This document shows, piece by piece, positions 1 to 64,000 of a stretch of DNA of 64,000 nt (positions are counted from its first letter, which is position 1; every line of letters begins with the position of its first letter). Source of the stretch: a virus. The notes under the pieces are model-generated. The model had not been told where the DNA came from, ran no database searches, and saw only the letters and a list, made by a program, of their open reading frames with translations. The position numbers and the translations under genes are program-made. The DNA is taken from IMG/VR virus record IMGVR_UViG_3300032294_002710, positions 70,853 through 134,852 of that record, one strand, 5' to 3'.

Positions 1-150
1 TTGCAAAAACTTTGGAAATTTAAAGAAGATTCTCTTTATCACAGATTTTGGGAACTTCCTAAGTGTGAATGTCCTAAGTCGGACAATCGTGATGTCTATG
101 GTACAGGTCATAGATATATCAATCCGAATTGTAAATTACACGGTGACTAA
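1..150 (+). CDS. Partial hypothetical phage protein (C-terminus, CxCP..DN...CxxHG)
   Basis: Open frame 1 from the window edge to TAA at 148-150; Cys/His motif. Confidence 0.6.
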   Translation: MQKLWKFKEDSLYHRFWELPKCECPKSDNRDVYGTGHRYINPNCKLHGD

Positions 151-212
151 ATTATCCTAAACATTAAAACAATTTCTGGGGTTTTCTGTATAACCTTTAG
201 TAAAATAAAGTT

Positions 213-1022
213 ATGCCAGAAGCTCCAGAAATTCGTATTATGTCTGATTTTATAAATCAGAATTCTAAAAATTTTAGATTTAAAAAACTTTTTCACGTAG
301 AAAAGGGAAATAATCCTATTGACTCCAATTATGATCAGTATAATGTTTCTGCTGATTTTTATGGAAAACAACTTCAATTAAATTTTTATAATCGACTTGG
401 TGAATCTATGAATATTTCGGTATTCATGGGTATGTCGGGAAATTGGAAATTAGTATCAACCGAGTCTTGGTCTGATACTAAATTTACTCGTATGCGTCTT
501 GATAGAGAAGATGGTATGAGTCTTCTTTTGTATGGTGGGTATATGGGTCCAAAGTATAAAATAGGTGGTTTCAATACAAAAAGGGGATTTGATATCGTAA
601 AAGATTTTGATAAGTTTAAGAGTAATGTTTTAGATAACCTATCTACCAAAGTATTTGATAAACCTATTTGTGAAATGCTTTTAGACCAACGATACTTTGA
701 CGGTGTTGGTAATTATATAAGAAGTACAATACTTTATTATTTAGATGTTAATCCATTTGAATCAGCCAGATCTGTTATTAAAAACAATCCACGCATTTTT
801 GATATGTGTAAGGAGGTTATTGAAAAATCTTACAGTTTAAATGGTGGTCAGTTAAGAGATTGGCAGAATCCAAATCCAAATTTAAGCTCTACTGAATTTC
901 TTGATTGGGTTTTTTATCAAAAAGGAATTTCTTGTGAAGATAAGACTGGAAGAACATTCTGGTTTAGTGAAAAATGGGCAGATGAGTGTCCATATAAAAT
1001 CAAACAACTATTATGGAATTAA
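213..1022 (+). CDS. Fpg/Nei-family DNA glycosylase
   Basis: N-terminal MPEAPE catalytic motif; H2TH motif LLDQRYFDGVGNYIRS. Confidence 0.9.
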   Translation: MPEAPEIRIMSDFINQNSKNFRFKKLFHVEKGNNPIDSNYDQYNVSADFYGKQLQLNFYNRLGESMNISVFMGMSGNWKLVSTESWSDTKFTRMRLDREDGMSLLLYGGYMGPKYKIGGFNTKRGFDIVKDFDKFKSNVLDNLSTKVFDKPICEMLLDQRYFDGVGNYIRSTILYYLDVNPFESARSVIKNNPRIFDMCKEVIEKSYSLNGGQLRDWQNPNPNLSSTEFLDWVFYQKGISCEDKTGRTFWFSEKWADECPYKIKQLLWN

Positions 1023-1468
1023 TAACAACTTACATTTGTAAAAAAGGTGATATTGGTGTGCATGACAATATGTTTGGTGGTACATTAATGTCACTAATTG
1101 ATGATGCTGCGGCTTCTTATGCGGCTCAAATATGTGATACACCAAGAATTGTTACTATTAAAATTGATGAATTAGTTTTTAAAAGACCAGTTAAGGTCGG
1201 TAGTTTAATTAAAATCTATGGAAAGGTTGTAGAGTTTGGTAGAACTTCTGTTTCTTTATATATCGAGGTTAGGAAACATAATGTTTATACTGGAGAACAA
1301 GAAGTTGTGACACATACAAATATAAAATTTGTTCGCATAGACGAAGAAGGAAATTCTATTCCTATTTCTGAAAGAGTTAAGGTTAGATATTCTGATAGAG
1401 TTAAACAATTTGGTAAAGGACTTATTTCAAATGAAGAAAAAAATTGTTTAAATGAAATCACAAATTAA
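1013..1468 (+). CDS. Acyl-CoA thioesterase (hotdog fold)
   Basis: HDNMFGGTLMSLIDDAA, VTIKIDELVFKRPV, GRTS motifs. Confidence 0.85.
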   Translation: MELITTYICKKGDIGVHDNMFGGTLMSLIDDAAASYAAQICDTPRIVTIKIDELVFKRPVKVGSLIKIYGKVVEFGRTSVSLYIEVRKHNVYTGEQEVVTHTNIKFVRIDEEGNSIPISERVKVRYSDRVKQFGKGLISNEEKNCLNEITN

Positions 1469-1658
1469 TAAAAAAAATGTTCAAAATATTGGTGAACATT
1501 ATGGATTAGATATTGAGGCAGAATTAACATCAATGCTATCTGATGAATTGGCTAAATCAATAGATGCTGAAATTATGAAGAATCTATTTGGTAGTGATAA
1601 GAAGAAGGATAAAATTAATAGAATATTAGAAAAAATTAAAAAATTTGAAAATGATTAA
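1452..1658 (+). CDS. Mini-protein resembling an internal fragment of T4 gp23-like major capsid protein plus C-terminal KKDKINRILEKI helix
   Basis: HYGLDIEAELTSMLSDELAKSIDAEIM resembles recalled gp23 VHGMDADAELSGILATEIMLEINREVV. Confidence 0.6.
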   Translation: MKSQINKKNVQNIGEHYGLDIEAELTSMLSDELAKSIDAEIMKNLFGSDKKKDKINRILEKIKKFEND

Positions 1659-2481
1659 AGCTGATAAGTATTATATAAATAATCTTGTAAATATTATGAG
1701 TGGGGGATCTTTTGATGAGAATCCAAGACCAAAATGGTCGGATGGTATCTCAGCACACTCAAAATTTATCACACAAGTATTTGAAGAGTATGATATATCT
1801 AAAGGTGAATTTCCAATTACTACACTGAGAAATACAGCTATTAAAACCGGAATTAAAGAAGTTCTTTGGATTTATCAGAAACAAACCAGTTCATTAAAAG
1901 TGGCTCGTGAGATGGGTATTAATTGGTGGGATGAGTGGAATATAGGTGATGATACTATCGGTCAACGATATGGCGCTACAATTCAAAGATATGACTTAAT
2001 GAATAAGTTATTAAAAAGTCTTAAAGAAGATCCGTTTTCTAGAAGACATATTATTAATATGTATCAAGAGTCTGATATGAACGAGACAAAAGGATTACAT
2101 CCTTGTGCATTTGAGACCCTATGGTCTGTTAGAAAAATTGATGGTAATTTTTATCTTGATTTAACTCTTAATCAAAGAAGTAATGATTATATAATGGCTG
2201 GATATATAAATAAGATACAATATGTTGCCTTACAAATGATGGTCGCTTCTCATTTAGGATATAAACCAGGTAAATTCTGTCACTTTGTTCAGAATTTACA
2301 CATTTATGATAGACATTTTGAGGCGGCTAATGAGATATTAGATAGGAGATCAACAAATAAACAACCAAGTATATCATTAAAATCAGATAAGAACTTCTAT
2401 GATTTTACAATAGAAGACTTTGAAATACATAATACAGATGGTATTAAAAAGCTAAGTTTTGATTTAGAAATAGCTGTTTAA
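1651..2481 (+). CDS. thyA: Thymidylate synthase
   Basis: SRRHI, LHPCAF, QRSND, NLHIYDRH motifs; ATG at 1651. Confidence 0.95.
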   Translation: MIKADKYYINNLVNIMSGGSFDENPRPKWSDGISAHSKFITQVFEEYDISKGEFPITTLRNTAIKTGIKEVLWIYQKQTSSLKVAREMGINWWDEWNIGDDTIGQRYGATIQRYDLMNKLLKSLKEDPFSRRHIINMYQESDMNETKGLHPCAFETLWSVRKIDGNFYLDLTLNQRSNDYIMAGYINKIQYVALQMMVASHLGYKPGKFCHFVQNLHIYDRHFEAANEILDRRSTNKQPSISLKSDKNFYDFTIEDFEIHNTDGIKKLSFDLEIAV

Positions 2482-2499
2482 AAAAATTAATAAAACAAT

Positions 2500-2991
2500 A
2501 TGCAAGAAGAATTAGACCCAATTTATGAACTTATAGTTTCACAGGTTAAAAATATAGACCGTGATGATTTAACAGATGATGTTGATCAAGGTCCAAAATC
2601 TAATCAAGTTGAAAAACAAATGGTTTATATCTGGATTAGGCTTTATATAAAAGAAGAATTGTCTGATATAAAAGAAGGTGATGACTTTAGTATTAAGTAT
2701 TTACCATCTGGTGAGAAATTGATGACAAAGTTTATTTGTTTCGGAAAAAAGAACTCATTTAAAGATGCTGAAGACTTCAATCAAATTCAAATTACAACTG
2801 AGGATGATACTAAATGTTTGTGTTTAATGGTTAATGAAGATGAAATTCAAACTGGTGAACATATTCCATTTATTAGATCGCTATTTAAAGTTTCAAAACA
2901 CTTTGAATATCAAGTTTATTTGAGAGAAGAATTGGAATTTAAAAACGAGAGAACTGGTCAATCTGTTGAATATATTGATTGTGATTTCTAA
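2500..2991 (+). CDS. Hypothetical protein
   Basis: 163-aa ORF, operon-like position. Confidence 0.7.
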   Translation: MQEELDPIYELIVSQVKNIDRDDLTDDVDQGPKSNQVEKQMVYIWIRLYIKEELSDIKEGDDFSIKYLPSGEKLMTKFICFGKKNSFKDAEDFNQIQITTEDDTKCLCLMVNEDEIQTGEHIPFIRSLFKVSKHFEYQVYLREELEFKNERTGQSVEYIDCDF

Positions 2992-3030
2992 TTACAGAGT
3001 ATAGATTGAAGAAAAAATAAATCAATTTTT

Positions 3031-3225
3031 ATGATACAATGTAAAATAAAAGAACTTAAAGAAATTAACAAATTGATTGACCTGAGAAGCTCAAGTGATA
3101 TATCAATTGAAAGTCATAAGGAAAAAAGAGACCAATTGATTTCTGAACTTGAAGAGGAGTTGATGAAATTAAATGACTTTGATAACTGGAAAGAATGGAA
3201 AAACTTTCAAATTTTTGATTTTTAG
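3031..3225 (+). CDS. Hypothetical protein
   Basis: 64-aa ORF. Confidence 0.55.
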   Translation: MIQCKIKELKEINKLIDLRSSSDISIESHKEKRDQLISELEEELMKLNDFDNWKEWKNFQIFDF

Positions 3226-3632
3226 TCTCTAAAAACAAAAACAAATCTTGATGTTCCTATTCCGAATGATTGTAAATATTGATTTCCGTAGGCTGTTAAT
3301 AATTCACAATTAAATTCGGATTGAAATCTTTTTAATAAATCTTCACAATCTTGATTAAATTCATACAATGTTGTATAGAAGTCATTTGGTCCAGATAGGT
3401 CGCAGTGTATTATTAAATTGACATCTTTAATGTTTTTAATATGCTTTCCTATATTTATCCTACTATGATAGTCTCTAACGTTATAAGATTTAATAAACGA
3501 GTATCTAATATCGTTTGAATCTATTGAGTTTTCAACCATATCCCATTTATCAACAAGATCTTGAAATATATCTTTTATTTCTTCGATGTTTGGATTATTT
3601 GAGAAACTTTCAAATTTTGAAATAATATACAT
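3222..3632 (-). CDS. Hypothetical protein with capsid-targeting-like N-terminus
   Basis: MYIISKFESF; TATATA motif upstream. Confidence 0.7.
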   Translation of the reverse strand: MYIISKFESFSNNPNIEEIKDIFQDLVDKWDMVENSIDSNDIRYSFIKSYNVRDYHSRINIGKHIKNIKDVNLIIHCDLSGPNDFYTTLYEFNQDCEDLLKRFQSEFNCELLTAYGNQYLQSFGIGTSRFVFVFRD

Positions 3633-3660
3633 GACATATATATAAAATTAAAAAGCAAAC

Positions 3661-5202
3661 GTGTTAGTAGATACTCAATATTTAATAAATCATAGAAAAC
3701 TAGTTGTTAGTTATGTTGATAAGTCAGGTGATATTAAGTTAAAATATTTTGATTGGCAAACTCCTCTTAAATATGTAACTTGTGAGGATAACGATCCCCA
3801 GAGACATCCAGATTATAAATCTTGGGATGGAAAGCATGTTAAGCAGATAGAGGTAAATCATCCAGATCGATATGCAGTTTATGAATTTCTTGATGCTCTT
3901 CCAGAAAAAGAGAAAGAGGAAATTTTTGAATTTAATCTTCCTAAGATATTTTTTATAGATATCGAGACTGAGATAATTGATGGATTTCCAGAGGCTGCTG
4001 ATATAAAAGATGCCGCTGGAAATGTTATTAAAGAAGGTGCCTCTACACAAGTTTTATCTATATCTATTGTTTATGACGATAAAATAATTCTTTTGGGGTT
4101 GAAAGATATGCCTCAAGATATGCAGGATCGTATAATAAACAATAGTAATAAATATTTTGAAAAGTCAAAAGTTGAATACAAATTCAAATATGTTAGATAT
4201 GAAAGTGAATTTGATATGATGTATGACTTTTTTCATAAGATGGTTCCAAAAATGCCACTTATAACCGGTTGGAACTTCTTAAACTATGACTGGTTATACT
4301 TAGTAAATAGATCTAGAAAGATATCAAAATGGGTAAATGGAAAAGAGATAAAAATAGACCCAGCCGTTTCATCTCCAACTAAAAGATTAAATAAAGTTTG
4401 GTCAACTGATTATGAAGTTCCAGCTCATAGAATGATATTCGACTACATGCAACTGTATGAAATTTGTGACACATCTATTAAGGTTAAAGAAAGCTCATCA
4501 TTGGATTTTGTTTCAAATAAGTTAGTTGGTGTGGATAAAATTAAATATTCCGGCTCTCTCCAAAAACTTTATGAAGACGACTTTGAAACTTTTATGTATT
4601 ATAACGCTGTTGACTCCGTTTTGGTGCAAAAGATACATGAAGCCAGAAATTATATTTCTATTATTTTCGCTATTTCTGCCCTTGCTAGAATTCGTGTTGT
4701 AGATATTGTGTCTCAGATGAATAATGCTCTTGGTTCACTTGCTATCACTGAAGGTGTGCTCAGAAATAGATTCCGAGATATGGAAAACATTATCTTATTT
4801 AAAGACGAAAATGCTGTTCGTGGTGGTGAATCAGGAATTGCTGGTGGTTGGGTAAAAGATCCAGTTGTTGGTATGAATAAGTGGTGTGTTATTTATGACT
4901 TTGCCTCACTTTATCCTACAACTCAACTTCAGTTCTTTATCGCACCAGAAACATTTGTTGGTGTTAAAACTGAACAAGAAGCTGACTACTGTTTCAATGG
5001 TAATCAGAGAATTAAAATTGATTTAGATAAACACGTTGTCTGTGTAAATGGTGTTGTCTTCGAGAAGAGATATTCACCAACACTGAAGATGTTGGATGAT
5101 GTCTACGCTGACCGTAAAAAGAATAAGAAAATCATGATGGCTAAAAAAGAAGAGTATAAAGCTGTTATGGATGAAATAAAAAAATTAGAAGCCGAATTAT
5201 AA
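3661..5202 (+). CDS. Family B DNA polymerase, N-terminal part (exonuclease + motif A); split gene
   Basis: DIETE, GWNFLNYDW, YNAVD exonuclease motifs; YDFASLYP motif A; ends before motifs B and C. Confidence 0.9.
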   Translation: MLVDTQYLINHRKLVVSYVDKSGDIKLKYFDWQTPLKYVTCEDNDPQRHPDYKSWDGKHVKQIEVNHPDRYAVYEFLDALPEKEKEEIFEFNLPKIFFIDIETEIIDGFPEAADIKDAAGNVIKEGASTQVLSISIVYDDKIILLGLKDMPQDMQDRIINNSNKYFEKSKVEYKFKYVRYESEFDMMYDFFHKMVPKMPLITGWNFLNYDWLYLVNRSRKISKWVNGKEIKIDPAVSSPTKRLNKVWSTDYEVPAHRMIFDYMQLYEICDTSIKVKESSSLDFVSNKLVGVDKIKYSGSLQKLYEDDFETFMYYNAVDSVLVQKIHEARNYISIIFAISALARIRVVDIVSQMNNALGSLAITEGVLRNRFRDMENIILFKDENAVRGGESGIAGGWVKDPVVGMNKWCVIYDFASLYPTTQLQFFIAPETFVGVKTEQEADYCFNGNQRIKIDLDKHVVCVNGVVFEKRYSPTLKMLDDVYADRKKNKKIMMAKKEEYKAVMDEIKKLEAEL

Positions 5203-5206
5203 TTCG

Positions 5207-5214
5207 TATATTTG
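5207..5214 (+). promoter_or_regulatory. Bacteroidota-type -7 promoter element
   Basis: TATATTTG (TAnnTTTG) 6 nt before the helicase ATG. Confidence 0.55.
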
Positions 5215-5220
5215 TAAAAT

Positions 5221-6888
5221 ATGTCACTAAAAAAAGATTTACTTAAATATCAGCCTCGCAAAGAGCAACAAGAATGTATCGATTTTATCGATTCTGAATA
5301 TAAAAAGAATAAGGAAAATAAATTCTTCCTTCTTAATCTACCGGTGGGTACTGGAAAATCACACTTAGCATTGATGATTGCTGATTGGTATTTGAAAAAT
5401 GTCAATGGTAATGCTAAATTTGACGTTATTACAAATAGTAAGATTCTTCAAGATCAATATGTAGAGACATATGATTCTATTAACGATTTAAAAGGTAAAG
5501 AAAATTATGAGTGTGCTCAGTATTCTTGTTCTTGTGCACAAGGTAATGAATTTAATAGACTAAATAAGTCAAGTTGTGAATTTTGTCCACATTCATCTGC
5601 TAGAGATGGATATGTATCAGGTAGAATGTCTTTGACCAATTTTTATCTTTACATTCTTTTCCAACTCTATATGACAAAAATGATGGACGCTAGAGGTGGT
5701 AATGTATTGATAGTAGATGAAGCACATGATTTTGATGATGTGATGTCTGATTTCATCACGATTAAAATAACAGAAACGGTTGTTAAGAGATTAAAGTTCT
5801 CTAATGAAGATAAGATTATAAAAGAACTTAAAAAAATCACTACTATTAGTGGTTATATTGATTTTCTAAAAGAGCTGCAAGGTGAGATTGCCACCACTAT
5901 ATCAGATGTTGAGAGAACACTGAATGCTGAGAAGAGAAATGTTAAGTCGGTTAAAAGAGAAAATGCTGTTAATAAGGTCTTGGGTGGTAAGAACTCAGAT
6001 ATTAAGTTAATGCAAGTTATTACAGATCTACAACAATATCAGTCTAAAATTGAAATTTTCTTAAATGAGTATAAGGCAAATCCTAATAATTGGGTATTAG
6101 AGTCAAATTATAATGAAAAGACTAAACAGAAGGAACTATCATTAGAACCAATTTGGGCGTTTGACTACCTTGATAAGTATGTTTTCTCTAAGTATGATAT
6201 GGTATTTCTAATGTCTGGAACTATTTTAGATAAAAGTCTATTTTGTCAACTTAATGGTTTAGATGTTGAAAAGGCTGTTTATTACTCAATTGAATCTCCT
6301 TTCCCTGTTAAAAATAGACCAATATACTATATGCCATTAGGAAAGATGTCATATAAATCGAAAGAAGAGACTTTTAAAAACTATGTTCCCTTTCTTCAGA
6401 AGATATTGAATAAATATCCTGATAAGAAAGGTATAATTCATAGTAACTCTTTTGAACTAGCCAGTTGGATTGCTCGTGATGTTAAAGATCCAAGATTGGT
6501 ATATCACGACTCTTCTAATAAAGATTTAGTTCTACAAGAACATTACGCTACTGACAAACCAACTGTTATAGTATCTCCGAGTATGGATACAGGCGTGAGT
6601 TTTGATGATGATAAGGCTAGATTTCAAGTGATTGCTAAAATTCCTTATCCAAGTTTGGCTTCTCAAAAGAATAAATTAAGACAGAAGAATAACCCAGAGT
6701 GGTATACTTGGAAAACAATTTCTGGACTTATTCAAATGACAGGAAGAGCAGTTAGATCAAGTGAGGATTATGCTGATACTATTATAATTGATGGATCTTT
6801 TTCAGACCTATTGAAATACTCTGGTCAATATTTTCCACATTGGTTTCAAGAGGCGATTAAAAAGGTTAATGTTAAGATTAATGTCTAA
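5221..6888 (+). CDS. DinG/XPD-like SF2 helicase
   Basis: PRKEQ Q-motif, PVGTGKS, DEAH, MSGT, Cys cluster, QMTGRAVRS. Confidence 0.9.
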   Translation: MSLKKDLLKYQPRKEQQECIDFIDSEYKKNKENKFFLLNLPVGTGKSHLALMIADWYLKNVNGNAKFDVITNSKILQDQYVETYDSINDLKGKENYECAQYSCSCAQGNEFNRLNKSSCEFCPHSSARDGYVSGRMSLTNFYLYILFQLYMTKMMDARGGNVLIVDEAHDFDDVMSDFITIKITETVVKRLKFSNEDKIIKELKKITTISGYIDFLKELQGEIATTISDVERTLNAEKRNVKSVKRENAVNKVLGGKNSDIKLMQVITDLQQYQSKIEIFLNEYKANPNNWVLESNYNEKTKQKELSLEPIWAFDYLDKYVFSKYDMVFLMSGTILDKSLFCQLNGLDVEKAVYYSIESPFPVKNRPIYYMPLGKMSYKSKEETFKNYVPFLQKILNKYPDKKGIIHSNSFELASWIARDVKDPRLVYHDSSNKDLVLQEHYATDKPTVIVSPSMDTGVSFDDDKARFQVIAKIPYPSLASQKNKLRQKNNPEWYTWKTISGLIQMTGRAVRSSEDYADTIIIDGSFSDLLKYSGQYFPHWFQEAIKKVNVKINV

Positions 6889-7618
6889 GTGATTTAAATA
6901 TAGTCACACATTTTTCAATAGCTTCTATACCTTTTTGGTCAAATTTAAATTGTTTAGATTTAGCACTTTCAACTAAATTTGAGTCTTGATATTTTGATTT
7001 TTCACTATCAGGTATTGACCATAAATTCACAACAGCCCATTCATCCTGAGACATTACTATTGCTGATAGTTCTTTTTTATGTGTGGATATAAAATCATCT
7101 AATGATCCTTTTTCAAAGGTTATTGTAAATCCTGCTGGAATACTTCCTTGTTGTTCTTTATTGATGTCTAATTTTAGAATTGTTCTTAAATTTCGATATT
7201 CACTACTATTTTCAATACTGGGTATCATAGATTCAGTGTCCCACTCATAAAACTGTAGACCTAAAACTTTTTCTACATACTCTTTAAACTCTTCAAATGA
7301 CTTTACATCTTTATTAGATGGTGCCTCATTATCTCTGAATTTTAACATAAATTGACAATAGTGCTTACCATCCAATATACCCATATAAACATGTAGTTTA
7401 TCATTTATAGATTCATATCCAATTGATGTCATTCTATTATTCAATTCAATAACATCTTTCATGAATTGAATTCTATCTGTTTCAAATATTCTACCTGTTA
7501 TTGTTATAAATCCTTGAAATACATCAGAATCCATTTCATATCCTGAATCTTTAAGGTCTAATAAAAGGTCATCAATTTCTTGTTTAGAAAGTGACTCATT
7601 GAATTTTATAATTCTCAT
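6878..7618 (-). CDS. Hypothetical protein with capsid-targeting-like N-terminus
   Basis: MRIIKFNES; AATATATA upstream. Confidence 0.7.
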   Translation of the reverse strand: MRIIKFNESLSKQEIDDLLLDLKDSGYEMDSDVFQGFITITGRIFETDRIQFMKDVIELNNRMTSIGYESINDKLHVYMGILDGKHYCQFMLKFRDNEAPSNKDVKSFEEFKEYVEKVLGLQFYEWDTESMIPSIENSSEYRNLRTILKLDINKEQQGSIPAGFTITFEKGSLDDFISTHKKELSAIVMSQDEWAVVNLWSIPDSEKSKYQDSNLVESAKSKQFKFDQKGIEAIEKCVTIFKSLRH

Positions 7619-7637
7619 AGAGTATATATTAAAACAA

Positions 7638-7663
7638 AAAACCCACTCATTTGAGTGGGTTTT
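7638..7663. terminator. Intrinsic terminator
   Basis: aaaacccactca-tt-tgagtgggtttt inverted repeat. Confidence 0.75.
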
Positions 7664-7666
7664 GAT

Positions 7667-8185
7667 TTATTTCTTTTTAGCTTCAATCGCTTTTCTTAAA
7701 CCTTCTGGTAGTTTTTTCTGTGCTGCTGTGAGACCTTTTCCTTCTTTCTTATCTTCTTTAGCATCTTTAGCTGCTTTTTTCATAGATTCTTCTTTATCTC
7801 CGTCTTTGTCTAAATCTAAGAAATCTGGTTTAGATTTCTTTTTACCTTTTTTATATGAATTATTTTTAGCCTCGAAACTCATAATATGTCTTCCTTCTTC
7901 TGAAAATGATGGTACATCACCTTCCTCTTCTTCTGAAGAGTCATAAAGATCTTCTCTATTAAAATCACCTTCTTCTTCGTCTGAAGCAAATGCGTCTTCA
8001 CGATCCCAATCTCCTTCTTCCGAAGAAATTTCATCAGGCATAACATCTGACAATTCTTCATCAGAATCAAAATCAGTTTCCATTTCTCCTGATCTCATTT
8101 TTTTAGCGTAGTCAATAAATTCTTGCTCATCAGAATCAACATCTGGAGAAAGATAAAAGTTTTCGAATTTTTTTAAGTGTTTCAT
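7667..8185 (-). CDS. Acidic/basic low-complexity protein, probable head-internal protein
   Basis: MKHLKKFENF start; acidic core; KPDFLDLDKDGDKEESMKKAAKD. Confidence 0.75.
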   Translation of the reverse strand: MKHLKKFENFYLSPDVDSDEQEFIDYAKKMRSGEMETDFDSDEELSDVMPDEISSEEGDWDREDAFASDEEEGDFNREDLYDSSEEEEGDVPSFSEEGRHIMSFEAKNNSYKKGKKKSKPDFLDLDKDGDKEESMKKAAKDAKEDKKEGKGLTAAQKKLPEGLRKAIEAKKK

Positions 8186-8255
8186 ATAAAGGTTTTTTAT
8201 TTTAATTATATATTAAACAATTTATTTCAAATTATTGATTTTTATATATAATAAG

Positions 8256-9437
8256 ATGAAAATCCTAAACTTTTTTGACTTTATTTTTGAAAACTTCAAG
8301 AAGATTGAAGTTCCCTTTCAATTTTGCACAGAATTTGACTATGTTATAAGAGAGATTGATAGTCCTATATCAAAAGCTTTTTTTGATCTAAGACTAAAAA
8401 ACTGTGATATATCATTAATTAATATTGGTGATGAGACTGATACTGCTACTTTTACAACTTCAACTAAGCTATCTCAACATTTTAATACAGAAAGTGAAAA
8501 GCAATTAACTACTTTAATACAGCCTTTAACCAGAAATACTGAAATATATTCTAAGAATAGAACAACTATTAAAATAGGAAGGCTTATTCGTAAATTATTT
8601 GGTACAAAGTTTAGTGATGTTGAGATTGAGAAATTTGTAAATCAATACAAATCAAGTTTAGATTCTAAGATTACAAATTTTGAAATTTGGGAAGGTTCTA
8701 GAATAAAAGAAGGATATATGTCTAAGAACTACACATATGATGGTGCTAGTTCAAATCCATTAATAAATTCTTGCATGAATGATGAAATTGAACTTGTCGA
8801 TTTCTATAATTATGTTCCCGTAAAATTACTTGTTATGTTGAATAACGAGAGGCATATCTTTGGAAGATCTTTGATTTGGAAAACTGATAGAGGTCTTTTT
8901 ATGGATAGAGTTTATTGTGCTTTTGACTCGGACTATTATAAGTTTATTGACTATGCTAAAAAGAATAATATAATTTATAAGGCTGAAAATAAAAGTGGAT
9001 GTCAGACAAAATATGTAAAGGGTGATGTTACTTCTTGGTTTCCGATGATTGTTAGTTTAAAATTTGAGGTTGAGACTTATAATCAAGAAGATTTCACAGA
9101 AGATCCTAAGGACTTTCCATATATGGATACTTTTATTTATGGCCAGAAAAATAGATTAAGTAATTATGAACCACTTGATGATAGTTATTATGTCTTGACA
9201 GATACTGATGGTGGCTTTTTGGAAGTTACTCCTGTTTATGATATAAATGGTCAAAGAATTGAGACTGATCAAATTGAAAATTATGAATGGTCAAATACTC
9301 AAAATGGTTGGATTTATAATAAAGATGTTGTTTACGTATCTTCGGTCCAAGATTATTTATCTCTTGATTACTTAAAAGATCCTGAAAATGGTTTCACTTG
9401 GTCATCAAAAACAGGATGGATTAAAAATGGAAAATAA
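8256..9437 (+). CDS. Conserved phage protein (NSCM/GRxLxW/DRxY/PYMDT family), paralog of 10287
   Basis: Shared motifs with 10287..12596; likely start MKILNFFDFIFE. Confidence 0.75.
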   Translation: MKILNFFDFIFENFKKIEVPFQFCTEFDYVIREIDSPISKAFFDLRLKNCDISLINIGDETDTATFTTSTKLSQHFNTESEKQLTTLIQPLTRNTEIYSKNRTTIKIGRLIRKLFGTKFSDVEIEKFVNQYKSSLDSKITNFEIWEGSRIKEGYMSKNYTYDGASSNPLINSCMNDEIELVDFYNYVPVKLLVMLNNERHIFGRSLIWKTDRGLFMDRVYCAFDSDYYKFIDYAKKNNIIYKAENKSGCQTKYVKGDVTSWFPMIVSLKFEVETYNQEDFTEDPKDFPYMDTFIYGQKNRLSNYEPLDDSYYVLTDTDGGFLEVTPVYDINGQRIETDQIENYEWSNTQNGWIYNKDVVYVSSVQDYLSLDYLKDPENGFTWSSKTGWIKNGK

Positions 9438-9447
9438 TATATAACTA

Positions 9448-10290
9448 ATGAAAGTTTTAAATTTTGAAAAGTATCAATTGGCTGAAGATTTATCTAATTT
9501 TATAGCAAATCCAACTATTAATGAATCTGATAATAAAGATTCACAAATTAATGGTATTTTAAAGAAGTTATCTCAAGATTTAAAATTTAACTACGGATTA
9601 GTTTTCACTTTCGGTGTTGGTGTTAGAGTAATGTATCCAATTGTTGAGGGATTAATAACAAATGGTAGTTTAAAGGTGGAACCCACTATGGAGAATATTG
9701 TATTAGTTAGTATCGCTGCATTAACAATTACATACTTGGAAGAGTCAAAGAATAAAGCAGGTGATGCTGAAGTACCTTGTAATTGTAAAAATAAATCTAA
9801 GGATTGTGAAAAATGTAGTGGTACCGGTATGATTAAAAGTATTGTCACTAAACAAGATGCTAGAACAATTCTTGAAGAACTTAAATTAAGAGGAATTGGT
9901 AATGGAATTGTTAGGAAAATGGTTGAATGTTTTAAATTTTTAGGTTCAGTATTGAAGGCATTGTTCAAAAATACACCATATGTTGTAAATGGACTTATAG
10001 ATATGTTAGCATATACATCAGTTTTAATACCTGCGATGAATGGAATCAGTGCAATAGTTGGTAAGTATGATCTTAACATTGATACTTTAATTGGTAACTC
10101 GGCGGCAATTGCCTTGGGTATTTCTACATTTTTAACAAAATATGGATTTGATTGGTTAGTTAAGAAATTCAAAAATAAATTTGGATTTGATACTAAAAAT
10201 CTTGATGTTCCTACAGTTATTAAACCTTATGATATTGGTGACGCTGAGAGTGATAACTTAGGTGATAACAAATTAATTAAAGAACAGTGA
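9448..10290 (+). CDS. Membrane protein with CxC..CxxCxGxG zinc motif
   Basis: Hydrophobic segments; CNC...CEKCSGTG. Confidence 0.7.
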   Translation: MKVLNFEKYQLAEDLSNFIANPTINESDNKDSQINGILKKLSQDLKFNYGLVFTFGVGVRVMYPIVEGLITNGSLKVEPTMENIVLVSIAALTITYLEESKNKAGDAEVPCNCKNKSKDCEKCSGTGMIKSIVTKQDARTILEELKLRGIGNGIVRKMVECFKFLGSVLKALFKNTPYVVNGLIDMLAYTSVLIPAMNGISAIVGKYDLNIDTLIGNSAAIALGISTFLTKYGFDWLVKKFKNKFGFDTKNLDVPTVIKPYDIGDAESDNLGDNKLIKEQ

Positions 10291-12596
10291 TAAGAAAATA
10301 TTCAAATTTTAGATACTTTTTTTTATTGGAATCACTTTTAAAAGTGGATCCTGAATTTCTTAATTTATTGAAAGATACTTCCTCAAAAGATCCAATCGCT
10401 AAAATGTTATTAGGATTAATTGATCAGGATATCACTACAAATGTTAATTACTTAAAACCATCTGATAAGAATGATGATGTTAAATTTGTTAATGATACAC
10501 AAGTAAAAAGATTTTTAGATGCTGGTCAAGATCCTTTTGATAGAGCTACAAATAGTGCTAAAATTGGTAGAACAGTTAGACAAATATTAACCGCTAATAA
10601 AATAAGTTTCACAGACCAGCAAATTGAAAAGTTTGTAAACACTTATAAAAATTCTTGGGATAGAAAATATAAAAAAACAGGTGAAGGTCTTCACTTAATA
10701 TCAGGTGAGGAAATTAGACATTGGTATCTTGAAAGTACATATGTTCCAGGTGGTGGGACTCTCAATAACTCTTGTATGAGATATCAAGAAACTCAGGAAT
10801 TTTTAAATATTTATACTGAGAATCCAGATACTTGTCAATTACTAATTCTCGTTGATGATAAGAATAGATTATTAGGTAGAGCACTACTTTGGAAGTTAAT
10901 AGATGGTACTGGTAAGTCACCTTACTTTTTGGACAGAATCTATACAAGATTTGATAGTGACGCTGAAAAATTTGCTGATTGGTTTAGAGATTTTATAAAG
11001 GCAAAAGATGACAATTTTAGCGCACATTTTCTTGGTAGAACACACGGCTGTAGAGTTCAATTGAAAAAATGGAAATTTAAACTTTATCCATATATGGATA
11101 CCTTTGCTATATTAGACTACAATGACGGTATTTTACTTACATATGATGGTGAGGATAGAAAAAGGATTCAATATCATATTCAAAATACTGGTGGTTATCC
11201 AAATGTACCAGGTCATAATTGGTCAGAAAAACATCAAATGTGGATTCTTTCTAGTGAGGCTATTTGGATTGGTGATTTAGATGATTATGTCCTAAAATCA
11301 GATTGTGTTAAGAATTATAAAGATGAATTTATTTATAAAGAATTTGCGGTTTATTCTGAATTCTACAAATCCTATATTAATAAGATTACTGCTGTTGAAG
11401 AAGAAGGATTTGGATTAGTTGATAGTGATGATGTTTGCTATGTTTATGATAGTATTGAGAATGGAAAACCCGCTAAAAAGAAAAAGTATTTGTACTCACT
11501 TTTAGGAGATTCTGAGTATGGGAAAGTAGAAAGTGGATGGATTGATTATTGGATAAATAAAAAATATTTAACTTATGACTGCTATTCAAATGAGTTTTTA
11601 ATTTTAAAAGATGATATGTTTGAAGAGTATGAGAAATTATATCCTATTAAAAAGCAAGATTTTGATAAAATTGATGAAGAAAGTAAATGGTTTAAGGGTG
11701 TTGATCTATACTATGACTCATTTGGTATAAGTGATCTTTATACTAGAACACCATTAGTTCTGCATTTCTATGACTCTACTAAAGAAGAAAGAAGATATCT
11801 TTTACCAGAATCATTTATGAATGCCTTTGAATTTAAAAAAGTGGATAATTTTTTGGTGATAAGAAAATCTACCTTTTTAACAGGATTTAAGCAAATGTGT
11901 TATGACTACACTTTAGATTTTTTAAAGAAGATAGGAGTGAGTAGTCCGGAAATGTTAGATAAGTTAAAAGATATCAATGATGAGTTAACTAGTAGGTCTA
12001 GTGATTATCGAACTTTAAATAAAAATTATATGGAAATGAAAAAGTGTGGCAGTTACAAGGAGCTTTTTAACTCTAAGATTGCTGAACTATTTAATAGAAA
12101 TAAAATTTTAGAAAATTTAGGAAGTGAAGAATCTATAAATAAATTTATTACATTTTTAAAAGAAAATCGACACAGTTTTTCATTTTACACTAACTATGAG
12201 GGGTCTGATTCGCGAGTACGAGATGAACTAATTGAGGTCAATTATATAGATGAGGATATTAGTCAAAAAATTTCTAAGTTCATTGAAACATTTAAAAAAC
12301 AAATAATTTTCTCTGCATATTGGTATGTACTTATAAATGATATGGATTATGTTCAAGAATTATTGAGTAGATATTGTGAACAGAATAAATTGCAACAATC
12401 TCCTACGTTAGTTAAGTATTATGTTAGGTATGATGATGTTGGTGCAAATTTCGCGGAAAGTGTCGCTTCTGCTAGAAGTGATTTTGGTGATATGTATGAT
12501 TACAGAAAGATTTGTACTGAACAAAATATAAGCAGGAATACTTGGACTAAAAATAGCGAAGATGTTTATAATGATTTTCTATCGAGGTTAAAATAA
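10287..12596 (+). CDS. Conserved phage protein, paralog of 8256
   Basis: KIGRTVR, IEKFVNTYK, NSCMR, GRALLWK, DRIY, PYMDTF. Confidence 0.75.
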   Translation: MIRKYSNFRYFFLLESLLKVDPEFLNLLKDTSSKDPIAKMLLGLIDQDITTNVNYLKPSDKNDDVKFVNDTQVKRFLDAGQDPFDRATNSAKIGRTVRQILTANKISFTDQQIEKFVNTYKNSWDRKYKKTGEGLHLISGEEIRHWYLESTYVPGGGTLNNSCMRYQETQEFLNIYTENPDTCQLLILVDDKNRLLGRALLWKLIDGTGKSPYFLDRIYTRFDSDAEKFADWFRDFIKAKDDNFSAHFLGRTHGCRVQLKKWKFKLYPYMDTFAILDYNDGILLTYDGEDRKRIQYHIQNTGGYPNVPGHNWSEKHQMWILSSEAIWIGDLDDYVLKSDCVKNYKDEFIYKEFAVYSEFYKSYINKITAVEEEGFGLVDSDDVCYVYDSIENGKPAKKKKYLYSLLGDSEYGKVESGWIDYWINKKYLTYDCYSNEFLILKDDMFEEYEKLYPIKKQDFDKIDEESKWFKGVDLYYDSFGISDLYTRTPLVLHFYDSTKEERRYLLPESFMNAFEFKKVDNFLVIRKSTFLTGFKQMCYDYTLDFLKKIGVSSPEMLDKLKDINDELTSRSSDYRTLNKNYMEMKKCGSYKELFNSKIAELFNRNKILENLGSEESINKFITFLKENRHSFSFYTNYEGSDSRVRDELIEVNYIDEDISQKISKFIETFKKQIIFSAYWYVLINDMDYVQELLSRYCEQNKLQQSPTLVKYYVRYDDVGANFAESVASARSDFGDMYDYRKICTEQNISRNTWTKNSEDVYNDFLSRLK

Positions 12597-12656
12597 GAAA
12601 AAAGTAGCAAACAATAAAATATATTTTCACTATAAAATCAAAATATATTAAACTGT

Positions 12657-13985
12657 ATGACCTCGTCATTAGAAAAAGTTTTTTTTAACTACATATTAAA
12701 GAATAAGAAGTATTTTGAAATTATAAGACCGTATTTTTTTAGGAATTCTGAAATTCAATTTGTATTCGGTATAATCCGTGAATACATGACTAAAAATTCA
12801 GATGCTCAAATACCAACACCGAGACAAATTCTCGATATGGTTACTCTCGAAGATAAAGAAGGAATAATAACAAAAGAAATTTTAAAGTCTCTATTAACAG
12901 ATAATCTAAAAGATTATGATGAAAAGAATTTCATTGAACCTAAGTTTAACGCCTGGATTCTATCAAATAGAATTAAAGCAGGTACTGTAGATATTATCGA
13001 TGAAACAAGAAATTTTGATAATATATCTGATTTTGAATCTGCTATAGAAAGAGCAAATAAAATAAGAGCAATCGTTGATGAGATGTCATCAACAAATTTT
13101 GTTGATGATGATGATTTAGGATCTGATTTTGATGAACCTGAACTTCACGTACAAGATAGTTCAAGGTTTAAAGTTAAGTCCGGGTTCGAAACTATTGATC
13201 ATATTTTAGGTGGTGGATGGGATATTGGTACACTAAATTGTGTAATGGCTGAGACTAATAATGGTAAATCACTATGGATGCAAAACTTTGCAGTAAAAAC
13301 TGCTGATGCTGGTGCTAATGTCTTATACATCACTCTTGAAATGAGTGAGAGAAAAGTTCTTAAAAGATTGGGTTCAATGCGTTTAAGAATTCCAATTAAT
13401 GATTATGATACAGTCAGTAAAGATACTGAATTAATAAGAAAAAAGATTAAGTCTCTCGGTTCGATGAAAGAAGGTGGTGATTTATTTTCTAATAAAGTTG
13501 GTAAAATTTATACAAAGTTCTGGGCCGCTGGAACTGCTACTATAAATGAATTTGATAATTATGTTCAAAAAATTAATCAAAAAAAGGGAATTAAATTTGA
13601 CATGATTATTGTTGATTATATCACACTTGTTGCACCGGTTAAAGGTGCTGGTGATAATCTCTATACAAAAGGTAAACACTTGGCTGAGGGTCTAAGAGCT
13701 TTAGGTGCTAAATATAAATGTCCAATTATTACGGGAGTACAGGTGGCAAAGGATGCATGGAATGCATCTGATATAACTTTAGAAAGTGTGCCAGAATCTA
13801 AAGCAATTGCTGAAACTGCGGACACTTTTTTTGCTATAATAAGAACTGAGGAAATGAAACGATTAAATCTCTACAGATTTAAGTTATTAAAGCAAAGAGA
13901 TGGAGACTTTCTAAAGAGTCAAATAAAACTGACTCTCAACCCTACATACTTGACATTGGAAAATGATCAATTTGTAGATTCTTAA
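12657..13985 (+). CDS. Replicative DNA helicase (DnaB / T4 gp41-like)
   Basis: Walker A AETNNGKS, YITLEMSE, IIVDYI, KQRDG. Confidence 0.9.
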   Translation: MTSSLEKVFFNYILKNKKYFEIIRPYFFRNSEIQFVFGIIREYMTKNSDAQIPTPRQILDMVTLEDKEGIITKEILKSLLTDNLKDYDEKNFIEPKFNAWILSNRIKAGTVDIIDETRNFDNISDFESAIERANKIRAIVDEMSSTNFVDDDDLGSDFDEPELHVQDSSRFKVKSGFETIDHILGGGWDIGTLNCVMAETNNGKSLWMQNFAVKTADAGANVLYITLEMSERKVLKRLGSMRLRIPINDYDTVSKDTELIRKKIKSLGSMKEGGDLFSNKVGKIYTKFWAAGTATINEFDNYVQKINQKKGIKFDMIIVDYITLVAPVKGAGDNLYTKGKHLAEGLRALGAKYKCPIITGVQVAKDAWNASDITLESVPESKAIAETADTFFAIIRTEEMKRLNLYRFKLLKQRDGDFLKSQIKLTLNPTYLTLENDQFVDS

Positions 13986-14000
13986 AAAATAATTATAAAG

Positions 14001-14936
14001 ATGCCAAAGAAGAAAAAATATGAAGAAGAAGAAGATTTTGAAAACTTTGATGAGTTGGAAAATGAATCTAGCTTTGATGAAGTTGTAGATGATGATAAGT
14101 CTGATGATCTTGATAGCTCAGAAGTAGAGGACATTTTAGGTGATGATGACGGTGACTTAGATATAGTAATTGAGATATCTGAAGATCCTATTGATGAAGA
14201 AGCACCTAAAGATGAAGATGTTGTTTTATCAAAGCACAAGGTACAAGGCAAGCACTCCTTAAAGTATGACTCTATTTTTAAGGGTAAAAAAGAGGAAAAG
14301 CCAGATGAAGATGGTGGAGATCAAACAGCTATGTATTTCAATGAAAAATTTGAAGTAGATAAGTCATCATTTTTCTATGTTGAGTCTTATGATAACGAGT
14401 ATTATATTAGACAAAAAAATGTTAAAGAGAAGGTTTATAATGTTCTTCTTCAACATACTAATATAAATTTTCTTAATAATAGAAGAAAACCATCAAAATC
14501 GGATTTTAATCACTACTATTATTTACTCAAGGCGAATTTAGACCAAGATGGTTTTACTAATATTGAATTATTTAATGAATTATCTGTTTATTTTTCTGAT
14601 AACCTATTCAACATGTTTAAGCTATTGGATAATAAGTGGAGAAATTTAATAATTATTGAATTACAAGATCACATAGGCAAAAATACAAATGCTAAAGATA
14701 TAACTAATAGAAATATTTATGTTGGTACCGAGTTAGAGTTTTTACAATTAGACGCACTTGGAAACCAGAAGACATTTACTGGCGTTGTACTTGAAGCATA
14801 CTATTCCGAATCTGTTTTTAAAATAGATTCTTATGAGAATGTGTATGAAGTTCATATATCTTCAATAACAAGAATATTAAATAATTCAAAATTTAAGTAT
14901 AATTTAAATAAATTAAATAATATTGATTTTTTATAA
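14001..14936 (+). CDS. Hypothetical protein, acidic N-terminus
   Basis: 311-aa ORF. Confidence 0.7.
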   Translation: MPKKKKYEEEEDFENFDELENESSFDEVVDDDKSDDLDSSEVEDILGDDDGDLDIVIEISEDPIDEEAPKDEDVVLSKHKVQGKHSLKYDSIFKGKKEEKPDEDGGDQTAMYFNEKFEVDKSSFFYVESYDNEYYIRQKNVKEKVYNVLLQHTNINFLNNRRKPSKSDFNHYYYLLKANLDQDGFTNIELFNELSVYFSDNLFNMFKLLDNKWRNLIIIELQDHIGKNTNAKDITNRNIYVGTELEFLQLDALGNQKTFTGVVLEAYYSESVFKIDSYENVYEVHISSITRILNNSKFKYNLNKLNNIDFL

Positions 14937-15010
14937 TTTTCCAAAAAAGGTATTTTAATATGAAAAGTCATAACAATATATAAATTTCTAAAAAATAAAA
15001 ACATACTAAT

Positions 15011-17329
15011 ATGCAAGAAATGATATCGAAAGATGTTAAAAGATCCACTCGTAGCAATGAGTTGAGTGTCAAGAAGAGAAATGGTCAAACTGAAGTTTTT
15101 GAAGCTGAAAAAATTAATAAAGTATTAATTTGGGCAACATCAGGAATAAGTGGTGTTTCCGCATCTGATGTGGCGATGAATTCACATCTACAATTCTATC
15201 CAGGAATAAAGACATCTGAAATACACAAAGTCTTGATTCAATCAGCAGTTGATTTGATTTCAGACAAAAATCCAAACTATCAATATGTTGCTTCAAATCT
15301 ATTGAATTACTTACTTCGTAAAGAAGTTTTTGAAACAAAGAAGGAACTACCTTCTCTATTTGAATGTATTAATAGAAATATTAAAGTGGATTTATATGAC
15401 TCTTTGATACTTGATAAGTACACTCAAGAAGAAATTGCTAAGTGTGATTCGTATATCAAACATGAAAGAGATTATGATTTGACATATGCTGGTCTTCAAC
15501 AATTGATTGATAAATATCTTGTTAAAGATAGAAGCACCGGTAAATCTTATGAGACTCCACAGTTTTGTTTTATGATGATTGCTATGACTGTTTTTGCAGA
15601 TTATGATAAATCTACAAGAATGGATTTTGTAAAAGAATTATATGATATGATTTCTGAACATAAGATTTCTTTACCAACACCAATTATGGCTGGTATTAGA
15701 ACACCAAATCGTCAGTTTTCAAGTTGTACACTAATCGAAGTTGGTGATTCATTAGATTCTATATTTCATGGTAATGTTGCAATTGGTCAGTATGTTGCTA
15801 AAAGAGCTGGTATTGGAATTAATGCTGGTCAAATTAGAGCACTTGGCTCAAAGGTTCGTAATGGTGAAGTAGTACACACTGGGGTTATTCCATTTTTTAA
15901 GATGTTTCAATCAACTTTACACTCTTGTTCCCAAGGTGGTATTCGCAAAGGGTCGGCAACTCTTTATTTTCCTTGGTGGCATAAAGAAATCGAGGATGTT
16001 CTTGTATTGAAAAACAATAAAGGCACTGACGATAATCGTGTAAGACACATGGACTATGGAATTCAATTTGAGAAAACTTTTTACAGTCGATTTATTTCAA
16101 ATGGTGATATTGCACTTTTTTCACCTTCTGATGTTCCTGGACTTTATGATGTATTTGGTCTCCCAGAATTTGAAGAGCTATATTTAAAATATGAGGCAGA
16201 TAAAAAAATCCCTAAGACGATTATTAAAGCGAGAGATTTAATGAACTCTTTTGCACAAGAAAGAATCGGAACTGGTCGTATGTATGTTATGAACATAGAT
16301 AACGCTAATACTAATTCACCTTTTATTGAAAGATTGAAAATGTCTAACTTGTGTGTTGAAATTGTTTTACCAACAGCACCAGTTGAAAATATCTATGATA
16401 TCGATAATAAGAAAGAAACCGAACAATACTCAGATGCTGAGATTGCACTCTGTACATTAGCTGCCTTTAACTTGGGTAATATTAAATCCTGGGCAGAACT
16501 TCATAGAGTTGCTGAGTATATTGTTAGAATTCTTGAATATGTAATCGAGAATCAAGATTATCCAATTAATGCGGCTAAGAAAATGTTAAAGCGTCGATCA
16601 GTTGGAGTCGGTGTAACAAACTTTGCATATTGGTTAGCGAAACAAGGAGTTAAATATTCTGATAAAGAAGCACTTTTCTATGTTGATGAGTTGTTTGAAA
16701 ACATTCAGTATTCGTTATTGAAAGCTTCAAATAAATTGGCACAAGAACTTGGAAAATGTGAGTGGTATGATAAGACTACATATTCTCAAGGTGTTTTACC
16801 AATTGATCGTTATAATAAAAATGTTGATGAGTTAGTTAAGAGAGATTACTCTTGTGATTGGGACACATTAAGAAAGGACATTGAAGAATTTGGTTTAAGA
16901 AATTCTGTATTAACAGCTATTATGCCAGCAGAATCTTCAGCAGTTGTTCAAAATGCTACTAATGGAATTGAACCAATTCGTTCACTTGTTATCACTAAGA
17001 AGTCTAAATCTGGACTTGTTAAACAAGTAGCACCTGAATGTATTAAGTTGAAGAATAAGTATGAGATGGCATTTGAAATGCCGGATAATCGTGGATATAC
17101 TAATATCTGTGCTATTATTCAAAAGTGGATCGATCAATCTATATCAGCTAATCATTACTATCAATATTCATCAGATGGTATTTCAATCGGTGGTGTTATT
17201 AAAGATGTGTTATACGCTTATAAGTACGGATTGAAAACATTGTATTACGCTAATACAGATGATAAAAAGACAGACGATCTTTCTCAAATGGGTATGGATG
17301 GTTGTGAATCAGGAGCTTGTTCGATATGA
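15011..17329 (+). CDS. nrdA: Ribonucleotide reductase class Ia alpha subunit
   Basis: ATP cone VKKRNG, SSC, SNLCVEI, LKTLYY, C-terminal CESGAC. Confidence 0.97.
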   Translation: MQEMISKDVKRSTRSNELSVKKRNGQTEVFEAEKINKVLIWATSGISGVSASDVAMNSHLQFYPGIKTSEIHKVLIQSAVDLISDKNPNYQYVASNLLNYLLRKEVFETKKELPSLFECINRNIKVDLYDSLILDKYTQEEIAKCDSYIKHERDYDLTYAGLQQLIDKYLVKDRSTGKSYETPQFCFMMIAMTVFADYDKSTRMDFVKELYDMISEHKISLPTPIMAGIRTPNRQFSSCTLIEVGDSLDSIFHGNVAIGQYVAKRAGIGINAGQIRALGSKVRNGEVVHTGVIPFFKMFQSTLHSCSQGGIRKGSATLYFPWWHKEIEDVLVLKNNKGTDDNRVRHMDYGIQFEKTFYSRFISNGDIALFSPSDVPGLYDVFGLPEFEELYLKYEADKKIPKTIIKARDLMNSFAQERIGTGRMYVMNIDNANTNSPFIERLKMSNLCVEIVLPTAPVENIYDIDNKKETEQYSDAEIALCTLAAFNLGNIKSWAELHRVAEYIVRILEYVIENQDYPINAAKKMLKRRSVGVGVTNFAYWLAKQGVKYSDKEALFYVDELFENIQYSLLKASNKLAQELGKCEWYDKTTYSQGVLPIDRYNKNVDELVKRDYSCDWDTLRKDIEEFGLRNSVLTAIMPAESSAVVQNATNGIEPIRSLVITKKSKSGLVKQVAPECIKLKNKYEMAFEMPDNRGYTNICAIIQKWIDQSISANHYYQYSSDGISIGGVIKDVLYAYKYGLKTLYYANTDDKKTDDLSQMGMDGCESGACSI

Positions 17330-17610
17330 TAAACTGGATTAAAAACTTATTTAAAAGGAAAGAGGAACCAATTGATCCTCTTTCTCCAAACAATTGGTCA
17401 GTTAGTAGAACTAATGGTAGAGTTATTTATAAAATACCAGTTGGTGACCTGAATCCGAAATATGCTCAAAAAACATTAAAAGAATTAATGAATAAATATA
17501 ACGCCCAGATGCCGATTTCAACCAATTACTGGTTTCCAAGTCCTGATATGACTAAAGCTGAAAAGATTGAAAGAATTTTGAATAAAATTCAACCTAAAGA
17601 GGAAAATTAA
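17326..17610 (+). CDS. Mini-protein resembling a T4 gp20-like portal fragment plus C-terminal KAEKIERILNKI helix
   Basis: SRTNGRVIYKIPVGDLNPKYAQKTLKELMNKY..NYWFP resembles recalled gp20 [35 protein letters not shown]; ATGA overlap with nrdA. Confidence 0.55.
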   Translation: MINWIKNLFKRKEEPIDPLSPNNWSVSRTNGRVIYKIPVGDLNPKYAQKTLKELMNKYNAQMPISTNYWFPSPDMTKAEKIERILNKIQPKEEN

Positions 17611-17637
17611 TATAATAAAGACAATAAAATTAAAAAT

Positions 17638-18714
17638 ATGAAATCAATAATTAACTTAAATACAGATTTAGATTTTACAAAAGCACCATTATTCTTTGGT
17701 GGCGATCTATCTTTACAAAGATATGATAAATTCAGATATGAGAAGATTTTCAATATGTTCAAGCAACATATCTCTTATTTCTGGAGGCCTGAAGAAATTA
17801 ACTTATCAAAAGATAAAGCAGATTTTCAGTCATTAACTGAACATGAGAAGTTTATCTTTACTAAAAATTTAGGATATCAAATTCTATTGGACTCTGTTCA
17901 AAGTCGTGGTATTTCTAATCTTTTAGAAGATTGCTCTAACCAAGAAGTAGAATTGTTTGCAAAGACTTGGGAATTCTTTGAGACTATTCACTCTTACTCT
18001 TATACTTATATTATTAAGAATATCTACTCAAATCCAAGTGAAGTATTTGATAATATTTTAAAAGATGAAGAGATTGTAAAAAGAACGACTTCTGTTACAC
18101 ATTACTATGATGAGTTGATTAATTCTATTCCAGATGAATCAGAACACGATAAGAAGAAGAAATTATATTTAACCCTTGTGTCTATTAATATTCTTGAAGG
18201 TATTAGATTTTATGTTTCTTTTGCTTGTTCATACTGTTTTGCACAGAACAAGAAGATGGAAGGTAACGCTAAGATTATCTCATTAATTAATCGTGATGAA
18301 AACTTACACATGGGATTCACTTCTTTCTTATTGAAGACTTTAAAAGAAGAGTGGTCAGAAGGGTTCCAACAAATCGCAACTGAGTGTGAACCTCTTGTTA
18401 TTAAAATGTATGAGGATGCTGCTAAAGAAGAATTAGAGTGGGCTGAGTATTTATTTAAAGATGGTTCAATGATTGGATTGAATGCTGAGATTTTAACTCA
18501 ATATATGAAGTGGTTAACAAATAATCGTATGAAGATTATTGGTTTAGAGCCTCTTTTTGATAAAGTTCAAAATCCAATTTCTTGGATTAATAACTGGACA
18601 TCAGGTTCTACATCTGTTCAAAATGCTCCACAGGAAACAGAAATTGAAACTTATGTAGTTGGTGCTTATAAGCAAGACATTGATGATGAAAGTTATGATG
18701 AATTTAGTTTTTAA
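17638..18714 (+). CDS. nrdB: Ribonucleotide reductase class Ia beta subunit
   Basis: FWRPEE, LDSVQ, ETIHSYSY, EGIRFY, RDENLH, APQETE. Confidence 0.97.
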   Translation: MKSIINLNTDLDFTKAPLFFGGDLSLQRYDKFRYEKIFNMFKQHISYFWRPEEINLSKDKADFQSLTEHEKFIFTKNLGYQILLDSVQSRGISNLLEDCSNQEVELFAKTWEFFETIHSYSYTYIIKNIYSNPSEVFDNILKDEEIVKRTTSVTHYYDELINSIPDESEHDKKKKLYLTLVSINILEGIRFYVSFACSYCFAQNKKMEGNAKIISLINRDENLHMGFTSFLLKTLKEEWSEGFQQIATECEPLVIKMYEDAAKEELEWAEYLFKDGSMIGLNAEILTQYMKWLTNNRMKIIGLEPLFDKVQNPISWINNWTSGSTSVQNAPQETEIETYVVGAYKQDIDDESYDEFSF

Positions 18715-19064
18715 TGAATAAGCAAGAATTAATTAAATATTACAACTATCTCAATACTAATAAAACAGAACTTTTCAATTCTTTTCATAAATTAAAAAAT
18801 GATAGAGAATTGAAATTTTCTGTTTTATTAGAGTCCTTTTACTGTGGTAAAATTGGTGATCTTTCAGATGAATACCTTAATTTGGTCTCAAATATTGAGG
18901 ATGTTGAGTGTCAGATCAATAGTAAGATAGAAAAAATTGATTTAAACTCAGATGATTTTAATCTTCTTAAAGAACAGCTGGAAGATTATGGTGAGTTACT
19001 TGATGAATCTATCGCTTACTGTGAGTATTTAAAATCTGAAGTCGAAAAAATAATAAATACATAA
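18714..19064 (+). CDS. Hypothetical protein
   Basis: 116-aa ORF with coupled stop/start. Confidence 0.65.
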   Translation: MNKQELIKYYNYLNTNKTELFNSFHKLKNDRELKFSVLLESFYCGKIGDLSDEYLNLVSNIEDVECQINSKIEKIDLNSDDFNLLKEQLEDYGELLDESIAYCEYLKSEVEKIINT

Positions 19065-20575
19065 TGGAAAAAAAGTTATTACCTTATTTAGTAGTCATTT
19101 CCGCTCTTTCAGTATCTTTATCAGCGGCATTCTACTCTGTTACTGGTCTTGGTAAAATGTTTTCAGGTGCCAGTATGCAGGTTATGATTATGATGGCATC
19201 TTTAGAGATAGCCAAGTTAGTATTGGCCTCTTTACTTTATCAATATTGGAGTAAATTAAATAGAGCATTAAAGACATATTACTTTGTAGCACTTTTCGTG
19301 TTGATGTCTATTACATCTGCCGGTATATACGGATATCTTTCATCAGCCTATTCTGATACTTTAAATAAAGTTGAAAATATTGATAAACAAGTTAAAGTTC
19401 TTGAAACTAAGAGAGAAATGTTTCAAACTCAGTTAAATGATGCTAGATCTGAAAAAGAACGATTAAATGAAAATATTGCAGAGTTAACAAAAGGCGTATC
19501 TAATAACTTTGTGCAGTCTAAGGATAGAAATGGTAATATTATTACTACTACTTCGGCCGCTAATAGAAAAGTGTATGAAGAACAATTAAAATCATCTCAG
19601 AAAAGACGAGATGATATTCTTCTGGTAGAAACAGCATTAAATGATTCCATAACTAAAATCGATTTGAAAAAATTAGATTTGGAAACAAATACTGATATAG
19701 CCGGTGAGATAGGTCCTTTGAAGTATATTGCTAAGTTAACTGGTAAATCAATGGATGAAGTTATAAACTGGTTTATAATTGCCTTGATGTTAGTATTCGA
19801 TCCTTTAGCTGTTTCACTTGTTGTTGGTGCCAATGTTATTTTTAGAGATAAGAATAAAGAAAAAGAGAAATTAAAACTAAGTGAAGAGATTGATCAAAAG
19901 GTTATAGAGTTTGAGAAGAGAAAGGAAGAAATAAAAGAACTAGAAAGTGATTTTGAGTCAAAGTTATCAGATTTATCTAAGAGGGAAGAGGATATTAATG
20001 AGTTGGAAAAAGTTAGATTGGTAGAATATCAGAGTAAGTTTGATTCTTTAAAGTCTGAATTTGATAATAAAAATCAACAATTAGACGATAGAAGTATTGA
20101 ATTAGATGAATTGGAAAAACAAATGAGCTCTAATTATGAGAACATTTTTAAAGATTTAAAATTAAAACAAGATTCATTTGATTCTTATGTTAAAGAAGAA
20201 AAGGATAAAATTAAATCTTTAAATAAATCCATATCTGAAAAAGAATCGGAATTAAAAGAGTTAGAAAAATCTATAGACGATAGAGTAAACAAAGAGATTG
20301 AAAATGCAAAATTAAAAATGCAAGAAAAGATTAAGGAGATTAATCTTGAAAAGCAAAAAGTTACCGAGATGAAAAAACAGATCTCAAAAGATAAAAAAGA
20401 ATTTGAGGTTGAAAAGGCTAAATTAGAAAAAATGAAAAGTGATGTCAATGAGTCTATTCAGGAACTAATATCATTAGATCAAGAGATAAAATCTTGGGAA
20501 GATGCACATTGGCAAATGAAGAGAACCAAGGGGTATAATGGACCACCACCTCCGCCACCTTCTGCTATTGTGTAA
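19064..20575 (+). CDS. Membrane-anchored coiled-coil protein
   Basis: N-terminal TM helices, EIGPLKY and VFDPLAV motifs, long coiled coil. Confidence 0.75.
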   Translation: MEKKLLPYLVVISALSVSLSAAFYSVTGLGKMFSGASMQVMIMMASLEIAKLVLASLLYQYWSKLNRALKTYYFVALFVLMSITSAGIYGYLSSAYSDTLNKVENIDKQVKVLETKREMFQTQLNDARSEKERLNENIAELTKGVSNNFVQSKDRNGNIITTTSAANRKVYEEQLKSSQKRRDDILLVETALNDSITKIDLKKLDLETNTDIAGEIGPLKYIAKLTGKSMDEVINWFIIALMLVFDPLAVSLVVGANVIFRDKNKEKEKLKLSEEIDQKVIEFEKRKEEIKELESDFESKLSDLSKREEDINELEKVRLVEYQSKFDSLKSEFDNKNQQLDDRSIELDELEKQMSSNYENIFKDLKLKQDSFDSYVKEEKDKIKSLNKSISEKESELKELEKSIDDRVNKEIENAKLKMQEKIKEINLEKQKVTEMKKQISKDKKEFEVEKAKLEKMKSDVNESIQELISLDQEIKSWEDAHWQMKRTKGYNGPPPPPPSAIV

Positions 20576-20713
20576 AAAATCCACACTTAAAAAAATTCAA
20601 ATTTTTGACATCATATATAATAACATCTGAATAATTAAAAATTTTAAAAAATTTTAAACATCAATTTAAACTTTTTAATTTTTAGTTATAAAAGATAAAC
20701 AATCAAAAATAAT

Positions 20714-20781
20714 CCAGTAGTGATTTTGAGGGTTACTTCGTATGGTTAATGAAAAAAACACTCTTGAAAAGTTATCTCTGG
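20714..20781 (+). ncRNA. Y-RNA-like RNA copy A
   Basis: ccag/ctgg closing stem, tagtgat-stem-TTACTTCG motif; upstream of Ro60. Confidence 0.55.
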
Positions 20782-20805
20782 TCAATTATATATTGAATGT
20801 TAATA

Positions 20806-21066
20806 GCAAACATAGCGATAGGTTGAGTTACTTCGAAATACAATTCAATTTAACACAGATCGACTGAGAGCTAATCCAAGCAATCAGGTTTATAGTGAAA
20901 CAATAAGATATAGACAAAAAAGGATAGAATAGTTCACTTAATGGACTCAAGAATTTACTACTTCTTGTAACTAAAGGGTAGGATAAGATGTAAATCCTAA
21001 AGAACATCGGTCCCAGACCTCGAGATGAGGTCCGGACGACACCTCAGTCTAGATTTCCTTGTTTGC
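20806..21066 (+). ncRNA. Y-RNA-like RNA copy B (about 260 nt)
   Basis: gcaaaca/tgtttgc and taggttgag/ctcagtcta stems, tagcgat..TTACTTCG motif, internal hairpins. Confidence 0.6.
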
Positions 21067-21083
21067 GACATTTATATATCAAT

Positions 21084-21120
21084 GACCAGATTTACCAAAA
21101 GTAAATCTGGTCTTTTTTTT
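21084..21120 (+). terminator. Intrinsic terminator between the Y-like RNAs and Ro60
   Basis: gaccagatttac/gtaaatctggtc stem followed by a T8 run. Confidence 0.8.
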
Positions 21121-21141
21121 GAACAAAATTAAAATTAATAT

Positions 21142-22590
21142 ATGGCAAAGTTTAACACAACAGTACCAAAACAAAAAACACTAACTACTAATTTAGCTGG
21201 TGGACAGGCTTATCAACAATCAAGTGAGTTGGAATTGGTTTCAATCCTTTTAACTTCATTTGTTAGTGACCAATTTTATCGTCAATCTGGTGATACTTTA
21301 GAAAGAGTTAAAACTCTTTTAGATAAAGTTAATCCTAAATTTGCGGCTAAGACTGCAATTTTTGCTCGTGATAAGTTTGGAATGAGAAGTATTACACACG
21401 CTTTAGCTGGTGAGCTAACCTCAAAACTTGGTGGTCATGAGTGGTCAAAGGACTTCTATGATAAAGTTGTTGTTCGTGTTGATGATATGACTGAAATTAT
21501 GTCTTACTATCTTGAGAATAAAACAGATAAGTCTAAACCAAAGTTTCCAAATGCTTTGAAGAAAGGATTTGCATCAGCTTTTGATAAATTTGATAACTAT
21601 CAAATTGCTAAGTATAAGAATGAAAATAAAGAAGTAAAACTTGTTGATATTGTGAATTTGGTTCACCCAGTTCCTACTACTTCAAATAAGGATGCTCTTT
21701 CAAAACTTGTTGCTGGTAATCTGAAGTCTACAGATACTTGGGAATCTAAACTTTCTAAGGCTGGTCAAGAAGCATCTAATGATGAAGAATTGACACAATT
21801 GAAGTCTGATGCTTGGGGAGAACTTCTTACTACAAGAAAAATTGGATACTTTGCACTTCTTAGAAACCTAAGAAATATTATTAATCAAGCTCCACAATTT
21901 GTTGGACTTGCTTGTGACCTATTGGTTGATGAAAAAATGATTAAGTCAAGTCGTGTTCTTCCATTCAGATTTGCAACTGCTTATGAAGAGATTTCTAAAT
22001 TAGGATCTTCTTCTGATGTTAGAAAGGTTATGACTGCATTACACCAGGCTTTGGACATTTCATCTGTAAATATTCCTAAGTTCGATGGTGAGACATTAGT
22101 AGTACTTGATGTATCAGGATCTATGAGTGGTAAACCATCTGAGATAGCTTCTCTTTTTGGAGCTATGTTGGCTAAGGCTAATAACTGTGATGTTATGACA
22201 TTTGCTACAAGTGCTAGTTATAAGTCTTATAACCCAATGGACTCAATACTTACTATTAGAAATGGATTCCGCTTCTCTGGTGGTGGTACGAACTTTAAGG
22301 ATATATTCTTAAAGGCTAATAAGAAATATGACCGTGTTATTATCTTATCAGATATGCAAGGTTGGATGGGTTATACAACACCAGCTTCTGAATTTAATCT
22401 TTATAAGAAGAAATTCAACTGTAATCCTTATGTTTACTCTTGGGATTTGGCTGGACTTGGTACAATGCAACTTCCAGAAAGTAATGTATTTGCATTAGCT
22501 GGATTTAGTGATAAGGTATTTGATATTATGAAGTGGCTTGAAACAGATAGAAATACACTTTATAAAATGATAAATGATATAGAAATCTAA
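21142..22590 (+). CDS. Ro60 / TROVE-domain RNA-binding protein (TROVE + vWA)
   Basis: NLAGGQAY, GMRS, ALLRNLRNI, SRVLPFRF, vWA DVSGSM, GGTNF, SDMQ. Confidence 0.93.
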   Translation: MAKFNTTVPKQKTLTTNLAGGQAYQQSSELELVSILLTSFVSDQFYRQSGDTLERVKTLLDKVNPKFAAKTAIFARDKFGMRSITHALAGELTSKLGGHEWSKDFYDKVVVRVDDMTEIMSYYLENKTDKSKPKFPNALKKGFASAFDKFDNYQIAKYKNENKEVKLVDIVNLVHPVPTTSNKDALSKLVAGNLKSTDTWESKLSKAGQEASNDEELTQLKSDAWGELLTTRKIGYFALLRNLRNIINQAPQFVGLACDLLVDEKMIKSSRVLPFRFATAYEEISKLGSSSDVRKVMTALHQALDISSVNIPKFDGETLVVLDVSGSMSGKPSEIASLFGAMLAKANNCDVMTFATSASYKSYNPMDSILTIRNGFRFSGGGTNFKDIFLKANKKYDRVIILSDMQGWMGYTTPASEFNLYKKKFNCNPYVYSWDLAGLGTMQLPESNVFALAGFSDKVFDIMKWLETDRNTLYKMINDIEI

Positions 22591-22591
22591 T

Positions 22592-22619
22592 AAAAAAACC
22601 CTCATTTGAGGGTTTTTTT
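22592..22619. terminator. Bidirectional intrinsic terminator
   Basis: aaaaaaaccctca-tt-tgagggttttttt between convergent genes. Confidence 0.8.
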
Positions 22620-23367
22620 ATTTTCCTAATATTTCATTACAATAGCCATCTTCATAAGCAGATATTGCATCTGATAGTTCTTGTTTATTATAACTTAGTC
22701 TACCATCACTATAAGTAGCTACTACTATTATTTCATCATCAGTTACGAATCCGATAACTGTAGTATCATCGATATTTTGAGTATCTATTAAGATTTTTGC
22801 TTCTACAACTCCATAACCTTCAAGTTTTTTAATAACATCTTCTACTGCCTTTCTAGTCGGATTATCTTTTTTATTAAATTCTTCTTTTGCTAATCTATAA
22901 TCATCAGTTGATATCTCTTGCGTTACCTGTATCGTTTGTGATATTTCTCTAAAATCTTTAGAATTATTTCCAGCTCCCCAGAATGGTACTTGAGTAATAC
23001 TATTGAAGTTTATCTGAATATCTTCCGCATTTTTAAATCTGTCAAGACAAATATTAAATTGTGTTATAAAATTTGTTTGATCTTCTAGAAATTTTAAGTA
23101 AGATGATGTTGATATTTTGTGTTTTTCAAAGTTATAAGGATTTTTAATATTTTTTAATATTTGAATGTTGTAATATAATTTAATTCCACCTTTTATCTCA
23201 TTAATAAAATGACATTCGCTTTTAAATTCTGATCCTTCATCTAATAACTCCAAGAAATAGTCTTTAATTACCTCATCCGGTATTTTATGTTTATTCTTAA
23301 CCTCCTCACATTCCTCACTATCTGAGAAATTTAGAGCTTCAAAAAATTTATGAAATTTCTTAATCAT
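22618..23367 (-). CDS. Hypothetical protein with capsid-targeting-like N-terminus
   Basis: MIKKFHKFFE. Confidence 0.7.
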   Translation of the reverse strand: MIKKFHKFFEALNFSDSEECEEVKNKHKIPDEVIKDYFLELLDEGSEFKSECHFINEIKGGIKLYYNIQILKNIKNPYNFEKHKISTSSYLKFLEDQTNFITQFNICLDRFKNAEDIQINFNSITQVPFWGAGNNSKDFREISQTIQVTQEISTDDYRLAKEEFNKKDNPTRKAVEDVIKKLEGYGVVEAKILIDTQNIDDTTVIGFVTDDEIIVVATYSDGRLSYNKQELSDAISAYEDGYCNEILGK

Positions 23368-24197
23368 TTAAATTTTCTGTTTTTAATAATCATTTTAGTG
23401 TGTGTTGAATGATTTAGTTCAACATTGAAGTCTTTCTTAACTTGTTGCTTTAGGAATGGTAATAGGAAATCTTCTTCATAAACAATCTTATATTCAGATG
23501 GTATTTTAGATTTTACCGTTTCTAAAGATACTGGAAGATAGTTCTCATTAACCTCTCTATCCCAGTTATCTGTAAACCTATATTTCATCAAGTAGTGTAC
23601 AAATGTTCTATAATTATCACTAATAGTTCCCCATTTTTTTTCAAATGAGTCTAAATAAAATTTATCAGATTTGGATCTGACTTTTCTAACATCATCTTTG
23701 AATTGACTAATCTCTTGTCTGTCTATTTCTAAAGATGGGATCATATCTCTAATTGTGATATATTTAAAATCACCACCAAAGACCTGTTCGTTCCAAAATT
23801 TAGAAATAACATTTGGTCTTGAATATGAGTATACCTCATGAATTACAGAGCTTAAATTTAACAAAGGATTTTTAAATCCAGTTGTTAGTCTAACCGCTTC
23901 GTTCCAATTATTAGTGAATAGTCCTTTTTTGCCTAATCTTGACTTGGCTTTGGATAACATTGTGTCATCTAAATCATATCCTACTAATTTAACACCAGGA
24001 TTTATTTTTGATAACTCTTCTAAAAATGTTCCATCTGCACATCCAAAGTCGACAATTACATCAAAGTTCAACATCTCAGTGAAGAATAATTTATCCCTCA
24101 TCGAGTAATTCATTCCATCGATGTATGATTGTAAATTTGATATTGGTTTTTCACCAACTAACTCTTCTAAAAATAACTTCCAATTGAGTATATTCAT
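23364..24197 (-). CDS. Class I SAM-dependent methyltransferase
   Basis: VDFGCADG, GYDLD, LSSVIHEVYSY. Confidence 0.8.
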   Translation of the reverse strand: MNILNWKLFLEELVGEKPISNLQSYIDGMNYSMRDKLFFTEMLNFDVIVDFGCADGTFLEELSKINPGVKLVGYDLDDTMLSKAKSRLGKKGLFTNNWNEAVRLTTGFKNPLLNLSSVIHEVYSYSRPNVISKFWNEQVFGGDFKYITIRDMIPSLEIDRQEISQFKDDVRKVRSKSDKFYLDSFEKKWGTISDNYRTFVHYLMKYRFTDNWDREVNENYLPVSLETVKSKIPSEYKIVYEEDFLLPFLKQQVKKDFNVELNHSTHTKMIIKNRKFK

Positions 24198-24216
24198 AAT
24201 ATTATATATTATGAAA

Positions 24217-24987
24217 TTATTTCCAAATAGTGCCTAGATCTATTTTAGCAGTTACATCTATTATTTGTGAATCCTTTCTAAGTGAATATTTACCGATGAT
24301 TGAGAGCCTTTTGATAATTTTTCTAATTTTATTTTTATCGGAATCTTCCATATCGTGATTGAAAATTTGAATTAGATTTTCAATTTCATCAAATGTTAAA
24401 TATGATTTATGTCCTAAAAAATATAAAAAATCATAAGAGTAGTTATTATAAACTTCAGATCCTGATTTATTAGACATACTAATCAAAAATTGAGTAAGTG
24501 AGTTTTCTACACCGATAGATGGTACTGAATATTTATATCCATCAAAATTAAATTCACGACTTTTTTCATCATATTTTTCAATGATATCTTCATCTAATTT
24601 ACAATAATTAAATGTCGATGATTCAAATTTAATTTGTTCTTCTTTACCAATTGTGTCATTGAAAAAGTTTAATGTGACTGGTTTATTGTTAGTAAACTTA
24701 ACAATTTCTAAAAACAGATATACAACATCTATGCTTTTAATGTCGTTGTAAGAATATCCATTAGATAATATAACATTTTTTTCAACAATTTTTTTAAGTC
24801 TTGTTACTACAATTCCTAAATCTTCTTTATCGTATTTGTGTTCATATTCTATTATATCTTCTAAATCAGCTTTTTTAATATAAACTTCGAAATCACTCTT
24901 GTAGAAAAACCCCTGAGATGGTAATTGAAAAGTTTCTATTTTTTTCTGAATATTTAATATTCCTTTTATTATGTTAAATAGGCTCAT
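24217..24987 (-). CDS. Baseplate hub assembly protein (T4 gp26-like), tentative
   Basis: LPSQGFFY and SIDVVYLFLEI resemble gp26-family motifs. Confidence 0.5.
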   Translation of the reverse strand: MSLFNIIKGILNIQKKIETFQLPSQGFFYKSDFEVYIKKADLEDIIEYEHKYDKEDLGIVVTRLKKIVEKNVILSNGYSYNDIKSIDVVYLFLEIVKFTNNKPVTLNFFNDTIGKEEQIKFESSTFNYCKLDEDIIEKYDEKSREFNFDGYKYSVPSIGVENSLTQFLISMSNKSGSEVYNNYSYDFLYFLGHKSYLTFDEIENLIQIFNHDMEDSDKNKIRKIIKRLSIIGKYSLRKDSQIIDVTAKIDLGTIWK

Positions 24988-24997
24988 GTTTTTAATT

Positions 24998-26131
24998 TTA
25001 ATTTTCTTCTAGAAATAAATAAATAGTGTCACAAAAATCTTCAATTTTTACCTCATCTGATAAGTTATTTGGGTGAAGCATGTGAATTTTTATTAAATCT
25101 TTTTTAATATCGTATTTAATATTTATTATATAATGTTCTCCTCTGTAATTTATATCAAATAAGTAAAAATAGTTTCCTTGATGTTGCCAAACAACATCGA
25201 TATTGTATTCTTTTAGTCTATTAAACTGGTTATATAGTTCTTTTAACCTATTAGATTCTTCATTTGAAAGTATTGGGAATACTTTTTCCCTAATCATATT
25301 AATAAATCTCTCAGCTTCTTTATTAGAATCTAAATCTAAATCTAAATCAAAAGTTAAATCTAAAGAATTTATCTTTTTTTCAATTTCTTTTAACTTGGAC
25401 ATTATATCCCATTTTGTTGGATGTAAGTTCTTTTTAATCCAGTCTTTTATATTTAAATCTGATTTGTGTTTACCTTCTGGTTTGTCTAAGTCTAAATCTT
25501 GTATCCATCTACCATTTAGATCTCTTGAACTATTGAAGAAAAAACTTGTTGATATTTTATAATTTAAATTATTTGATACAATCTTATCTCTGTTTAACTT
25601 TAAGTTTATTCCAAATTTACTAGAATATTCTCTTAACCAAATTGTTAATGATTTTTTATTATCAAAGTCATCTGTTGTTAAGTCTATTACTGATGTGTAT
25701 TCATTATCTTTTATTTCATAAATCTCATTTTCTATTGAGTATTCAAATTCATTTATTGATTCCAATATCGAATATTCATCTATATTACAAATTACAAATT
25801 CATTTATTGGGAAAAATTGTAAAGCCACGCATTTTATATTCTCATCAAACTCTTGGGATAGTGTCGAGTTTATTCTTGGTGATATATTATCAAATGTTTC
25901 TTTATCCATTCTTTGATTAAATGCTACAAGATAGCTTCTAAATTCTAAGTCACTTGACCATTCACTTCTTTCCAAGTCGTGACAAGTTATTTCACAATCA
26001 CTAATTGTAATTACAGATTTATGTACATGTACATTTACAGACTCATCTATTTCAGATAGAAATGTATCGTTTACTATATCTCTAACAAAGTTAAGTTCGT
26101 TATAGTCTTTAAATTCTAATAGAAGCTTCAT
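24998..26131 (-). CDS. Hypothetical protein
   Basis: MKLLLEFKDYNE start; TATATA upstream. Confidence 0.7.
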   Translation of the reverse strand: MKLLLEFKDYNELNFVRDIVNDTFLSEIDESVNVHVHKSVITISDCEITCHDLERSEWSSDLEFRSYLVAFNQRMDKETFDNISPRINSTLSQEFDENIKCVALQFFPINEFVICNIDEYSILESINEFEYSIENEIYEIKDNEYTSVIDLTTDDFDNKKSLTIWLREYSSKFGINLKLNRDKIVSNNLNYKISTSFFFNSSRDLNGRWIQDLDLDKPEGKHKSDLNIKDWIKKNLHPTKWDIMSKLKEIEKKINSLDLTFDLDLDLDSNKEAERFINMIREKVFPILSNEESNRLKELYNQFNRLKEYNIDVVWQHQGNYFYLFDINYRGEHYIINIKYDIKKDLIKIHMLHPNNLSDEVKIEDFCDTIYLFLEEN

Positions 26132-26165
26132 GTTAGAGTATATATAATTAAAATTAAATTTATAA

Positions 26166-26867
26166 GTGTTAATTTTAGATGATTGTTTTAATTATTTAAG
26201 TAAAATTGAAGATAATTCAATAGACTTAATACTTACAGATCCACCATATGATATTTCAAAGAAGTCTGGATTTAGTTCTGGTAAGCTATCTAAATTTAAT
26301 CAAATATCAATAGACTTTGGATATTGGGACACTGAAATAGATTTAGATAAATTATTTAGAGAATATTATAGAGTTCTAAGAAAAGGAGGAACATTAGTTT
26401 TATTTTATGATATTTGGAAGTCTGCTATGATTAAAGAATTTGCAATTAAATATAAATTTAAACAACCAAGAATAGGACAATGGTTAAAGAATAATCCTGT
26501 TCCTGTTAATTCAAAGATAAATTACTTATCAAATTGTTCAGAATATTTTTTCACTTTTGTTAAGGACAAAAATCCCACTTTTAACTCTGAGTATGATAAC
26601 GGTATTTATAATTTTCCTCTTTGTCATGGTAAAGAAAGGTTGGAACATCCTACTCAAAAACCATTGGGACTTATTAAAAATTTAATAATGAAACATTCAA
26701 ATACTGGTGACTTGGTATTAGATACTTTTAGTGGAACTGGTACAACAGCTGAGGCCTGTTTAGAAACAGAGAGAAGGTATATTTGTATTGAAAGAGATGA
26801 GAATTATTATCAATTATCAAAATTGAGAATAGATTCAATAAAACAAACGAAAATACCAGAAATATAA
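26166..26867 (+). CDS. DNA amino-methyltransferase (N6A/N4C, beta class), no adjacent endonuclease
   Basis: TDPPY, HPTQKP, DTFSGTGTT. Confidence 0.92.
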   Translation: MLILDDCFNYLSKIEDNSIDLILTDPPYDISKKSGFSSGKLSKFNQISIDFGYWDTEIDLDKLFREYYRVLRKGGTLVLFYDIWKSAMIKEFAIKYKFKQPRIGQWLKNNPVPVNSKINYLSNCSEYFFTFVKDKNPTFNSEYDNGIYNFPLCHGKERLEHPTQKPLGLIKNLIMKHSNTGDLVLDTFSGTGTTAEACLETERRYICIERDENYYQLSKLRIDSIKQTKIPEI

Positions 26868-26882
26868 AAATAAAAAAAAGTT

Positions 26883-27296
26883 ATGTCTTTTATTGTTAAA
26901 AACTCACAATTATCTAATGACTCCTTACAAGCATTGAATGAATTAATTGAAAAAGATATTAGTGCTAAACATGCATTTAAAATATTAAGAATTATTAAAC
27001 ATATAAGTTCTATTGTTGAAGATAGAGTTAAGATGGAGAAAAAAATATTTGATAAATGGGTTCAGAGAGATGAGAATGGTAATCCAGTTTTGGCAAAGGA
27101 TGATAATGGTGAGTTTATTTCCGGTGCTGTGGTGATAACTAATGTTGATGAATTTAGCAAAGAAATGTCTGAGTTATTAAATATTGAAAATGAAGTACCT
27201 TTTGATAAAATTGACTTTGAAGAATTAGGACTTGATACTATAAAAATAAAAGATCTTATTAAGATTGACTTCTTATTTAAGGATTCTGAAAACTAA
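26883..27296 (+). CDS. Hypothetical protein
   Basis: 137-aa ORF; AAAC-N18-TATAAA upstream. Confidence 0.7.
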   Translation: MSFIVKNSQLSNDSLQALNELIEKDISAKHAFKILRIIKHISSIVEDRVKMEKKIFDKWVQRDENGNPVLAKDDNGEFISGAVVITNVDEFSKEMSELLNIENEVPFDKIDFEELGLDTIKIKDLIKIDFLFKDSEN

Positions 27297-27623
27297 TATA
27301 AAATCACCTAATCTATTAACACATACGGATTGCCTTTTTAAATAAGCTTCACAAATATCCATCCATCTTTTTTTATCGATTCTATCATTATTATTAAATT
27401 GTAAAAATATATCATGGATTTCTGGTTTTTCATTGGTATAAATTCTAACTATATCTCTTATGTCGTTTAGAACACTAAATAGATTTACCTTTTCCTTGTT
27501 TTCAGTTTCACGATCTAGAGAAAATGCACAGTGGTGCCATAAAAATTTCTCTATTTTAATTGATAGTTGTTCACCACCCTCGTCAATTAAAAAATAATTT
27601 TCATTTATTCTTTTGAAACTCAT
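27273..27623 (-). CDS. Hypothetical protein
   Basis: MSFKRINE start. Confidence 0.6.
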   Translation of the reverse strand: MSFKRINENYFLIDEGGEQLSIKIEKFLWHHCAFSLDRETENKEKVNLFSVLNDIRDIVRIYTNEKPEIHDIFLQFNNNDRIDKKRWMDICEAYLKRQSVCVNRLGDFILVFRILK

Positions 27624-27673
27624 TTTGACGGTATATTATTTTTAATATATATACTAAAATTCATTCTTTGTAA

Positions 27674-29224
27674 ATGGCAATAGCAACCTTTAGTGAGGGT
27701 ACCGGTGTAACAGAAGCTATAAGTAAAAATACTATTAGTGATGTTTTATCATTGTTACCAGATAATACAGTCAAGGAAATAACACCAAGAGATGTGAGAG
27801 ATGCTGTTCTATCTACTTGGGAAAATTCAGTAATTAGATATACTACAGATGGTAGTACTGATTACATTGGTATAGATAGACAAGGCATAAAAGATATTAA
27901 ATTGTTCTTAGGTAAGAAACAAATGTCTGGAAATAATATAATGTCATCAACTTTACTTGGAAGTGACACTGACATATTCCTCTATAATACTAAATCCGAT
28001 TCAGCAATCACTCAAGATTTTAAACTCTCTATATTAGCTGGAACATCGTCAGCTATATTTACATCAGCTCCTTACATTAAAGGTACATTTGTATCGGGTG
28101 TTCAAGAATACATATCATTAGATATAGTAAATCCGGCAGTTTATGGTACTATCAATATTGAAAGTGGATCTTCAGCGAGTGTTACTATCAATAATTTAAT
28201 TTTTCCATCACAGGGATATATTGATTATGTGACATTGAATCCAGGTGTTGCATCTGCATCAACAAATACTGACCTATTTTTGGCGGTAAGTCCTGGTAAT
28301 AATACTGTTGAACTAAAAACATATCAATCCAGTGGTGGTGTTTTAGGTAATGTTTCATTGCCTACAAACATTTATGGTAGTATGGTTTATGTTAATGGTG
28401 ATCCATTAACTTTTACAAATACCACACCAACTGGAGCAACAGTTGGTGGTATACAGTTCGGATCTACATTTAATAATGTTTCAATTGTTGATATGTTAAG
28501 TCAACTATTATATCCATATCTTCCACCTTCTGCAAAGATTTCTATATCAGGTTTGAGTTTTAATGACACTTTTGAAAGAGATCATTCATCTGGATATACT
28601 GTTAATTATACATATACACTTACAAAAACTACTGATAATATAGTTTCTACTTCATTGAGACTAATTAGACAGTCAACTGTTATTGCTTCAATATCTGGTG
28701 CTGCTCTTTCAGGAACAGGATTGGTTAGTCAAACATATACAGGTGCATATACTATTGATGGAACAACAGTGGCTGGTGGTGGAACATCTATAAGAAACTA
28801 TTATACTTTTTCTTGTACACCATTTGATGGTACATCATATGGAACTGCCTCTACATTATTTGAGGGTGTTTTTCCATATTTTTACGGATTCTCAACAACA
28901 AATACTGATTCTCAAATAACTTTAAATGGTACTGTTCTACCAGCATTGACTAAGAGAGTTGATGCGAAAATTGGATTAACACTATCATTGGCAGGAACGG
29001 GCTATTTATACTTTTGTTATCCAGCTATATATGGAACTTTATCAAATATAAAAGATGGAAATGATTATATAGAATATACAGATGGATTAAGTGGTGCTTG
29101 GACATACTCTAATACTAATTTGAATAGTCCTTCTGGCAAATGGTCTGCCGTTCCTTACTATATCTATCGAAAGTATTTGGCATCTACTATACCACCTTCA
29201 CAAAATTATAAATTTAATTTCTAA
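27674..29224 (+). CDS. Virion structural protein (tail/fibre-like)
   Basis: Ser/Thr/Gly-rich beta-type sequence; YLYFCYPAIYG motif; AATATATA upstream. Confidence 0.7.
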   Translation: MAIATFSEGTGVTEAISKNTISDVLSLLPDNTVKEITPRDVRDAVLSTWENSVIRYTTDGSTDYIGIDRQGIKDIKLFLGKKQMSGNNIMSSTLLGSDTDIFLYNTKSDSAITQDFKLSILAGTSSAIFTSAPYIKGTFVSGVQEYISLDIVNPAVYGTINIESGSSASVTINNLIFPSQGYIDYVTLNPGVASASTNTDLFLAVSPGNNTVELKTYQSSGGVLGNVSLPTNIYGSMVYVNGDPLTFTNTTPTGATVGGIQFGSTFNNVSIVDMLSQLLYPYLPPSAKISISGLSFNDTFERDHSSGYTVNYTYTLTKTTDNIVSTSLRLIRQSTVIASISGAALSGTGLVSQTYTGAYTIDGTTVAGGGTSIRNYYTFSCTPFDGTSYGTASTLFEGVFPYFYGFSTTNTDSQITLNGTVLPALTKRVDAKIGLTLSLAGTGYLYFCYPAIYGTLSNIKDGNDYIEYTDGLSGAWTYSNTNLNSPSGKWSAVPYYIYRKYLASTIPPSQNYKFNF

Positions 29225-29226
29225 AT

Positions 29227-30744
29227 ATGGCTATTAATATACAAGAACAATTTAATGTTAATATAGGTCTTCCAATCGACTCAAGAATAGTTGCCAGTGG
29301 TTCAACTGCTAGAAATGCTATAACTTATAAATATGATGGATTAGTTGTCTATGATACTAGTGATAGGAAGACATATGTGTGGAATGCTAATAATAGTAGT
29401 TGGACTTTAACAGATATAAGTGGTGCTGGTACTACTAATGCTCTACCTAAATGGTCCTCCTCTACTGGGTTGACATCTTCTGGTGTTTACATGATTGCAT
29501 CCTCTGGCGTTAATGGAAGGGTAGGTATAAATACAGCTACGCCAAATGAAGTTTTACAAATAAATTCTATAAGTGGTGGATCACAACCATTTGTTATCCA
29601 CAAAGGAAGTTTTAATAACATTATTGGTAGCAACTGGTATAATACTGGTTCAGACGCCTTTTTTTCAGGAACTGATGGATCAGCTATAGTTAAATTTAGA
29701 CCAAATGGTGAAATTGTTATCCACAACAGAGCCAATTCTAATTTTGTACCTTTAAACTCAGCAGACTCATTTAACTCTTTTACAAGTTTATCCATAGGTC
29801 CAGATCGTATAGGTTTACATAGAAATACATATTTTAGTAATAATGGATTAACTATAACATCTGCTGCATACATAAGAGCATTAAATAATTTCTCTACAAA
29901 AACTACACCTGACTACACCTGGTGGAATGATGACATGACTGGTATTTACCACCCATCAGATAATAAAATTGGATTCTCAGTGGAAGGTGAGCAAAAGGCT
30001 TTAATAACAATTAACGGGTTGGCAATAACTGCAACTGATAATGTAACATCACCATCTTCAAGAATACATGTTGATAGTGGAAATTCTGTTGGTAGTAATA
30101 TACAATTCACTGCTGGAACACTAACTGGAGTTGGTTCATCACAGGGTGTATTATTTGGAATTGGTTCAAATGGTGCAGCTGTTTTTCAATCTAGGTTTAA
30201 TAATAGTCCATACCTTTTTGTATTTACTAGTGGTAATAGTCATCACGCTATAAGAAGAAATAAGTTTGTAACATATTCTGGAAGTAATGGTGAGAATTCA
30301 GCATCTGTTTTTGCCGCAAGCGGTGGATCAGGATCTAGAAGTGAGAGAATTAGTTGGGAATGGGTAGCTGGAAGTTTAGGTGGATCTACCACAACCACAA
30401 CAATTTATAATTTGGATATACCAAATGATTCAGTTGTTTCAATTGAGGCCACATTTAACACATCAATTGATCCCAATTCTGGATCTAATCAGTATAAAAC
30501 TCAGAAAGTAATTGCCTTGTTAAGATGTGACTCATCTGGTAATGTTATTAATATATCAAGTTCTACATCATTTACTTTAAATAGTAGTTCATCTACAGGT
30601 ATAGGATCTGTTGCTGTACAAGCATCTGCGTCACAAAACCTTATCGAGTTTAGACAAACCCACGGATCGGGTATTTCATCTTCATATACCGTGTGGTCTA
30701 TTTTAGATATAGTTGCAGTATTTAATGTGAATGTTGGTAGTTAA
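29227..30744 (+). CDS. Tail-fibre-like virion protein
   Basis: PIDSR..YDGLVVYD, GRVGINTATP repeat-type motif, Gly/Ser-rich. Confidence 0.7.
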   Translation: MAINIQEQFNVNIGLPIDSRIVASGSTARNAITYKYDGLVVYDTSDRKTYVWNANNSSWTLTDISGAGTTNALPKWSSSTGLTSSGVYMIASSGVNGRVGINTATPNEVLQINSISGGSQPFVIHKGSFNNIIGSNWYNTGSDAFFSGTDGSAIVKFRPNGEIVIHNRANSNFVPLNSADSFNSFTSLSIGPDRIGLHRNTYFSNNGLTITSAAYIRALNNFSTKTTPDYTWWNDDMTGIYHPSDNKIGFSVEGEQKALITINGLAITATDNVTSPSSRIHVDSGNSVGSNIQFTAGTLTGVGSSQGVLFGIGSNGAAVFQSRFNNSPYLFVFTSGNSHHAIRRNKFVTYSGSNGENSASVFAASGGSGSRSERISWEWVAGSLGGSTTTTTIYNLDIPNDSVVSIEATFNTSIDPNSGSNQYKTQKVIALLRCDSSGNVINISSSTSFTLNSSSSTGIGSVAVQASASQNLIEFRQTHGSGISSSYTVWSILDIVAVFNVNVGS

Positions 30745-31430
30745 TCATTAACGGATTCAAACCACCAATTGAAGTAAATAAAATTATCACCTGTTAGTGT
30801 GTATTGGTCATTATCATATTCAAATATTATCTTATCATTATAAGATTTTAATACTTCAATGATTGAGTTTTTTGGTAAAATAACAAGTTTTCCTGTTTTG
30901 TTTGAGTAGCAATTTACTTCTTCTTTTAATAGTTTAAACTTACCAAATTGTGGTTTTAACCAATTTAATATTTGCTTAATGATTAATCCTTTGGTCTTTA
31001 TGATCCACTCTTTTGTTTGAAGTAATGTATGATCTCTAAATACTTCAGATTTTACTTCAGGTGAGTTTAATATATCTTTTACCACACCCCAGTATTCATC
31101 TTCCTCTTCAGCTTTTAATTTGAAAGATATATACACATCGTATTTTAAGGATGTTGATTTTACAATTTTAATAATTTTTAAAGATGATAGTTCTTGTTCT
31201 TCTAATCCTAATTTAGATTTTATTGATTGGTAAGTTCCTGAGTTTTGTAGTGATTTAGATAATACTCCTAATTTTGATATTGCATTTCTAACGATATCAT
31301 CATGTTTATCAAACGCATTAATTGATAATTGTGGATCATCAACATGTATTGATGCCTGTACTGAATCGGGATTTAATCTTTGAAGGTTAAATTCAGTAAA
31401 TTCAAGTATTAGATGTTTTGGTCTTTTCAT
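30741..31430 (-). CDS. Hypothetical protein
   Basis: 229-aa ORF; KHLILEFTEF. Confidence 0.7.
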   Translation of the reverse strand: MKRPKHLILEFTEFNLQRLNPDSVQASIHVDDPQLSINAFDKHDDIVRNAISKLGVLSKSLQNSGTYQSIKSKLGLEEQELSSLKIIKIVKSTSLKYDVYISFKLKAEEEDEYWGVVKDILNSPEVKSEVFRDHTLLQTKEWIIKTKGLIIKQILNWLKPQFGKFKLLKEEVNCYSNKTGKLVILPKNSIIEVLKSYNDKIIFEYDNDQYTLTGDNFIYFNWWFESVND

Positions 31431-31463
31431 ACTGAATATATATATTAAAATATAAAATTACTT

Positions 31464-31769
31464 ATGAGAATAAGAAAGTTTAATGAGAATGAAATTCAGA
31501 ATTTATCTAATGAGAGATGTGATGAAATAATTAATAATTTAACAGAATTAGCATCTAACATCAATCAAAAGAATGAAATGATTGATTCTCTTATTAATGA
31601 GTTAAATAATTTTATTAATAATTCTGATTCCAAAGTAGATCAAATTGATGACTCTGTTTCTAATTTACAACAAATACGCGGTTATTTTTCTGACTCAATT
31701 GATAAAATTGATAATGTTGTAAATTCTATAAAGGATTACAACAAATCAGGTAGAAAATACATATACTAA
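31464..31769 (+). CDS. Helical protein with capsid-targeting-like N-terminus
   Basis: MRIRKFNENE. Confidence 0.7.
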   Translation: MRIRKFNENEIQNLSNERCDEIINNLTELASNINQKNEMIDSLINELNNFINNSDSKVDQIDDSVSNLQQIRGYFSDSIDKIDNVVNSIKDYNKSGRKYIY

Positions 31770-31772
31770 TTA

Positions 31773-31970
31773 ATGAGTGATTTAATTGGTAAAAAAGGTG
31801 AAAATTTAGAACCGGGTTATGTATGGGCGCCTTATATAATGGTAACTGATATAGTTTCAAGTCCAGGTTTTCCAAGTGCTACAATGAGATCTCGATATAA
31901 AAATCCTAAAATAGAAAAGATAAAAAAAATCCTCGAAAAAATCGAGGATTCTAATTTTACTTCAAGTTAG
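31773..31970 (+). CDS. Mini-protein resembling the C-terminal segment of T4 gp23-like major capsid protein plus KIEKIKKILEKI helix
   Basis: IGKKGENLEPGYVWAPYIMV..MRSRY resembles recalled gp23 VGYKGPNEMDAGIYYAPYVAL..FKTRY. Confidence 0.65.
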   Translation: MSDLIGKKGENLEPGYVWAPYIMVTDIVSSPGFPSATMRSRYKNPKIEKIKKILEKIEDSNFTSS

Positions 31971-32469
31971 TTAACTTGTATATCGTTTTATAGAAAAGAG
32001 CGATTATCTCATCAATTACGTTGTGTAGATGTGTATCTTCTTCTTTGATTGACTTTCTTTCTGCTCTGATAAAATCAACTGTTTGTTTAATATATTCAAG
32101 TGATTTCATTTGACCTGTTGCTGATGTATCAATTGTTTCATATCCTTCAACAATTCCGTATTGACCTTGGTAAGTCTCAATTAAGTCATCTGTAAATTCT
32201 AAAATTTCATCATAGAATGTATTTAACGCATCGTGTTCCCATCCTGAACCCATTTCAGACTTTACTTGTAGATGAAAAATGTGAGCCATTTGTCTAGCTT
32301 CAAATAACTTTGAGAAGAATTTAACAGGAGTAGACTCACCACTTTGCTGTGGCTCTGGTTGTTCCTGTTTAGTAGTTTCTTCAGGTTTTGTATCTGTATT
32401 TTGTGGCAAAGTTAATTCTTGCTCATTTATTCTTTTTGTTTTCTTTTGAAAATCTGAAAATCTTTTCAT
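31957..32469 (-). CDS. Ferritin-like four-helix protein (DUF5856-like)
   Basis: AHIFHLQ, HDALNTFYDE, DDLIETYQG, YKLTNL. Confidence 0.65.
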   Translation of the reverse strand: MKRFSDFQKKTKRINEQELTLPQNTDTKPEETTKQEQPEPQQSGESTPVKFFSKLFEARQMAHIFHLQVKSEMGSGWEHDALNTFYDEILEFTDDLIETYQGQYGIVEGYETIDTSATGQMKSLEYIKQTVDFIRAERKSIKEEDTHLHNVIDEIIALFYKTIYKLTNLK

Positions 32470-32493
32470 AGTAGATTTTTATTTTTTTATATA

Positions 32494-32700
32494 TTAAGAT
32501 TCTAACTCAGTATTATTACCTTTTTCTTCAATATTAAGTATTGTGTAGTCAGACTGATCTTCAATCGAACCTAATATAGAGTCACTTAGATAACCAGCTT
32601 CTCCCTCATTTTCTGCTTTGATTAAGAGTTTTAATTCTACTGAAACCTCGTAGAATCTTTCGTTGTTTTGATTTTCTAATATTTTAGTAAATTTTTTCAT
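32494..32700 (-). CDS. Hypothetical protein
   Basis: Likely start MKKFTKILE at 32700. Confidence 0.6.
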   Translation of the reverse strand: MKKFTKILENQNNERFYEVSVELKLLIKAENEGEAGYLSDSILGSIEDQSDYTILNIEEKGNNTELES

Positions 32701-33761
32701 AAGCTTGCTTTTATACTGTGTGCTTTTCTTTTTATTCTTTGACCAGCAAAGTTTATTCTTTTTTGCCAATATTTGAAGAATTCTAAACAATCCATTTTTC
32801 TTAATGTTGAAAAACTTATAAGTGGCTTTGTATTGTGTACTTTACACTCTTTTTCATAAGTTCTTATCCACATTTCTTTTATTCTCTCAGCTACTAATTT
32901 TTCAGATCCTTTATAAGGTTCATGCTCTGAAATAACCTGTAATAACTTATCATAGAATGTTTGATAGTTGAAATTCTCCATATCATCAGCTATTTGGTAG
33001 ATTTTAAATTTTTTAAGGTCTGTATCAGGATGTTCAGTTATGAAATAGTATATTTCCTGAACATTGGCTCTTATCTCATGATATTCAGAAATATAAAGGT
33101 AATAGTTAAATTTATTCCAAAATTTCCATATTTTTTTAGGAAAATTCCAAATGTTATTTCCAGTGAAAGATAGTGATGGATTAAAACTTCTATTCTCTGG
33201 TCTCATTATATCTGTATACTTAATTACTCTTAGGTAATGCTCATAGCAGTGATTTAACTCGTGATAGAATGTAGAAGCCACATCATCTACTAGGACATTA
33301 ACGTCTTCTTTTTTATTAATATCAAATGATGGCTTTACATCTATTGTTATTCCTAAACTTACAACAATACTATGTTCTGTTATTTGTTTTATAGGTTCTA
33401 CTATCTTTGAATATCCTGACCAGTTTTTATTTCCAAAATATGATGCAACTCCACCTGTTGCTAATTTTTTTGTAAATTCTGGATATTTTTTATCCCATTC
33501 TTTTTGAGTTAGTTTTTTATAATCTATATCTAATTCAAATTTAGTAACGGGAAATTTTGAATATAATTCTACATCTTTAATATATGGTCTTAGAATTATG
33601 TAGTTAATATCTTCTTTAATTTTTAAAGACTTATCTTCCGAATTTAAAAATTCTTTAAAAATACCCAGCGATCTAGATTCAAGAATACTTACAAAAAGTA
33701 AAGATGCCTCAGAAACACCGAGTTTTTCATTGACAAAATCATAAAAAGAAAAAATCCCCAT
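32697..33761 (-). CDS. HExxH putative metallopeptidase
   Basis: YHELNHCYEH, downstream EIRA; start MGIFSFYDFVNE. Confidence 0.55.
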   Translation of the reverse strand: MGIFSFYDFVNEKLGVSEASLLFVSILESRSLGIFKEFLNSEDKSLKIKEDINYIILRPYIKDVELYSKFPVTKFELDIDYKKLTQKEWDKKYPEFTKKLATGGVASYFGNKNWSGYSKIVEPIKQITEHSIVVSLGITIDVKPSFDINKKEDVNVLVDDVASTFYHELNHCYEHYLRVIKYTDIMRPENRSFNPSLSFTGNNIWNFPKKIWKFWNKFNYYLYISEYHEIRANVQEIYYFITEHPDTDLKKFKIYQIADDMENFNYQTFYDKLLQVISEHEPYKGSEKLVAERIKEMWIRTYEKECKVHNTKPLISFSTLRKMDCLEFFKYWQKRINFAGQRIKRKAHSIKASL

Positions 33762-33807
33762 AATGTATATATTATTATAGGGATTTCTTTTTTATCATGG
33801 AGTAAAA

Positions 33808-34236
33808 TTATATTAACTCTTGTAGTTTAGATTCTCTTAAATCTTGTTGATCAACTTCAACTTGAACCATTTCGTAGAAGTTTATATCTACCATACTAGC
33901 ATATTTTTTAGATTCTTCATCACTTGCCATTTGGTGTAGTCTGTATTCATCTGGCTGTGACCATCGATCTTTAGACTCAATTTTACCATATTTTTCATTT
34001 AGAGAGTTGCAAAAATTTAGTAATTCATCCGGATCATCACAAATATCTTCAATATCGTAAGAATACTCAGAGATATTAGTATTTTTAAATTCACTAATAT
34101 TCATCTTTTCAACCTCTTCTCTTGCTCCTTCTTGTGTGAAGAAAATCTTATGTGGATGTCCACCACCACTTTCCGCTTGTGAATACACTTCATCATTGTA
34201 CTCAAATCCCTTTTGTAAAACTACATACGCTATCAT
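33808..34236 (-). CDS. Hypothetical protein
   Basis: GFEYNDEVY; C-terminal RESKLQELI. Confidence 0.7.
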   Translation of the reverse strand: MIAYVVLQKGFEYNDEVYSQAESGGGHPHKIFFTQEGAREEVEKMNISEFKNTNISEYSYDIEDICDDPDELLNFCNSLNEKYGKIESKDRWSQPDEYRLHQMASDEESKKYASMVDINFYEMVQVEVDQQDLRESKLQELI

Positions 34237-34237
34237 A

Positions 34238-34726
34238 TTATACTGTTTTTAAATTGTTTACCCATTTATTTATCTGTGAATCAGCCATTTTGATTATCTC
34301 ATCTTTACTATAACCTTGAGTTGATAAAATATCCATTGACATTATTAAACAGTCAACTGATTCAAGTAAAATATTTTCTTTTATTTGTTCTTTTGTTAGA
34401 TTGGAATTTTTAAATCCAATCATTTTTAAGGTTTCTGCTGAAAGTTCACCAACTTCTTCTTGTAATTTACAAACTCTTTCGATTAAACTATATCCTTCTA
34501 ATTCAGATACATTTTGTATTAACTCATAAATATAGTCAAAATCCTCTCTATTTTCTTCATTTAAAGAAACTTTTGACATATTATTTTGTTCATAATGTTC
34601 CAAAAGTTGTTGAATTATAAGAATTTCATTAGTTTGTTCTTCAGTTAGTTCGACTCCATATAGACTATCTAAATATTCATTAAATTTTTTATAGTCTTCT
34701 TTTGTTTTTATTGGCTTTAATTTCAT
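34238..34726 (-). CDS. MazG-like NTP pyrophosphohydrolase with HigA-like N-terminus
   Basis: KLQEEVGELSAE..ESVD; N-terminal LKPIKTKEDY..LLEHYE. Confidence 0.65.
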   Translation of the reverse strand: MKLKPIKTKEDYKKFNEYLDSLYGVELTEEQTNEILIIQQLLEHYEQNNMSKVSLNEENREDFDYIYELIQNVSELEGYSLIERVCKLQEEVGELSAETLKMIGFKNSNLTKEQIKENILLESVDCLIMSMDILSTQGYSKDEIIKMADSQINKWVNNLKTV

Positions 34727-34773
34727 AAATGAAATTTTAAAATTAATATATAAGTAAAATTCAAAGCTTATAT

Positions 34774-35082
34774 ATGAAGCATATTAAAATGTTTGAAAGA
34801 TTTAGAAAAGGTTCTAAAATTTCTAAAAAAAATGAAGAGTTTATAATGGGTGGTGATACCGAAACTGCTCCAGTTATTGCACCGCCTGCTACTCCAACTA
34901 CAACACCAAGACCTTGGAGACCGGTTCCAACTCAAGTTCCAAAACCTGGCACTGAGGAAAAACCAATGGGTACTTTTCAAGAAGTTATGGATATTTTTAT
35001 GACAGAATTAGATAAAATTAAAGATACTCCAGAGGGTCAAGAAATTATAAAAAATTTACAAGCTAAATATGGGAATATTTAA
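34774..35082 (+). CDS. Pro/Thr-rich protein with capsid-targeting-like N-terminus
   Basis: MKHIKMFERF; PPATPTTTPRP. Confidence 0.7.
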   Translation: MKHIKMFERFRKGSKISKKNEEFIMGGDTETAPVIAPPATPTTTPRPWRPVPTQVPKPGTEEKPMGTFQEVMDIFMTELDKIKDTPEGQEIIKNLQAKYGNI

Positions 35083-36514
35083 AAAATATAATGACTTCCT
35101 CAATGAGGCCTCTTTAAAGAACAATATTGGTGTGCCTGGTGAAGGTGGTACTGAAGGATCTTGGTTAGAAAATGTTAACCGTGAACAAAGAGAAAAGGTA
35201 AGAGAGTTTGAGAGAACTAATATGGGTTTATTGCAAAATTTTCCTCGTATTATTCAAGACTCACAAAGACTTCAAAGTGGAAGAGAAAGACAACTTTCTG
35301 AACTTTGCGAGAAGGCATTCTATCAGTTATTTGGAACCTTATTGGATGATGTTACTCTTGATTTAAAAATAGGTGGTGAGGCTCGTCAAATGATGAGTGA
35401 AACTCCTGAGAAATCAAGACAAAAGATTGAGGATATTGTTGATGAAAGAGTTTTGAATGAAATAATGAAAAGAAAAATATTAAGAACTATTCAACAAGGT
35501 AAAGGTCTTAATTCTAAATCTTTATTAAATTTACCACTTTTTAAAGATGGTGTAAAAGAAATTCTTGGAGAAAGAAATGCTCAACAGTATATTGATAGCT
35601 TGAATAATATTGTTAAAGTTATGGCATTTTTTGATGCTACTTTATCTGAAGCTCAAATAACTCAAGCTGTTAAAAACTCTGCACAGGGTGCTTGTGATAT
35701 TGAAATTGAAGAGGTTGAGGCTCAAGATGAAGATAAACAAGAGAAAAGTGCAGAAGATCTAATTAAAGACTTAGAAAACGGTATAGATTTAACTGAAACA
35801 GATTCAGATATATTAAGTAATATAAGAGTTACTATTAAGGCAAGAGGAGTTGATTTGGGTATATTAATTCACGAATCACTAAAAGGTATTTATAAATTAG
35901 CAACTCAAATGAGTCTTGAACACTTACCAGAAGAAATTGCTCAACAAGTATTGCAAAATACTGAAACTTTATCAGACGAGCCACAAGAATTTAAATATGG
36001 ACCTTCTATGCAGAAGCATTTTGAAAAAGTTATTAATACACATCCTAAAGTTAAGTCAATTATTGATAACTTAACAAGAAATATTTTAAGAGGTGAGAAA
36101 GAAGAAATTGCATCAGCTGAGAATGATTTAGCTGCTTTTCAAGAGCAATTATTCTTTTTTGTTTTTGGATATTTAGCAGCGCTTGGTAAAGATGATCCAA
36201 AAGAGATGTTAAAGGTTGTTTACGCAGTTTTAGCTGATAAGAAAGATGATATTGAGAGATTATTTTTCCCAATAGTTTCTAGCTCAGTTGCTTCTTTAGA
36301 ACAAGAATTTAGTTATCAACAAAGTAAAAATCAGCCAAAAGCTGAACCAAAACAAGAAGAGCCTAAAGATGAACAACCTAAAGTTGAACCTAAAAAATCT
36401 GAAACAACTTTATCTGATTTACAGGAAGAATTGGATGATGCACTTGATAGTGAAGATTATGAAAAGGCTGCAAAAATAAGAGATGAGATAAGTAGGAGAT
36501 TTCCAAATAAATAA
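35069..36514 (+). CDS. Phage protein with C-terminal UVR motif
   Basis: LDDALDSEDYEKAAKIRDEI; start MGIFKKYNDFLNE. Confidence 0.75.
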   Translation: MGIFKKYNDFLNEASLKNNIGVPGEGGTEGSWLENVNREQREKVREFERTNMGLLQNFPRIIQDSQRLQSGRERQLSELCEKAFYQLFGTLLDDVTLDLKIGGEARQMMSETPEKSRQKIEDIVDERVLNEIMKRKILRTIQQGKGLNSKSLLNLPLFKDGVKEILGERNAQQYIDSLNNIVKVMAFFDATLSEAQITQAVKNSAQGACDIEIEEVEAQDEDKQEKSAEDLIKDLENGIDLTETDSDILSNIRVTIKARGVDLGILIHESLKGIYKLATQMSLEHLPEEIAQQVLQNTETLSDEPQEFKYGPSMQKHFEKVINTHPKVKSIIDNLTRNILRGEKEEIASAENDLAAFQEQLFFFVFGYLAALGKDDPKEMLKVVYAVLADKKDDIERLFFPIVSSSVASLEQEFSYQQSKNQPKAEPKQEEPKDEQPKVEPKKSETTLSDLQEELDDALDSEDYEKAAKIRDEISRRFPNK

Positions 36515-36525
36515 TTAATAAACAT

Positions 36526-38526
36526 ATGTTATTTAGATATTCAGAATTTAATAGTAATTTAAAAGTAAACGAAAATATAGCAGGTGCTAAAAAAGTACTA
36601 AAAGATACTTTTGTATTAAATAAAGCATTAGTAGGATTAGAACTTGGTTATAAAACTGATCCAAGTGGTATGTTTGTAACAGATAAATCCGGTGCTCCTG
36701 TAGACTTCAATAACTTACCTGAAGAAACTAAAGCTGAGGCTAAAAAGAAACTTAGAGAGATCAAAGTAAGTGAAGAAGAACAAAGACAAATCGATAGACA
36801 TCCTAAATTTCAAGAAATTAGAGAATTTTTAGGTGATAAGTTAGGTTGGGCGCAATTATTTACCTATTTATATTTTAAAGAAAAGGTTGAGGTAAATGAA
36901 CTCAAAGCTATATTTAATGATCTGAATACATATCATGATCTTCTTGCCAAATTGAGAAGACCAATTTCTAATTATATTGATCCGAATATTACAAATAATG
37001 CTGAACAATTAATAGATGACTTGGAAGATGTTAAGAGATATAGAAAACTTAAAAAGTTCATTGATGAGTTTAACAGAGATTTAAAAACTGACTATGCTCA
37101 AGCTCCTAAATACTTTAAAGATCGTTTAGTTGATATTGCGGCAGCTTTTGATGAATTGGGAAAAGATGATGAAACTGGTAAAATAGATCCAGAGAAACAA
37201 AGAAATATTCAAAAAAGATTCTTTGATAAAATCGGAAGATATAAAACAGTTAGAGAATTGACTGCTGGTGCTGACTCGTTCTTAAAAGCTGAGTCAAATG
37301 CTGGTACTGCTAAGTTTTATCAAGCTATTGATAAGTGTAATAAGAAGTATGGTGATTATGGTGTTAAGGTTTTATACGATGAAGGTGGTCTAATGGTTAT
37401 GGAAATTAAATCATTTGCCGCTTGTAAAGATTTATTCTCAAATACATCTTGGTGTATTGCACAATATTTAAATCAGTGGAATAGCTATGTTGGTGGTGAT
37501 GATGTTTATAATAAACAATATGCTATATTAAACTTCAATTTAGCACCATCTAATAATGAGTCAATTATTGGAATAACGATTGAGCCAAGACAAGCTGTTA
37601 GAGCTTGTCACTTGAAAAATGATGCTGGTGTTAGAGATAGATTTCATGCTATTTTTAATAAATTTGAGGCGGAATTGGGACTGAAGAAAGGATTTATATG
37701 GGAAGGTTTAGTGCCAATGACAGATAAAGAAATCGACGAGAAGAGAAGAAGAATAGTTGCTAATAGAGAAGTTATTAAGAAAGGACTAACATTAGACCAA
37801 GTTAAAAAATATGTAGTTGAAGATGGTGCTGATGTTAATGCTGGAAATGGTGCGGCACTTGATAATGCTGTTGCTGAAGATGATCTTGCAAAAGTTGAAT
37901 TCCTATTAGACTATGGTGCATCTGCTAACCTTCGTAGTAGACAAGAAGCTACTGTAAATAAGGTTAAGTCTTTTGAAATTTTAAAATTGTTAATCAGTAA
38001 AGGTGCTGAAATCACACCACAAGTGTTTAAATCTCTTGTTGAAGATGAGGATGCAGTTAGATTCTGTTTAGATAATGGATTAGATCCTAACTTTAACGAT
38101 AACATGCCGATGAGAATAGCTATTAAGAACGGTAAGTTTAACTTGGTTAAAATGTTAGAGGAGTATAATGTTGATAGCGATAATAAGCGTCAAATGAATA
38201 CTAAACACGCTGCTGAGTATAATCACTGGGATATATTAGAGTACTTTATTTCTAAAGGTGGTGGATATACTAAAGGCTTCCAAGAAGTATTGAAATGGAT
38301 TGGACATACTCAGAAATATAATAACACTAAAGATCCAATTGGTCATAAATTTGAAGTTTTAAATAGACTTCAGAAATATATTGATGATGGTAAAGTTGAG
38401 TGTGATGAAAGACCATATAAGATTGGTGCTGATAGAAACTGTACACTTGAACAAGTTTTGGATAAATATGGTAGTGTTAAAGATTGGGTAATTGCGTCAC
38501 ATCCAGATTTATCTAAAAGAGCTTAA
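36526..38526 (+). CDS. Ankyrin-repeat protein with SWCI motif
   Basis: GADVNAG..AL..AV..VEFLLDYGA ankyrin-like repeats; TSWCIA. Confidence 0.75.
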   Translation: MLFRYSEFNSNLKVNENIAGAKKVLKDTFVLNKALVGLELGYKTDPSGMFVTDKSGAPVDFNNLPEETKAEAKKKLREIKVSEEEQRQIDRHPKFQEIREFLGDKLGWAQLFTYLYFKEKVEVNELKAIFNDLNTYHDLLAKLRRPISNYIDPNITNNAEQLIDDLEDVKRYRKLKKFIDEFNRDLKTDYAQAPKYFKDRLVDIAAAFDELGKDDETGKIDPEKQRNIQKRFFDKIGRYKTVRELTAGADSFLKAESNAGTAKFYQAIDKCNKKYGDYGVKVLYDEGGLMVMEIKSFAACKDLFSNTSWCIAQYLNQWNSYVGGDDVYNKQYAILNFNLAPSNNESIIGITIEPRQAVRACHLKNDAGVRDRFHAIFNKFEAELGLKKGFIWEGLVPMTDKEIDEKRRRIVANREVIKKGLTLDQVKKYVVEDGADVNAGNGAALDNAVAEDDLAKVEFLLDYGASANLRSRQEATVNKVKSFEILKLLISKGAEITPQVFKSLVEDEDAVRFCLDNGLDPNFNDNMPMRIAIKNGKFNLVKMLEEYNVDSDNKRQMNTKHAAEYNHWDILEYFISKGGGYTKGFQEVLKWIGHTQKYNNTKDPIGHKFEVLNRLQKYIDDGKVECDERPYKIGADRNCTLEQVLDKYGSVKDWVIASHPDLSKRA

Positions 38527-39056
38527 CCTTTTAACAGGTCATCTAAGTTAGATTCTCTTGCGAGTCCAGATTCAACCATTATATCATTATAAAGATCTGT
38601 GAAGTTATCAGTATTTAATTCTTTAAATATTTCTGTTACTTTAGATACAGTATCATCATAGAGAGTAGTGTCTTTAAATGCTACTCTTTTATCTTTATAT
38701 GTTAGAATGTATCCAGTTTCTTTTATTATTTCAAGATTGAAGTATTCAGATGAGTTATAAGATTGATTATAATTCAGATTTGATTTTTTTAATCCGTAAT
38801 CAGAAGAGATATTTATAGATTTTTCGTGAATATTTATACTCAAATTATCTCTAAGCTTTAAGAGTCTAAATATCATATTTCTTGTCTTCTCTTTCGTGTT
38901 ATCGTCAGATTCCGAAAACATATAATCATTAAATTGATTGTGAGCAGGTTCTATTGCATATTTTACTTTTTCAGATTTAATTTTATTTCTATCTACTTTA
39001 TTTTTAAAATTATTTAGAGATTTTTCAAATATTTTTTTCAATTTCTTCTTTTTCAT
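38523..39056 (-). CDS. Hypothetical protein
   Basis: Start uncertain; C-terminal RESNLDDLL. Confidence 0.6.
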   Translation of the reverse strand: MKKKKLKKIFEKSLNNFKNKVDRNKIKSEKVKYAIEPAHNQFNDYMFSESDDNTKEKTRNMIFRLLKLRDNLSINIHEKSINISSDYGLKKSNLNYNQSYNSSEYFNLEIIKETGYILTYKDKRVAFKDTTLYDDTVSKVTEIFKELNTDNFTDLYNDIMVESGLARESNLDDLLKG

Positions 39057-39120
39057 AAAATTTATATTTAAAATCATGGGATAGTTTAAATTAGATATAT
39101 ACATAAAATATTGAAATTTT

Positions 39121-39828
39121 GTGAATTTTATAGGAATTGACCCGTCATTAATATCAACCGCAGTTGTAGTAAATGGAAAAATTTTAAACTATTGTAGAGA
39201 GTCTAAAGTTATGTTAAAGAGTGGAATGTCTAAATGGTTTAAATCAGCTGAACAATACTGCACTTACAGATTTATATCATATAGAGATTTTAATAACTAT
39301 TCTGATGGTGAGCTTACAAAACTTAAAGACTATGACTTTATAACTGAAATGATTATTGAAGATATACTATCGAATATAAATCCTAACGAAGAATCTAAAA
39401 TAGGAATAGAAGGGTATAACTTTGGTGCTACTGTTGGTGACCTAATAGATCTTGTAACATTTTCAACATTATTGAGAAAGAAATTATTTGATAGAGTAAG
39501 TGAAGATATTATAGTTATGTCACCATCTACTTTAAAGTTAGAAGCTTGTAAATTAACTTATGATCCAATCGTTAAAGAAGTTGGTAAAAAAGTTAAGAGA
39601 ATTGAATATGAATATAGAAATAAATTAGGAATCTCTGGTGGTAAATTTACTAAAAGAGATATGGCACTTGCTATTATGGATAATGATAAAATTGATGACA
39701 CTTGGTTTAAATATTTGAAATCAATTAGAACCGAGATTTTAGAAGTTAAGGATATTCAAAAGCCGCACGAGGATGTTAATGATGCAGTTTTGATTTATCA
39801 CATACTTAAAAGTGGAAATATAAGTTAA
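39121..39828 (+). CDS. RuvC-like Holliday junction resolvase
   Basis: FIGIDPSL, GIEGY, SPSTLK, DVNDA. Confidence 0.8.
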   Translation: MNFIGIDPSLISTAVVVNGKILNYCRESKVMLKSGMSKWFKSAEQYCTYRFISYRDFNNYSDGELTKLKDYDFITEMIIEDILSNINPNEESKIGIEGYNFGATVGDLIDLVTFSTLLRKKLFDRVSEDIIVMSPSTLKLEACKLTYDPIVKEVGKKVKRIEYEYRNKLGISGGKFTKRDMALAIMDNDKIDDTWFKYLKSIRTEILEVKDIQKPHEDVNDAVLIYHILKSGNIS

Positions 39829-39839
39829 ATATATAACTC

Positions 39840-40160
39840 ATGAATAGAACAAACTTTGAGGACATATTTGGTGAAGATTCAAAAGATTATTTTGATAAAA
39901 TCATAGAAAGATATGGTTTAAAACCGCAATATAATGTCTACCAAAATGAACAAAATGAGGTTATAGTTGATGAGGCTTGGATATCTCCAGACAGTGAAAG
40001 TGTTAAAGCTAACAGAATATTTAAACTTGATGTGTTTTTTTTAGATTTAATAAAAGAAGAATCAAGAATGGATGTTCTTAAAAAAGCATTAGATCTATAT
40101 GTCTCTGTTGAAGACTATGAAAACGCCGCTTTAGTAAGAGATATTATTCAGATTTATTAA
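39840..40160 (+). CDS. Small protein with C-terminal UVR motif
   Basis: VEDYENAALVRDII. Confidence 0.65.
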   Translation: MNRTNFEDIFGEDSKDYFDKIIERYGLKPQYNVYQNEQNEVIVDEAWISPDSESVKANRIFKLDVFFLDLIKEESRMDVLKKALDLYVSVEDYENAALVRDIIQIY

Positions 40161-40636
40161 TCCTTATACTTACCGCCACTTCTTTTCCTCTTACAATATT
40201 GTTTTTGACTAAACCCTTTAGGATTATTGCAGTCTATTGATCTTTTATATTTAACAGACCATCTACTTTTCATACCTTTTCTAGGATTATTGGATTCTTT
40301 AATTAACTGATGAATAGTCAATACAATCTTGTTAGATTTCTCATCTAATTCACAACTTTTTATCTTAAAATTCATCACATCAAAGTGTGCCTCAACTTGA
40401 GTATAGATTTCTTTTTTCTTTAAGAAGTTAAACTCTTCTTTTAAATCATTCGGTTTATTATCTTCTTCTTTGTCAAAAAGTTCAACTTTAAAGTTTTCCT
40501 CATCAACCTCAGCTAATTGTATTCCAATAAATGGATATCTGTCTAATAAGTCAGCAAATACGAATGATAATACATCTTCGTCAATATCAAAGTGTTTATC
40601 AAAATCAAAAAATTCAAAAGTCTTTAAGTATTTCAT
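40157..40636 (-). CDS. Hypothetical protein with capsid-targeting-like N-terminus and basic C-terminal module
   Basis: MKYLKTFEFF; WSVKYKRSIDCNNPKGFSQKQYC. Confidence 0.7.
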   Translation of the reverse strand: MKYLKTFEFFDFDKHFDIDEDVLSFVFADLLDRYPFIGIQLAEVDEENFKVELFDKEEDNKPNDLKEEFNFLKKKEIYTQVEAHFDVMNFKIKSCELDEKSNKIVLTIHQLIKESNNPRKGMKSRWSVKYKRSIDCNNPKGFSQKQYCKRKRSGGKYKD

Positions 40637-40653
40637 AGTAATGTATATATTTA

Positions 40654-40685
40654 TTTGATAAGTTCAAAAAATATACTTATATTTG
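40654..40685 (+). promoter_or_regulatory. Bacteroidota-type sigma-A promoter
   Basis: TTTG-N20-TATATTTG. Confidence 0.7.
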
Positions 40686-40690
40686 TAATT

Positions 40691-41104
40691 ATGAAGTCAC
40701 ACAAACTAGAACACTCAAAAGCAATTGATTTCTTACTTGGTGGTAAGTCAGTATTTACATTTGTAAATACTAAAACTGAAAATCGTTTTACTTTTAAGGT
40801 AAAGAAACATAAGACTGATGATGTTTTTTTTGTTAGTGTGTTGACCAATCCAGAGGTTTACCAATTTATTGGTTCGTTAAAGAACAAATCTTTTACACAC
40901 TCTAAAAAATCTAAAATATCTAAAGATGCTCAATCTGTTAGAGTTTTTGATTATGTTTTTTCAAATTTGTGTAAAGGTACATTGCCGGAGTTTATTGAAA
41001 TTTGGCATGAAGGTAGGTGTGGTAAGTGTGGTAGAACCTTGACAGTACCATCAAGTATTGAAAGTGGTTTTGGTCCAGAATGTTCTAAACGAGTTAAAAA
41101 TTAA
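40691..41104 (+). CDS. DUF6011-like zinc-binding protein
   Basis: GRCGKCGRTLTVPSSIESGFGPEC. Confidence 0.7.
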   Translation: MKSHKLEHSKAIDFLLGGKSVFTFVNTKTENRFTFKVKKHKTDDVFFVSVLTNPEVYQFIGSLKNKSFTHSKKSKISKDAQSVRVFDYVFSNLCKGTLPEFIEIWHEGRCGKCGRTLTVPSSIESGFGPECSKRVKN

Positions 41105-41107
41105 AAT

Positions 41108-41578
41108 ATGATTTCCTTTATTATTTCACTTATTCCATTTAGTATGATTTGTTACTACCTTATCATTATAAAGAGGAGTGGTGGCGTTAAAGATTATGTG
41201 TCTAATTTGGGTGATAAAAAACGAGGACAGAATTGTTACGAGTGTTATATACCTCTCAATTCTCAAATCGACTACGCAAATCTTGATAAGTGTGATCCTA
41301 AATTGTGCCTTTCTTGTGAAAGAGATCGCGCTGTAAAATCTCTTTTTAATCCATTCAAGAGTAAAATTTATAAATTTAACAAGTTTTTCTTCACTAAAAA
41401 GTTTGAAAAATATCAGTTTGTTATTCTAATGTTGAGTTTGGGTGTAATAATATCCAATATAGTGTTATCGTTTTTTGAAATAAAGATTACAAGTATACCA
41501 GGTAATCTATTATTGAGCCTTTACTGGTTCTTGATGGTATATCGTGTTAGGATTGTAAATAAAAAATCCTCTCAATAA
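41108..41578 (+). CDS. Membrane protein with two CxxC motifs
   Basis: TM segments; CYEC, CLSC. Confidence 0.6.
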   Translation: MISFIISLIPFSMICYYLIIIKRSGGVKDYVSNLGDKKRGQNCYECYIPLNSQIDYANLDKCDPKLCLSCERDRAVKSLFNPFKSKIYKFNKFFFTKKFEKYQFVILMLSLGVIISNIVLSFFEIKITSIPGNLLLSLYWFLMVYRVRIVNKKSSQ

Positions 41579-41680
41579 TTTGAGAGGATTAGGGCCGACT
41601 CTCGCCGGGTTCCACCACTTTGTTTTTACTCAAACAAAGAAACATAATTCTTATATAATTAAAAAATAAAATGTTTTTAA

Positions 41681-42583
41681 ATGGATTTAAACTCACTATA
41701 CAATTTTGACGGTGATTTTACAGTTAGATTGGTTGAAGAGACTGATCACTTGTTTGAAGAGGTTCGTCAAGGTAAAAGAGTTATAGGAACATACGATTAT
41801 AATCGTGTTCCAAAAGAAGATGAAATAGTTATAATTATCGGTGACTATCCTGTTAGTAAAGATTCTTTAGTGATAAGTAATCCAATGCGTAGAAACTACC
41901 GATGGGCTCTTAAATTTCAATATGATCATTTTGAAGGACATGAGTGTTGGGATAATATTGATATTATTAATGTTATTAATAGTGATAATAGACCAGATAG
42001 ACTCTTTGATATTCTAAAAGAGTTTAAAAAGATGGGAGTTCCACTTAATAAGGTGTACAGACAATCTGCTATTACTGATTCTTCAACCGGTAATCCATAT
42101 GTTAATGGATTGGTTGGTTGTTTTAAATCACATTTATCTATTCTTAATAGACTTAAAGATGTCGATTTTAATAATATAGCAGTGTTTGAAGATGATTTTA
42201 CATTCTCTGAACCAATTGAAGAAAATCAAAACTCACTAATTAAATTTTTTAATGTTCATTACGGGCACGAAGTTCTGTTACTATCAACAAGTGCTGAGGG
42301 ATCTATAGTTAAAAGAGACGAACTAGTTAGTAATTCTTATCAACCTTGTACAACTACTTCTGGATTTATCCTATCTAAGAAGGGATTAGAAAGAGTTTTA
42401 CCACTGTGGCAGAAAGCAAACGATATGTTAATTGCAACTTGGAATTTTAATGTTTATGCTTGTGATAGATATTGGGCTTTAATTCAAGGAGATAATACTA
42501 TGTTTACATTCAATAGAAAATTGGGGTATCAAAGACCATCTTTTAGTCAGACATCAAATACTTTAGCATATAATTTGGATTAA
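41681..42583 (+). CDS. Glycosyltransferase family 25-like
   Basis: RPDR, GCFKSH, FEDDF, YQRPSFS. Confidence 0.75.
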   Translation: MDLNSLYNFDGDFTVRLVEETDHLFEEVRQGKRVIGTYDYNRVPKEDEIVIIIGDYPVSKDSLVISNPMRRNYRWALKFQYDHFEGHECWDNIDIINVINSDNRPDRLFDILKEFKKMGVPLNKVYRQSAITDSSTGNPYVNGLVGCFKSHLSILNRLKDVDFNNIAVFEDDFTFSEPIEENQNSLIKFFNVHYGHEVLLLSTSAEGSIVKRDELVSNSYQPCTTTSGFILSKKGLERVLPLWQKANDMLIATWNFNVYACDRYWALIQGDNTMFTFNRKLGYQRPSFSQTSNTLAYNLD

Positions 42584-42603
42584 TAAAATATTTAGTATAT
42601 TTG
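42574..42603 (+). promoter_or_regulatory. Bacteroidota-type sigma-A promoter
   Basis: TTTG-N18-TATATTTG. Confidence 0.6.
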
Positions 42604-42609
42604 TAAAAT

Positions 42610-43752
42610 ATGAAAAATGAACTTATTCAGCTAATTGAATCTAAATCACCAGGAAGTATTCCACTTTACCTTGTGATTCGAGGTTCTCATGCTTATGGAA
42701 CTAGTCTACCTACTTCCGATACTGATTATTCTGGAGTTTTTGTCCAGAATCTTGACTCCATTCTTGGTATGTCATATGTTGAGCAAATAAATGATGATAA
42801 GAATGACATTGTAATCTATGAATTGCGTAGATTCCTTGAACTTCTTGCAAAGAATAACCCTACTATTCTTGAACTTCTTAATACACCAGAGGATTGTATT
42901 GTCTATAAACATCCACTTTTTGATAGGATTCTTGATAATAAAGATAAATTCTTAACTAAGATCTGTGCCAATTCTTTTGGTGGTTATGCCAAGGAGCAGA
43001 TTGGTAAGGCAAAAGGTCAAAATAAGAAACAAAACTGGGAAAAGGATAAAGTGACTCGTAAGACACCACTTGATTTTTGTTATCTTCATCAAGGCGAGAA
43101 ATCAATTTCTTTAGTAGAATACATGAACTCTAAAGGTTTAGATCAAAGATTCGCTGGTTTGTCAAAAATCCCACACTCTAAAGAGACCTATGCTCTTTTC
43201 TATGATTTTAAATCAGAAGAAACTGATGGTAGTATTGATTATCCAAGTATGGGTTTTAAGGGAATCGCATTTGAAGATTCGAATGATATTCGTTTGAGTT
43301 CAATTCCATTTGATTGTCCTAAACGATACTTTATAGGTCATATATCCTACAATAAAGATGGATATATGCAACATTGTAAAGATTATAAATCATATGAAAC
43401 TTGGTTAGAACAACGAAATGAACAGCGTTGGGTTGATGTTGAGTCTCATGGTCAGAAGATTGATGGTAAGAATATGATGCACTGTAGAAGATTGATGGAT
43501 ATGGCTCGTGAAATTGCCGAGGGTAAAGGGATTGTTGTTAGACGACCAAATGCTCAAGAGTTAATTGATATTCGTCAGGGTAAAGTAGATCTTCAAACTT
43601 TGATCGATCATGTTGAAAATGAAATCAAAGAGATTGATCTTCTTTATAAAAATTCAACTTTGCCTGATAAAGTTGATATGAGTTTAGTTGAAGATATTTT
43701 GATTGAAATTAGAAAGGAAATTTATACACTTGAAATTGGAATAAACATATGA
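42610..43752 (+). CDS. Pol-beta-superfamily nucleotidyltransferase (RlaP/YcgL-like)
   Basis: RGSHAYG..SDTD, NPTILELL, DGKNMMHCRRL. Confidence 0.8.
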   Translation: MKNELIQLIESKSPGSIPLYLVIRGSHAYGTSLPTSDTDYSGVFVQNLDSILGMSYVEQINDDKNDIVIYELRRFLELLAKNNPTILELLNTPEDCIVYKHPLFDRILDNKDKFLTKICANSFGGYAKEQIGKAKGQNKKQNWEKDKVTRKTPLDFCYLHQGEKSISLVEYMNSKGLDQRFAGLSKIPHSKETYALFYDFKSEETDGSIDYPSMGFKGIAFEDSNDIRLSSIPFDCPKRYFIGHISYNKDGYMQHCKDYKSYETWLEQRNEQRWVDVESHGQKIDGKNMMHCRRLMDMAREIAEGKGIVVRRPNAQELIDIRQGKVDLQTLIDHVENEIKEIDLLYKNSTLPDKVDMSLVEDILIEIRKEIYTLEIGINI

Positions 43753-44315
43753 TTAGCATTATACTTTTACTGATTGGTTTTGCAGCAGGTGTGCTACTTA
43801 CATTTAGCACACTTGTTTACCTTTCTAAGAGAGACGAGAAGAGACTTAAAAAGAAACATTCTGATATATTTACAGATATATTAAAACAATTGACTTCTAA
43901 TAATGTTGAATTTACCTCAAGGATTAATAACACTGTTCAGTTAAATACAAAAATTGATGTTGAGGGAGATATTCAAATTATGTATTTTCTTGATAGACAA
44001 GATATTTCTATATTTCGTGATGGTGATTGTATCTATACAAGTAATCTAATTGAGAAGGAGTTAATAGAAAAGATTTTAAAAACTATCTGGTCGAAGTTTT
44101 CCATTCAAATTAATGATGTTGTTCAATTAATGAGTAATACATTTGATAAGAAAACATTTATGGTTATATCTGGTCTTTCTAATCCTAATGCTCAAGAATC
44201 AACAACTGAGGATGTTCAGTACAACCTTGATGATATTTTGGATAAAATAAATGAAGTAGGATATAATAATTTAACAGAATCAGAAAAACAATTTCTTAAA
44301 AATCTAAATAAATGA
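43749..44315 (+). CDS. Membrane protein with DUF6576-like C-terminus
   Basis: N-terminal TM; LDDILDKINEVGYNNLTESEKQFL. Confidence 0.65.
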   Translation: MISIILLLIGFAAGVLLTFSTLVYLSKRDEKRLKKKHSDIFTDILKQLTSNNVEFTSRINNTVQLNTKIDVEGDIQIMYFLDRQDISIFRDGDCIYTSNLIEKELIEKILKTIWSKFSIQINDVVQLMSNTFDKKTFMVISGLSNPNAQESTTEDVQYNLDDILDKINEVGYNNLTESEKQFLKNLNK

Positions 44316-44557
44316 GCCTCCATTCAACAAAATTTAAGGTAAAGTCATACGATAATCTGATGATTTCCTCATATCAGAGGATTGTAAAGGGTTTTGCAAT
44401 TGATGAAAAACTTAAACCTTATTCTAAAGAGTTTTTAAATAAAGTTTTAAACTATTTTGAAGAAAAGGAAATGTATGAGGAGTGTGCATTTATTAGTAAC
44501 TTTATAAAACAACGATTTGATCACGATTTAAACTATAATAGATATGAATTACATTGA
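44312..44557 (+). CDS. Small protein with UVR-like motif
   Basis: YFEEKEMYEECAFI. Confidence 0.6.
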   Translation: MSLHSTKFKVKSYDNLMISSYQRIVKGFAIDEKLKPYSKEFLNKVLNYFEEKEMYEECAFISNFIKQRFDHDLNYNRYELH

Positions 44558-44702
44558 TGAATTAAAACCAATTTCCTTTTTACCAGAGTCTTTTTTAAAG
44601 GAACTTAATTATTTTCTAATAAATACAAATCTCTCTAAAGACGAGAGATCTAAACTAGTTGATATAATTCAAAAAAATCTTATAACTACGGTTTCTAAAT
44701 AA
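44544..44702 (+). CDS. Small hypothetical protein (52 aa, not in the ORF track)
   Basis: ATG 44544 to TAA 44702 fills the gap. Confidence 0.45.
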   Translation: MNYIDELKPISFLPESFLKELNYFLINTNLSKDERSKLVDIIQKNLITTVSK

Positions 44703-44722
44703 TTTTTTATTATATTTGTGTA

Positions 44723-44959
44723 ATGGAAAATGAAGATTTGAAATTAAAACCTTATGATAGGTTACAAGCCATTTTGTCTGAAAAAGACTCTGGTAAACTA
44801 ACAAAAAATGGTGAGTCTAAGTTAGATGAACTACTTGGTAACACCAAAAAGAAGACATTTCTTGACAAGATTAAAGACTTTTTCTTAAAAATTGACAGTA
44901 AGATTTTTAAATCACCTTCAAGAATGTTTAACACTACTTATTACAAAAGGAGGAAATAA
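44723..44959 (+). CDS. Hypothetical protein
   Basis: TATATTTG at 44711 upstream. Confidence 0.6.
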   Translation: MENEDLKLKPYDRLQAILSEKDSGKLTKNGESKLDELLGNTKKKTFLDKIKDFFLKIDSKIFKSPSRMFNTTYYKRRK

Positions 44960-45441
44960 TGTTTAATAATAAGCCAAATCAACTCGTTAGAGACGAAAAA
45001 GGAAAGGCACACTGGATATCTCGTTCAGTAGCTGTTGTTGCTGTTGTTAAATGGCAAGACAAATTTTTAATTGTTAAGAGAGGTCCCGCTGTATCTAATC
45101 CTAATAAATGGTGTGTTCCTTGTGGATATCTTGACTGGAATGAGTCAGCATCAGAGTGTGTTGTTCGAGAAGTTTACGAAGAGTCTGGTCTTAATCTTAA
45201 AAACTACAAAACATCTGGGTTGGAATTACCGTATGAGTTAGTGACAGAGCCAAGTGTTAACTGGAAGCAAGATATTGCAATTCATTTCTCTGTGGAGATT
45301 GAATCTGAAACAGAGCCGGTAACTGATTACTCAATGGTTAATGACGAAGAGACTTTAGACATCAAGTGGGTATCAGTAGATCAGTTATCAGAGTTTAAAT
45401 TCGCATTTAATCACGATAAGAGAATTGTAAAATGTCACTAA
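44959..45441 (+). CDS. NUDIX hydrolase
   Basis: GYLDWNESASECVVREVYEESGL Nudix box; FAFNH. Confidence 0.92.
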   Translation: MFNNKPNQLVRDEKGKAHWISRSVAVVAVVKWQDKFLIVKRGPAVSNPNKWCVPCGYLDWNESASECVVREVYEESGLNLKNYKTSGLELPYELVTEPSVNWKQDIAIHFSVEIESETEPVTDYSMVNDEETLDIKWVSVDQLSEFKFAFNHDKRIVKCH

Positions 45442-45668
45442 TAAAAAAGACCAGAACTGAAAAAGTTCTTGATTATAGAAAACATAATTATCAAGAATTC
45501 CTTGAAATTCTTATAGAGGAATTACTTGATTTTTGTAAAGATGATGATGTACTACTTACAGAGTTAATATCACATCTTGATAGTACTGAAATTAGAGATG
45601 ATGTCAAGTATGTGATCTCTAAAATGAGAGATGATAAAATTAATTCAATTTTAGATGAAAGACCCTAA
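45432..45668 (+). CDS. Hypothetical protein
   Basis: C-terminal RDDKINSIL. Confidence 0.6.
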   Translation: MSLIKKTRTEKVLDYRKHNYQEFLEILIEELLDFCKDDDVLLTELISHLDSTEIRDDVKYVISKMRDDKINSILDERP

Positions 45669-46524
45669 AAGTTTTGTAAAATTATTTGATCTAAATGTTC
45701 CTGTATTGGAACATTTAGATTACTATATTGATCAGATGTCTAAGACACAAAAGTATAAAGACATTCGAGAATTTGCTGCTCTCTATAAAGAATGTGAGGG
45801 TGAGATTGATGATGCTTATGAATTTCGTAAAAATAAATCAGATGAAATTATTGAGTTTATAAAAGGTACTAATGCCTATAATGAACTCTGTTATGATAAA
45901 AATCTAATTGATTTTCCAACAAATAAGTCACTTGAATATGTTGAGGGTGTTAAATATCTCTCAATTGATTTAAGAAGTGCTAACTGGGTTTCACTAAAGA
46001 AGTATGATCCAGAACATATTAACGAGCTTGGTAGTACTTATTCTGAGTTTTTATCTAAATTTAACTTACCTAAAGTTTTTATTCATTCTAAATATCTTCG
46101 TCAGTTTATATTTGGAAATGTAAATCCAAAAAGGCTTATAAAAGTTCAGAGAAATCTTATACAAAATGTTGTTAGACAATATCAAGATATTCTTCAAATA
46201 GAAGGTGTTAGAAATGATGAAGTAATTTTCTCTTTTAAAGACTTTACTGAAATCAAAGACATCTATAATGAGTTAGATCATGATAGATATAAAACAAAAA
46301 TATTTACAATTAATAGAGTTGAGGATTTTAGAATCGATAACATACATGATATCGATGGGAATCTAGTTTATCGTGAAATGATGGGTGTTGATGGTACTCT
46401 TTTCTTTATTAAGTTGAAGCAGTATATAACTGGAGAAAAATTAGATATTCGAGACCTTTATTTTAAAAGTAATGGTAAAACAGCAATTTGGGCAATTGAT
46501 AATTTAAAAGTTGAATTATGTTAA
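45655..46524 (+). CDS. Hypothetical protein, possible polymerase-palm-like fold
   Basis: YLSIDLRSANW and RNDEVIF acidic motifs. Confidence 0.5.
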   Translation: MKDPKSFVKLFDLNVPVLEHLDYYIDQMSKTQKYKDIREFAALYKECEGEIDDAYEFRKNKSDEIIEFIKGTNAYNELCYDKNLIDFPTNKSLEYVEGVKYLSIDLRSANWVSLKKYDPEHINELGSTYSEFLSKFNLPKVFIHSKYLRQFIFGNVNPKRLIKVQRNLIQNVVRQYQDILQIEGVRNDEVIFSFKDFTEIKDIYNELDHDRYKTKIFTINRVEDFRIDNIHDIDGNLVYREMMGVDGTLFFIKLKQYITGEKLDIRDLYFKSNGKTAIWAIDNLKVELC

Positions 46525-47141
46525 ACGATTTATTTGATACACCAAGTATTGATCTTGGTAATGTAACTTGCCATTCTGGTGGTGCACAAGGTGCTGATAC
46601 CTATTGGGATCAATTAGGAGAGACTTTTGGTGTTAAGACCAAGGCTTATTCGTATAAAACCTCTTATCATACTGGTAAAAATAAAGTTGAGATTACTGAT
46701 AGTGATTATCAAGAAGGTGTTGATGAAATAAATAAGGCAAATAAGGTTTTAGGTCGATATGGTATTCAAAAATACATGAGTCTCCTGGCAAGAAATTGGT
46801 CACAAGTAAAGTATTCACATCAAATATTTGCGATTGGGTATATTGTTGAACCAGGTAAAAAGTCACCTAAAGGATACTATTCTAAATCGAAGTATCAAAC
46901 TGTTGATGGTGGAACTGGATATGCAGTTCAAATGGGAGTAAATCATCAAAAAGATATATATGTCTTTGATCAATCAATAAAATCTTGGTTTAGATGGTCA
47001 TACTCTACTATGACTTTTATTAAACTTAGTGAGGTACCGGTAATTAGTACGCAGGATTTTGCCGGTATCGGTACTCGTGAGATTACAGAAGATGGTATTA
47101 ATGCGATTAAGGATGTTTATAGTAAAACATTTAAAAAATAA
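46518..47141 (+). CDS. SLOG-superfamily protein
   Basis: HSGGAQGAD, LARNW, GGTGYAV, FAGIGTR. Confidence 0.7.
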   Translation: MLNDLFDTPSIDLGNVTCHSGGAQGADTYWDQLGETFGVKTKAYSYKTSYHTGKNKVEITDSDYQEGVDEINKANKVLGRYGIQKYMSLLARNWSQVKYSHQIFAIGYIVEPGKKSPKGYYSKSKYQTVDGGTGYAVQMGVNHQKDIYVFDQSIKSWFRWSYSTMTFIKLSEVPVISTQDFAGIGTREITEDGINAIKDVYSKTFKK

Positions 47142-47192
47142 ACTTTTTATAAAAAAATCCTATAAAGTCCTATTAAAAAATATTTTAAAAAA

Positions 47193-47657
47193 ATGAAAAA
47201 TTATACAACAAAAAGTGGAATGCAACTGATGCAAGATGAACTACGCCACTTAAGCACAGTTGAATATAAAAATGCTATTGAGATGTTACAAGAAGCTCGT
47301 GATAAGGGTGATCTTTCTGAGAATGCTGAATATGAAGCTGCTAAAGAATATCACGCTAATCTCTTAAATAAAATTTCAGCACTAAAAGAGAAGATTAGAA
47401 CTTCTGAAGTTATTGAAAGTGCACAACTAGCAACTAATGAAGTTAATATGTTATCAACCGTGGAGATTAAAAATCATAAACTTAATGTTAATCAGACTTG
47501 GAGATTGGTATCAGAGAGCGAAATTGATACTAAGAATGGTAAAATATCGTTTAATTCACCTATTGGTATGGCATTAATAGGTCACAAAGTTGGAGAGGTT
47601 GTTGAAGTTAATGTACCATCTGGCGTTATGAAGTTAGAAATTTTAAGTATTAAATAA
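47193..47657 (+). CDS. greA: Transcription elongation factor GreA
   Basis: ARDKGDLSENAEYEAAK, ISFNSPIGMALIG. Confidence 0.95.
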   Translation: MKNYTTKSGMQLMQDELRHLSTVEYKNAIEMLQEARDKGDLSENAEYEAAKEYHANLLNKISALKEKIRTSEVIESAQLATNEVNMLSTVEIKNHKLNVNQTWRLVSESEIDTKNGKISFNSPIGMALIGHKVGEVVEVNVPSGVMKLEILSIK

Positions 47658-48055
47658 TGAAAGTGAGTTTTGATTTTGATGGTACTTTGGATGATGAATT
47701 TGGTGGAGTTTATAATCCACAGAAATTAGAAATTCAAAAAATTGCCAAAAAATATTTAGAAGAAGGACATCAGGTCTGTATTATAACTAAACGATATGGA
47801 CCTGAAATGTCTAATATGGGATTAGGCAATGAGCATTCAGTTGTACTTTCTTTAGCAAAAGAATTGGGTATTAAAGAGGTACATTTTACAAATAGAGAAA
47901 TGAAGTTTTCACACATCTTAACTCTAAAAATAGATAGGCATTTTGAAAACTCCGACTACGAGGTTAAGCTGATTAATCAGGCTTGTGGTGAAAAAGGACA
48001 TAACTGTTTAGTTGTCCATGTAGAAGATCCTTATTGGAGAGATTTGGTTTATTAA
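47657..48055 (+). CDS. HAD-superfamily protein
   Basis: VSFDFDGTL, IITKR. Confidence 0.7.
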   Translation: MKVSFDFDGTLDDEFGGVYNPQKLEIQKIAKKYLEEGHQVCIITKRYGPEMSNMGLGNEHSVVLSLAKELGIKEVHFTNREMKFSHILTLKIDRHFENSDYEVKLINQACGEKGHNCLVVHVEDPYWRDLVY

Positions 48056-48071
48056 CTTAATATATAATTTT

Positions 48072-48554
48072 ATGATAAGTAAATTTTCAAAATTAACAGA
48101 ATCTAATGATTCTACGAAGTTTAAGGTTGGTCTTGATTTACACGGTGTTATAGATGCACTTCCAGATTTTTTCGCATTTTTGACTGACTCAATTGTTAAA
48201 AATGGTGGAGAAGTTCATATAATCACTGGTGGTTCTTGGACTAAAGAACTTGAAGACCAAGTAAATTCAATGAATATTAAATGGACTCATAATTTTTCAG
48301 TCTATGACCATCTTATTGAGATAGGAACACCAACTTCTGGTGAGTATGTTTTTCCAGATGGAACTGTTCAGAAGAAATTTTTAGGAGATGCTTGGGATAA
48401 GGCAAAGTCTGATTATTGTAGAGAAAATAATATTAGTTTTCACATTGATGATACTCTAATCTACAATAACTTTTTTACTACACCATTTTGTAGACTTTGG
48501 ACACATAATAATAAACCAAAGTCTCCACATAAAGATGTGAGACATTTGGACTAA
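48072..48554 (+). CDS. HAD-like protein
   Basis: GLDLHGVID, IITG, K..HIDD. Confidence 0.65.
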   Translation: MISKFSKLTESNDSTKFKVGLDLHGVIDALPDFFAFLTDSIVKNGGEVHIITGGSWTKELEDQVNSMNIKWTHNFSVYDHLIEIGTPTSGEYVFPDGTVQKKFLGDAWDKAKSDYCRENNISFHIDDTLIYNNFFTTPFCRLWTHNNKPKSPHKDVRHLD

Positions 48555-49678
48555 TCTAGTTGTTCTAATATTATTACAATTTTATAACCCATATAGATTT
48601 TAAAGAATTTTAATGAGTCTTCATAGGAAGGATCCCCAATAGTACATAGTTTGAATTTACTATTTTTTTGAAATCTTTCATCTTGTGATATTGAGTATTC
48701 TGTTTCTAAAAATTTTTCAATTTTTTCAAAGTTTATATGACCGCCATCATGATCATCTTCATCTTCATCAAAATTTGGAAGCATTGAATATTCTAAGATG
48801 TAGTATATTTTATCTTGTCTGAAAAAATCAGGTATATTTTTAAACATAAAATTTGAATAAAATTTATCAAATATTCTTGACTTTATACCAACTACATCAT
48901 TAATACGAGTTGATATACTTACACTTAACTTTGAATTGAACATTTCTTTTGCAAGGTCAGTAAGATCTATAAAATAATCTTCAACCTCATCAATAGTATT
49001 AGAAGCATTTTTATCAATTATTTCATTGAACTTTACTTCTAAATCTTTTTTATTATCCTCATATTCTTTTCTTTTAGATTCGTATCTATCTTTTAGTTTT
49101 TTCTGTAAGTCTTTATCTATTTCTAAAACTCTCATGTAATTAAAAGCTTTGAAACCACTCATTTCTGGGTATTTTTTAATATACTCTTTTTTGAAAAACT
49201 CTATTAATTTATCTACTTGAGATTGTGAGATATTAATATAGCTATAAACATCATTATCATTTAGTCCAGTCTCTGATGTTAGAACCTTATTGGTTTTCAT
49301 ATCTCTACCAATTAATCTTTTACTCGGTCCGGATCCATTTTTCTCAACTTCTATTCTGGCTCTTGTTATATCATTATCCCAACCAGATTCTCGTATTGAT
49401 GTTAGATTAACTTCGATGTATTCTGGATATTCACCACCAGCTGTTCCAGCTTGTGCATATGGGTCTTCAGATATCTTGTATATTAAGGTGCACTGTGATC
49501 CATTATCAAAGATTTTTGCCGCCATAACATTTTTATGTTTGTTATAGTTTTGATAAATCATATCTATATACTTTTTAGCGATTTTATCATTCTCTTTAAC
49601 CGTTTTATAGTTAAGTAATTCTAATCCTTTAGATATAATACCTTCGTTAATAAATTCTTGATATTTTTGTAGTTTCAT
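48551..49678 (-). CDS. Hypothetical protein with capsid-targeting-like N-terminus
   Basis: Likely start MKLQKYQEFINE. Confidence 0.7.
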   Translation of the reverse strand: MKLQKYQEFINEGIISKGLELLNYKTVKENDKIAKKYIDMIYQNYNKHKNVMAAKIFDNGSQCTLIYKISEDPYAQAGTAGGEYPEYIEVNLTSIRESGWDNDITRARIEVEKNGSGPSKRLIGRDMKTNKVLTSETGLNDNDVYSYINISQSQVDKLIEFFKKEYIKKYPEMSGFKAFNYMRVLEIDKDLQKKLKDRYESKRKEYEDNKKDLEVKFNEIIDKNASNTIDEVEDYFIDLTDLAKEMFNSKLSVSISTRINDVVGIKSRIFDKFYSNFMFKNIPDFFRQDKIYYILEYSMLPNFDEDEDDHDGGHINFEKIEKFLETEYSISQDERFQKNSKFKLCTIGDPSYEDSLKFFKIYMGYKIVIILEQLD

Positions 49679-49679
49679 T

Positions 49680-50036
49680 TTAGTGATTTCTTTTTGGCAG
49701 AGGCATATCACTTACTATTTTTACTTTAAAAGTAAATCCATCATCTGTTCCATAAACTGTGTCGGCGTCGTAATTACCACCAAATGTATATGGTTTTGGA
49801 CCATTTGCCTTCATCATTTGTTCGTGTAGTTGTTGCCTTAACTTTTCATCTTCTAACCTACACATTTCCTCATATGGAAGATCCCTTGTTGGATTAAATG
49901 TAGGTTCCTGATAAGTTTGTGGGTTATTTTTATAACCATACTTAGCAAGTAACATCTCAGCCTCATTTTGAGATATATCAGCTGGTTTAATATCTTCTTG
50001 TTGATCTTGTACTATTCTAACTTCTGGTCTATTCAT
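49680..50036 (-). CDS. Hypothetical protein
   Basis: 118-aa ORF. Confidence 0.65.
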   Translation of the reverse strand: MNRPEVRIVQDQQEDIKPADISQNEAEMLLAKYGYKNNPQTYQEPTFNPTRDLPYEEMCRLEDEKLRQQLHEQMMKANGPKPYTFGGNYDADTVYGTDDGFTFKVKIVSDMPLPKRNH

Positions 50037-50039
50037 AAC

Positions 50040-50522
50040 TTATTTATTAATTCTTGTAAGTGTAATAGTGTTATTTCCATAATTGGTCATTTTAAAGTTA
50101 GGAATTGGATTTTTTTGAAGATACCTTAAATACATTTTAGTTCTTTGTGTCATATAATCTTTTTCATTTTTTTTGGCTAATCCTTCAAACTGAATTTTAT
50201 TACATAAAAAAGACTTACTTTTAACAAACTCATTAAGTATTGTTCCAAGAACCGTGTCTACAATTCTAAGAGGATTTGATTCAATTAATTTTGATACTGA
50301 CCAATCATTAATATCATTGTCCCACACAAAATAAGACATCGTGTAATGTTTACTAAGTGTGTTTCTACCAGTGGTTATGTTTTTGAATTGTACTAAGAAC
50401 TTGTTACTATTTTGATCTTCAAAAGTATACTCCACATAGTAGTTATCATCTTTAGTCATTTTCACAGTATCACTAAAAGAATTTGATTCAGTGAATGAAA
50501 TATAATTGTGAATATGTCTCAT
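50040..50522 (-). CDS. Hypothetical protein with capsid-targeting-like N-terminus
   Basis: MRHIHNYISFTE; QRTKMY. Confidence 0.7.
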   Translation of the reverse strand: MRHIHNYISFTESNSFSDTVKMTKDDNYYVEYTFEDQNSNKFLVQFKNITTGRNTLSKHYTMSYFVWDNDINDWSVSKLIESNPLRIVDTVLGTILNEFVKSKSFLCNKIQFEGLAKKNEKDYMTQRTKMYLRYLQKNPIPNFKMTNYGNNTITLTRINK

Positions 50523-50595
50523 AATAATATAATATATATAAAAAAGTGATTTAAAAAACTAATATATACACTATAAAAAAATAATTAAAATTATT

Positions 50596-51048
50596 ATGAA
50601 ACACTTAAAAAAGTTTGAAAACTTTTCTATAAATGAAGAAGAAGAAGCTCTATTTGGTTTAGTACAGACAAATAAAGAGGCTAATAGTAAAATATCTGAA
50701 TATACTCAAGATATTTTGTCTGGTAAGTTTGAAAAAACTGAAGATCTTAAAAAATCTATGAAAAAATATGTTGATGCTAAGCCGGTACAAGGTCTTGGTT
50801 CATCAATGGGTCAATGGATGGGTTACATAAGTAATGTTAATGACCTTTTAAAGGCTCCTAAGAAACCAGAAGGACAATTAGAAGATGCTTTTGGTAAAAT
50901 GAAGCCAGCTACTGAAGTAATTGAAGAAGAGATAGCAAGAATCGTTCTTAAAGACAGATTAGTTGCTAAGAATGATGGTAAGTGGAATGTTGAAAGTAAA
51001 GGTAGAAGCTTTGGTGCAACTCAACACACTTTTGGTGGTGGTGCGTAA
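50596..51048 (+). CDS. Hypothetical protein with capsid-targeting-like N-terminus
   Basis: MKHLKKFENFSINE; AATATATA upstream. Confidence 0.75.
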   Translation: MKHLKKFENFSINEEEEALFGLVQTNKEANSKISEYTQDILSGKFEKTEDLKKSMKKYVDAKPVQGLGSSMGQWMGYISNVNDLLKAPKKPEGQLEDAFGKMKPATEVIEEEIARIVLKDRLVAKNDGKWNVESKGRSFGATQHTFGGGA

Positions 51049-51065
51049 TATATTATTTTTTTATA

Positions 51066-51097
51066 AAAAAAACCCAGTCAATTTGACTGGGTTTTTT
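51066..51097. terminator. Bidirectional intrinsic terminator
   Basis: A-run cccagtcaa-t-ttgactggg T-run between convergent genes. Confidence 0.8.
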
Positions 51098-51099
51098 AT

Positions 51100-51519
51100 T
51101 TAATTATTTTCCAATTTTTTTCTATCACTATCTGTTAGTGATTCAATTCCAAATTGATTTATTTTATCAAGAATGTGATCTACTGTAATGTTTTCATTAA
51201 TAAAGTCGTCGATGTTTTTATTAAAATCATCATCATGAAATTTGATTTGACTAAATAATACATCATCTGTAATATCTTCGTAAGTAAAATCCAAGTTCTT
51301 TTGTCGAAAGAATAAGATAATTCTGGTTAGAACATACCTAGTTGTGATAACATATGAGGACATTTTACCATTAATCTCAAAATCATATGCTTTCATATCA
51401 TAACTTTCCAAATCTTCAATTTCTTGAAATGTTAGATTTTTATAAAGCTCTTCAGCTTCATTTTTTGTTAATTCTGTGTTTATCTTATAAACAAACATAT
51501 TTGTGTATTGTGTTTTCAA
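51100..51519 (-). CDS. Protein with DUF6576-like C-terminus
   Basis: VDHILDKINQFGIESLTDSDRKKL. Confidence 0.65.
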   Translation of the reverse strand: MKTQYTNMFVYKINTELTKNEAEELYKNLTFQEIEDLESYDMKAYDFEINGKMSSYVITTRYVLTRIILFFRQKNLDFTYEDITDDVLFSQIKFHDDDFNKNIDDFINENITVDHILDKINQFGIESLTDSDRKKLENN

Positions 51520-51619
51520 ATATAGTCAATAATTTTAAAAAAACAAGGATTTTATTTTACTATTTTATTTTTTTATTCAGAAAATGTTTGTATATTTGAA
51601 AAACACAATAAGGCAGACG

Positions 51620-51970
51620 ATGTTTAAGAAGTTTTACAAAAATATTTATTCACTACCAGCTTTGGTTCTTCACGAACTTTCTCACATTATTGTTTCATTA
51701 CTCTTTGGTGGTAAACTCAATAATGTTATTATTAAGAGCTGTAGTTCAGTAGATTTGAAAATTTCAAATCTTAAAAATATGACACAAGTTAGAATTGTTG
51801 CTATGGCACCATTGATTGTACCACTTGTGTTTATCGGACTTAGTTTTGTGAATACTGATTTTGTGGTATGTGTTATGTATTCTTTGTCAGTTTTCAAGAC
51901 TACATTACCAAGCCCAACAGACTTTACAACAAGTAAGTTTACCGTACCAAAATTTTTGGCAAAAAAATAA
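51620..51970 (+). CDS. Membrane HExxH (M50-like) peptidase, small
   Basis: LHELSH, VAMAPL, PSPTD. Confidence 0.6.
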   Translation: MFKKFYKNIYSLPALVLHELSHIIVSLLFGGKLNNVIIKSCSSVDLKISNLKNMTQVRIVAMAPLIVPLVFIGLSFVNTDFVVCVMYSLSVFKTTLPSPTDFTTSKFTVPKFLAKK

Positions 51971-52009
51971 ACAAAGGGAACATAGAGTATATAATATATA
52001 CTCTTACAT

Positions 52010-52081
52010 TGCGGGGTAGAGCAGAGGTAGCTCGTCAGGCTCATAACCTGAAGGCCGGTGGTTCGATTCCACCCCCCGCTA
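52010..52081 (+). tRNA. tRNA-Met(CAT), initiator-like
   Basis: Cloverleaf; loop ctCATaa; 1:72 mismatch. Confidence 0.9.
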
Positions 52082-52166
52082 CATGAAAAAGAAAATTTGT
52101 ATTTTTATACAGAAAATAACTCTAAACAAGATTTGCTTAGGTTATTGTAAAAATTAATACTCACAC

Positions 52167-52241
52167 TGCGGGTGGGTGAAACGGAAAATCATTCCAGGCT
52201 CATAACCTGTGAGATACTTGGTTCGACTCCAGGACCCGCTA
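52167..52241 (+). tRNA. tRNA-Met(CAT), initiator-like
   Basis: Cloverleaf; loop ctCATaa; 1:72 mismatch. Confidence 0.8.
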
Positions 52242-52260
52242 CAAAAAAATTAAAAAAATA

Positions 52261-52291
52261 TTTGGAGATTTAAAAAATCTTCGTATATTTG
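52261..52291 (+). promoter_or_regulatory. Bacteroidota-type promoter of the Tyr/Glu tRNA operon
   Basis: TTTG-N19-TATATTTG. Confidence 0.8.
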
Positions 52292-52325
52292 TAAAACAAA
52301 ACAGAACAATTTAAAAATAGAAATC

Positions 52326-52406
52326 ATGGCAACTTTTGAAACATATTATTATGAAGCGTATGAGGAACACTCAGCGACTGGAGATACTATGTCTGTGAAA
52401 AGTTGA
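52326..52406 (+). CDS. Leader peptide 1 (MATFETYYYEAYEEHSATGDTMSVKS), Tyr/Glu attenuator
   Basis: 4 Tyr + 4 Glu in codons 5-14; lies between promoter and terminator. Confidence 0.85.
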   Translation: MATFETYYYEAYEEHSATGDTMSVKS

Positions 52407-52436
52407 TATGTAAGATATTAACTAAAAACACAAGTT

Positions 52437-52470
52437 AACCCAGTCAAAATCAAAATTGACTGGGTTTTTT
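52437..52470 (+). terminator. Attenuator terminator 1
   Basis: aacccagtcaa/ttgactgggtt + T run; 5' arm also complementary to leader gactgg (52376-81). Confidence 0.85.
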
Positions 52471-52484
52471 GTTTTAAAATATAT

Positions 52485-52578
52485 TGGGGTATAACGGTAG
52501 GGCATAGTAAGCGCCCGACAGAGTATATAAAACGCCGTATGGACTACCTGTGAGGAGGTTCGATTCCTTCTACTCCAA
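52485..52578 (+). tRNA. Non-canonical tRNA-Tyr(GTA)-like RNA, D-arm rewired
   Basis: Acceptor tggggta/tactcca, T-arm; degenerate anticodon arm with GTA; acggt pairs with gccgt. Confidence 0.5.
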
Positions 52579-52586
52579 CTAAATAT

Positions 52587-52658
52587 GGTCCCATCATCTA
52601 ATGGTTAGGATACAAGACTTTCAATCTTGAAATGCGGGTTCGATCCCCGTTGGGACTA
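52587..52658 (+). tRNA. tRNA-Glu(TTC)
   Basis: Cloverleaf; caaga-ctTTCaa-tcttg. Confidence 0.92.
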
Positions 52659-52667
52659 CAAAAATAT

Positions 52668-52751
52668 GGGAGAGTAACCGGTAACTGGTAGCCGCGCGGA
52701 CTGTAAATCCGCTCTCATTCGAGACTGGGGGTTCGAGTCCCTCCTCTCCCA
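52668..52751 (+). tRNA. tRNA-Tyr(GTA)
   Basis: gcgga-ctGTAaa-tccgc; long variable arm. Confidence 0.92.
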
Positions 52752-52756
52752 CAAAT

Positions 52757-52830
52757 GCTCTTGTCGTCTAACGGTAGGACTCCTGTTTTTCAAACAGATG
52801 TAGATGCGGGTTCGATTCCCGTCAAGAGTA
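52757..52830 (+). tRNA. tRNA-Glu(TTC)
   Basis: ctgt-ttTTCaa-acag. Confidence 0.85.
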
Positions 52831-52838
52831 CTAAATAT

Positions 52839-52932
52839 GGGATGTGTTGTCACAAGGGGTCTGTAAAACCCCTCTCCGTTAACAAAATTGTGACTGGTTT
52901 GGAGTTTAGAGGTTCGATTCCTTCATATCCCA
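52839..52932 (+). tRNA. Non-canonical tRNA-Tyr(GTA), D-arm rewired
   Basis: ggggt-ctGTAaa-acccc; no D hairpin; gtcacaa pairs with ttgtgac in the variable arm. Confidence 0.75.
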
Positions 52933-52940
52933 CTAAATAT

Positions 52941-53015
52941 GGTCCGTTCGTCTAGCCAGGTCTAGGACATCTCCCTTTCACGGAGAAGACACGGGTTCGA
53001 ATCCCGTACGGACTA
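52941..53015 (+). tRNA. tRNA-Glu(TTC)
   Basis: tctcc-ctTTCac-ggaga. Confidence 0.92.
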
Positions 53016-53021
53016 CAATAT

Positions 53022-53095
53022 GGCCCTGTCGTCTACGATGGCTAGGACATCACCCTCTCAAGGTGAAGAAGGCGGATCGACACCGCTCAGGGCTA
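53022..53095 (+). tRNA. tRNA-Glu(CTC)
   Basis: tcacc-ctCTCaa-ggtga; T-loop ATCGACA variant. Confidence 0.88.
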
Positions 53096-53098
53096 CAA

Positions 53099-53240
53099 AA
53101 ATATCAGGAGTACCTGTCGTAGAAAGTTAATTACTTTCCCTGATATTTATACAACTCAATGATGTAAGTGATTTTGGCAGTACCGACAGGAGGGTGAATT
53201 TAATTAGATTCTTTGGGGTTCGATTCCCACCATTGAGTTA
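53099..53240 (+). ncRNA. Two-module structured RNA (hairpin + tRNA-like unit)
   Basis: aaatatcagg/cctgatattt; aactcaatg/cattgagtt with GTTCGATT T-loop; cross-pairing cctgtcg/cgacagg. Confidence 0.5.
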
Positions 53241-53246
53241 TTTTAT

Positions 53247-53332
53247 TGGAAGGTGGCCGAGTGGTTAATGGCGGCAGACTGTAAATCTGCTCTCTTCGGA
53301 GTACGGGGGTTCGAATCCCTCCCTTCCAACCA
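53247..53332 (+). tRNA. tRNA-Tyr(GTA) with encoded CCA
   Basis: gcaga-ctGTAaa-tctgc; variable arm. Confidence 0.93.
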
Positions 53333-53371
53333 AGAAATTATAAAAAATTTCCTAAAATAAGAAATTTTTTA

Positions 53372-53379
53372 TATATTTG
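53372..53379 (+). promoter_or_regulatory. Bacteroidota-type -7 element
   Basis: TATATTTG. Confidence 0.5.
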
Positions 53380-53439
53380 TAAAGTAAATCAAATGTGGCT
53401 AAGTCCTATATGGCAAAAAGTTCATATTTTGATTTTTAT

Positions 53440-53526
53440 GGGAAAGTACCGAAGTGGTCAAACGGGCCTCAGTCGTAACTGGGGTGGCCTTAGGGTCTTC
53501 AGCGGTTCGAATCCGACTCTTTCCCA
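53440..53526 (+). tRNA. Class II tRNA with irregular anticodon loop (probably Tyr-derived)
   Basis: cctcag-tcgtaa-ctgggg gives a 6- or 8-nt loop; long variable arm; A73. Confidence 0.6.
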
Positions 53527-53593
53527 CTAAAATATTTATTAGGAGAGAAAAACTTTTTAATATATATTTATATAACTTAAAATAAAGATAAAA

Positions 53594-53671
53594 ATGAAAG
53601 CAGTTAATAACATATCAATCATAGGGAACGGCGCGATAGCGGGCGGTGGGCCCATTATGCTGATTGGATAA
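53594..53671 (+). CDS. Leader peptide 2 (MKAVNNISIIGNGAIAGGGPIMLIG), Ile/Gly/Ala attenuator
   Basis: 6 Ile (3 ATA), 6 Gly, 3 Ala in 25 codons; precedes terminator. Confidence 0.85.
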   Translation: MKAVNNISIIGNGAIAGGGPIMLIG

Positions 53672-53697
53672 GTTTTAACTCTTTCATTAAAGATACG

Positions 53698-53728
53698 AAC
53701 CCAGTCAGTAAATTGACTGGGTTTTTTT
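53698..53728 (+). terminator. Attenuator terminator 2
   Basis: aacccagtcag/ttgactgggtt + T run; 5' arm complementary to leader ctgattgg (53660-67). Confidence 0.85.
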
Positions 53729-53733
53729 ATTAT

Positions 53734-53814
53734 CGGCAGGTACCGTTGGATGCTTATATCATCTATACACGTAGCGGGAAGTTGAAAACGTGGGTTCGAA
53801 TCCCACCCTGCCGA
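53734..53814 (+). tRNA. Non-canonical tRNA-Ile(TAT), D-arm rewired
   Basis: cggcagg/cctgccg; ggatg-ctTATat-catct; ccgtt pairs with agcgg. Confidence 0.75.
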
Positions 53815-53816
53815 CA

Positions 53817-53890
53817 AACTCAAACTTGTGTTAACTCCTTGAGAGTGAAGTTGTGTACACAACAGGTTTATTCCCATAAGTCCCTGAGTT
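53817..53890 (+). ncRNA. Structured multibranch element in tRNA operon
   Basis: aactca/tgagtt, acttgtg/cataagt, actc/gagt, gttgt/acaac. Confidence 0.4.
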
Positions 53891-53893
53891 ATT

Positions 53894-53967
53894 GCAGAAG
53901 TGGTGTTTAATGGTTAGCATGTGAGACTTCCACTCTCAAGGTGCCGGTTCGAATCCGGTCTTCTGCT
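53894..53967 (+). tRNA. tRNA-Gly(TCC)
   Basis: tgaga-ctTCCac-tctca; U73. Confidence 0.92.
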
Positions 53968-53974
53968 CAGATAT

Positions 53975-54048
53975 GTCGATGACGCATAAATGGTGGTGCA
54001 CCTGATTGCCAATCAGGAATAGAGCCGGTTCGATCCCGGTTATCGACT
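53975..54048 (+). tRNA. tRNA-Gly(GCC)
   Basis: cctga-ttGCCaa-tcagg; U73. Confidence 0.88.
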
Positions 54049-54063
54049 CAGACTTTTCAATAT

Positions 54064-54101
54064 GCCGGAGGACTCCCTGTTAGTCCCAGGGTCCGGCTCC
54101 A
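54064..54101 (+). ncRNA. Acceptor-stem minihelix ending in UCCA
   Basis: gccgga/tccggc followed by t-cca. Confidence 0.35.
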
Positions 54102-54175
54102 GGGGCAGCATGTACCAAGGCTGGCGAAGATTTCTGGCAGAAATCTTGTGATGGATTCAATTTCCATCTGCTCCA
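54102..54175 (+). tRNA. tRNA-Ala(GGC), atypical D-arm, 7-bp anticodon stem
   Basis: G3:U70; aagattt-ctGGCag-aaatctt. Confidence 0.75.
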
Positions 54176-54184
54176 CAAAAATTA

Positions 54185-54259
54185 GGGGATGCATGTACTG
54201 AGGCTAAGCGAAAAGCACTTGCAATGCTTTTGATGTGATTTCGACTATCACCATCTCCA
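54185..54259 (+). tRNA. tRNA-Ala(TGC), atypical D-arm, 7-bp anticodon stem
   Basis: G3:U70; aaaagca-ctTGCaa-tgctttt. Confidence 0.78.
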
Positions 54260-54378
54260 CGAGTTCGATAGAGAAACTCTCCACTTTATGAATGATTTTG
54301 AAAATGTTTTACAAAGGAAGAAGAGTATTAGAAATCAAAAATATCTTGAAAGTCTTAAATAATTTCATATATTTGTAA

Positions 54379-54654
54379 AAATTAAATCTTATTGCCGCAG
54401 AAACAAATAGTAAATTACCTGGTCAATACTGGGAACAATTAAATAAACACGGATTACCTAACTATCTTTACTTAGGGGATGAATTAGTAATCGTTGACAG
54501 TATTGAGAAAAGAAAGAGAAAAAATGGCGCGAAAGTCGATCAGATATATTATATTCTGAGTGATGGTAGAGTAAAGCACGCATCTTTTTTCAAAAAGATT
54601 GATATAAAAGTAATAAAAAGAGATTATCTATTAAATAGTATCTTAAATGATTAA
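54379..54654 (+). CDS. Open frame without ATG/GTG/TTG start (non-canonical start or damaged gene)
   Basis: 91 sense codons after TATATTTG promoter; ends IKRDYLLNSILND overlapping tilS start. Confidence 0.5.
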   Translation, partial: KLNLIAAETNSKLPGQYWEQLNKHGLPNYLYLGDELVIVDSIEKRKRKNGAKVDQIYYILSDGRVKHASFFKKIDIKVIKRDYLLNSILND

Positions 54655-55234
54655 AGTCTTAGGTAAAATTCCTAAAGGTGAATTTGGACTTGCCTGTTCA
54701 GGTGGGGTTGATTCGATGGCTATTGCTAACTTTTTAGTTAATGGTGGTTACAATCCACATATTCTATACTTTAATCATAATACTGAACACGGAGATCTTG
54801 CCGAGAAGTTTGTAACTGAATATTGTCAGAGACATAATCTAAAACTCACAATTGGTAGAACTGATCTTAAACCTCAATCAAATAAAGAAAAGATTTGGAG
54901 TGATTTGAGATATGAGTTTTTCTCAAAATTTGATTTTCCTGTTATTACTTGCCATCATTTAGATGATTGTGTTGAGACTTACATTTTCTCTTGTCTTAGA
55001 GGATTTCAATCGGTTATTCCTTATTCTAAGGGTAATGTAATTCGCCCATTCCTATTGAATGAAAAATCACAATTTTATAAGTGGTGTGAGAATAAAGGAG
55101 TGCCTTTTATTGAGGATGAATCAAATTCATGTGTAGATTATTCAAGAAATCGTATTCGTCATAATATTGTTCCAGAGTCACTGTTGGTAAATCCTGGATT
55201 GAAAACTGTTGTTAAGAAGATGATTACTCTGTAA
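54647..55234 (+). CDS. tilS: tRNA(Ile)-lysidine synthetase, catalytic domain only
   Basis: PP-loop SGGVDSM, RY, HHLDDCVET, IRPFL, DESN..YSRNRIRH. Confidence 0.9.
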   Translation: MIKVLGKIPKGEFGLACSGGVDSMAIANFLVNGGYNPHILYFNHNTEHGDLAEKFVTEYCQRHNLKLTIGRTDLKPQSNKEKIWSDLRYEFFSKFDFPVITCHHLDDCVETYIFSCLRGFQSVIPYSKGNVIRPFLLNEKSQFYKWCENKGVPFIEDESNSCVDYSRNRIRHNIVPESLLVNPGLKTVVKKMITL

Positions 55235-56267
55235 AGTAGATATAGAACTGTTTACAATTTTCCCTATTTGGTACATAGTCTAATTTGGTTTTAAATCCTT
55301 CAGATTTAAAGTAAGATACAATTTCTTCTATTACTGAATTAACTTCATCTAAGATAATTTTGTGTCTAGAAAACCCAGAATCATTTTTTAATGCTCCTGA
55401 TATCCAAACATAAGGATCATTTTGGGTCCACCAAATATGATGCCTATAAATACTATTGCTATCTTTAAGATCTAGTAATATATCATTAACACTTTTTTCA
55501 ATTTCTCTTCTAATTGGGCTTTCAGGTCGGCACCAGTCATATTTATATTGTGGTTTACTGATACTCTCATTGATTTGATCATCCTTCTCATAGAATTCTA
55601 TAATAATGAAGTCACCTTTAAATCCATAATTCATTATATCTGGTTGGGAAATACTTTTTTGATGTTTTAATTGTGGTTCGATCCATTTTTTGAATTCCTC
55701 AATACTATTTAAAGTAATTTCCTCTTCTTTTGTTACGTTATCACTTGTTAAGAAAATTTTATACTCATAATCCTCCATATATCTCACAATATTTTCCAAA
55801 TATTGAATTAGTGTATCATTTATCCGACCACCTCTATCATTAATCCCTGGAGTGTTCCAATCAAATTCATCTAATGGTTCAAGAATAACTTTACAAGAAT
55901 ATTCATCTTCATTATACTTTTCAGTATTTGTATGAATAGTTATACTCCATTCACCTTCATCTTGTAAATCTAAAGATAAATCTTTTAGATGTTCAGAATC
56001 TTCATCTATATTGAATGATTCATTTAGATTTTCATACCATTCTTGTCCTTTGTAATAATGATTCCAAGGTTTAAAATCAGACTTTTTTAATTCTCTTCCA
56101 ACTCTTTTTTCTAAACAAGAAACACAGATATACTTATTTTGTTTAGATTTAGGTATGTATTTTGACCACCCTTCAAACCAATAGTCTTCTGGAAATTTAC
56201 CACAATCAGCACATTCTGCCCATTTAGGTTTTTTATTAAAATCTTCAAATATTTTTAAGTATTTCAT
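55224..56267 (-). CDS. Modular protein with capsid-targeting-like N-terminus and zinc finger
   Basis: MKYLKIFEDF; CADC..CVSC; internal LNES and INES. Confidence 0.7.
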   Translation of the reverse strand: MKYLKIFEDFNKKPKWAECADCGKFPEDYWFEGWSKYIPKSKQNKYICVSCLEKRVGRELKKSDFKPWNHYYKGQEWYENLNESFNIDEDSEHLKDLSLDLQDEGEWSITIHTNTEKYNEDEYSCKVILEPLDEFDWNTPGINDRGGRINDTLIQYLENIVRYMEDYEYKIFLTSDNVTKEEEITLNSIEEFKKWIEPQLKHQKSISQPDIMNYGFKGDFIIIEFYEKDDQINESISKPQYKYDWCRPESPIRREIEKSVNDILLDLKDSNSIYRHHIWWTQNDPYVWISGALKNDSGFSRHKIILDEVNSVIEEIVSYFKSEGFKTKLDYVPNRENCKQFYIYFTE

Positions 56268-56705
56268 TTATATACTGTATTTTATACCAATTTGCCTTAC
56301 GGTTGTATCTATCCATTTAGGATTTAGCAAATCATCAATACTCATATCAAGGCCTGTATTGAGATTGCTATGTATCCAAATTTTGGATATTTTACCACCT
56401 ATTGACTCTATGTAACTTTTAGAAGATAATAATGTGTTTATTATTTCTGATGGTTTAAATAATGATGGTTTGTAGTTTACCCAATCTTCAATTTCTTCAC
56501 CCGTTTCATCATCAATTTTATATGTAATTAAAGATTTTTTTGAAATACTTACATCGATATAGTTGAAGTGTTTATGATGTATATTCTGTGGAACTACTCT
56601 TACATCAAATTCTTCACTTATTTCAGAGTAAATATCTTTAATATATTCAATCATCTCTTCAATTTCCGAAGGTTCGTATGACTCGAATTTTTTTAAGTAT
56701 TTCAT
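56268..56705 (-). CDS. Hypothetical protein, paralog of 57415
   Basis: MKYLKKFESY; YIKDIYSEISEEF, SSKSYIESIGGKISKIW. Confidence 0.75.
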   Translation of the reverse strand: MKYLKKFESYEPSEIEEMIEYIKDIYSEISEEFDVRVVPQNIHHKHFNYIDVSISKKSLITYKIDDETGEEIEDWVNYKPSLFKPSEIINTLLSSKSYIESIGGKISKIWIHSNLNTGLDMSIDDLLNPKWIDTTVRQIGIKYSI

Positions 56706-57415
56706 AAAGGATCTTGAATTACTTCACCATTTTTATCTAATAGTTTAAACTCTTTTGGTTCAAAATAATTATTAGTATATGTTACTTCTCCCTTATTATT
56801 CTTCAGTCTAATATCACCTCCAAATCCAGTATATTTATCAACCAGACCCTTGTGTTCTTGTCCATCTATTGTGAATTCTGCGAATACTTCACCATTTTTA
56901 ATTCTATCTTTAAATAACTTTTTTCTGTATATTACTTCTGGATCTTTTAGATATTTCAACTTTTGCTCTTGATCCTTTATCTTTTTATCCTGTATAGTTG
57001 TTAATTCGGATAATAGTATTTCATATTTACCAGTCTTTTCATCAAATTGACCAATTGAATAGTGTGTATTATTTTTAACTGGTTCAGTAGTTTGACAATG
57101 AACTTTAGGTCCTCTATTTGTTACAAAGTTCCAATGGTCTGATACACGATATGATTTATCAGGCTTAGATTCCCAAGATATATCATCTGACGAATAAAAC
57201 GATTTAGAGTAAGGTGATTTATATATAATCGGCCATTCCTTCATCATTTCTATAATTGAATCTGGAATTCCAAATTGAGATAGTTCTTCTGGTTGATATA
57301 TTTTACCTGTTGGACTTGGATTGTTTTTATGCCAAAGTTCATTTCTAAGTTGTCTTTTACTTTTAACAACCTCTTCACCGCTTTCAAAATCTTCAAATAG
57401 TTTTAAGAATCTCAT
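56702..57415 (-). CDS. Hypothetical protein (RVSDHW motif)
   Basis: MRFLKLFEDF; KSPYSKSFY, YRVSDHWNF. Confidence 0.7.
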   Translation of the reverse strand: MRFLKLFEDFESGEEVVKSKRQLRNELWHKNNPSPTGKIYQPEELSQFGIPDSIIEMMKEWPIIYKSPYSKSFYSSDDISWESKPDKSYRVSDHWNFVTNRGPKVHCQTTEPVKNNTHYSIGQFDEKTGKYEILLSELTTIQDKKIKDQEQKLKYLKDPEVIYRKKLFKDRIKNGEVFAEFTIDGQEHKGLVDKYTGFGGDIRLKNNKGEVTYTNNYFEPKEFKLLDKNGEVIQDPL

Positions 57416-57873
57416 TATAGTATATATTCTATATTAATTTGTACTAAATCTCCGAGATCTGAATGACGATTTAAAAACTCATCAAAACTTAGAGTTATAC
57501 CATCATTTGGATTTGATATATGTAACCATACTTTGGATATTTCACCATCAACTGATTCGATATAACTTTTTGATGTTAGTATTAATTCCATCACTTCGTC
57601 TATTTTAAAAGTAGCTTGTTTAAATTTTGACCAATCATCTGTACCATCCGACTTTTTAAACTCTGGCGATTCCTTGAATATGTTTATGCCTATTGAAGAG
57701 GATTTCCAATTGTGTGTATTTGTGTTATAAGATTTTATATTAAAATCATCTGATATTTCGGAGAAAATATCTTTTAAGTAATCAGACACTTCCTTAAATT
57801 CTTTATCATTAGTTGATTGATGATGGCTTTTTTTGAAGTCATCAAACATTTCAAATAGTTTTAAATATCTCAT
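57415..57873 (-). CDS. Hypothetical protein, paralog of 56268
   Basis: MRYLKLFEMF; YLKDIFSEISDDF, TSKSYIESVDGEISKVW. Confidence 0.75.
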   Translation of the reverse strand: MRYLKLFEMFDDFKKSHHQSTNDKEFKEVSDYLKDIFSEISDDFNIKSYNTNTHNWKSSSIGINIFKESPEFKKSDGTDDWSKFKQATFKIDEVMELILTSKSYIESVDGEISKVWLHISNPNDGITLSFDEFLNRHSDLGDLVQINIEYIL

Positions 57874-57909
57874 TTTTTATATATTAAAAAATCAATTATA
57901 TTTGTAGTT

Positions 57910-58281
57910 ATGATATATGAGTTCTTTACAGATAAAACAACTGGACCACTTACTAATTTTCTAAGTAGTTTGGCTAACATGCCCACTCTGAAGATGCTAG
58001 ATTACACTCTATTAGAGTATCATACACTTGATGTTAAAGAGTATGGTGTTAAGAGGTTTACTTTTGGATATGAAGGTAATACATTTAAGTTTTACTTATC
58101 AAAAAGTGATACTATTGGTTTATCATTTGAGGATAATACCATGCCACATACTGGTGCATTTCATCATTTTAGACTCTATTATACTGGAAACTCAATTAAT
58201 AATTACAAGGTTAATGACGAGATTAGGCAATATTTGTTATCTTTTGTAAGAGATTATAAATTGAGTCAAATAGTAAAATAA
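57910..58281 (+). CDS. Hypothetical protein
   Basis: TATATTTG at 57897; C-terminal RDYKLSQIV. Confidence 0.65.
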   Translation: MIYEFFTDKTTGPLTNFLSSLANMPTLKMLDYTLLEYHTLDVKEYGVKRFTFGYEGNTFKFYLSKSDTIGLSFEDNTMPHTGAFHHFRLYYTGNSINNYKVNDEIRQYLLSFVRDYKLSQIVK

Positions 58282-58282
58282 A

Positions 58283-58314
58283 TTTGGAAGATTAAACTTT
58301 AATACATATATTTG
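58283..58314 (+). promoter_or_regulatory. Bacteroidota-type sigma-A promoter
   Basis: TTTG-N20-TATATTTG. Confidence 0.7.
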
Positions 58315-58400
58315 TAAAATAATAATAACATATCATTTTTCTTTGATCAAAAGGTGGAGAAAAAATTTTCAAAGAAATTTGAAAAAAAAAGAAAAAAGAT

Positions 58401-59225
58401 ATGAAAAATGAAAAAGATAGCCTCGGCAACCGCATGAAGGCTTACGAAAACCAAACCTGTGGAATCAAAATGCTTCCACTTATCCCTGTAATCGCTCGTC
58501 TTGATGGTAAGGGATTCTCTAAATTTACTAAAGGTCTTAAACGACCTTATGATGAAAGGCTTTCAAATCTTATGATTGAAACCACAAAGTATCTTGTAAA
58601 AGAAACTAATGCTAATTGTGGTTACACTCAAAGTGACGAAATCACTCTTATGTGGTACTCTGATAGTCATGAGTCAAAAATCTACTTTGATGGTAGACTT
58701 TTCAAAATGATTTCAGATCTTGCTTCAATGGGTTCTGTATTCTTCAATTCTAAACTTGCTGAATACATTCCTGAGAAGAAAGATAAAATGCCAAGATTCG
58801 ATTGTCGAGTTTGGAATGTTCCGAATGTAGATGAAGCCGTGAATGTTTTTTACTGGAGAGAAAAAGATGCAACCAAGAACTCTATTACAATGGCTGCTTC
58901 TGAATACTACTCACACAATTTCCTTATGGGTAAGAATGGTTCTGAAAAACAAGAATTACTTTTCCAAAAAGGTGTAAACTGGAATGATTATCCATCTTTC
59001 TTTAAAAGAGGTAGTTACATTCAAAGAAAGCGAGTTGTAAGTAAGTTTAGCAGTGAAGAACTTGAGAGACTTCCACTTAAACACAAGGCAAGACTTAATC
59101 CAGATCTTGAAATCGAAAGATGGGTTATTGATCGTGTAGAACTTCCACCACTCTCAACTATTGAGAATAAAGTTGGTGTGATTGTATATGGTGAAGATGT
59201 GAAAATTAAAAGTCCAGTTTTTTAA
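58401..59225 (+). CDS. Thg1-like tRNA(His) guanylyltransferase / 3'-5' polymerase
   Basis: RMKAYE, RLDGKGFSKFT, YTQSDEI, FDCR, WREKDATKNS. Confidence 0.92.
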   Translation: MKNEKDSLGNRMKAYENQTCGIKMLPLIPVIARLDGKGFSKFTKGLKRPYDERLSNLMIETTKYLVKETNANCGYTQSDEITLMWYSDSHESKIYFDGRLFKMISDLASMGSVFFNSKLAEYIPEKKDKMPRFDCRVWNVPNVDEAVNVFYWREKDATKNSITMAASEYYSHNFLMGKNGSEKQELLFQKGVNWNDYPSFFKRGSYIQRKRVVSKFSSEELERLPLKHKARLNPDLEIERWVIDRVELPPLSTIENKVGVIVYGEDVKIKSPVF

Positions 59226-59237
59226 CTGGACTTTTTT
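59208..59237 (+). terminator. Intrinsic terminator
   Basis: aaaagtccagtt/aactggactttt + T run. Confidence 0.7.
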
Positions 59238-59266
59238 ATATATATTTGTAAAACTAATTTTCAAAA

Positions 59267-59590
59267 ATGAAACATATTTCCGGAATTAATGAGTCTTTTA
59301 AAGACAGAAGAAGAAAAGAAATTGAGGCAGAAATTGCTAGAAAACAAAAAGAACTTGATGAATTGCAAAATTCTGAAAATGATGCAGTAATTGAGTTAAG
59401 TGATTATACAACAGAAGATAAAGTTAAGTTCTTTGATAGGATGTATAAGATGGCCGCAGAACACTTACAAAGTGCTGAGGATGGTCGTGTAGATGATGAT
59501 GCTGAACATTGGTTTTTTGAGGAAGGATTTGGAATTTTGAACCTAAAAGACAAAAGAAAACTTTGGAATTTCTATAATGAACTTATTTAA
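59267..59590 (+). CDS. Hypothetical protein
   Basis: MKHISGINESF. Confidence 0.7.
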   Translation: MKHISGINESFKDRRRKEIEAEIARKQKELDELQNSENDAVIELSDYTTEDKVKFFDRMYKMAAEHLQSAEDGRVDDDAEHWFFEEGFGILNLKDKRKLWNFYNELI

Positions 59591-59595
59591 CTACT

Positions 59596-59970
59596 ATGAT
59601 AATAAAAAAATTTAATGAATCTGTTGAAAGTCCTAAAGTAAGACTTGCAGAATATTGTGAACTTGAAGGTGATTGTAATAATTACGATCTATATGAGCTT
59701 TTTAAACAACACACTGGAATTGAATTAGAGTTTGAGGCTGGTCAAGAATATGGAACAGGTTGTTATGGGCTAATTAGATTTATGGATAATAATCCCAAAT
59801 CTACTTATAGATTTTATCCTACTCTAGAAGAATTAGAAGATAAGATTCAAAAATATAAAGATAAAAAACTTGGTAAATATGAATATATCACTGCCAATGA
59901 TATAGTAAACTACTTTAGAAGAAAGGGAATTCTACCTGAAAAAGATTTTCTATTTAACGTTGACTATTAA
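59596..59970 (+). CDS. Hypothetical protein
   Basis: MIIKKFNES. Confidence 0.7.
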   Translation: MIIKKFNESVESPKVRLAEYCELEGDCNNYDLYELFKQHTGIELEFEAGQEYGTGCYGLIRFMDNNPKSTYRFYPTLEELEDKIQKYKDKKLGKYEYITANDIVNYFRRKGILPEKDFLFNVDY

Positions 59971-60029
59971 TGTGTAATTTCAAACTTTATTAGAAACTTT
60001 ATATACAAATAAAAACTAAATTAAATAAA

Positions 60030-60452
60030 ATGATTAAAGAAGGTAGTAAAGTTAAAGCCCATTATACTGGTCGTTTAACGAATAATGATGTTTTTGACAC
60101 ATCGTTGAGAGATGGTCGTGAGCCATTAGAGTTTGTAGTTGGTGAAGGATCACTTATTCCAGGATTTGAAAATGGTATAATGGGTTTGTCTAAAGGAGAC
60201 AAGAAAACTGTAAATATACCACCATCTGAAGCTTATGGGGAATACAGACAAGATTTGTGCTTAACAGTTCCAAAGACTAATGTGCCACCTGGTATTCAAG
60301 TTGGACAAACACTTCAAGCTAATACAGATGGTCAAATGGTTCCATTTATTGTTAGAGAAGTGATGGAGAATGAAGTTATTGTTGATGCGAATCATCCATT
60401 AGCTGGTCAAGAATTGATTTTTGATATTGAAATTGTAGATATTGAAAATTAA
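60030..60452 (+). CDS. FKBP-type peptidyl-prolyl isomerase (SlyD-like)
   Basis: HYTG, FDTS, LIPGFE, AYG, DANHPLAG. Confidence 0.93.
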   Translation: MIKEGSKVKAHYTGRLTNNDVFDTSLRDGREPLEFVVGEGSLIPGFENGIMGLSKGDKKTVNIPPSEAYGEYRQDLCLTVPKTNVPPGIQVGQTLQANTDGQMVPFIVREVMENEVIVDANHPLAGQELIFDIEIVDIEN

Positions 60453-60483
60453 TTTGGAAGTTAAAAAAACTTCCTTATATTTG
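60453..60483 (+). promoter_or_regulatory. Bacteroidota-type sigma-A promoter
   Basis: TTTG-N19-TATATTTG. Confidence 0.75.
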
Positions 60484-60489
60484 TAAAAT

Positions 60490-60567
60490 AAAACAGAGAA
60501 CTCCGGTATGGTCTCAATCATTACTCAGAACCGGGCTTCGGAGAGTTACAAGTTGAGACTCTGTTTT
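60490..60567 (+). ncRNA. Candidate pseudoknotted small RNA
   Basis: aaaacagag/ctctgtttt, aactc/gagtt, ccggt/accgg, crossing gtctcaa/ttgagac. Confidence 0.5.
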
Positions 60568-60587
60568 TAAAAAAAAATTAAAAAATA

Positions 60588-60618
60588 TTTGAAAGATTAA
60601 AACTTTTTCATATATTTG
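60588..60618 (+). promoter_or_regulatory. Bacteroidota-type promoter of the third tRNA operon
   Basis: TTTG-N19-TATATTTG. Confidence 0.8.
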
Positions 60619-60663
60619 TATAAAATAACACAAAGAGACAAAAACTTTTTAATATATAAAAAA

Positions 60664-60777
60664 ATGAGAACAATGAATCTAAATATCACAAATTTGAACC
60701 TCACAATGGTGGTGAATAATACATTATGTATTAGAACCGCTGGTTCGGGTTGTGCAAAATTTGGATTTATCTCGTGA
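60664..60777 (+). CDS. Leader peptide 3 (MRTMNLNITNLNLTMVVNNTLCIRTAGSGCAKFGFIS), multi-amino-acid attenuator
   Basis: First 25 codons use only M,R,T,N,L,I,V,C, the set of downstream tRNAs. Confidence 0.88.
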   Translation: MRTMNLNITNLNLTMVVNNTLCIRTAGSGCAKFGFIS

Positions 60778-60804
60778 TGAATTGATATAATCCAAAAAAG
60801 ATAC

Positions 60805-60840
60805 AAACCCGAACCGTAAAAAGTTCGGGTTTTTTGTTTT
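60805..60840 (+). terminator. Attenuator terminator 3
   Basis: aaacccgaac/gttcgggttt + T run; 5' arm has a perfect 10-nt complement ggttcgggtt (60742-51) in the leader. Confidence 0.88.
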
Positions 60841-60844
60841 ATAC

Positions 60845-60919
60845 GCTCCCGTAGCCCAATTGGCAGAGGCAACAGACTTAAACCCTGTACAGGTATCGGT
60901 TCGAATCCGATGGGGAGTA
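60845..60919 (+). tRNA. tRNA with anticodon TAA (Leu), short variable region
   Basis: acaga-ctTAAac-cctgt. Confidence 0.75.
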
Positions 60920-60967
60920 CAAAAAGAGAAGGTGACATATCGCACTCTGAAAATGCGAAATGGTAAT

Positions 60968-61051
60968 GCCCAGGTGGTGGAATTGGTAGACACCCCGGTC
61001 TAAGAAGCCGGTGTCCGTAAGGACGTGAGAGTTCGAGTCTCTCCTTGGGTA
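60968..61051 (+). tRNA. tRNA-Leu(AAG)
   Basis: ccggt-ctAAGaa-gccgg; variable arm. Confidence 0.88.
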
Positions 61052-61119
61052 CGAAAGTTTTTAACCCCTTCCAGATATTTCCGCTGTTGTCTGGAAGGGG
61101 TGGAGACAAGGATTAAAAT

Positions 61120-61202
61120 ACCTTTGTGGCGAAATTGGTAGCACGCGCTGGTCTTAGAAACCAGTTCCGAAAGGAGTGTCGGTTCGAATCCGACTAAAGG
61201 TA
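61120..61202 (+). tRNA. tRNA-Leu(TAG)
   Basis: ctggt-ctTAGaa-accag. Confidence 0.92.
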
Positions 61203-61208
61203 CAAAAT

Positions 61209-61281
61209 GGTCTCTTCGTCCAACTGGACAGGACATCGGTCTTCTAAACCGAGGATATGGGTTCGAATCCCGTAGGGACTA
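61209..61281 (+). tRNA. tRNA-Arg(TCT)
   Basis: tcggt-ctTCTaa-accga. Confidence 0.9.
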
Positions 61282-61287
61282 CTAAAA

Positions 61288-61372
61288 GGATGGGTTGCTT
61301 TAGAGGCCGAAAAGTCTGGACTGTTAATCCAGTGTCGCAAGACCACCGTGGGTTCGAATCCCACCCTGTCCT
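61288..61372 (+). tRNA. tRNA-Asn(GTT) with long variable arm
   Basis: ctgga-ctGTTaa-tccag; gtc-gcaa-gac arm. Confidence 0.8.
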
Positions 61373-61385
61373 CAAAATTATATAC

Positions 61386-61472
61386 TGGCAGTTGGCCGAG
61401 AGGACGATGGCAGTGGACTGTTAATCCACCGTAGCGAAAGCTCCAACATAGGTTCGAATCCTATACTGTCAG
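61386..61472 (+). tRNA. tRNA-Asn(GTT) with long variable arm
   Basis: gtgga-ctGTTaa-tccac; agc-gaaa-gct arm; G73. Confidence 0.85.
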
Positions 61473-61483
61473 CTAACAAAATA

Positions 61484-61565
61484 CGGCAAGTACCAGCCCA
61501 TCCTGATAAGATGGAGAACTGTAGTTGGTATGTTGAAAACGTGGGTTCGAGTCCCACCTTGCCGA
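61484..61565 (+). tRNA. Non-canonical tRNA-Ile(GAT), D-arm rewired
   Basis: cggcaag/cttgccg; ccatc-ctGATaa-gatgg; taccagc pairs with gttggta. Confidence 0.78.
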
Positions 61566-61575
61566 CAAAGGATTA

Positions 61576-61649
61576 GCCTCCTTAGCTTTAATTGGTAGAG
61601 CACCTGACTTGTAATCAGGGGGTTGTCGGTTCGAGTCCGGCAGGAGGCT
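61576..61649 (+). tRNA. tRNA-Thr(TGT)
   Basis: cctga-ctTGTaa-tcagg. Confidence 0.93.
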
Positions 61650-61656
61650 CATATAT

Positions 61657-61739
61657 AGGAATAGTAATTGAAAGAGATACTTCGATCAAACTTCTAATTT
61701 GGCAACGAAACCAAAAACTCTTTTAAGATTTTCTTTCCT
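61657..61739 (+). ncRNA. Y-RNA-like RNA copy C
   Basis: agga/tcct, tagtaat, ttgaaagag/ctcttttaa, ATACTTCG motif. Confidence 0.55.
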
Positions 61740-61743
61740 TTAT

Positions 61744-61826
61744 GCACAGGTGGTAGAGTGGCGAATGCAACGGCCTGCAAAGCCGTAGTCGAAAGACCAT
61801 CGGGGGTTCGAGTCCCTCCCTGTGCT
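61744..61826 (+). tRNA. tRNA-Cys(GCA) with long variable arm
   Basis: acggc-ctGCAaa-gccgt; gtc-gaaa-gac arm; U73. Confidence 0.87.
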
Positions 61827-61832
61827 CAACTT

Positions 61833-61903
61833 GCCCCGGTGGCGTAATGGGAGCGTACTTGTTTTACATGCAAGTGGCAGTGGTTCGAATCCACTTCGGG
61901 GTA
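61833..61903 (+). tRNA. tRNA-Val(TAC)
   Basis: cttgt-ttTACat-gcaag. Confidence 0.87.
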
Positions 61904-61910
61904 CTAAAAT

Positions 61911-61984
61911 TGGAATATAGCTCAGTTGGTTAGAGCAATTCGCTGATACCGAATAGGTCGCTGGTTCGAGTCCAGCTATTCCAA
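61911..61984 (+). tRNA. tRNA-Ile(GAT)
   Basis: attcg-ctGATac-cgaat. Confidence 0.92.
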
Positions 61985-61989
61985 CAAAA

Positions 61990-62103
61990 ATGTATGGTGA
62001 TTAAAAGTGTTACTTCGTGAAATGGTTAACACAATTGTTTTAAACACAATTATTTACTGGTTCGAATCCAGTAGTATAAACCACTTTTAAACCTTTCCTA
62101 CAT
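61990..62103 (+). ncRNA. Y-RNA-like RNA copy D with tRNA-like domain (YrlA-type architecture)
   Basis: atgta/tacat, ttaaaagtg/cacttttaa, TTACTTCG, then D-arm, anticodon-like arm and T-arm actgg-TTCGAAT-ccagt. Confidence 0.7.
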
Positions 62104-62108
62104 TTAAT

Positions 62109-62193
62109 GCCGATGTGGCTCAGTGGCGACAGCACCGGTTTTGTAAACCGGAGACGATTTAGTCCAGCGGGGGTTCGAGTCCCTCCATCGGCT
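62109..62193 (+). tRNA. tRNA-Thr(TGT) with long variable arm
   Basis: ccggt-ttTGTaa-accgg. Confidence 0.85.
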
Positions 62194-62195
62194 CA

Positions 62196-62303
62196 ATGAA
62201 TGTGTGAATGCACGATAAACTAAAACGGCACCAGCGGAGACTGGAGTGGATATTGGAAACACATAACCACCACAAATGTAGGAGAATACCCTACCACATT
62301 CAT
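62196..62303 (+). ncRNA. tRNA-like structured RNA of unknown type
   Basis: atgaatgtg/cacattcat acceptor-like stem; gtagg-agaatac-cctac T-like arm; ccag/ctgg and gtgg/ccac hairpins. Confidence 0.5.
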
Positions 62304-62308
62304 CAAAT

Positions 62309-62382
62309 AGTCTTGTAGCTCAGTTGGTTAGAGCGTTTGGTCGACATCCAAAAGGTCATCGGTTCGAATCCGGTCAGGACTA
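62309..62382 (+). tRNA. tRNA-Val(GAC)
   Basis: tttgg-tcGACat-ccaaa (C33). Confidence 0.88.
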
Positions 62383-62387
62383 CAAAA

Positions 62388-62459
62388 GCCAATGTCGTAT
62401 AACGGCAATTACACACCGTTGGTATCGGTGAGACACCAGTTCAACTCTGGTCTTTGGCT
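62388..62459 (+). tRNA. tRNA-Thr(GGT)
   Basis: caccg-ttGGTat-cggtg. Confidence 0.85.
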
Positions 62460-62464
62460 CAAAT

Positions 62465-62554
62465 GCCTCAGTGGCGAAACTGGTTGAAACGCCTTAGTCT
62501 TAGGAACTAAGACCCAAGTGGTAAACGTTGTCGGTTCGAATCCGACCTGAGGTA
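62465..62554 (+). tRNA. tRNA-Leu(TAG)
   Basis: ttagt-ctTAGga-actaa; variable arm. Confidence 0.9.
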
Positions 62555-62571
62555 CAAAAAATATAATAAAA

Positions 62572-62775
62572 ATGGCAAAGTGGTATAACATAGTTAAAAG
62601 ATATAAAGGTGAATCTAAGAGTCACAAGAGATTTTATTCTTCCAGAGATATGATGGAGTTAAAAAGAATGATATCAGTTGCAAACTCGGAGGCTAAAAGA
62701 GGTTTGAGAAAACCTTATAAAGGAATCTCACCTTGTGGATGTGGAATGGAAGGATGTTTCATTTTGTATTCATAA
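62572..62775 (+). CDS. Small basic protein inside tRNA operon
   Basis: 67 aa between tRNAs; CGCGMEGC. Confidence 0.55.
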   Translation: MAKWYNIVKRYKGESKSHKRFYSSRDMMELKRMISVANSEAKRGLRKPYKGISPCGCGMEGCFILYS

Positions 62776-62780
62776 AAAAT

Positions 62781-62865
62781 GCCGAAATGGCGGAACTGGT
62801 AGACGCGCCGGCCTCAAAAGCTGGTGTCCTTAAAGGACGTGTGGGTTCGAGTCCCACTTTCGGTA
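62781..62865 (+). tRNA. tRNA-Leu(CAA)
   Basis: ccggc-ctCAAaa-gctgg; variable arm. Confidence 0.92.
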
Positions 62866-62870
62866 CAAAT

Positions 62871-62942
62871 GGCGATATGGTGTAACGGCAAGCTCACATG
62901 GCTCATATCCTTGAGGACCAGGTTCGATTCCTGGTATCGCTA
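62871..62942 (+). tRNA. tRNA(CAT), elongator Met or Ile2
   Basis: catgg-ctCATat-ccttg. Confidence 0.8.
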
Positions 62943-63005
62943 CCTTGAATTTTTTTAAAAATAAACCAAGATGGAGAAATTGTGATATAAAAATGAAATT
63001 TAAAA

Positions 63006-63275
63006 ATGGAATCAAACGAAGTAAAAAAAGAGTTATTGAAAAACAAAACAGTTGCTAAACTGAGTCACTATTGTGCTGGGAATTTATATTATCAAGTTCA
63101 ATTAGAATCTGGTTTATATCAATTTCCAATATCAACAATAGAATCTGAGTGTGAAGTTATTTCTTTATCTTCTGATCTTGGTACAACTCAGTTTGATTCT
63201 GAAATCAAGGCTTCATTTTTAAATAGATGGATTGATAAGGCTATTAAGAGTTCTGAATTTATAAAAGTTAATTAA
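63006..63275 (+). CDS. Hypothetical protein
   Basis: 89-aa ORF; GNLYY, YQFPI, DLGTT. Confidence 0.7.
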   Translation: MESNEVKKELLKNKTVAKLSHYCAGNLYYQVQLESGLYQFPISTIESECEVISLSSDLGTTQFDSEIKASFLNRWIDKAIKSSEFIKVN

Positions 63276-63615
63276 ACTTCTTATAGACTTCAGATTTTTG
63301 AAACCAAGTGTTGTTTTCGGATAATAGTTCAAAACTATTATGTGCTTGTTCACACATTTTTTTAAATTGTGAAATATCATAAGCGGAGAGTTTAAACCAT
63401 TCTCCGCTTATTTTTTTGTCTTGAAAAAATCTATGTAATTTTGATTCTATTTGAGTTCCCCATTTAGATTTATATTGATCAATTAATTCTAATTCTGAGG
63501 CATTTCCAGTCTTCATTTCTTTAATTCTTTGAAGTGGATTTCTTTTTGTATATCCAATTTTGTAACAAGTATCGCCTTCAATTGTAGATGAAATTAAATA
63601 TACACATATTTCCAT
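63268..63615 (-). CDS. GIY-YIG / T5orf172-family nuclease
   Basis: VYLI..YKIGYTK..RIKEMKTGN, E..LH, GEWF. Confidence 0.85.
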   Translation of the reverse strand: MEICVYLISSTIEGDTCYKIGYTKRNPLQRIKEMKTGNASELELIDQYKSKWGTQIESKLHRFFQDKKISGEWFKLSAYDISQFKKMCEQAHNSFELLSENNTWFQKSEVYKKFN

Positions 63616-63645
63616 TAAATATATATATGTAAATGTTCGTTCTAT

Positions 63646-64000
63646 ATGAATAAAAGTAAAAAGAAACATATAATATCATTTATTGATTATGCTTTAAATG
63701 AAACATTAAAATCTGATAAAATAGATATTGTTATAAAAAAATTAGAAAATTTTTTCAATAAAAGAGGGTTATATAAGAAGTCTAATTTTGGGGATGAAGT
63801 TAACTCACCATATTATCAAATTATAACAGATAAGGTAATGATGAATAGAATGTTAAGTGGTTATAAAGATAAAAATAATTCTTTGACAAAAAGTTTAATT
63901 AAGTCTGGTATTAATATAGACAATACAATTTCAGAATTAGAAAGACAAATATCCGAATTTAATTATGGTGATGTTTCAATATTCACAGATTTTAATAATA
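63646..64000 (+). CDS. Partial hypothetical protein (runs off window)
   Basis: MNKSKKKHIISFIDYALNE; AATATATA upstream. Confidence 0.6.
   Translation, partial: MNKSKKKHIISFIDYALNETLKSDKIDIVIKKLENFFNKRGLYKKSNFGDEVNSPYYQIITDKVMMNRMLSGYKDKNNSLTKSLIKSGINIDNTISELERQISEFNYGDVSIFTDFNN

What the first reader, a model, noticed from the sequence alone, without database searches (positions are those of the whole stretch)
52485..61565. Four tRNAs with no D hairpin whose D-strand pairs with the variable region
Tyr-like 52485, Tyr 52839, Ile(TAT) 53734 and Ile(GAT) 61484 have acceptor, anticodon and T arms but only 7-11 nt between acceptor and anticodon stems. That strand is complementary to a segment 3' of the anticodon arm: acggt/gccgt, gtcacaa/ttgtgac, ccgtt/agcgg, taccagc/gttggta. 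The two Ile genes are clear homologues, and their pairing strands differ while staying complementary. Each sits in the operon whose leader uses its codon, suggesting they decode. Inference: a rewired, possibly pseudoknotted L-shape that may evade host tRNA-targeting enzymes and standard tRNA finders.
Basis: partly seen in the sequence, partly recalled or inferred. Interest (0 to 1): 0.82.

Follow-up and report, generated by a model that had tools for sequence, protein, structure and literature searches.

The report
Rewired non-cloverleaf phage tRNA genes
Four genes in a huge freshwater phage's tRNA clusters look like isoleucine and tyrosine tRNAs that have no D hairpin and rebuild that part from strands lying before and after the anticodon arm, a conserved design that gene finders miss.

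Summary
All four loci exist, and ARAGORN and Rfam's tRNA model miss them. They are not broken tRNAs.

**Ile genes (53734-53814 UAU; 61484-61565 GAU).** They belong to a family of 168 distinct Ile/Arg sequences from IMG/VR phage contigs. The strand after the acceptor stem pairs with two short segments 3' of the anticodon arm. These segments flank a D-loop-like UARY(Y)GG. Covariation supports these helices. A Levitt-like 15:48 pair also covaries.

**Tyr genes.** 52485-52578 has the same layout but an aberrant anticodon arm and no homologue found, so it may be degenerate.

**Reading.** These are most likely working tRNAs. No expression or charging data exist, and defence evasion is untested. I found no paper describing the design. 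This scan has flagged the same families on other DNA.

The parts
53734..53814 (+). Rewired tRNA-Ile(UAU) gene. Acceptor 53734-40 / 53807-13. U8 at 53741. Anticodon arm 53748-64, anticodon TAT at 53755-57. T arm 53790-53806. Discriminator A at 53814.
   Evidence: Segmentation printed. Scores 101.7 bits with R1, although it is one of the sequences R1 was trained on. Not called by ARAGORN or Rfam.
53742..53746 (+). 5' strand of the rebuilt D helix in the UAU gene. AC (53742-43) is Z. CGU (53744-46) is X.
   Evidence: Columns 9-13 of alignment A3. Covariation score 0.543 against 0.145 shuffled, 0 of 500 shuffles as high.
53769..53771 (+). Y strand (ACG), pairing with X at 53744-46.
   Evidence: A3 columns 40-42. 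89.7% of cells are paired and all 3 pairs show changes on both sides.
53772..53777 (+). D-loop-like motif UAGCGG (A14-, R15- and G18G19-like), placed 3' of the anticodon arm.
   Evidence: Motif table. Its third base G53774 covaries with C53789.
53781..53789 (+). Z' strand GU (53781-82) pairing with AC at 53742-43. Then the UGAAAA linker. C53789 is the 48-like partner of G53774.
   Evidence: A3 columns 54-55. Offset scan. The 15:48-like pair is tested.
61484..61565 (+). Rewired tRNA-Ile(GAU) gene. Acceptor 61484-90 / 61558-64. U8 at 61491. Z = AC at 61492-93. X = CAG at 61494-96. Anticodon arm 61498-61514, anticodon GAT at 61505-07. Y = CUG at 61519-21. UAGUUGG at 61522-28. Z' = GU at 61532-33. 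48-like C at 61540. T arm 61541-57. Discriminator A at 61565.
   Evidence: Segmentation. Scores 92.2 bits with R1, as a training member. Compared with 53734, X:Y pairs 2 and 3 change on both sides: G-C to A-U and U-A to G-C.
52839..52932 (+). Pseudoknotted Tyr-type tRNA(GUA) gene. Acceptor 52839-45 / 52925-31. X = GUCACAA at 52849-55. Anticodon arm 52856-72, anticodon GTA at 52863-65. S2 5' strand CUCC at 52874-77. Y = UUGUGAC at 52888-94. UGG at 52895-97. S2 3' strand GGAG at 52901-04. T arm 52908-24. Discriminator A at 52932.
   Evidence: Relative L143 has GCUAC/GUAGC and CUGC/GCAG at the same places. Family count.
52485..52578 (+). Tyr-type layout with an aberrant anticodon arm. Acceptor 52485-91 / 52571-77. 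UA at 52492-93. X = ACGGU at 52494-98. Arm 52500-16 (GGGCA UAGUAAG CGCCC). S2 = ACAG at 52518-21 with CUGU at 52548-51. Y = GCCGU at 52534-38. AUGG at 52539-42. T arm 52554-70.
   Evidence: Fold z-score -0.12. None of 35 pattern-matched stretches resembles it.

Best explanation
The four loci are genes for non-cloverleaf tRNAs of two conserved phage designs.

**Ile/Arg design (53734 UAU, 61484 GAU).** After the acceptor stem comes U8. A 5-nt strand follows, and it pairs with two separate segments downstream of the anticodon arm: X:Y of 3 bp next to the anticodon stem, and Z:Z' of 2 bp (3 bp in the 8-nt subclass). Between Y and Z' lies a D-loop-like UARY(Y)GG. An A-rich linker ends in a base that pairs with the R of that motif, as R15:Y48 does in ordinary tRNA. 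So half of the D stem and the whole D loop have moved behind the anticodon arm. The anticodon arm sits inside the rebuilt helix, which makes the fold nested.

**Tyr design (52839, and 52485 with a defective-looking anticodon arm).** X pairs with a strand that lies inside the loop of a variable-arm-like helix, S2. This fold is a pseudoknot.

**Shown here.** The helices and the 15:48-like pair covary. U8, the GG, the T loop, the class-specific base after GG and the discriminator are kept. The genes sit in register inside tRNA arrays.

**Inferred.** The RNAs fold to an L shape with GG docked on the T loop. They are cut out and given CCA like their neighbours, charged by IleRS or TyrRS, and used to read AUA, AUY and UAY in a 30% GC phage. 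Why the core is rewired is unknown. Escape from tRNA-directed nucleases is one possibility.
For: **Family size.** One pattern scan gave 25 stretches. After further scans, 168 distinct Ile/Arg-type sequences were parsed: Ile UAU 41, Ile GAU 29, CAU 1, Arg UCU 47, UCG 25, ACG 18, CCU 6, GCG 1.

**X:Y and Z:Z' on MAFFT alignments that were not fitted to any structure.**
- A3 (81 of the 83 sequences with a 7-nt strand): 84.7% paired against 61.8% shuffled. Covariation score 0.543 against 0.145 +/- 0.017 (0 of 500 shuffles as high). Slid registers reach at most 0.096.
- A4 (85 sequences with an 8-nt strand): 92.1% against 72.0%. Score 0.579 against 0.196 +/- 0.018 (0 of 500). Slid registers reach at most 0.123.
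- Example pair, A4 columns 13:39: GC 50, AU 17, CG 16, GU 1, other 1.
- RNAalifold on A4 predicts X:Y on its own.

**15:48-like pair.**
- A-U 110, G-C 57, G-G 1 of 168.
- Among the 41 sequences that match none of my search patterns: 31 A-U, 9 G-C, 1 G-G.
- Database test: the concordant pattern gave 117 matches holding 73 distinct true members. The discordant A...C pattern gave 44 matches holding 0 members.

**Class-specific marks.**
- The base after GG is A in 97 of 97 Arg members, and U in 59, G in 9 and A in 3 of the 71 Ile/CAU members.
- The discriminator is A in 71 of 71 Ile/CAU members.

**Tyr type.**
- 22 rows. X:Y plus S2 are 92.5% paired against 83.3% shuffled. Score 0.273 against 0.114 (0 of 500).
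- The discriminator is A in 21 of 21.

**Context.**
- Gaps to neighbouring tRNAs are 7-10 nt, with the same C(U/A)AA..AU spacers as between canonical genes.
- The leader ORFs use the matching codons.
- ATA makes up 349 of 1002 Ile codons in 33 long ORFs.
- The record's only UAU anticodon is the rewired gene: ARAGORN tRNAs and none is Ile-UAU.
Against: - **No direct functional data.** No call shows transcription, processing, CCA addition, aminoacylation or decoding.
- **Nearest-neighbour energies do not favour the model.** Over 168 sequences the X:Y+Z model averages -15.9 kcal/mol, three stems alone average -18.1, and the MFE averages -23.1. The MFE holds all three X:Y pairs in only 38 of 168.
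- **The helices are short and imperfect.** X:Y pair 3 is unpaired in 24 of 81 sequences (A3) and 18 of 85 (A4). Z is 76.9% paired in the 7-nt class.
- **Sampling was by sequence patterns.** C-G at X:Y pair 1 and A-U at Z pair 1 are partly imposed by those patterns. Related sequences inflate the shuffle controls.
- **The 3D path is unresolved.** Only one base separates GG from Z', which is tight for a canonical D-loop/T-loop contact.
- **52485 is doubtful.** It has A at position 33, an A.C closing pair, a fold z-score of -0.12 and no homologue found.
Confidence: 0.65

Rival explanations
1. They are tRNA look-alikes that are made but not used in translation. They could be decoys or sponges for tRNA-directed nucleases or modification enzymes, or regulators of the tRNA operons, and they keep tRNA marks only for recognition.
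For: - The window already holds canonical Tyr-GUA genes (52668, 53247) and a canonical Ile-GAU gene (61911) beside the rewired ones, so three of the four are redundant as decoders.
- 52485 has an anticodon loop unfit for normal decoding.
- The earlier scan note e1-4040102 names YrlA-type tRNA look-alikes as the nearest thing in print (not checked by me).
Against: - Anticodon loops are kept as proper 7-nt loops with U33 and R37. My detector required this, but the anticodons found fall only in Ile, Arg and CAU classes.
- Synthetase-relevant marks track the anticodon class: A after GG in 97 of 97 Arg members and discriminator A in 71 of 71 Ile/CAU members.
- The only UAU anticodon of the record is the rewired gene, while ATA is 35% of Ile codons.
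Confidence: 0.15
2. The first reader's register is the real fold of the two Ile genes. The whole 5-7 nt strand pairs with the AGCGG / GUUGGUA segment, so the GG is buried in a helix that extends the anticodon arm.
For: ViennaRNA MFE folds of both genes use this kind of helix: -27.0 and -28.5 kcal/mol, z-scores -1.98 and -2.97.
Against: - There is no covariation. On A3 the score is 0.075 against 0.076 shuffled (277 of 500 shuffles as high), and 3 of its 5 pairs are mostly unpaired (34, 70 and 57 of 81 sequences).
- On A4, 65.8% of cells pair against 65.5% shuffled.
- When column 10 changes (A, G or U), the compensating change is in Z', not in the GG.
Confidence: 0.06
3. They are decaying tRNA pseudogenes that lost the D arm by deletion. 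The complementarity is chance.
For: 52485 alone fits this. It has an aberrant anticodon arm, no homologue among 35 pattern hits, and a fold no better than shuffles.
Against: - There are 168 distinct Ile/Arg-type and 21 distinct Tyr-type sequences, with compensatory changes in every stem. In A3, acceptor 98.4%, anticodon 99.3% and T stem 97.5% of cells are paired.
- The extra helices and a tertiary-type pair also covary.
Confidence: 0.03

Closest known systems
Canonical bacterial and phage elongator tRNA-Ile(GAU/UAU) and class II tRNA-Tyr(GUA) (Rfam RF00005 cloverleaf)
   Same: - 7-bp acceptor stem, 5-bp anticodon stem with a 7-nt loop, and 5-bp T stem with a TTCRANY loop.
- U8, an A14/R15-like UAR, GG, a covarying 15:48-like pair, and discriminator A.
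- No encoded CCA, like the 28 canonical genes around them.
   Different: - There is no D hairpin. One D-stem strand and the D loop lie 3' of the anticodon arm.
- There is an extra Z helix (Ile/Arg type) or a pseudoknot with a variable-arm helix (Tyr type).
- RF00005 and ARAGORN do not detect them.
Mitochondrial D-armless tRNAs (mammalian mt-tRNA-Ser(AGY), nematode mt-tRNAs), as described in the passages of review PMC7609411 that I read
   Same: No D hairpin. Three helices meet at the core.
   Different: - According to the review passages, those tRNAs lack or degrade the G18G19 / T-loop motifs and are short.
- The genes here are 81-94 nt and keep the GG and a full T loop.
- They rebuild a D-like helix from a distant strand.
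Allo-tRNAs with 8/4 or 9/3 acceptor/T branches (PMC5389517; search listing and abstract only)
   Same: Non-standard tRNA architectures found in bacteria and their phages by metagenome mining.
   Different: Those change stem lengths within a cloverleaf. Here the stems are 7/5 and the order of the segments differs.
Permuted or split tRNA genes of algae and archaea (recalled from general knowledge; no call)
   Same: The order of tRNA segments in the gene differs from the textbook order.
   Different: In those cases processing restores a normal cloverleaf. Here nothing suggests rearrangement of the RNA, and the mature chain itself would be rewired (inference).

Membership tests
Canonical tRNA (Rfam RF00005 / ARAGORN cloverleaf) | D stem-loop between the acceptor and anticodon stems | tested here: not met
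   Only 7, 7, 10 and 8 nt lie between the two stems. No RF00005 hit even at E<=10. ARAGORN calls none of the four.
Canonical tRNA (Rfam RF00005 / ARAGORN cloverleaf) | Acceptor stem of 7 bp, anticodon stem of 5 bp with a 7-nt loop (U33, R37), T stem of 5 bp with a T-loop motif | tested here: met
   Met by 53734, 61484 and 52839. 52485 fails the anticodon-arm part, with an A.C closing pair and A33.
Canonical tRNA (Rfam RF00005 / ARAGORN cloverleaf) | Aminoacylation and use on the ribosome | not testable with these tools
   No call bears on it.
   53734 has CGU/ACG and 61484 has CAG/CUG, both 3 of 3 paired. The family covaries.
   AC/GU in both genes. Family pairing is 76.9% in the 7-nt class and 91.6% in the 8-nt class.
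   UAGCGG with C53789, and UAGUUGG with C61540. Family: 167 of 168 concordant. The discordant pattern gave 0 members in 44 matches.
Pseudoknotted Tyr-type phage tRNAs (unpublished family; alignment A5) | X:Y helix of 5-7 bp flush with the anticodon stem, with Y inside the loop of an S2 helix that starts right after the anticodon stem and ends before the T stem. GG follows Y. Discriminator A. | tested here: met
   - 52839: GUCACAA/UUGUGAC, CUCC/GGAG, UGG.
- 52485: ACGGU/GCCGU, ACAG/CUGU, AUGG.
- Family count.
Pseudoknotted Tyr-type phage tRNAs (unpublished family; alignment A5) | Anticodon loop CUGUAAA (GUA with U33) | tested here: inconclusive
   Met by 52839. Not met by 52485, whose loop is UAGUAAG. 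My Tyr detector required this loop, so the family count cannot show how strict the feature is.
Mitochondrial-type D-armless tRNA | A short D-replacement loop with no rebuilt helix, and loss of the GG / T-loop motifs | tested here: not met
   The GG and the TTCGA T loop are kept, and the long 3' region pairs back. The feature list is taken from passages of PMC7609411.

The most novel reading that the evidence does not exclude
Bacterial ribosomes, synthetases, RNase P and the CCA enzyme routinely use tRNAs that are not cloverleaves. Phages keep this rewired core, next to ordinary copies with the same anticodon, because it makes their Ile, Arg and Tyr tRNAs invisible to host (or phage-made) nucleases and other defence enzymes that read the D arm, while synthetase and ribosome contacts are preserved.
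Probability: 0.22. Interest if true: 0.92.

Novelty: new variant of a known kind. Interest (0 to 1): 0.8.

Why it matters
The cloverleaf is treated as universal for tRNAs used in bacteria. A large phage-borne class would change that picture if it really works. In this class half of the D stem and the D loop sit behind the anticodon arm, yet U8, GG, the 15:48-like pair and synthetase marks are kept.

- **Structure.** The L-shaped core could then be threaded in more than one way.
- **Annotation.** It exposes a blind spot: ARAGORN and Rfam miss these genes, and GenBank records of cultured Pseudomonas phages leave one unannotated.
- **Phage biology.** It bears on how phages supply rare-codon tRNAs and possibly dodge tRNA-directed defences.
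- **Engineering.** It offers natural scaffolds for orthogonal tRNAs.
- **Testability.** A member lies in the cultured phage PA11 of P. aeruginosa, so the question can be tested directly.

Tried and rejected
- **RNA evidence.** One search for public runs found 20 rows, of which one is on record as RNA and three more are guessed to be RNA. I laid four of them (X16-X19), all held as contigs. Some contigs overlap 52679-52920, 53549-53766 and 53763-53969. But the libraries may hold DNA, contigs show no ends, and identity was 90-99%. I draw nothing from this about transcription or processing.
- **BLAST of the short genes against GenBank phages.** 53734-53814 hit only LR756502.1, and 52839-52932 hit nothing. 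BLAST is too insensitive for this purpose, so it is not evidence of absence.
- **Homologues of 52485.** The pattern built on its odd loop gave 35 stretches, none with its layout. A 5-record BLAST found none.
- **Pseudoknot reading for the Ile genes.** Rejected, because X:Y and Z:Z' are nested.
- **Mini-hairpin in GUUGAAAAC.** Considered and dropped. Other linker variants do not keep it.
- **Thermodynamic support for X:Y+Z.** Sought and not found.
- **Not done.** No 3D modelling of RNA is offered by the tools. No tree-aware covariation test was run. Paper supplements were not consulted.
- **Literature.** Five full-text searches (listings and abstracts only) and passages of review PMC7609411 gave no description of this layout. 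That is the basis for 'not found in print'.

Full report
**Setting.** The window is bases 70853-134852 of a 134,852-base IMG/VR virus record that is estimated 24% complete. It is 30.3% GC. Its nearest GenBank relatives are uncultured phages of 634,780 and 642,428 bases. The best DNA holders among public runs are freshwater and riverine metagenomes. ARAGORN finds 28 tRNAs, all in three arrays at 52010-54260 and 60845-62944. None of the four loci in the finding is called by ARAGORN or by Rfam at gathering score. At E<=10 the only overlaps are a sub-threshold tRNA-Sec match for 52838-52932 and a tmRNA match for 53715-53817.

**The loci.** Each has a 7-bp acceptor stem, a T arm with a TTCGA(A/G/T)T loop and discriminator A. 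Only 7-10 nt lie between the acceptor and anticodon stems. Three have a regular anticodon arm: UAU at 53755-57, GAU at 61505-07 and GUA at 52863-65. In 52485 the arm is GGGCA/UAGUAAG/CGCCC, with an A.C closing pair and A where U33 should be. Its fold is no better than shuffled sequence (z-score -0.12).

**The Ile genes belong to a large family.**
- A 26-nt pattern from their shared 3' part found 25 stretches in IMG/VR, giving 17 distinct sequences including the window's two.
- I built a covariance model, R1, with only the three ordinary stems. It matched all 22 of 22 related records searched.
- R1 brought in intermediate-scoring hits with other anticodons. ARAGORN found nothing in 15 of the 31 hits I listed.
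- After two more pattern scans, a script that asked only for acceptor, anticodon and T stems plus a UAR..GG motif parsed 168 distinct sequences: Ile UAU 41, Ile GAU 29, CAU 1, Arg UCU 47, UCG 25, ACG 18, CCU 6, GCG 1.

**Which pairing is real.** The alignments were made by MAFFT and were not fitted to any structure: A3 (81 of the 83 sequences with a 7-nt strand; I left out two with long inserts) and A4 (85 sequences with an 8-nt strand).

Alternative model: X:Y is 3 bp, formed by the 3 nt before the last base of the strand and the 3 nt just 5' of UAR. Z:Z' is 2-3 bp, formed by the bases after U8 and the bases just before the GAAAA linker.

| Test | Alignment | Cells paired (shuffled) | Covariation score (shuffled) | Shuffles as high | Best slid register |
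|---|---|---|---|---|---|
| X:Y + Z:Z' | A3 | 84.7% (61.8%) | 0.543 (0.145) | 0 of 500 | 0.096 |
| X:Y + Z:Z' | A4 | 92.1% (72.0%) | 0.579 (0.196) | 0 of 500 | 0.123 |

- RNAalifold on A4 predicts X:Y by itself.
- The two window genes differ by compensatory changes at X:Y pairs 2 and 3: G-C to A-U and U-A to G-C.
- These helices enclose the anticodon arm, so the Ile fold is nested and not a pseudoknot.

**Tertiary signature.** Between Y and Z' lies UARY(Y)GG, which reads like D-loop positions 14-19.
- Its R covaries with the base just 5' of the T stem: A-U 110, G-C 57, G-G 1 of 168.
- Two of my scan patterns imposed this link, so I checked it two ways.
- Among the 41 sequences that match no search pattern, the counts are 31 A-U, 9 G-C and 1 G-G.
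- The discordant pattern (A with C) gave 44 matches in IMG/VR and 0 true members.
- This is the behaviour of the R15:Y48 Levitt pair. That name comes from general tRNA knowledge; the geometry was not tested.
- The base after GG is A in 97 of 97 Arg members, and U (59), G (9) or A (3) in the 71 Ile/CAU members. The discriminator is A in 71 of 71 Ile/CAU members.
- A20 as an ArgRS mark and A73 for Ile are recalled from the literature, not taken from a call.

**Tyr type.**
- A pattern scan gave 48 stretches and 21 distinct parsed sequences, including 52839.
- The layout is: acceptor, UA (GUU in the 52839 subgroup), X of 5-7 nt flush with the anticodon stem, the anticodon arm, one base, the S2 5' strand, about 9-12 nt, Y, A(N)NGG or UGG, a few nt, the S2 3' strand, 2-3 nt, and the T arm.
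- On A5 (22 rows with both window genes) X:Y plus S2 are 92.5% paired against 83.3% shuffled. The covariation score is 0.273 against 0.114 (0 of 500 shuffles as high) and slid registers reach at most 0.084.
- MAFFT misaligns Y in the four rows of the 52839 subgroup. There the evidence is by eye: GUCAC/GUGAC against GCUAC/GUAGC, and CUCC/GGAG against CUGC/GCAG.
- Y lies inside the S2 loop, so this fold is a pseudoknot.
- 52485 aligns with the mainstream Tyr type: UA-ACGGU, AUGG, and S2 ACAG/CUGU. But it is a singleton with a defective-looking anticodon arm, and I rate decay at about 40% for this locus alone.

**Context.**
- The rewired genes lie 7-10 nt from their neighbours, with the same spacers as canonical genes. 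Like them, they encode no CCA.
- Each array follows a short leader ORF and a hairpin with a U run. The leaders use the codons of the tRNAs behind them.
- ATA is 349 of 1002 Ile codons in 33 long ORFs.
- The only UAU anticodon in the record is 53734.
- Canonical Tyr-GUA (two genes) and Ile-GAU (one gene) coexist with rewired copies.
- Between the arrays lie a 195-aa protein matching only the TilS N-terminal domain (112.3 bits, cut-off 93.6) and a Thg1-like protein.

**Distribution.**
- A strict 23-base pattern found 6 stretches in one genome each of 185,579 species.
- All 6 are true members on MAG contigs that hold 3-14 ARAGORN tRNAs within 8 kb or less.
- The same pattern occurs in 34 of my viral loci.
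- BLAST with an Arg member found unannotated matches in cultured Pseudomonas phages.
- R1 scores them 45.8 bits (PA11) and 52.1 bits (vB_PaeM_Ty). Read by eye, the PA11 sequence shows AGC/GCU and CCC/GGG.

**Reading.** The best-supported account is that these are working tRNAs with a rewired core. The helices, the tertiary-type pair, the class-specific marks and the genomic context are shown. The L shape, processing, charging and decoding are inferred.

**Against this reading.**
- Nearest-neighbour energies do not favour the short helices.
- The sampling was pattern-driven.
- The path of the D-loop-like bulge, with one base between GG and Z', is geometrically tight.
- Nothing shows the RNA.
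- Defence evasion is a hypothesis. The only hint for it is that rewired and ordinary copies of the same anticodon coexist.

**Prior art.** Five full-text searches (listings and abstracts) and passages of the 2020 review of non-canonical tRNAs (PMC7609411, where 'phage' occurs 0 times) gave no description of this layout. This scan has reported both families on other genomes. I reached the model before reading those notes, and they agree with it. One note says that part of a related Arg claim fell on later checking and that nobody has seen the RNA charged. I keep the functional claim at moderate confidence for that reason.

Noticed in passing
52326-52406, 53594-53671, 60664-60777 (leader ORFs); hairpin plus U-run at about 52439-52470, 53700-53728, 60808-60835: Three short leader ORFs sit in front of the three tRNA arrays. 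Each is rich in the codons read by the tRNAs that follow and is followed by a terminator-like hairpin, which looks like leader-peptide attenuation of tRNA operons. An earlier scan note (e1-5785701) reports the same on a relative.
   Followed up: partly
54647-55234 (+): A 195-aa protein matches only the N-terminal catalytic domain of lysidine synthetase TilS (TIGR02432, 112.3 bits, cut-off 93.6). It lacks the tRNA-binding C-terminal parts. It lies next to the Ile(UAU) array, in a record with three CAU-anticodon tRNAs.
   Followed up: partly
58401-59225 (+): A Thg1-like protein (PF04446, E = 9e-30) lies between the tRNA arrays. It could be a 3'-5' tRNA repair or tRNA-His guanylyltransferase enzyme.
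   Followed up: no
61288-61373, 61386-61473, 61744-61827, 62109-62194: ARAGORN calls Asn, Asn, Cys and Thr tRNAs of 84-88 nt here. These lengths imply long variable arms in tRNA classes that normally have short ones.
   Followed up: no
53440-53526 and 53165-53242: Two more tRNA-like elements that no finder calls. The first has a GGGAAAG/CUUUCCC acceptor, a 6-bp stem with a 6-nt loop or a 5-bp stem with an 8-nt loop, and a weak tRNA-Sec match (21.4 bits). The second has only an acceptor-like and a T-like arm.
   Followed up: no
L179:612-696, L178:4377-4461, L171:1332-1416, L185:707-791, L153:943-1027: Relatives carry 85-nt Ile(GAU) tRNAs with a normal D arm plus a long variable arm. Their acceptor and T arms resemble those of the rewired Ile genes, so they may be evolutionary intermediates.
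   Followed up: no
L431:264-343 (Pseudomonas phage PA11, NC_007808.1, about 47672-47751); L432:281-360 (phage vB_PaeM_Ty): A rewired Arg(UCU) member lies unannotated in cultured P. aeruginosa phages, between an HNH endonuclease gene and a hypothetical ORF.
   Followed up: partly
L036:11715-11803, L329:4102-4190: Two Ile(UAU) members of 89 nt carry an extra 8-9 nt insert in the linker before the T arm. I left them out of alignment A3.
   Followed up: no

Follow-up and report, generated by a model that had tools for sequence, protein, structure and literature searches.

The window analyzed in this work, a stretch of 64,000 nucleotides from a viral record of IMG/VR (IMGVR_UViG_3300032294_002710), carries a short open reading frame (ORF) rich in Ile, Gly, and Ala codons, followed by an intrinsic terminator and by five tRNA genes or tRNA-like elements. 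The segment between the start of this ORF, hereafter the leader, and the terminator is predicted to fold in mutually exclusive ways, and a conserved box lies just upstream. Two other places of the window have a comparable arrangement. The features are listed in Table 1.

Table 1. Features of the leader, terminator, and tRNA array, and the two sister units of the window.
Feature	Position	Strand	Description
Conserved 17-nt box, putative promoter-like or 5'-leader element	53550..53566	+	~28 nt before the start codon of the leader
Leader ORF	53594..53671	+	25 codons and TAA, ATG start; 6 Ile (3 ATA), 6 Gly, 3 Ala
Control-codon run, codons 7-19	53612..53650	+	4 Ile (ATA ×3, ATC), 5 Gly (GGG ×2, GGC ×2, GGT), 2 Ala (GCG ×2)
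Predicted anti-antiterminator (region 1:2), whole leader self-folded	53594..53692	+	Long hairpin, -32.2 kcal/mol
Predicted antiterminator hairpin (region 2:3)	53658..53710	+	10-bp pairing between 53658-53667 and 53701-53710, with two further helices inside; -15.2 kcal/mol
Intrinsic terminator (region 3:4)	53697..53730	+	12-bp stem (5 G-C; stem span 53697-53724), 4-nt loop, T run
tRNA-like element with a TAT anticodon loop, "Ile(UAU)-like"	53734..53815	+	T arm and acceptor stem canonical; normal D arm lacking
tRNA-Gly(UCC)	53894..53968	+	ARAGORN default, Rfam
tRNA-Gly(GCC)	53975..54049	+	ARAGORN default, Rfam
tRNA-Ala(GGC), atypical D arm	54102..54176	+	ARAGORN relaxed threshold only (54105-54176); no Rfam tRNA match
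tRNA-Ala(UGC)	54185..54260	+	ARAGORN default; Rfam tRNA 21 bits, below gathering score
Sister unit 1, Tyr/Glu-rich leader	52326-52406		Terminator, then Glu, Tyr, Glu, Glu, Glu, Tyr tRNAs
Sister unit 2, Asn/Leu/Thr/Val... leader	60664-60777		Terminator, then 17-tRNA Leu/Arg/Asn/Thr/Cys/Val/Ile/Met block

A direct codon count returned the 15 Ile, Gly, or Ala codons out of 25 reported in the first-pass annotation, as well as its three ATA, which are codons 7, 10, and 15. Gly is encoded by GGG and GGC (twice each), GGT, and GGA, and Ala by GCG (twice) and one GCA, which is codon 3 and precedes the control-codon run. The GC-rich codons had been described as unusual in this DNA, and they do stand out, since in the long ORFs of the phage (34,611 codons) GGC and GGG account for only 4.0% and 2.8% of the Gly codons and GCG for 5.7% of the Ala codons. 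They could reflect RNA structure rather than decoding. When only the Ala and Gly set called by ARAGORN is considered, 9 of 24 leader residues are cognate, vs. 0.09 expected (p = 1.2e-4). The leader also has 3 Asn codons, with no Asn tRNA downstream in this array, and lacks GCC and GCT, i.e., any codon for tRNA-Ala(GGC). One of the ATA falls within a 6-nt box common to the Glu/Tyr leaders. There is no Shine-Dalgarno sequence in the letters upstream of the ATG. In an alignment of 24 homologues, the ATG is invariant (24/24) while the peptide varies. Homologues share their N-terminal residues and, close to codons 6-7, an Asn-Ile pair. The box encoding this pair is complementary to the 3' end of the leader, which indicates RNA structure. 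The GC-rich core of the leader was also considered as a degenerate tRNA and rejected, as no tRNA match was found there by ARAGORN (default or relaxed) or Rfam.

The downstream array had been read as Ile(TAT), Gly(TCC), Gly(GCC), Ala(GGC), and Ala(TGC). Both Gly genes and Ala(TGC) were recovered at default settings and Ala(GGC) at the relaxed threshold, its acceptor stem, read by eye, starting at 54102 with a G3:U70 pair. The Ile(TAT) gene, on the other hand, is non-canonical and was not called as Ile. By eye, this element has a 5-bp anticodon stem and a 7-nt loop with TAT. It was missed by ARAGORN at default settings and by the Rfam tRNA model, and the relaxed ARAGORN threshold gave an Arg(tct) fold whose anticodon stem is poor. 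The only Rfam match over the end of the attenuator is a sub-threshold tmRNA-end (19.7 bits vs. 47), which we read as the acceptor and T arm of this odd element. In relatives, including one that is 90% identical (L158), its place is occupied by a canonical tRNA-Ile(tat), and a homologue with a GAT loop is found in the window at 61484-61566.

The terminator hairpin has an energy of -16.5 kcal/mol, and its stem sequence recurs at 52439-52464 and 51073-51091 (3 matches, 0 expected), the last one away from tRNAs. It had been proposed that ctgattgg, just before the stop codon, pairs with ccagtcag of the terminator and that ttttaa/ttaaag extends the hairpin. The pairing itself is borne out (53660-53667 with 53701-53708) as part of a 10-bp helix that includes two G-U pairs and is predicted to compete with the terminator; the inner helices differ slightly from the proposed extension. 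The 149 nt of leader and terminator fold at -51.5 kcal/mol (z = -7.07), and none of 200 shuffled sequences is as stable. In a fold model of the translated leader, the 5' arm of the terminator is sequestered with p ~0.96-1.0 when the ribosome A site is at codons 1-18, and this value then falls to 0.2 by codon 25; a shorter ribosome footprint moves the switch to codon 21. In the ribosome-free state, the arm is paired at only p 0.22. The sequestration observed in the window (0.96, vs. 0.56 +/- 0.16 in shuffled leaders) was reached by 1 of 100 shuffles. Over the first set of 41 leaders described below, 22 beat 95 of their 100 shuffles, and the antiterminator potential is partly generic because shuffled leaders already give a mean sequestration of 0.47. 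RNAalifold on the 24 Ile/Gly/Ala homologues, from a MAFFT alignment with leader indels, recovered the terminator alone and showed no covariation in helices 1:2 and 2:3. The terminator stem is invariant in this class, which was partly ascertained via that very stem. The duplex of a leader of the window type with its own arm (-8.4 kcal/mol) is close to the mean with unrelated arms (-8.1), and 10 of 26 unrelated arms do equally well or better.

The comparison across phages adds much to what the first-pass annotation had at hand. A first set from related contigs had 56 terminator records, from which we removed 4 with weak stems and 2 without an ORF, leaving 41 distinct leaders. Their mean excess of cognate residues is 0.17, vs. 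0.022 +/- 0.015 when arrays are permuted, a value that none of 10,000 permutations reached. When each of the 9 leader classes is represented by a single leader, only 2 of the 362,880 possible permutations reach the observed match, and 7 of the 9 leaders fit their own array best. A scan of metagenomes extended the data to 136 records and, after removal of 6 weak ones and 6 without an ORF, to 92 distinct leaders. These include a run of Gln before Gln tRNAs, Ser/Arg before Ser/Arg tRNAs, and His/Phe/Lys before His/Phe/Lys tRNAs. Composition is kept while order and length vary, and a single frame may hold codons for up to eight amino acids. These results show that leader composition tracks the downstream tRNA set and that the design is not one-off.

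Cognate codons are concentrated ahead of the predicted switch. In the 85 of 92 leaders that were usable, cognate residues make up 653 of the 1423 that precede the switch and 116 of the 806 that follow it (669 of 1477 and 83 of 706 with a shorter footprint). The mean sequestration of the terminator arm drops from 0.69 at early codons to 0.12 when the stop codon is reached. The model places the change from antiterminator to terminator just past the last cognate codon in 85 of 92 leaders. Mean ribosome-free sequestration is 0.52 over the 92 leaders and ranges from 0.07 to 0.8 in 9 Ile/Gly/Ala leaders; unlike in the classical trp design, the prediction for many homologues in this state is antitermination, the window being at the low value given above.

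The choice of Ile codons gives a finer view of the same match. Leaders of arrays with only Ile(tat) use ATA 48 times, ATT 14 times, and ATC 6 times, whereas those of arrays with only Ile(gat) use them 1, 7, and 4 times, respectively (ATA vs. ATT/ATC against the Ile anticodon downstream, Fisher p = 7e-5). In 25 Ile/Gly/Ala leaders, 70 of the 91 Ile codons that precede the predicted switch are ATA, as is 1 of the 14 that follow it. The first-pass annotation had singled out ATA as the control codon associated with tRNA-Ile(TAT), and both its association with Ile(tat) arrays and its clustering before the switch agree with this proposal.

Leaders followed by terminators are not restricted to this array. 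Besides the two sister units of the window, they precede all 7 multi-tRNA arrays of LR756502.1, a complete relative of 642 kb. In the Asn/Leu/Thr class, to which the second sister unit belongs, the terminator stem varies from phage to phage, and the part of the leader that is complementary to its 5' arm varies in step; covariation of the antiterminator was seen only in this class. There, 7 of 8 leaders form a better duplex with their own arm than with any unrelated arm, and the window's own is matched or beaten by 1 of 52. Over all leaders, the duplex energy is -10.5 kcal/mol with the own arm and -7.1 with unrelated arms, and 24 of 92 leaders beat all unrelated arms. The duplex test thus supports specificity overall, but not for the Ile/Gly/Ala class. 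When 53300-55300 was compared by blastn with 50,697 phage records, the only matches were to the PP-loop gene in two uncultured phages of 635-642 kb, and no cultured phage was among them.

The 17-nt upstream box at 53550-53566 has a single other exact copy, at 60642-60658, which precedes the leader of the Asn/Leu/Thr sister unit. With up to 2 mismatches there are 5 matches, vs. 0.43 expected, and the box is kept in the alignment of the 24 Ile/Gly/Ala homologues. The window also has 9 copies of a TAnnTTTG-like box. We take TAnnTTTG to be the promoter consensus of Bacteroidota, and these copies might hint at a host from this group, a point that we do not press.

Taken at the level of sequence, the reading of this locus as an Ile/Gly/Ala attenuator is supported: a cognate-rich ORF, a terminator, a predicted competing antiterminator, and a predicted anti-antiterminator are present, and the architecture recurs in 92 leaders. 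We consider it likely that a transcription unit of phage tRNA genes is controlled here by a ribosome-mediated (leader-peptide) transcription attenuator. Transcription would start upstream of 53594, and the 25-codon leader would be engaged by a ribosome. Quick decoding of codons 7-19, with their Ile (mainly ATA), Gly (GGC/GGG/GGT), and Ala (GCG) codons, would bring the ribosome to the last codons and the stop, where it would cover 53658-67 and let the terminator form, so that the polymerase would stop ahead of the tRNA genes. Where matching charged tRNAs are scarce, slow decoding of any control codon would stall the ribosome upstream; 53658-67 would then pair with 53701-10, the terminator would be blocked, and the polymerase would read into the five tRNA genes. 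With no translation at all, the leader would fold on itself (1:2) and termination would prevail. The tRNAs produced would relieve the stall, giving a negative feedback on tRNA supply. The best reading is by analogy, i.e., attenuation in the style of trp and ilv placed on tRNA genes as a sensor of tRNA supply. We infer leader translation, stalling, and regulated read-through; if they operate as described, this giant phage probably makes Ile, Gly, and Ala tRNAs only when ribosomes read the corresponding codons slowly.

The closest known systems are the multivalent attenuators of enterobacteria, such as the ilvGMEDA leader (Ile/Leu/Val) and the thr leader (Thr/Ile), along with the trp, his, leu, and phe leaders. 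The element shares with them a short cognate-rich leader, an intrinsic terminator (region 3:4), and the use of several amino acids per leader, and regions 1:2 and 2:3 are predicted for it as well. In those systems a stalled ribosome favors the antiterminator, as our model proposes here. However, their targets are biosynthetic enzymes, whereas here they would be tRNAs, so that what is sensed and what is made would belong to one class of molecule. Matching at the level of isoacceptors (ATA with UAU, ATT/ATC with GAU), a phage origin, one cassette per tRNA sub-array, and the lack of a Shine-Dalgarno sequence and of an Rfam leader match also set the element apart. More precisely, among 17 Rfam matches over 51900-54700 at E up to 1, none is to leader families (His, Thr, Leu, Trp, Phe, others), to a T-box, or to a riboswitch. 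In E. coli, pheST is attenuated through the pheM leader, with an aminoacyl-tRNA synthetase as target and a single amino acid sensed. This is also leader-peptide attenuation of a component of the translation apparatus, but in our case the tRNA genes themselves would be the targets. T-boxes likewise turn tRNA status into a choice between terminator and antiterminator ahead of translation-related genes. Finally, the trn operon of Anabaena sp. PCC 7120 is described as a long supernumerary tRNA array, normally silent, whose expression is induced by impaired translation (PMC8421152, PMC10272220), its control being ascribed to the protein repressor TrcR (PMC10272220). A supernumerary array that is silent by default and inducible is what we propose here as well, with a leader peptide in place of the repressor. 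Neither of these two articles uses the terms attenuat*, leader, or terminator in its main text, and the same is true of Al-Shayeb et al. 2020 (PMC7162821), whose supplements may hold remarks. A full-text literature search found no published account of leader-peptide attenuation of tRNA genes.

Other explanations account for part of these observations. The polarity might be reversed, or the element might be a general translation gate that reports ribosome activity, e.g., the phase of infection, rather than the supply of Ile, Gly, and Ala. The ribosome-free state varies between homologues, and therefore the element could respond mainly to the arrival of ribosomes at the end of the leader. Yet, such a gate needs neither a leader composition and an Ile codon choice that change with the tRNA set, nor a concentration of cognate codons before the switch, and we regard it as improbable. 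We give even less credit to a constitutive terminator acting as an insulator, with the ORF being untranslated and due to chance, or else an RNA structure that is open only by coincidence. It would agree with the strength of the terminator, with the reuse of its stem in the window, including away from tRNAs, with the lack of a Shine-Dalgarno sequence, and with the fact that ATG ORFs of at least 8 codons are common in AT-rich DNA. Chance ORFs, however, would not follow the identity of the array over 9 classes, choose between ATA and ATT/ATC according to the downstream Ile anticodon, or retain their ATG in all homologues despite variation of the peptide. Moreover, with a conserved box upstream of the leader and a constitutive 12-bp terminator right in front of the five tRNA genes, these tRNAs would have no transcript.

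Direct sensing of tRNAs, in the manner of a T-box, would also combine a tRNA-related signal with a terminator/antiterminator logic: the codon run would pair with the anticodons of uncharged tRNAs and stabilize the antiterminator without a ribosome. But T-boxes, which work without a ribosome by binding uncharged tRNA directly, were not matched over the interval searched with Rfam, and in place of a single specifier a whole series of codons, together specifying as many as eight amino acids, lies in one frame with a conserved ATG and a stop. This makes the explanation very unlikely. Equally remote, in our view, is that the peptide is itself a micro-protein functional in trans, with the terminator merely ending its gene. 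The conserved N-terminal residues and Asn-Ile pair would be expected from such a protein, but what is conserved overall is composition and not sequence, with order and length free to vary, the complementarity of the Asn-Ile box to the 3' end of the leader speaks for RNA structure, and the match between leaders and downstream tRNAs would be left unexplained.

The role of phage tRNA genes has long been debated, with codon compensation set against the evasion of tRNA-cleaving defenses in the account of PMC10264068. Under the attenuation proposed here, a shortage could arise from a phage codon demand above what the minor tRNAs of the host can serve, or from host defenses that cleave particular tRNAs. 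Our results lead us to favor, with less assurance than for the attenuator itself, the idea that giant phages run their tRNA genes as demand-driven modules, in which each sub-array has its own leader-peptide gauge at the level of isoacceptors and is turned on only when that part of the pool is short. If this is true, it would mark the first example of tRNA genes under the control of leader-peptide attenuation, extending textbook trp/ilv attenuation to a new class of targets where the input of the sensor is also the output molecule. It would also provide a simple annotation signature for the functional grouping of phage tRNA arrays, and offer compact, modular, tRNA-responsive switches. The phage would thus have a built-in sensor of the tRNA pool, gauging decoding capacity for each set of codons and answering with the matching tRNAs, and the role of phage tRNAs would become a testable question.

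The Ile/Gly/Ala unit lies in AT-rich phage DNA (G+C 30% across its 134,852-base contig), and the region 53300-55300 has only two relatives in the databases, both uncultured phages (635 and 642 kb). ARAGORN identified 28 tRNA genes in the window, all within 52010-62944. Codons 7, 10 and 15 of the Ile/Gly/Ala leader are ATA, and its Gly and Ala residues are spelled chiefly GGG, GGC and GCG, which make up, respectively, 2.8%, 4.0% and 5.7% of their own codon families in the long ORFs of the phage (34,611 codons). The match between this leader and its array is imperfect, since it has three Asn codons and lacks GCC and GCT.

Leader units and downstream elements in the window
Feature	Position	Description
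Tyr/Glu-rich leader	52326-52406	followed by a terminator with the same stem as the Ile/Gly/Ala unit, then Glu, Tyr, Glu, Glu, Glu, Tyr
Ile/Gly/Ala leader ORF	53594-53671	ATG start, 25 codons: 6 Ile, 6 Gly, 3 Ala
Terminator	53697-53730	12-bp stem and T run, -16.5 kcal/mol; starts 25 bases 3' of the leader stop codon
tRNA-like element	53734-53815	non-canonical, TAT anticodon loop; first of five elements 3' of the terminator
tRNA-Gly(UCC)		second element
tRNA-Gly(GCC)		third element
tRNA-Ala(GGC)		fourth element; ARAGORN call at relaxed threshold only
tRNA-Ala(UGC)		fifth element
Asn/Leu/Thr leader	60664-60777	37 codons; followed by a terminator, then 17 tRNAs: Leu, Arg, Asn, Thr, Cys, Val, Ile, Met

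The first-pass annotation had described the leader, terminator and array correctly, except that its "Ile(TAT)" gene has neither a default ARAGORN call nor a match to the Rfam tRNA model. This element is classed as Ile(UAU)-like on the basis of synteny and of the TAT in its anticodon loop: a canonical tRNA-Ile(tat) occupies its place in relatives, including the related locus L158, whose leader is 90.5% identical. Another related locus, L122, carries the window's type of element instead of the canonical gene. A homologous tRNA-like element is found at 61484-61566; the 7-nt anticodon loops of the two hold TAT and GAT, respectively, and both have normal acceptor and T arms and a long segment 3' of the anticodon arm, and both lack a normal D arm. 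The 78-nt spacer to tRNA-Gly(UCC), 53816-53893, is predicted to form an extended hairpin (53807-53895, -19.5 kcal/mol). Directly 3' of the array, 54647-55234 encodes a 195-aa PP-loop ATPase (PF01171, E = 2.5e-31) with 250 relatives in viral contigs. Its family includes the tRNA-Ile lysidine synthetase, and together with the Ile-like element this suggests that the phage has both a UAU-type reader of ATA and a TilS-like enzyme.

Several other elements were observed around the units. The Ile/Gly/Ala leader is separated from a general promoter box (53372) by a tRNA-like gene (53440-53525) whose enlarged loop carries a four-base anticodon, cgta; ARAGORN calls this gene only at a slightly lowered threshold, and its match to an Rfam tRNA-Sec-type model is weak (21 bits). 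The Ile/Gly/Ala and Asn/Leu/Thr leaders, two of the window's three, share an upstream 17-nt box (53550-53566 and 60642-60658) that has no other exact copy in the 64 kb. A separate 12-nt box, putatively of the Bacteroidota -7 type, has nine copies in the window, one before the Tyr/Glu leader. The terminator stem occurs a third time at 51073-51091, away from tRNA genes and just past the point where the minus-strand ORF 51100-51519 ends.

The region 53585-53733 (149 nt) folds at -51.5 kcal/mol into two hairpins, the whole leader folded on itself and the terminator (z = -7.07; 0 of 200 shuffles as stable). We then modelled a ribosome covering the RNA to 12 nt past the A-site codon, with the transcript end placed before the terminator 3' arm. 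Here, 53658-53667 pairs with 53701-53710 over 10 bp (-15.2 kcal/mol with two inner helices), which recovers and lengthens the 8-nt antiterminator pairing noted in the first-pass annotation. Predicted sequestration of the terminator 5' arm is about 0.96-1.0 with the A site at codons 1-18 and drops to 0.2 over the remaining codons; without a ribosome it is 0.22. Shortening the footprint to 9 nt places the switch at codon 21, such that the ATA, Gly and Ala codons of the control region all precede it and only ATT, ATG, CTG, ATT and GGA follow. In this model, the leader would share the logic of classical attenuators, with an anti-antiterminator (1:2), an antiterminator (2:3) and a terminator (3:4).

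The folding evidence has weak points. Mean sequestration of the terminator arm is already 0.47 in shuffled leaders, and just 22 of 41 leaders beat 95 of 100 shuffles, the window Ile/Gly/Ala leader being among them (1 of 100 shuffles reaches its value). For many homologues the model predicts antitermination also without a ribosome (mean sequestration 0.52). The terminator stem of the Ile/Gly/Ala class is invariant, so that this class allows no covariation test, and a duplex test against unrelated terminator arms showed no specificity for it. The sister Asn/Leu/Thr class has at least four different terminator stems, each with a complementary leader segment, which is real covariation. At locus L003 (7410-7526), a 19-codon Met/Lys-rich ORF (four internal Met) and an AT-rich terminator precede a lone tRNA-Met(cat); no antiterminator is predicted there (sequestration 0.01).

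The strongest support is comparative. All three units are present in both 640-kb relatives. We collected loci by the neighbouring PP-loop protein (80 loci) and by the terminator pattern in IMG/VR (36) and in metagenome contigs (at least 120), and applied one fixed rule to all. The terminator had to have 9 pairs or more, the leader was taken as the longest ATG ORF with its end at most 75 nt upstream of the terminator, and the array as the ARAGORN tRNAs that follow, up to a gap of 900 nt or the next terminator. In the first round, 56 records (minus 4 with weak stems and 2 without ORF) gave 41 distinct leaders, whose excess of cognate residues over the phage amino-acid background was 0.17, versus 0.022 +/- 0.015 with arrays permuted; none of 10,000 permutations reached the observed excess. 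Since homologous leaders are not independent, we repeated the permutation with one representative per class (n=9): the observed value was reached by 2 of 362,880 permutations, and the own array was the best fit for seven of the nine leaders. The second round (at least 136 records, minus 6 with weak stems and 6 without ORF) gave at least 92 distinct leaders and added classes: Gln-run, Ser/Arg and His/Phe/Lys(/Trp) leaders, each ahead of the corresponding tRNAs, as well as Pro/His/Lys/Gln and Asp/Leu/Ala/Glu/Met/Val leaders.

The complete relative LR756502.1 has 50 tRNAs by the Rfam tRNA model, and a leader and terminator precede all seven of its multi-tRNA arrays. Neither a stand-alone tRNA-like gene nor two other-strand tRNA genes 580 nt apart have such a pair in this genome. 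The former (L240, 435101-435173) has an unassignable two-base anticodon call (tt) and its own terminator 3'. At locus L001 of the same genome (17050-17250), an inserted ORF of 67 codons separates the terminator of the Asn/Leu/Thr unit from the first tRNA in its array.

Cognate residues are concentrated before the predicted switch from antiterminator to terminator in every class: 653 of 1423 residues before versus 116 of 806 after, in 85 usable of the at least 92 leaders. With a shorter footprint the counts are 669/1477 and 83/706 among the matches listed. These counts include homologues, and the tiny p-values therefore overstate the evidence.

The choice of Ile codon goes with the Ile anticodon of the array. 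Among the matches listed, the 16 leaders whose arrays have Ile(tat) and lack Ile(gat) contain 48 ATA, 14 ATT and 6 ATC, and the 6 leaders whose arrays have just Ile(gat) contain 1, 7 and 4 (Fisher p = 7e-5; background ATA share 39%). In the 25 listed leaders of the Ile/Gly/Ala class, ATA, ATC and ATT number 70, 11 and 10 before the predicted switch, and 1, 1 and 12 after it. One ATA per leader lies within a 6-nt box shared with Glu/Tyr leaders and complementary to the leader 3' end, so the ATA signal is partly structural; about two ATA per leader remain. With this reservation, the proposal that ATA serves as control codon is supported. Among the listed leaders ahead of Gly or Ala tRNAs, Gly is GGC 59, GGA 32, GGG 17 and GGT 13 times, and Ala is GCG 42, GCA 9, GCT 3 and GCC 2 times, opposite to the codon preference of the phage itself. 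Across all classes, the codons of 647 of 764 listed cognate residues can be read by the anticodons present in the same unit's array, versus 600 expected, a modest excess.

The predicted alternative folds, the matching of leaders to arrays, the choice of ATA and the position of the predicted switch support the attenuator interpretation of the first-pass annotation, and from sequence and modelling we consider ribosome-mediated (leader-peptide) attenuation of phage tRNA genes to be the likely mechanism at 53594-53730. The ilvGMEDA and thr operons have multivalent leader-peptide attenuators; the way of working proposed here resembles theirs, but the targets are tRNA genes. The locus matches no Rfam leader or T-box family, and full-text literature searches turned up no account of tRNA genes controlled by leader-peptide attenuation. 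The terms attenuat*, leader and terminator are absent from the main text of the paper releasing both related genomes (PMC7162821), and from those of two papers on the Anabaena tRNA array (PMC8421152, PMC10272220). This inducible array, the nearest printed case checked, is described in PMC10272220 as controlled by a protein repressor, TrcR, whereas a leader-peptide attenuator is proposed here. The new part, supported by the sequence comparisons, would be the application of ribosome-mediated attenuation to tRNA genes, with matching between ATA and tRNA-Ile(UAU) at the level of codons.

Follow-up and report, generated by a model that had tools for sequence, protein, structure and literature searches.

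A probable leader-peptide attenuator whose codons mirror the phage tRNA array that it would control

The window analysed here is a 64,000-nucleotide stretch of viral DNA (positions 70,853 to 134,852 of IMG/VR record IMGVR_UViG_3300032294_002710), and the promoters, leaders, RNA elements, terminators and tRNA genes described below all lie on its plus strand. At the locus of interest, a short leader ORF (60664–60777) of 37 codons and a TGA stop (60775–60777) translates as MRTMNLNITNLNLTMVVNNTLCIRT followed by AGSGCAKFGFIS and the stop. The promoter upstream (60588–60618) consists of TTTG, 19 nt and TATATTTG, the −33/−7 layout of Bacteroidota-type promoters. The motif occurs 14 times in the window (4.76 expected), a count reached by 0/100 shuffles. 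The first 25 codons of the leader (60664–60738) form what we call the sensor stretch, in which every residue is M, R, T, N, L, I, V, or C. A small hairpin within the sensor (codons 18–24; 60717–60733) occupies the same place in 6/6 leaders folded and, from this predicted fold, is a possible polymerase pause site.

Strand 2, the 5′ strand of the antiterminator (ggttcgggttgtgc, 60742–60755), spans codons 27–31 and forms a duplex of −15.0 kcal/mol with the 5′ arm of the terminator. Within it, ggttcgggtt (60742–60751) perfectly complements aacccgaacc (60806–60815). An inner helix (60760–60796), in which tttggatt (60760–60767) pairs with aatccaaa (60789–60796) in the truncated-transcript fold, encloses the leader stop codon and is part of the long antiterminator hairpin. 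The intrinsic terminator (60805–60838) is made of strands 3 and 4 (aaacccgaac and gttcgggttt; hairpin 60805–60832) and a T run. The leader ORF and the tRNA genes are separated by an intrinsic terminator, as attenuators require, and strand 2, which follows the regulatory codons and lies late in the ORF, provides a mutually exclusive antiterminator strand. An earlier note on this DNA had named both the antiterminator strand and the extension of its hairpin around the stop codon; the first is borne out by exact complementarity and by covariation in relatives, and the second by the sequence and the fold of the truncated transcript.

The tRNA array (60845–62944) holds 17 tRNAs called by ARAGORN and one extra D-armless gene (61484–61572) that folds with a GAU (Ile) anticodon loop, and a T-loop motif scan counts 18 tRNA-like genes. 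The ARAGORN anticodons are taa, aag, tag, taa, tag, and caa for Leu; tct for Arg; gtt (twice) for Asn; tgt (twice) and ggt for Thr; gca for Cys; tac and gac for Val; gat for Ile; and cat for Met. Assigned by anticodon, these are the same eight amino acids as in the first 25 codons of the leader, an exact 8 = 8 match in the focal phage. The bodies of several of these tRNAs are unusual (a missing D arm, a long variable arm with an Asn, Cys, or Thr anticodon, or a short Leu tRNA), so the amino acids named here are those predicted from the anticodons. The earlier note had said this of the 17 tRNAs, and since the extra gene carries an Ile anticodon, the set remains at eight. A 67-codon ORF (62572–62775) lies inside the array, where motif and terminator scans found no Bacteroidota-type promoter and no plus-strand terminator; transcription of the unit likely ends at the next intrinsic terminator (63379–63411). 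The tRNA arrays are adjoined by two genes, one Thg1-like and the other of the PP-loop type and TilS-like.

The enrichment in cognate codons that attenuators require of a short 5′ leader ORF extends here to 25/25 codons. The eight-residue set makes up 0.408 of the residues in 127 long ORFs of the focal genome, which puts the chance of the leader match at p^24 = 4.4e-10, and 24/25 codons upstream of the antiterminator strand belong to the set (binomial 6.9e-09). The six frames contain 534 ATG ORFs that are 25 codons or longer, and only the leader has 25/25 N-terminal residues in the set; the runner-up, a spurious frame of hydrophobic residues, reaches 19. The leader thus stands apart from random short ORFs of the genome, a comparison on which the earlier note had staked its claim. 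Under strict wobble, the array reads 23/25 of the focal sensor codons (f_codon 0.92).

A pattern search returned 107 hits, and 90 of them, in metagenomes, viral contigs and records of giant phages, are homologous leaders with architecture and frame preserved. The phage collection searched yielded no cultured relative, and the sequencing runs labelled as RNA turned out to be contigs, none of which spans the leader. The search pattern fixed the part of the sensor that also forms the hairpin (GTGGTGAATA.TAC.TTATG), and conservation of that part is therefore uninformative on codon sensing. Outside it, 839/868 residues fall in the set across 34 distinct peptide variants, all 29 exceptions are Lys (27/29 at codon 2), and there are 0 in-frame stops in frame 0 compared to 136 and 15 in the other frames. 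The N-terminal sequence varies and its alphabet is kept, indicating that composition, not sequence, is conserved in the unfixed sensor part. The 8 = 8 identity does not hold in every relative. The sensor match in relatives is 0.78–0.92, the codon-2 Lys has no matching tRNA-Lys, and ARAGORN found no tRNA-Cys for the conserved Cys codon in L010, L011, L003, L004, L005, L006, and L009. The C-terminal half of the leader (AGSGCAKFGFIS here, SEGFVISKRFVS in relatives) is moderately conserved, and the stops in 66 aligned leaders (TAA 45, TGA 19, TAG 2) fit the standard code.

Both helices covary. Across the 66 aligned leaders, 93.0% of antiterminator cells are paired, with double changes at 3/9 pairs (36 cells; 0/500 shuffles, a count that overstates independence because the aligned sequences are related, as do the Fisher values given below). 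The terminator is paired in 100% of cells (65 distinct rows), with compensatory changes at 3/9 pairs. Strand 2 mirrors the terminator stem of each lineage (gttcgggtt, ctgagggtt or gaatctgggtt), and the covariation amounts to roughly two to three independent stem-sequence switches. In the big class of leaders, the full promoter motif is found upstream of 25/48 leaders compared to 0.6% of random 110-nt windows, and the −7 box upstream of 39/48 compared to 7.5%.

Two further units lie in the window. The second, a Glu/Tyr unit (52261–53332), comprises a promoter (52261–52291), a leader (52326–52406; MATFETYYYEAYEEHSATGDTMSVKS) in which E and Y account for 8/15 sensor codons (p = 1.6e-04), a terminator (52437–52466), and Glu/Tyr tRNAs (52587–53332) with extra tRNA-like genes. 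The third, an Ile/Gly/Ala unit (53594–54260), has a leader (53594–53671; MKAVNNISIIGNGAIAGGGPIMLIG) with 8/20 codons for G or A (p = 1.7e-04) and a terminator (53697–53724), followed by an Ile(UAU)-like gene (53734–53815) and then Gly tcc, Gly gcc, and Ala tgc. LR745206.1 and LR756502.1 each carry five units in which every leader matches its own array: E/Y before Glu and Tyr, I/G/A before Ile(tat), Gly, and Ala, the big class, P/D/Q before Pro and Asp, and QQQQQQQ before three to four Gln tRNAs. A sixth class, Ser/Arg, comes from one metagenome contig. Strand-2 complementarity reaches p ≤ 0.01 against 200 shuffles in 51/51 big-class units, and beats shuffles in 5/12 I/G/A, 1/6 E/Y, 1/7 P/D/Q, 1/4 Q, and 0/1 S/R units. 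The true pairing of leaders with arrays is the best of all permutations in 4/4 genomes (1/6, 1/6, 1/120, and 1/120), and the sorting of tRNA genes into amino-acid blocks is shared by phages as different in size as one of 135 kb and others of 640 kb.

These observations leave hardly any room for a spurious small ORF placed by accident between promoter and terminator. A six-frame scan does yield many short ORFs, 2903 with ATG in the focal genome, but the leader is unique among the 534 compared, and its match has the 4.4e-10 chance given above. The leader also recurs at 90 loci in a preserved frame. Regions of three unrelated phages rich in tRNA genes (21, 22, and 18 tRNAs) gave 0 units; matches in prokaryote genomes were chance hits in 10/10 cases, with no tRNAs nearby.

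It is also very improbable, in our judgement, that the ORF encodes a working micropeptide and ends in a terminator of its own, with tRNAs coming from incidental read-through or other starts and the codon match being a by-product of a hydrophobic or polar peptide in an AT-rich genome. The conserved C-terminal half would suit a micropeptide, but its conserved codons coincide with the strand whose RNA covaries with the terminator, and the N-terminus comes in 34 variants that keep only an alphabet. AT-rich genomes do favour N, I, L, T, and M codons; the same bias should raise K, F, Y, S, and D just as much, yet none of these occurs in the focal sensor (the proteome has K 9.3%, S 7.8%, D 7.0%, and F 5.5%). 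A micropeptide would leave unexplained the poly-Gln, Tyr/Glu, and Gly/Ala leaders that precede Gln, Tyr/Glu, and Gly/Ala tRNAs, and tRNA expression from other starts is at odds with an array that has no internal promoter motif.

The earlier note went further and proposed that leader and array match at the level of isoacceptors, and here the outcome is mixed. The four Leu codons it listed (CTA, TTG, CTC, and TTA) are present in the sequence and the four Leu anticodons are present in the array, although the CTC/AAG pair needs inosine at A34 or relaxed wobble. Under genome codon usage, the background that the note had suggested for a test, the spread of four Leu codons over four anticodon classes has p = 0.060. 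Given the amino acids of the leader, almost any synonymous codon is readable by the array, and the four-way Leu pattern is not kept in relatives. Isoacceptor matching is not established for the focal leader, but across the family Ile codons partition by array: ATA accounts for 32/44 Ile codons in the Ile/Gly/Ala leaders, where Ile(tat) is first in the array, and for 4/95 in the big leaders, where the array carries Ile(gat), with ATT/ATC as the alternatives (Fisher 2.6e-17, which is not an exact probability because the rows are related).

To follow the RNA during translation of the leader, the ribosome was modelled as a 30-nt mask and the RNA folded at equilibrium. The terminator probability of the focal full-length RNA is 0.92 with no ribosome, 0.00–0.09 with the A site at codons 4–18, and about 0.9 with the A site at codons 24–38. 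When the RNA is cut before strand 4, sequestration of the terminator 5′ arm is 0.93 but drops to 0.01–0.45 with the ribosome on codons 24–34, and the arm is partly freed (0.69) already with the ribosome at codon 23; this pattern is common to all 6 leaders folded. The full RNAs of relatives mostly retain the terminator at equilibrium (L010, at least 0.94 except 0.52–0.53 at codons 10–11; L019, 0.79–0.97 at every ribosome position), so the switch would depend on the order of co-transcriptional folding, a kinetic order that we infer. The truncated RNA is antiterminator-folded even with no ribosome, 2:3 pairing being preferred in 6 leaders. A strand 1:2 hairpin, which would serve termination without translation, appears in the full-length minimum-energy fold of the focal leader, where candidate strand 1 (aatttgaacc, 60691–60700) pairs with strand 2; strand 1 is clear only in the focal lineage and is not evident in relatives. 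Since the modelled antiterminator forms without a ribosome, untranslated transcripts may read through, unlike those of trp.

The conserved architecture, the covariation of both helices, the match of codons to array, the composition kept in the unfixed sensor part, the placing of strand 2 just after the sensor, and the five further leader classes, all computed here, strongly support the leader-peptide attenuator that the earlier note had proposed, and we consider it very likely that a ribosome-mediated transcription attenuator controls this phage tRNA operon. Transcription would begin at the host-type promoter (60588–60618), and a ribosome would translate the 37-codon leader. With charged tRNAs ample for the first 25 codons, the ribosome would proceed over codons 24–34 and cover or unwind strand 2 (60742–60755), the terminator hairpin (60805–60832) would form, and the polymerase would halt before the tRNA genes. 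If a cognate charged tRNA were scarce at any of the ∼24 sensor codons, the ribosome would slow and leave strand 2 free to pair with the terminator 5′ arm in the long antiterminator hairpin, such that stalling increases read-through and the polymerase enters the 18 tRNA genes, supplying the tRNAs being tested. The product would in this way feed back on its own synthesis, and the phage would probably make the array tRNAs only when ribosomes are short of them. The three units in the window would each report on their own amino-acid set, with up to five units per record in relatives.

A real switch could instead sense amino-acid supply or general translation speed, through the charged fraction of host tRNAs or any translational stress rather than the amount of particular tRNA species, the arrays serving as a general stress response like the Anabaena trn operon. 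Such a tRNA array is reported to be induced by translational stress in Anabaena (PMC8421152; PMC10272220). A leader-peptide attenuator is blind to the difference between low tRNA and low charging, and a truncated RNA that defaults to read-through would suit a switch triggered by any translation failure. A general sensor, however, has no need of six leader classes that track their own arrays, nor of an Ile ATA vs ATT/ATC partition by array, and feedback would be pointless where extra tRNA gives no relief from amino-acid starvation. We consider this reading unlikely, though less so than a micropeptide or a spurious ORF, and prefer an attenuator responding to the tRNAs of its own array.

More tentatively, the attenuators may together form a modular circuit for surveillance of the host tRNA pool, an inducible counter-defence with matching blocks of replacement tRNAs; this is a possibility we raise without favouring it. 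In such a circuit, each leader would register the loss of particular host tRNAs during infection and turn on the block that replaces them. The tRNA loss would come from host anticodon nucleases, other tRNA-targeting defences, or host shut-off, the odd tRNA bodies would let the replacements escape the same attack, and the Thg1-like and PP-loop TilS-like repair or modification enzymes would belong to it as well. The sensor would be a textbook bacterial switch tuned partly to single isoacceptors (Ile AUA vs AUU/AUC).

To our knowledge, the described cases of leader-peptide attenuation concern operons for making amino acids or loading them and not tRNA genes themselves, and a literature search found no published account of leader-peptide attenuation controlling tRNA genes. 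If true, such control would explain how phages with large tRNA complements time tRNA expression, why their tRNA genes are sorted into amino-acid blocks, and how tRNA is held at a steady level through direct product feedback. The leaders would reveal which codons the phage itself treats as limiting, and reporters could test the old question of whether phage tRNAs serve codon-usage matching or the replacement of lost host tRNAs. At about 250 nt, the parts are small as well as modular, and could be natural sensors of single-tRNA availability in Bacteroidota.

A close comparison is with the enterobacterial attenuators (trp, his, leu, pheA, and the multivalent leaders thr, with Thr and Ile, and ilvGMEDA, with Leu, Val, and Ile). 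Shared with these are a short translated leader rich in regulatory codons, several amino acids per leader, an intrinsic terminator, an alternative hairpin formed through a strand in the last part of the ORF, and, as predicted here, read-through favoured by stalling upstream of that strand. The phage element differs in sensing eight amino acids over about 24 codons rather than one to three, in sitting in phages with Bacteroidota-type promoters, and in that most relatives have no convincing strand 1 and the untranslated RNA is predicted to read through. Its target also falls outside the classical scope of amino-acid biosynthesis, transport, and synthetase genes: 18 tRNA genes lie downstream, not biosynthetic enzymes, so the sensed molecule would be the product itself. 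Among the Rfam amino-acid operon leaders, only Thr_leader appeared (21.7 bits vs a gathering score of 55; E 0.52), and no cis-regulatory family was found at gathering thresholds. The pheST attenuator of E. coli (pheM leader) controls phenylalanyl-tRNA synthetase, and it too applies leader-peptide attenuation to a component of the translation apparatus that sets the level of charged tRNA; pheST is cellular and concerns one amino acid and a synthetase, whereas the phage system is viral and concerns whole tRNA blocks.

T-box riboswitches likewise couple terminator read-through to the state of a specific tRNA, but bind uncharged tRNA directly, without translation, and target synthetase, biosynthesis or transporter genes, while the phage sensor is an ORF before tRNA genes; the Rfam model, which recognises the specifier loop and the T-box sequence, gave no hit in the phage sequence. 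The trn operon of Anabaena sp. PCC 7120 is reported to be a long tRNA array that stays silent until translation is impaired (PMC8421152; PMC10272220), and the phage arrays are predicted to be similar in being accessory, normally off, and induced by failing translation. Both have genes for tRNA repair close by, rtcB in Anabaena and the Thg1-like and PP-loop genes in the phage. The Anabaena system, as described there, is cellular, carried on a megaplasmid as one array, and has no amino-acid-specific sensing, unlike the phage units. Its control is exerted on the promoter, where the repressor TrcR binds direct repeats, and PMC8421152 has 0 occurrences of "attenuat", "leader peptide" or "terminator". 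The terminator and leader architecture of the phage units argues for a mechanism different from the trn/TrcR type.

The window takes up the final 64 kb of a freshwater phage genome, a single contig of 134,852 bp (G+C 29.9%), and encodes a phage-type DNA polymerase, helicase, and ribonucleotide reductase; ARAGORN finds 28 tRNAs genome-wide, all inside the window. The + strand ORF at 60664-60777 has the peptide MRTMNLNITNLNLTMVVNNTLCIRTAGSGCAKFGFIS, and its first 25 codons, the sensor, are confined to M, R, T, N, L, I, V and C. The earlier note had described this leader as an eight-amino-acid attenuator matched to the tRNAs downstream, and the sequence bears out the underlying observation: the 17 ARAGORN tRNAs at 60845-62944 have anticodons for precisely those eight amino acids. 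A T-loop motif scan of the array gives 18 tRNA-like genes, and the one beyond ARAGORN's 17 (61484-61572) is D-armless, its fold showing a GAU (Ile) anticodon loop, so the set of eight is unchanged. These amino acids make up 0.408 of the residues in 127 long ORFs of the genome, a share from which the chance of 24 further in-set codons after the start is 4.4e-10. Among 534 ORFs of the genome (ATG start, at least 25 codons, six frames), 25/25 in-set N-terminal residues are unique to the leader; the second-best ORF, a hydrophobic spurious frame, has 19/25. AT-rich bias is ruled out as an explanation because Lys, Ser, Asp and Phe, each 5.5-9.3% of the proteome, are missing from the sensor.

The element is very probably a leader-peptide attenuator of the tRNA array, judging from its sequence and predicted folds. 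A promoter motif (TTTG, 19 nt, TATATTTG; 60588-60618, + strand) lies 45 nt ahead of the leader start. It is of the Bacteroidota type, and the window has 14 copies of the motif where 4.76 would be expected. Strand 2, the antiterminator strand within the ORF (60742-60755, + strand), covers codons 27-31 and forms a duplex of -15.0 kcal/mol with the 5′ arm of a predicted intrinsic terminator on the + strand (60805-60832, followed by a T run). The two pairs of complementary strands named in the earlier note were both recovered, at 60742-60751/60806-60815 and at 60760-60767/60789-60796. Neither the promoter motif nor a + strand terminator was found inside the array, and the next + strand terminator past it is at 63379-63411, which fits a single transcription unit.

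Folding of the whole leader region is more stable than that of shuffled sequences (z -6.3; 0/200 shuffles as good). For the full-length RNA the terminator probability is 0.92 with no ribosome, 0.00-0.09 with the A site at codons 4-18, and about 0.9 with the A site at codons 24-38 (30-nt ribosome mask). When the transcript is cut before strand 4, the 3′ arm of the terminator, the 5′ arm is sequestered at 0.93; this drops to 0.01-0.45 with a ribosome on codons 24-34, and the arm is already partly freed at codon 23 (0.69). The folds at successive ribosome positions therefore predict that the antiterminator survives a stall anywhere in the sensor. In the proposed mechanism, a ribosome stalled in the sensor would leave the antiterminator intact and one running through the leader would break it just as the terminator is transcribed. 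In two relatives, LR745206.1 and the sequence labelled L019, equilibrium folding of the full leader favours the terminator at nearly all ribosome positions, and truncated transcripts were used for switch modelling for this reason. The switch model thus depends on co-transcriptional folding order, and in the truncated-transcript folds untranslated RNA is predicted to read through.

Two uncultured giant-phage records, LR745206.1 (634,780 bp) and LR756502.1 (642,428 bp), share the array with a homologous leader and terminator. A search for a cultured relative found the leader only in these two records, the remaining matches reflecting tRNA similarity alone. A pattern built from the conserved leader block matched 7 viral contigs and 97 metagenome stretches; 90 of the 107 pattern matches analysed are leaders of the focal family, while the other 17 comprise 15 chance matches and two truncated or shortened homologues. 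Alignment A1 comprises 66 complete leaders, all distinct. In it, 93.0% of the antiterminator-helix cells are paired and 3/9 pairs show double changes (36 cells); none of 500 shuffles reaches the observed covariation, and slid controls give 25-57%. For the terminator, 100% of cells are paired and three pairs carry compensatory changes, and the in-ORF strand varies in step with the terminator stem (gttcgggtt, ctgagggtt, gaatctgggtt, and others). Because the aligned leaders are related, the independent stem switches number only about two or three.

The reading frame of the leader was assessed from codon 2 to the block fixed by the search pattern. Across 34 peptide variants of this variable segment, 839/868 residues fall in the eight-letter set against 354 expected, and all out-of-set residues are Lys (29), 27 of them at codon 2. 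In 35 distinct DNA versions, frame 0 has 442/457 codons in the set and no stops, compared with 152/422 and 136 stops, and 99/422 and 15 stops, in the other two frames. The frame thus appears to be read, with composition rather than sequence kept, as a codon sensor, and not a functional peptide, predicts. Stop codons of the aligned leaders (TAA 45, TGA 19, TAG 2) are consistent with the standard code. The codon-2 Lys has no matching tRNA, and several relatives have the conserved Cys codon and no called tRNA-Cys. A pattern scan of 185,579 representative prokaryote genomes returned ten matches, all by chance, in unrelated frames and with no adjoining array, and gave no clue to a host or prophage. 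Beyond the probable source run (0.97), 13 further DNA runs contain DNA of the focal phage at a share of 0.30-0.43 and are labelled freshwater, riverine, aquatic, cold-spring, wastewater, or plain metagenome. Four runs that are RNA, or are guessed to be, consist of contigs, which align to 60400-60630 and to parts of the tRNA array (in some pieces with 0 differences) but span no part of 60661-60834.

Matching at the level of isoacceptors, also claimed in the earlier note, is partly supported: it is weak within the focal leader and stronger across the family, where Ile codons are split by array. The spread of the four focal Leu codons over four anticodon classes has p = 0.060, CTC is readable by the AAG anticodon only through inosine or relaxed wobble, and Leu codon mixes differ in relatives. 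A codon permutation test has little power here because, given the amino acids of the leader, nearly every synonymous codon is readable, with only CTC, CGN and ATA unreadable by the array. For Ile, leaders of the I/G/A class (classes are named for the amino acids of their sensor codons) use ATA 32, ATC 6 and ATT 6 times ahead of arrays that start with Ile(tat), while leaders of the focal type, the big class, use ATT 84, ATC 7 and ATA 4 times ahead of arrays that carry Ile(gat). This partition gives a Fisher value of 2.6e-17 on rows that are non-independent. The I/G/A leaders have also retained GGC-GCG-GGG, codons with a 3-6% share of their families in the focal genome.

The matched pairing of leader and array is not confined to one case but forms a system. 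Within the window, a second + strand unit has a leader at 52326-52406 (MATFETYYYEAYEEHSATGDTMSVKS), then a terminator, then Glu and Tyr tRNAs, and a third has a leader at 53594-53671 (+ strand; MKAVNNISIIGNGAIAGGGPIMLIG), then a terminator, an Ile(UAU)-like gene, Gly, Gly, and Ala. A script whose only requirement was a terminator with a short ORF ahead and a tRNA behind found five units in each of the 50-kb stretches of LR745206.1 and LR756502.1: E/Y with Glu/Tyr, I/G/A with Ile(tat)/Gly/Ala, the big class, P/D/Q with Pro/Asp, and Q with Gln, the Q leaders (MTTTQQIQQQQINQTD or MTTSFQQQQQQQINRTD) preceding three or four Gln tRNAs. Metagenome loci add further units of each class and one Ser/Arg leader (MKTITNISSSSSRSNR...) ahead of Arg(acg) and Ser(tga), for 81 distinct units (big 51, I/G/A 12, P/D/Q 7, E/Y 6, Q 4, S/R 1). 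In all four genomes with at least three units, the true leader-array pairing tops every permutation (ranks 1/6, 1/6, 1/120 and 1/120).

Most I/G/A and Q leaders have no promoter motif of their own (motif in 1/11 I/G/A leaders and 0/4 Q leaders), and as they lie directly behind a preceding array they would serve as serial gates in a longer transcript. In most units of the small classes, strand 2 is no more complementary to the terminator arm than in shuffles. On poor MAFFT alignments cut before strand 4, RNAalifold gave no consensus structure for I/G/A or E/Y (energy 0.0), an 8-bp antiterminator helix for P/D/Q, and a local hairpin alone for Q. All leader classes in LR745206.1, LR756502.1 and the metagenome loci share an N-terminal motif, M-K/T/N-T/N-I/L/M-x-N-I/M (as in MKTINVNI, MKNLNNIS, MNTITNIA, and MKTMNLNM), which suggests paralogues diverged in the sensor segment. 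Three unrelated phages served as a negative control rather than a survey: the script found no units in the tRNA-rich regions of Erwinia phage Cronus, Salmonella phage VSe12 and Aeromonas phage 4_4572 (21, 22 and 18 tRNAs), and 11 small ORFs ahead of their tRNAs match the next tRNAs at 0.03-0.21 of residues, with no enrichment. Together with the chance-only prokaryote matches, this points to an element that in its present form is confined to this phage group.

Several tRNAs of the focal array are of unusual length. The two Asn(gtt), the Cys(gca) and the Thr(tgt) genes are 84-88 nt (61288-61373, 61386-61473, 61744-61827, 62109-62194), which suggests long variable arms, one of them read by eye, and two Leu(taa) genes are just 76 nt (60845-60920, 62008-62083). 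Bacterial Leu tRNAs normally bear a long variable arm. With identities taken from the anticodons, tRNA bodies and anticodons look swapped, and the arrays of relatives repeat the pattern, with overlong Asn, Ile, Arg and Thr tRNAs and short Leu tRNAs. Default ARAGORN missed four tRNA-like genes. Those at 61484-61572, 53734-53815 and 52838-52932 form acceptor, anticodon and T arms and no D hairpin, the D-side strand pairing with the variable region, and present Ile GAU, Ile UAU and Tyr GUA loops; 52487-52580 folds into no clear cloverleaf-like shape. The stretch 53375-53527 has a promoter-like box of its own (tatatatttg), followed by a tRNA-like gene whose variable arm is long; for this gene ARAGORN at a lowered threshold gives a four-base anticodon (cgta), and the fold a 4-nt loop on an 8-bp stem. 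Abnormal anticodon loops are also found in tRNAs of relatives (???(gtag), ???(acat), ???(tt)).

Other features lie around the arrays. Directly upstream of the focal promoter, 60453-60570 reads like a small RNA gene: a promoter motif (60453-60483), then about 80 nt with complementary-looking ends (cagag...ctctg) and a final T run, matching no Rfam family. Two genes between the tRNA arrays, which with them form a tRNA island, encode a PP-loop protein (54647-55234; PF01171, 2.5e-31), whose family includes tRNA(Ile)-lysidine synthetase, and an enzyme that is Thg1-like, a tRNA-His guanylyltransferase or 5′-end repair enzyme (58401-59225; PF04446, 9e-30). A 482-aa protein at 21142-22590 matches phrog_850, annotated in PHROG as 'RNA-binding protein'. 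One terminator stem, aacccagtca ... tgactgggtt, occurs at three places, behind an ordinary 150-codon ORF (51067-51097), in the Glu/Tyr attenuator (52437-52466) and in the Ile/Gly/Ala attenuator (53697-53724), and looks like a reused module; the focal stem differs. Inside the focal array (62572-62775) is an ORF of 67 codons that contains a C-x-C motif and matches nothing in Pfam, and LR756502.1 has a 67-codon ORF between terminator and first tRNA (L011, 24347-24550; 4285-4488 in the sequence labelled L002). Small ORFs within controlled units would be co-regulated with the tRNAs.

Rfam searches at the gathering threshold and at E<=1 returned only tRNAs and sub-threshold chance matches (Thr_leader at 21.7 bits, MicC, and plastid UTR families). 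A known cis-regulatory RNA family, whether an Rfam leader or a T-box, was ruled out, as no model matched. In the published record the Anabaena trn array comes closest: it stays off until translation is impaired, and the repressor TrcR controls it at the promoter (PMC8421152, PMC10272220); the trn paper mentions neither attenuation nor a leader peptide nor a terminator (PMC8421152). The main text of a giant-phage survey mentions neither attenuation, a leader, a terminator or a tRNA array, nor the two record accessions (PMC7162821). Full-text searches, covering main texts and few subscription journals, found no account of leader-peptide attenuation of tRNA genes. Among established systems, the closest functional kin are the multivalent thr and ilvGMEDA attenuators, and also the pheST attenuator, while the trp attenuator differs in that the untranslated focal RNA is predicted to read through. 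The focal element has the structure of a leader-peptide attenuator and falls outside the classical scope of such attenuators because the genes it would control are tRNA genes.
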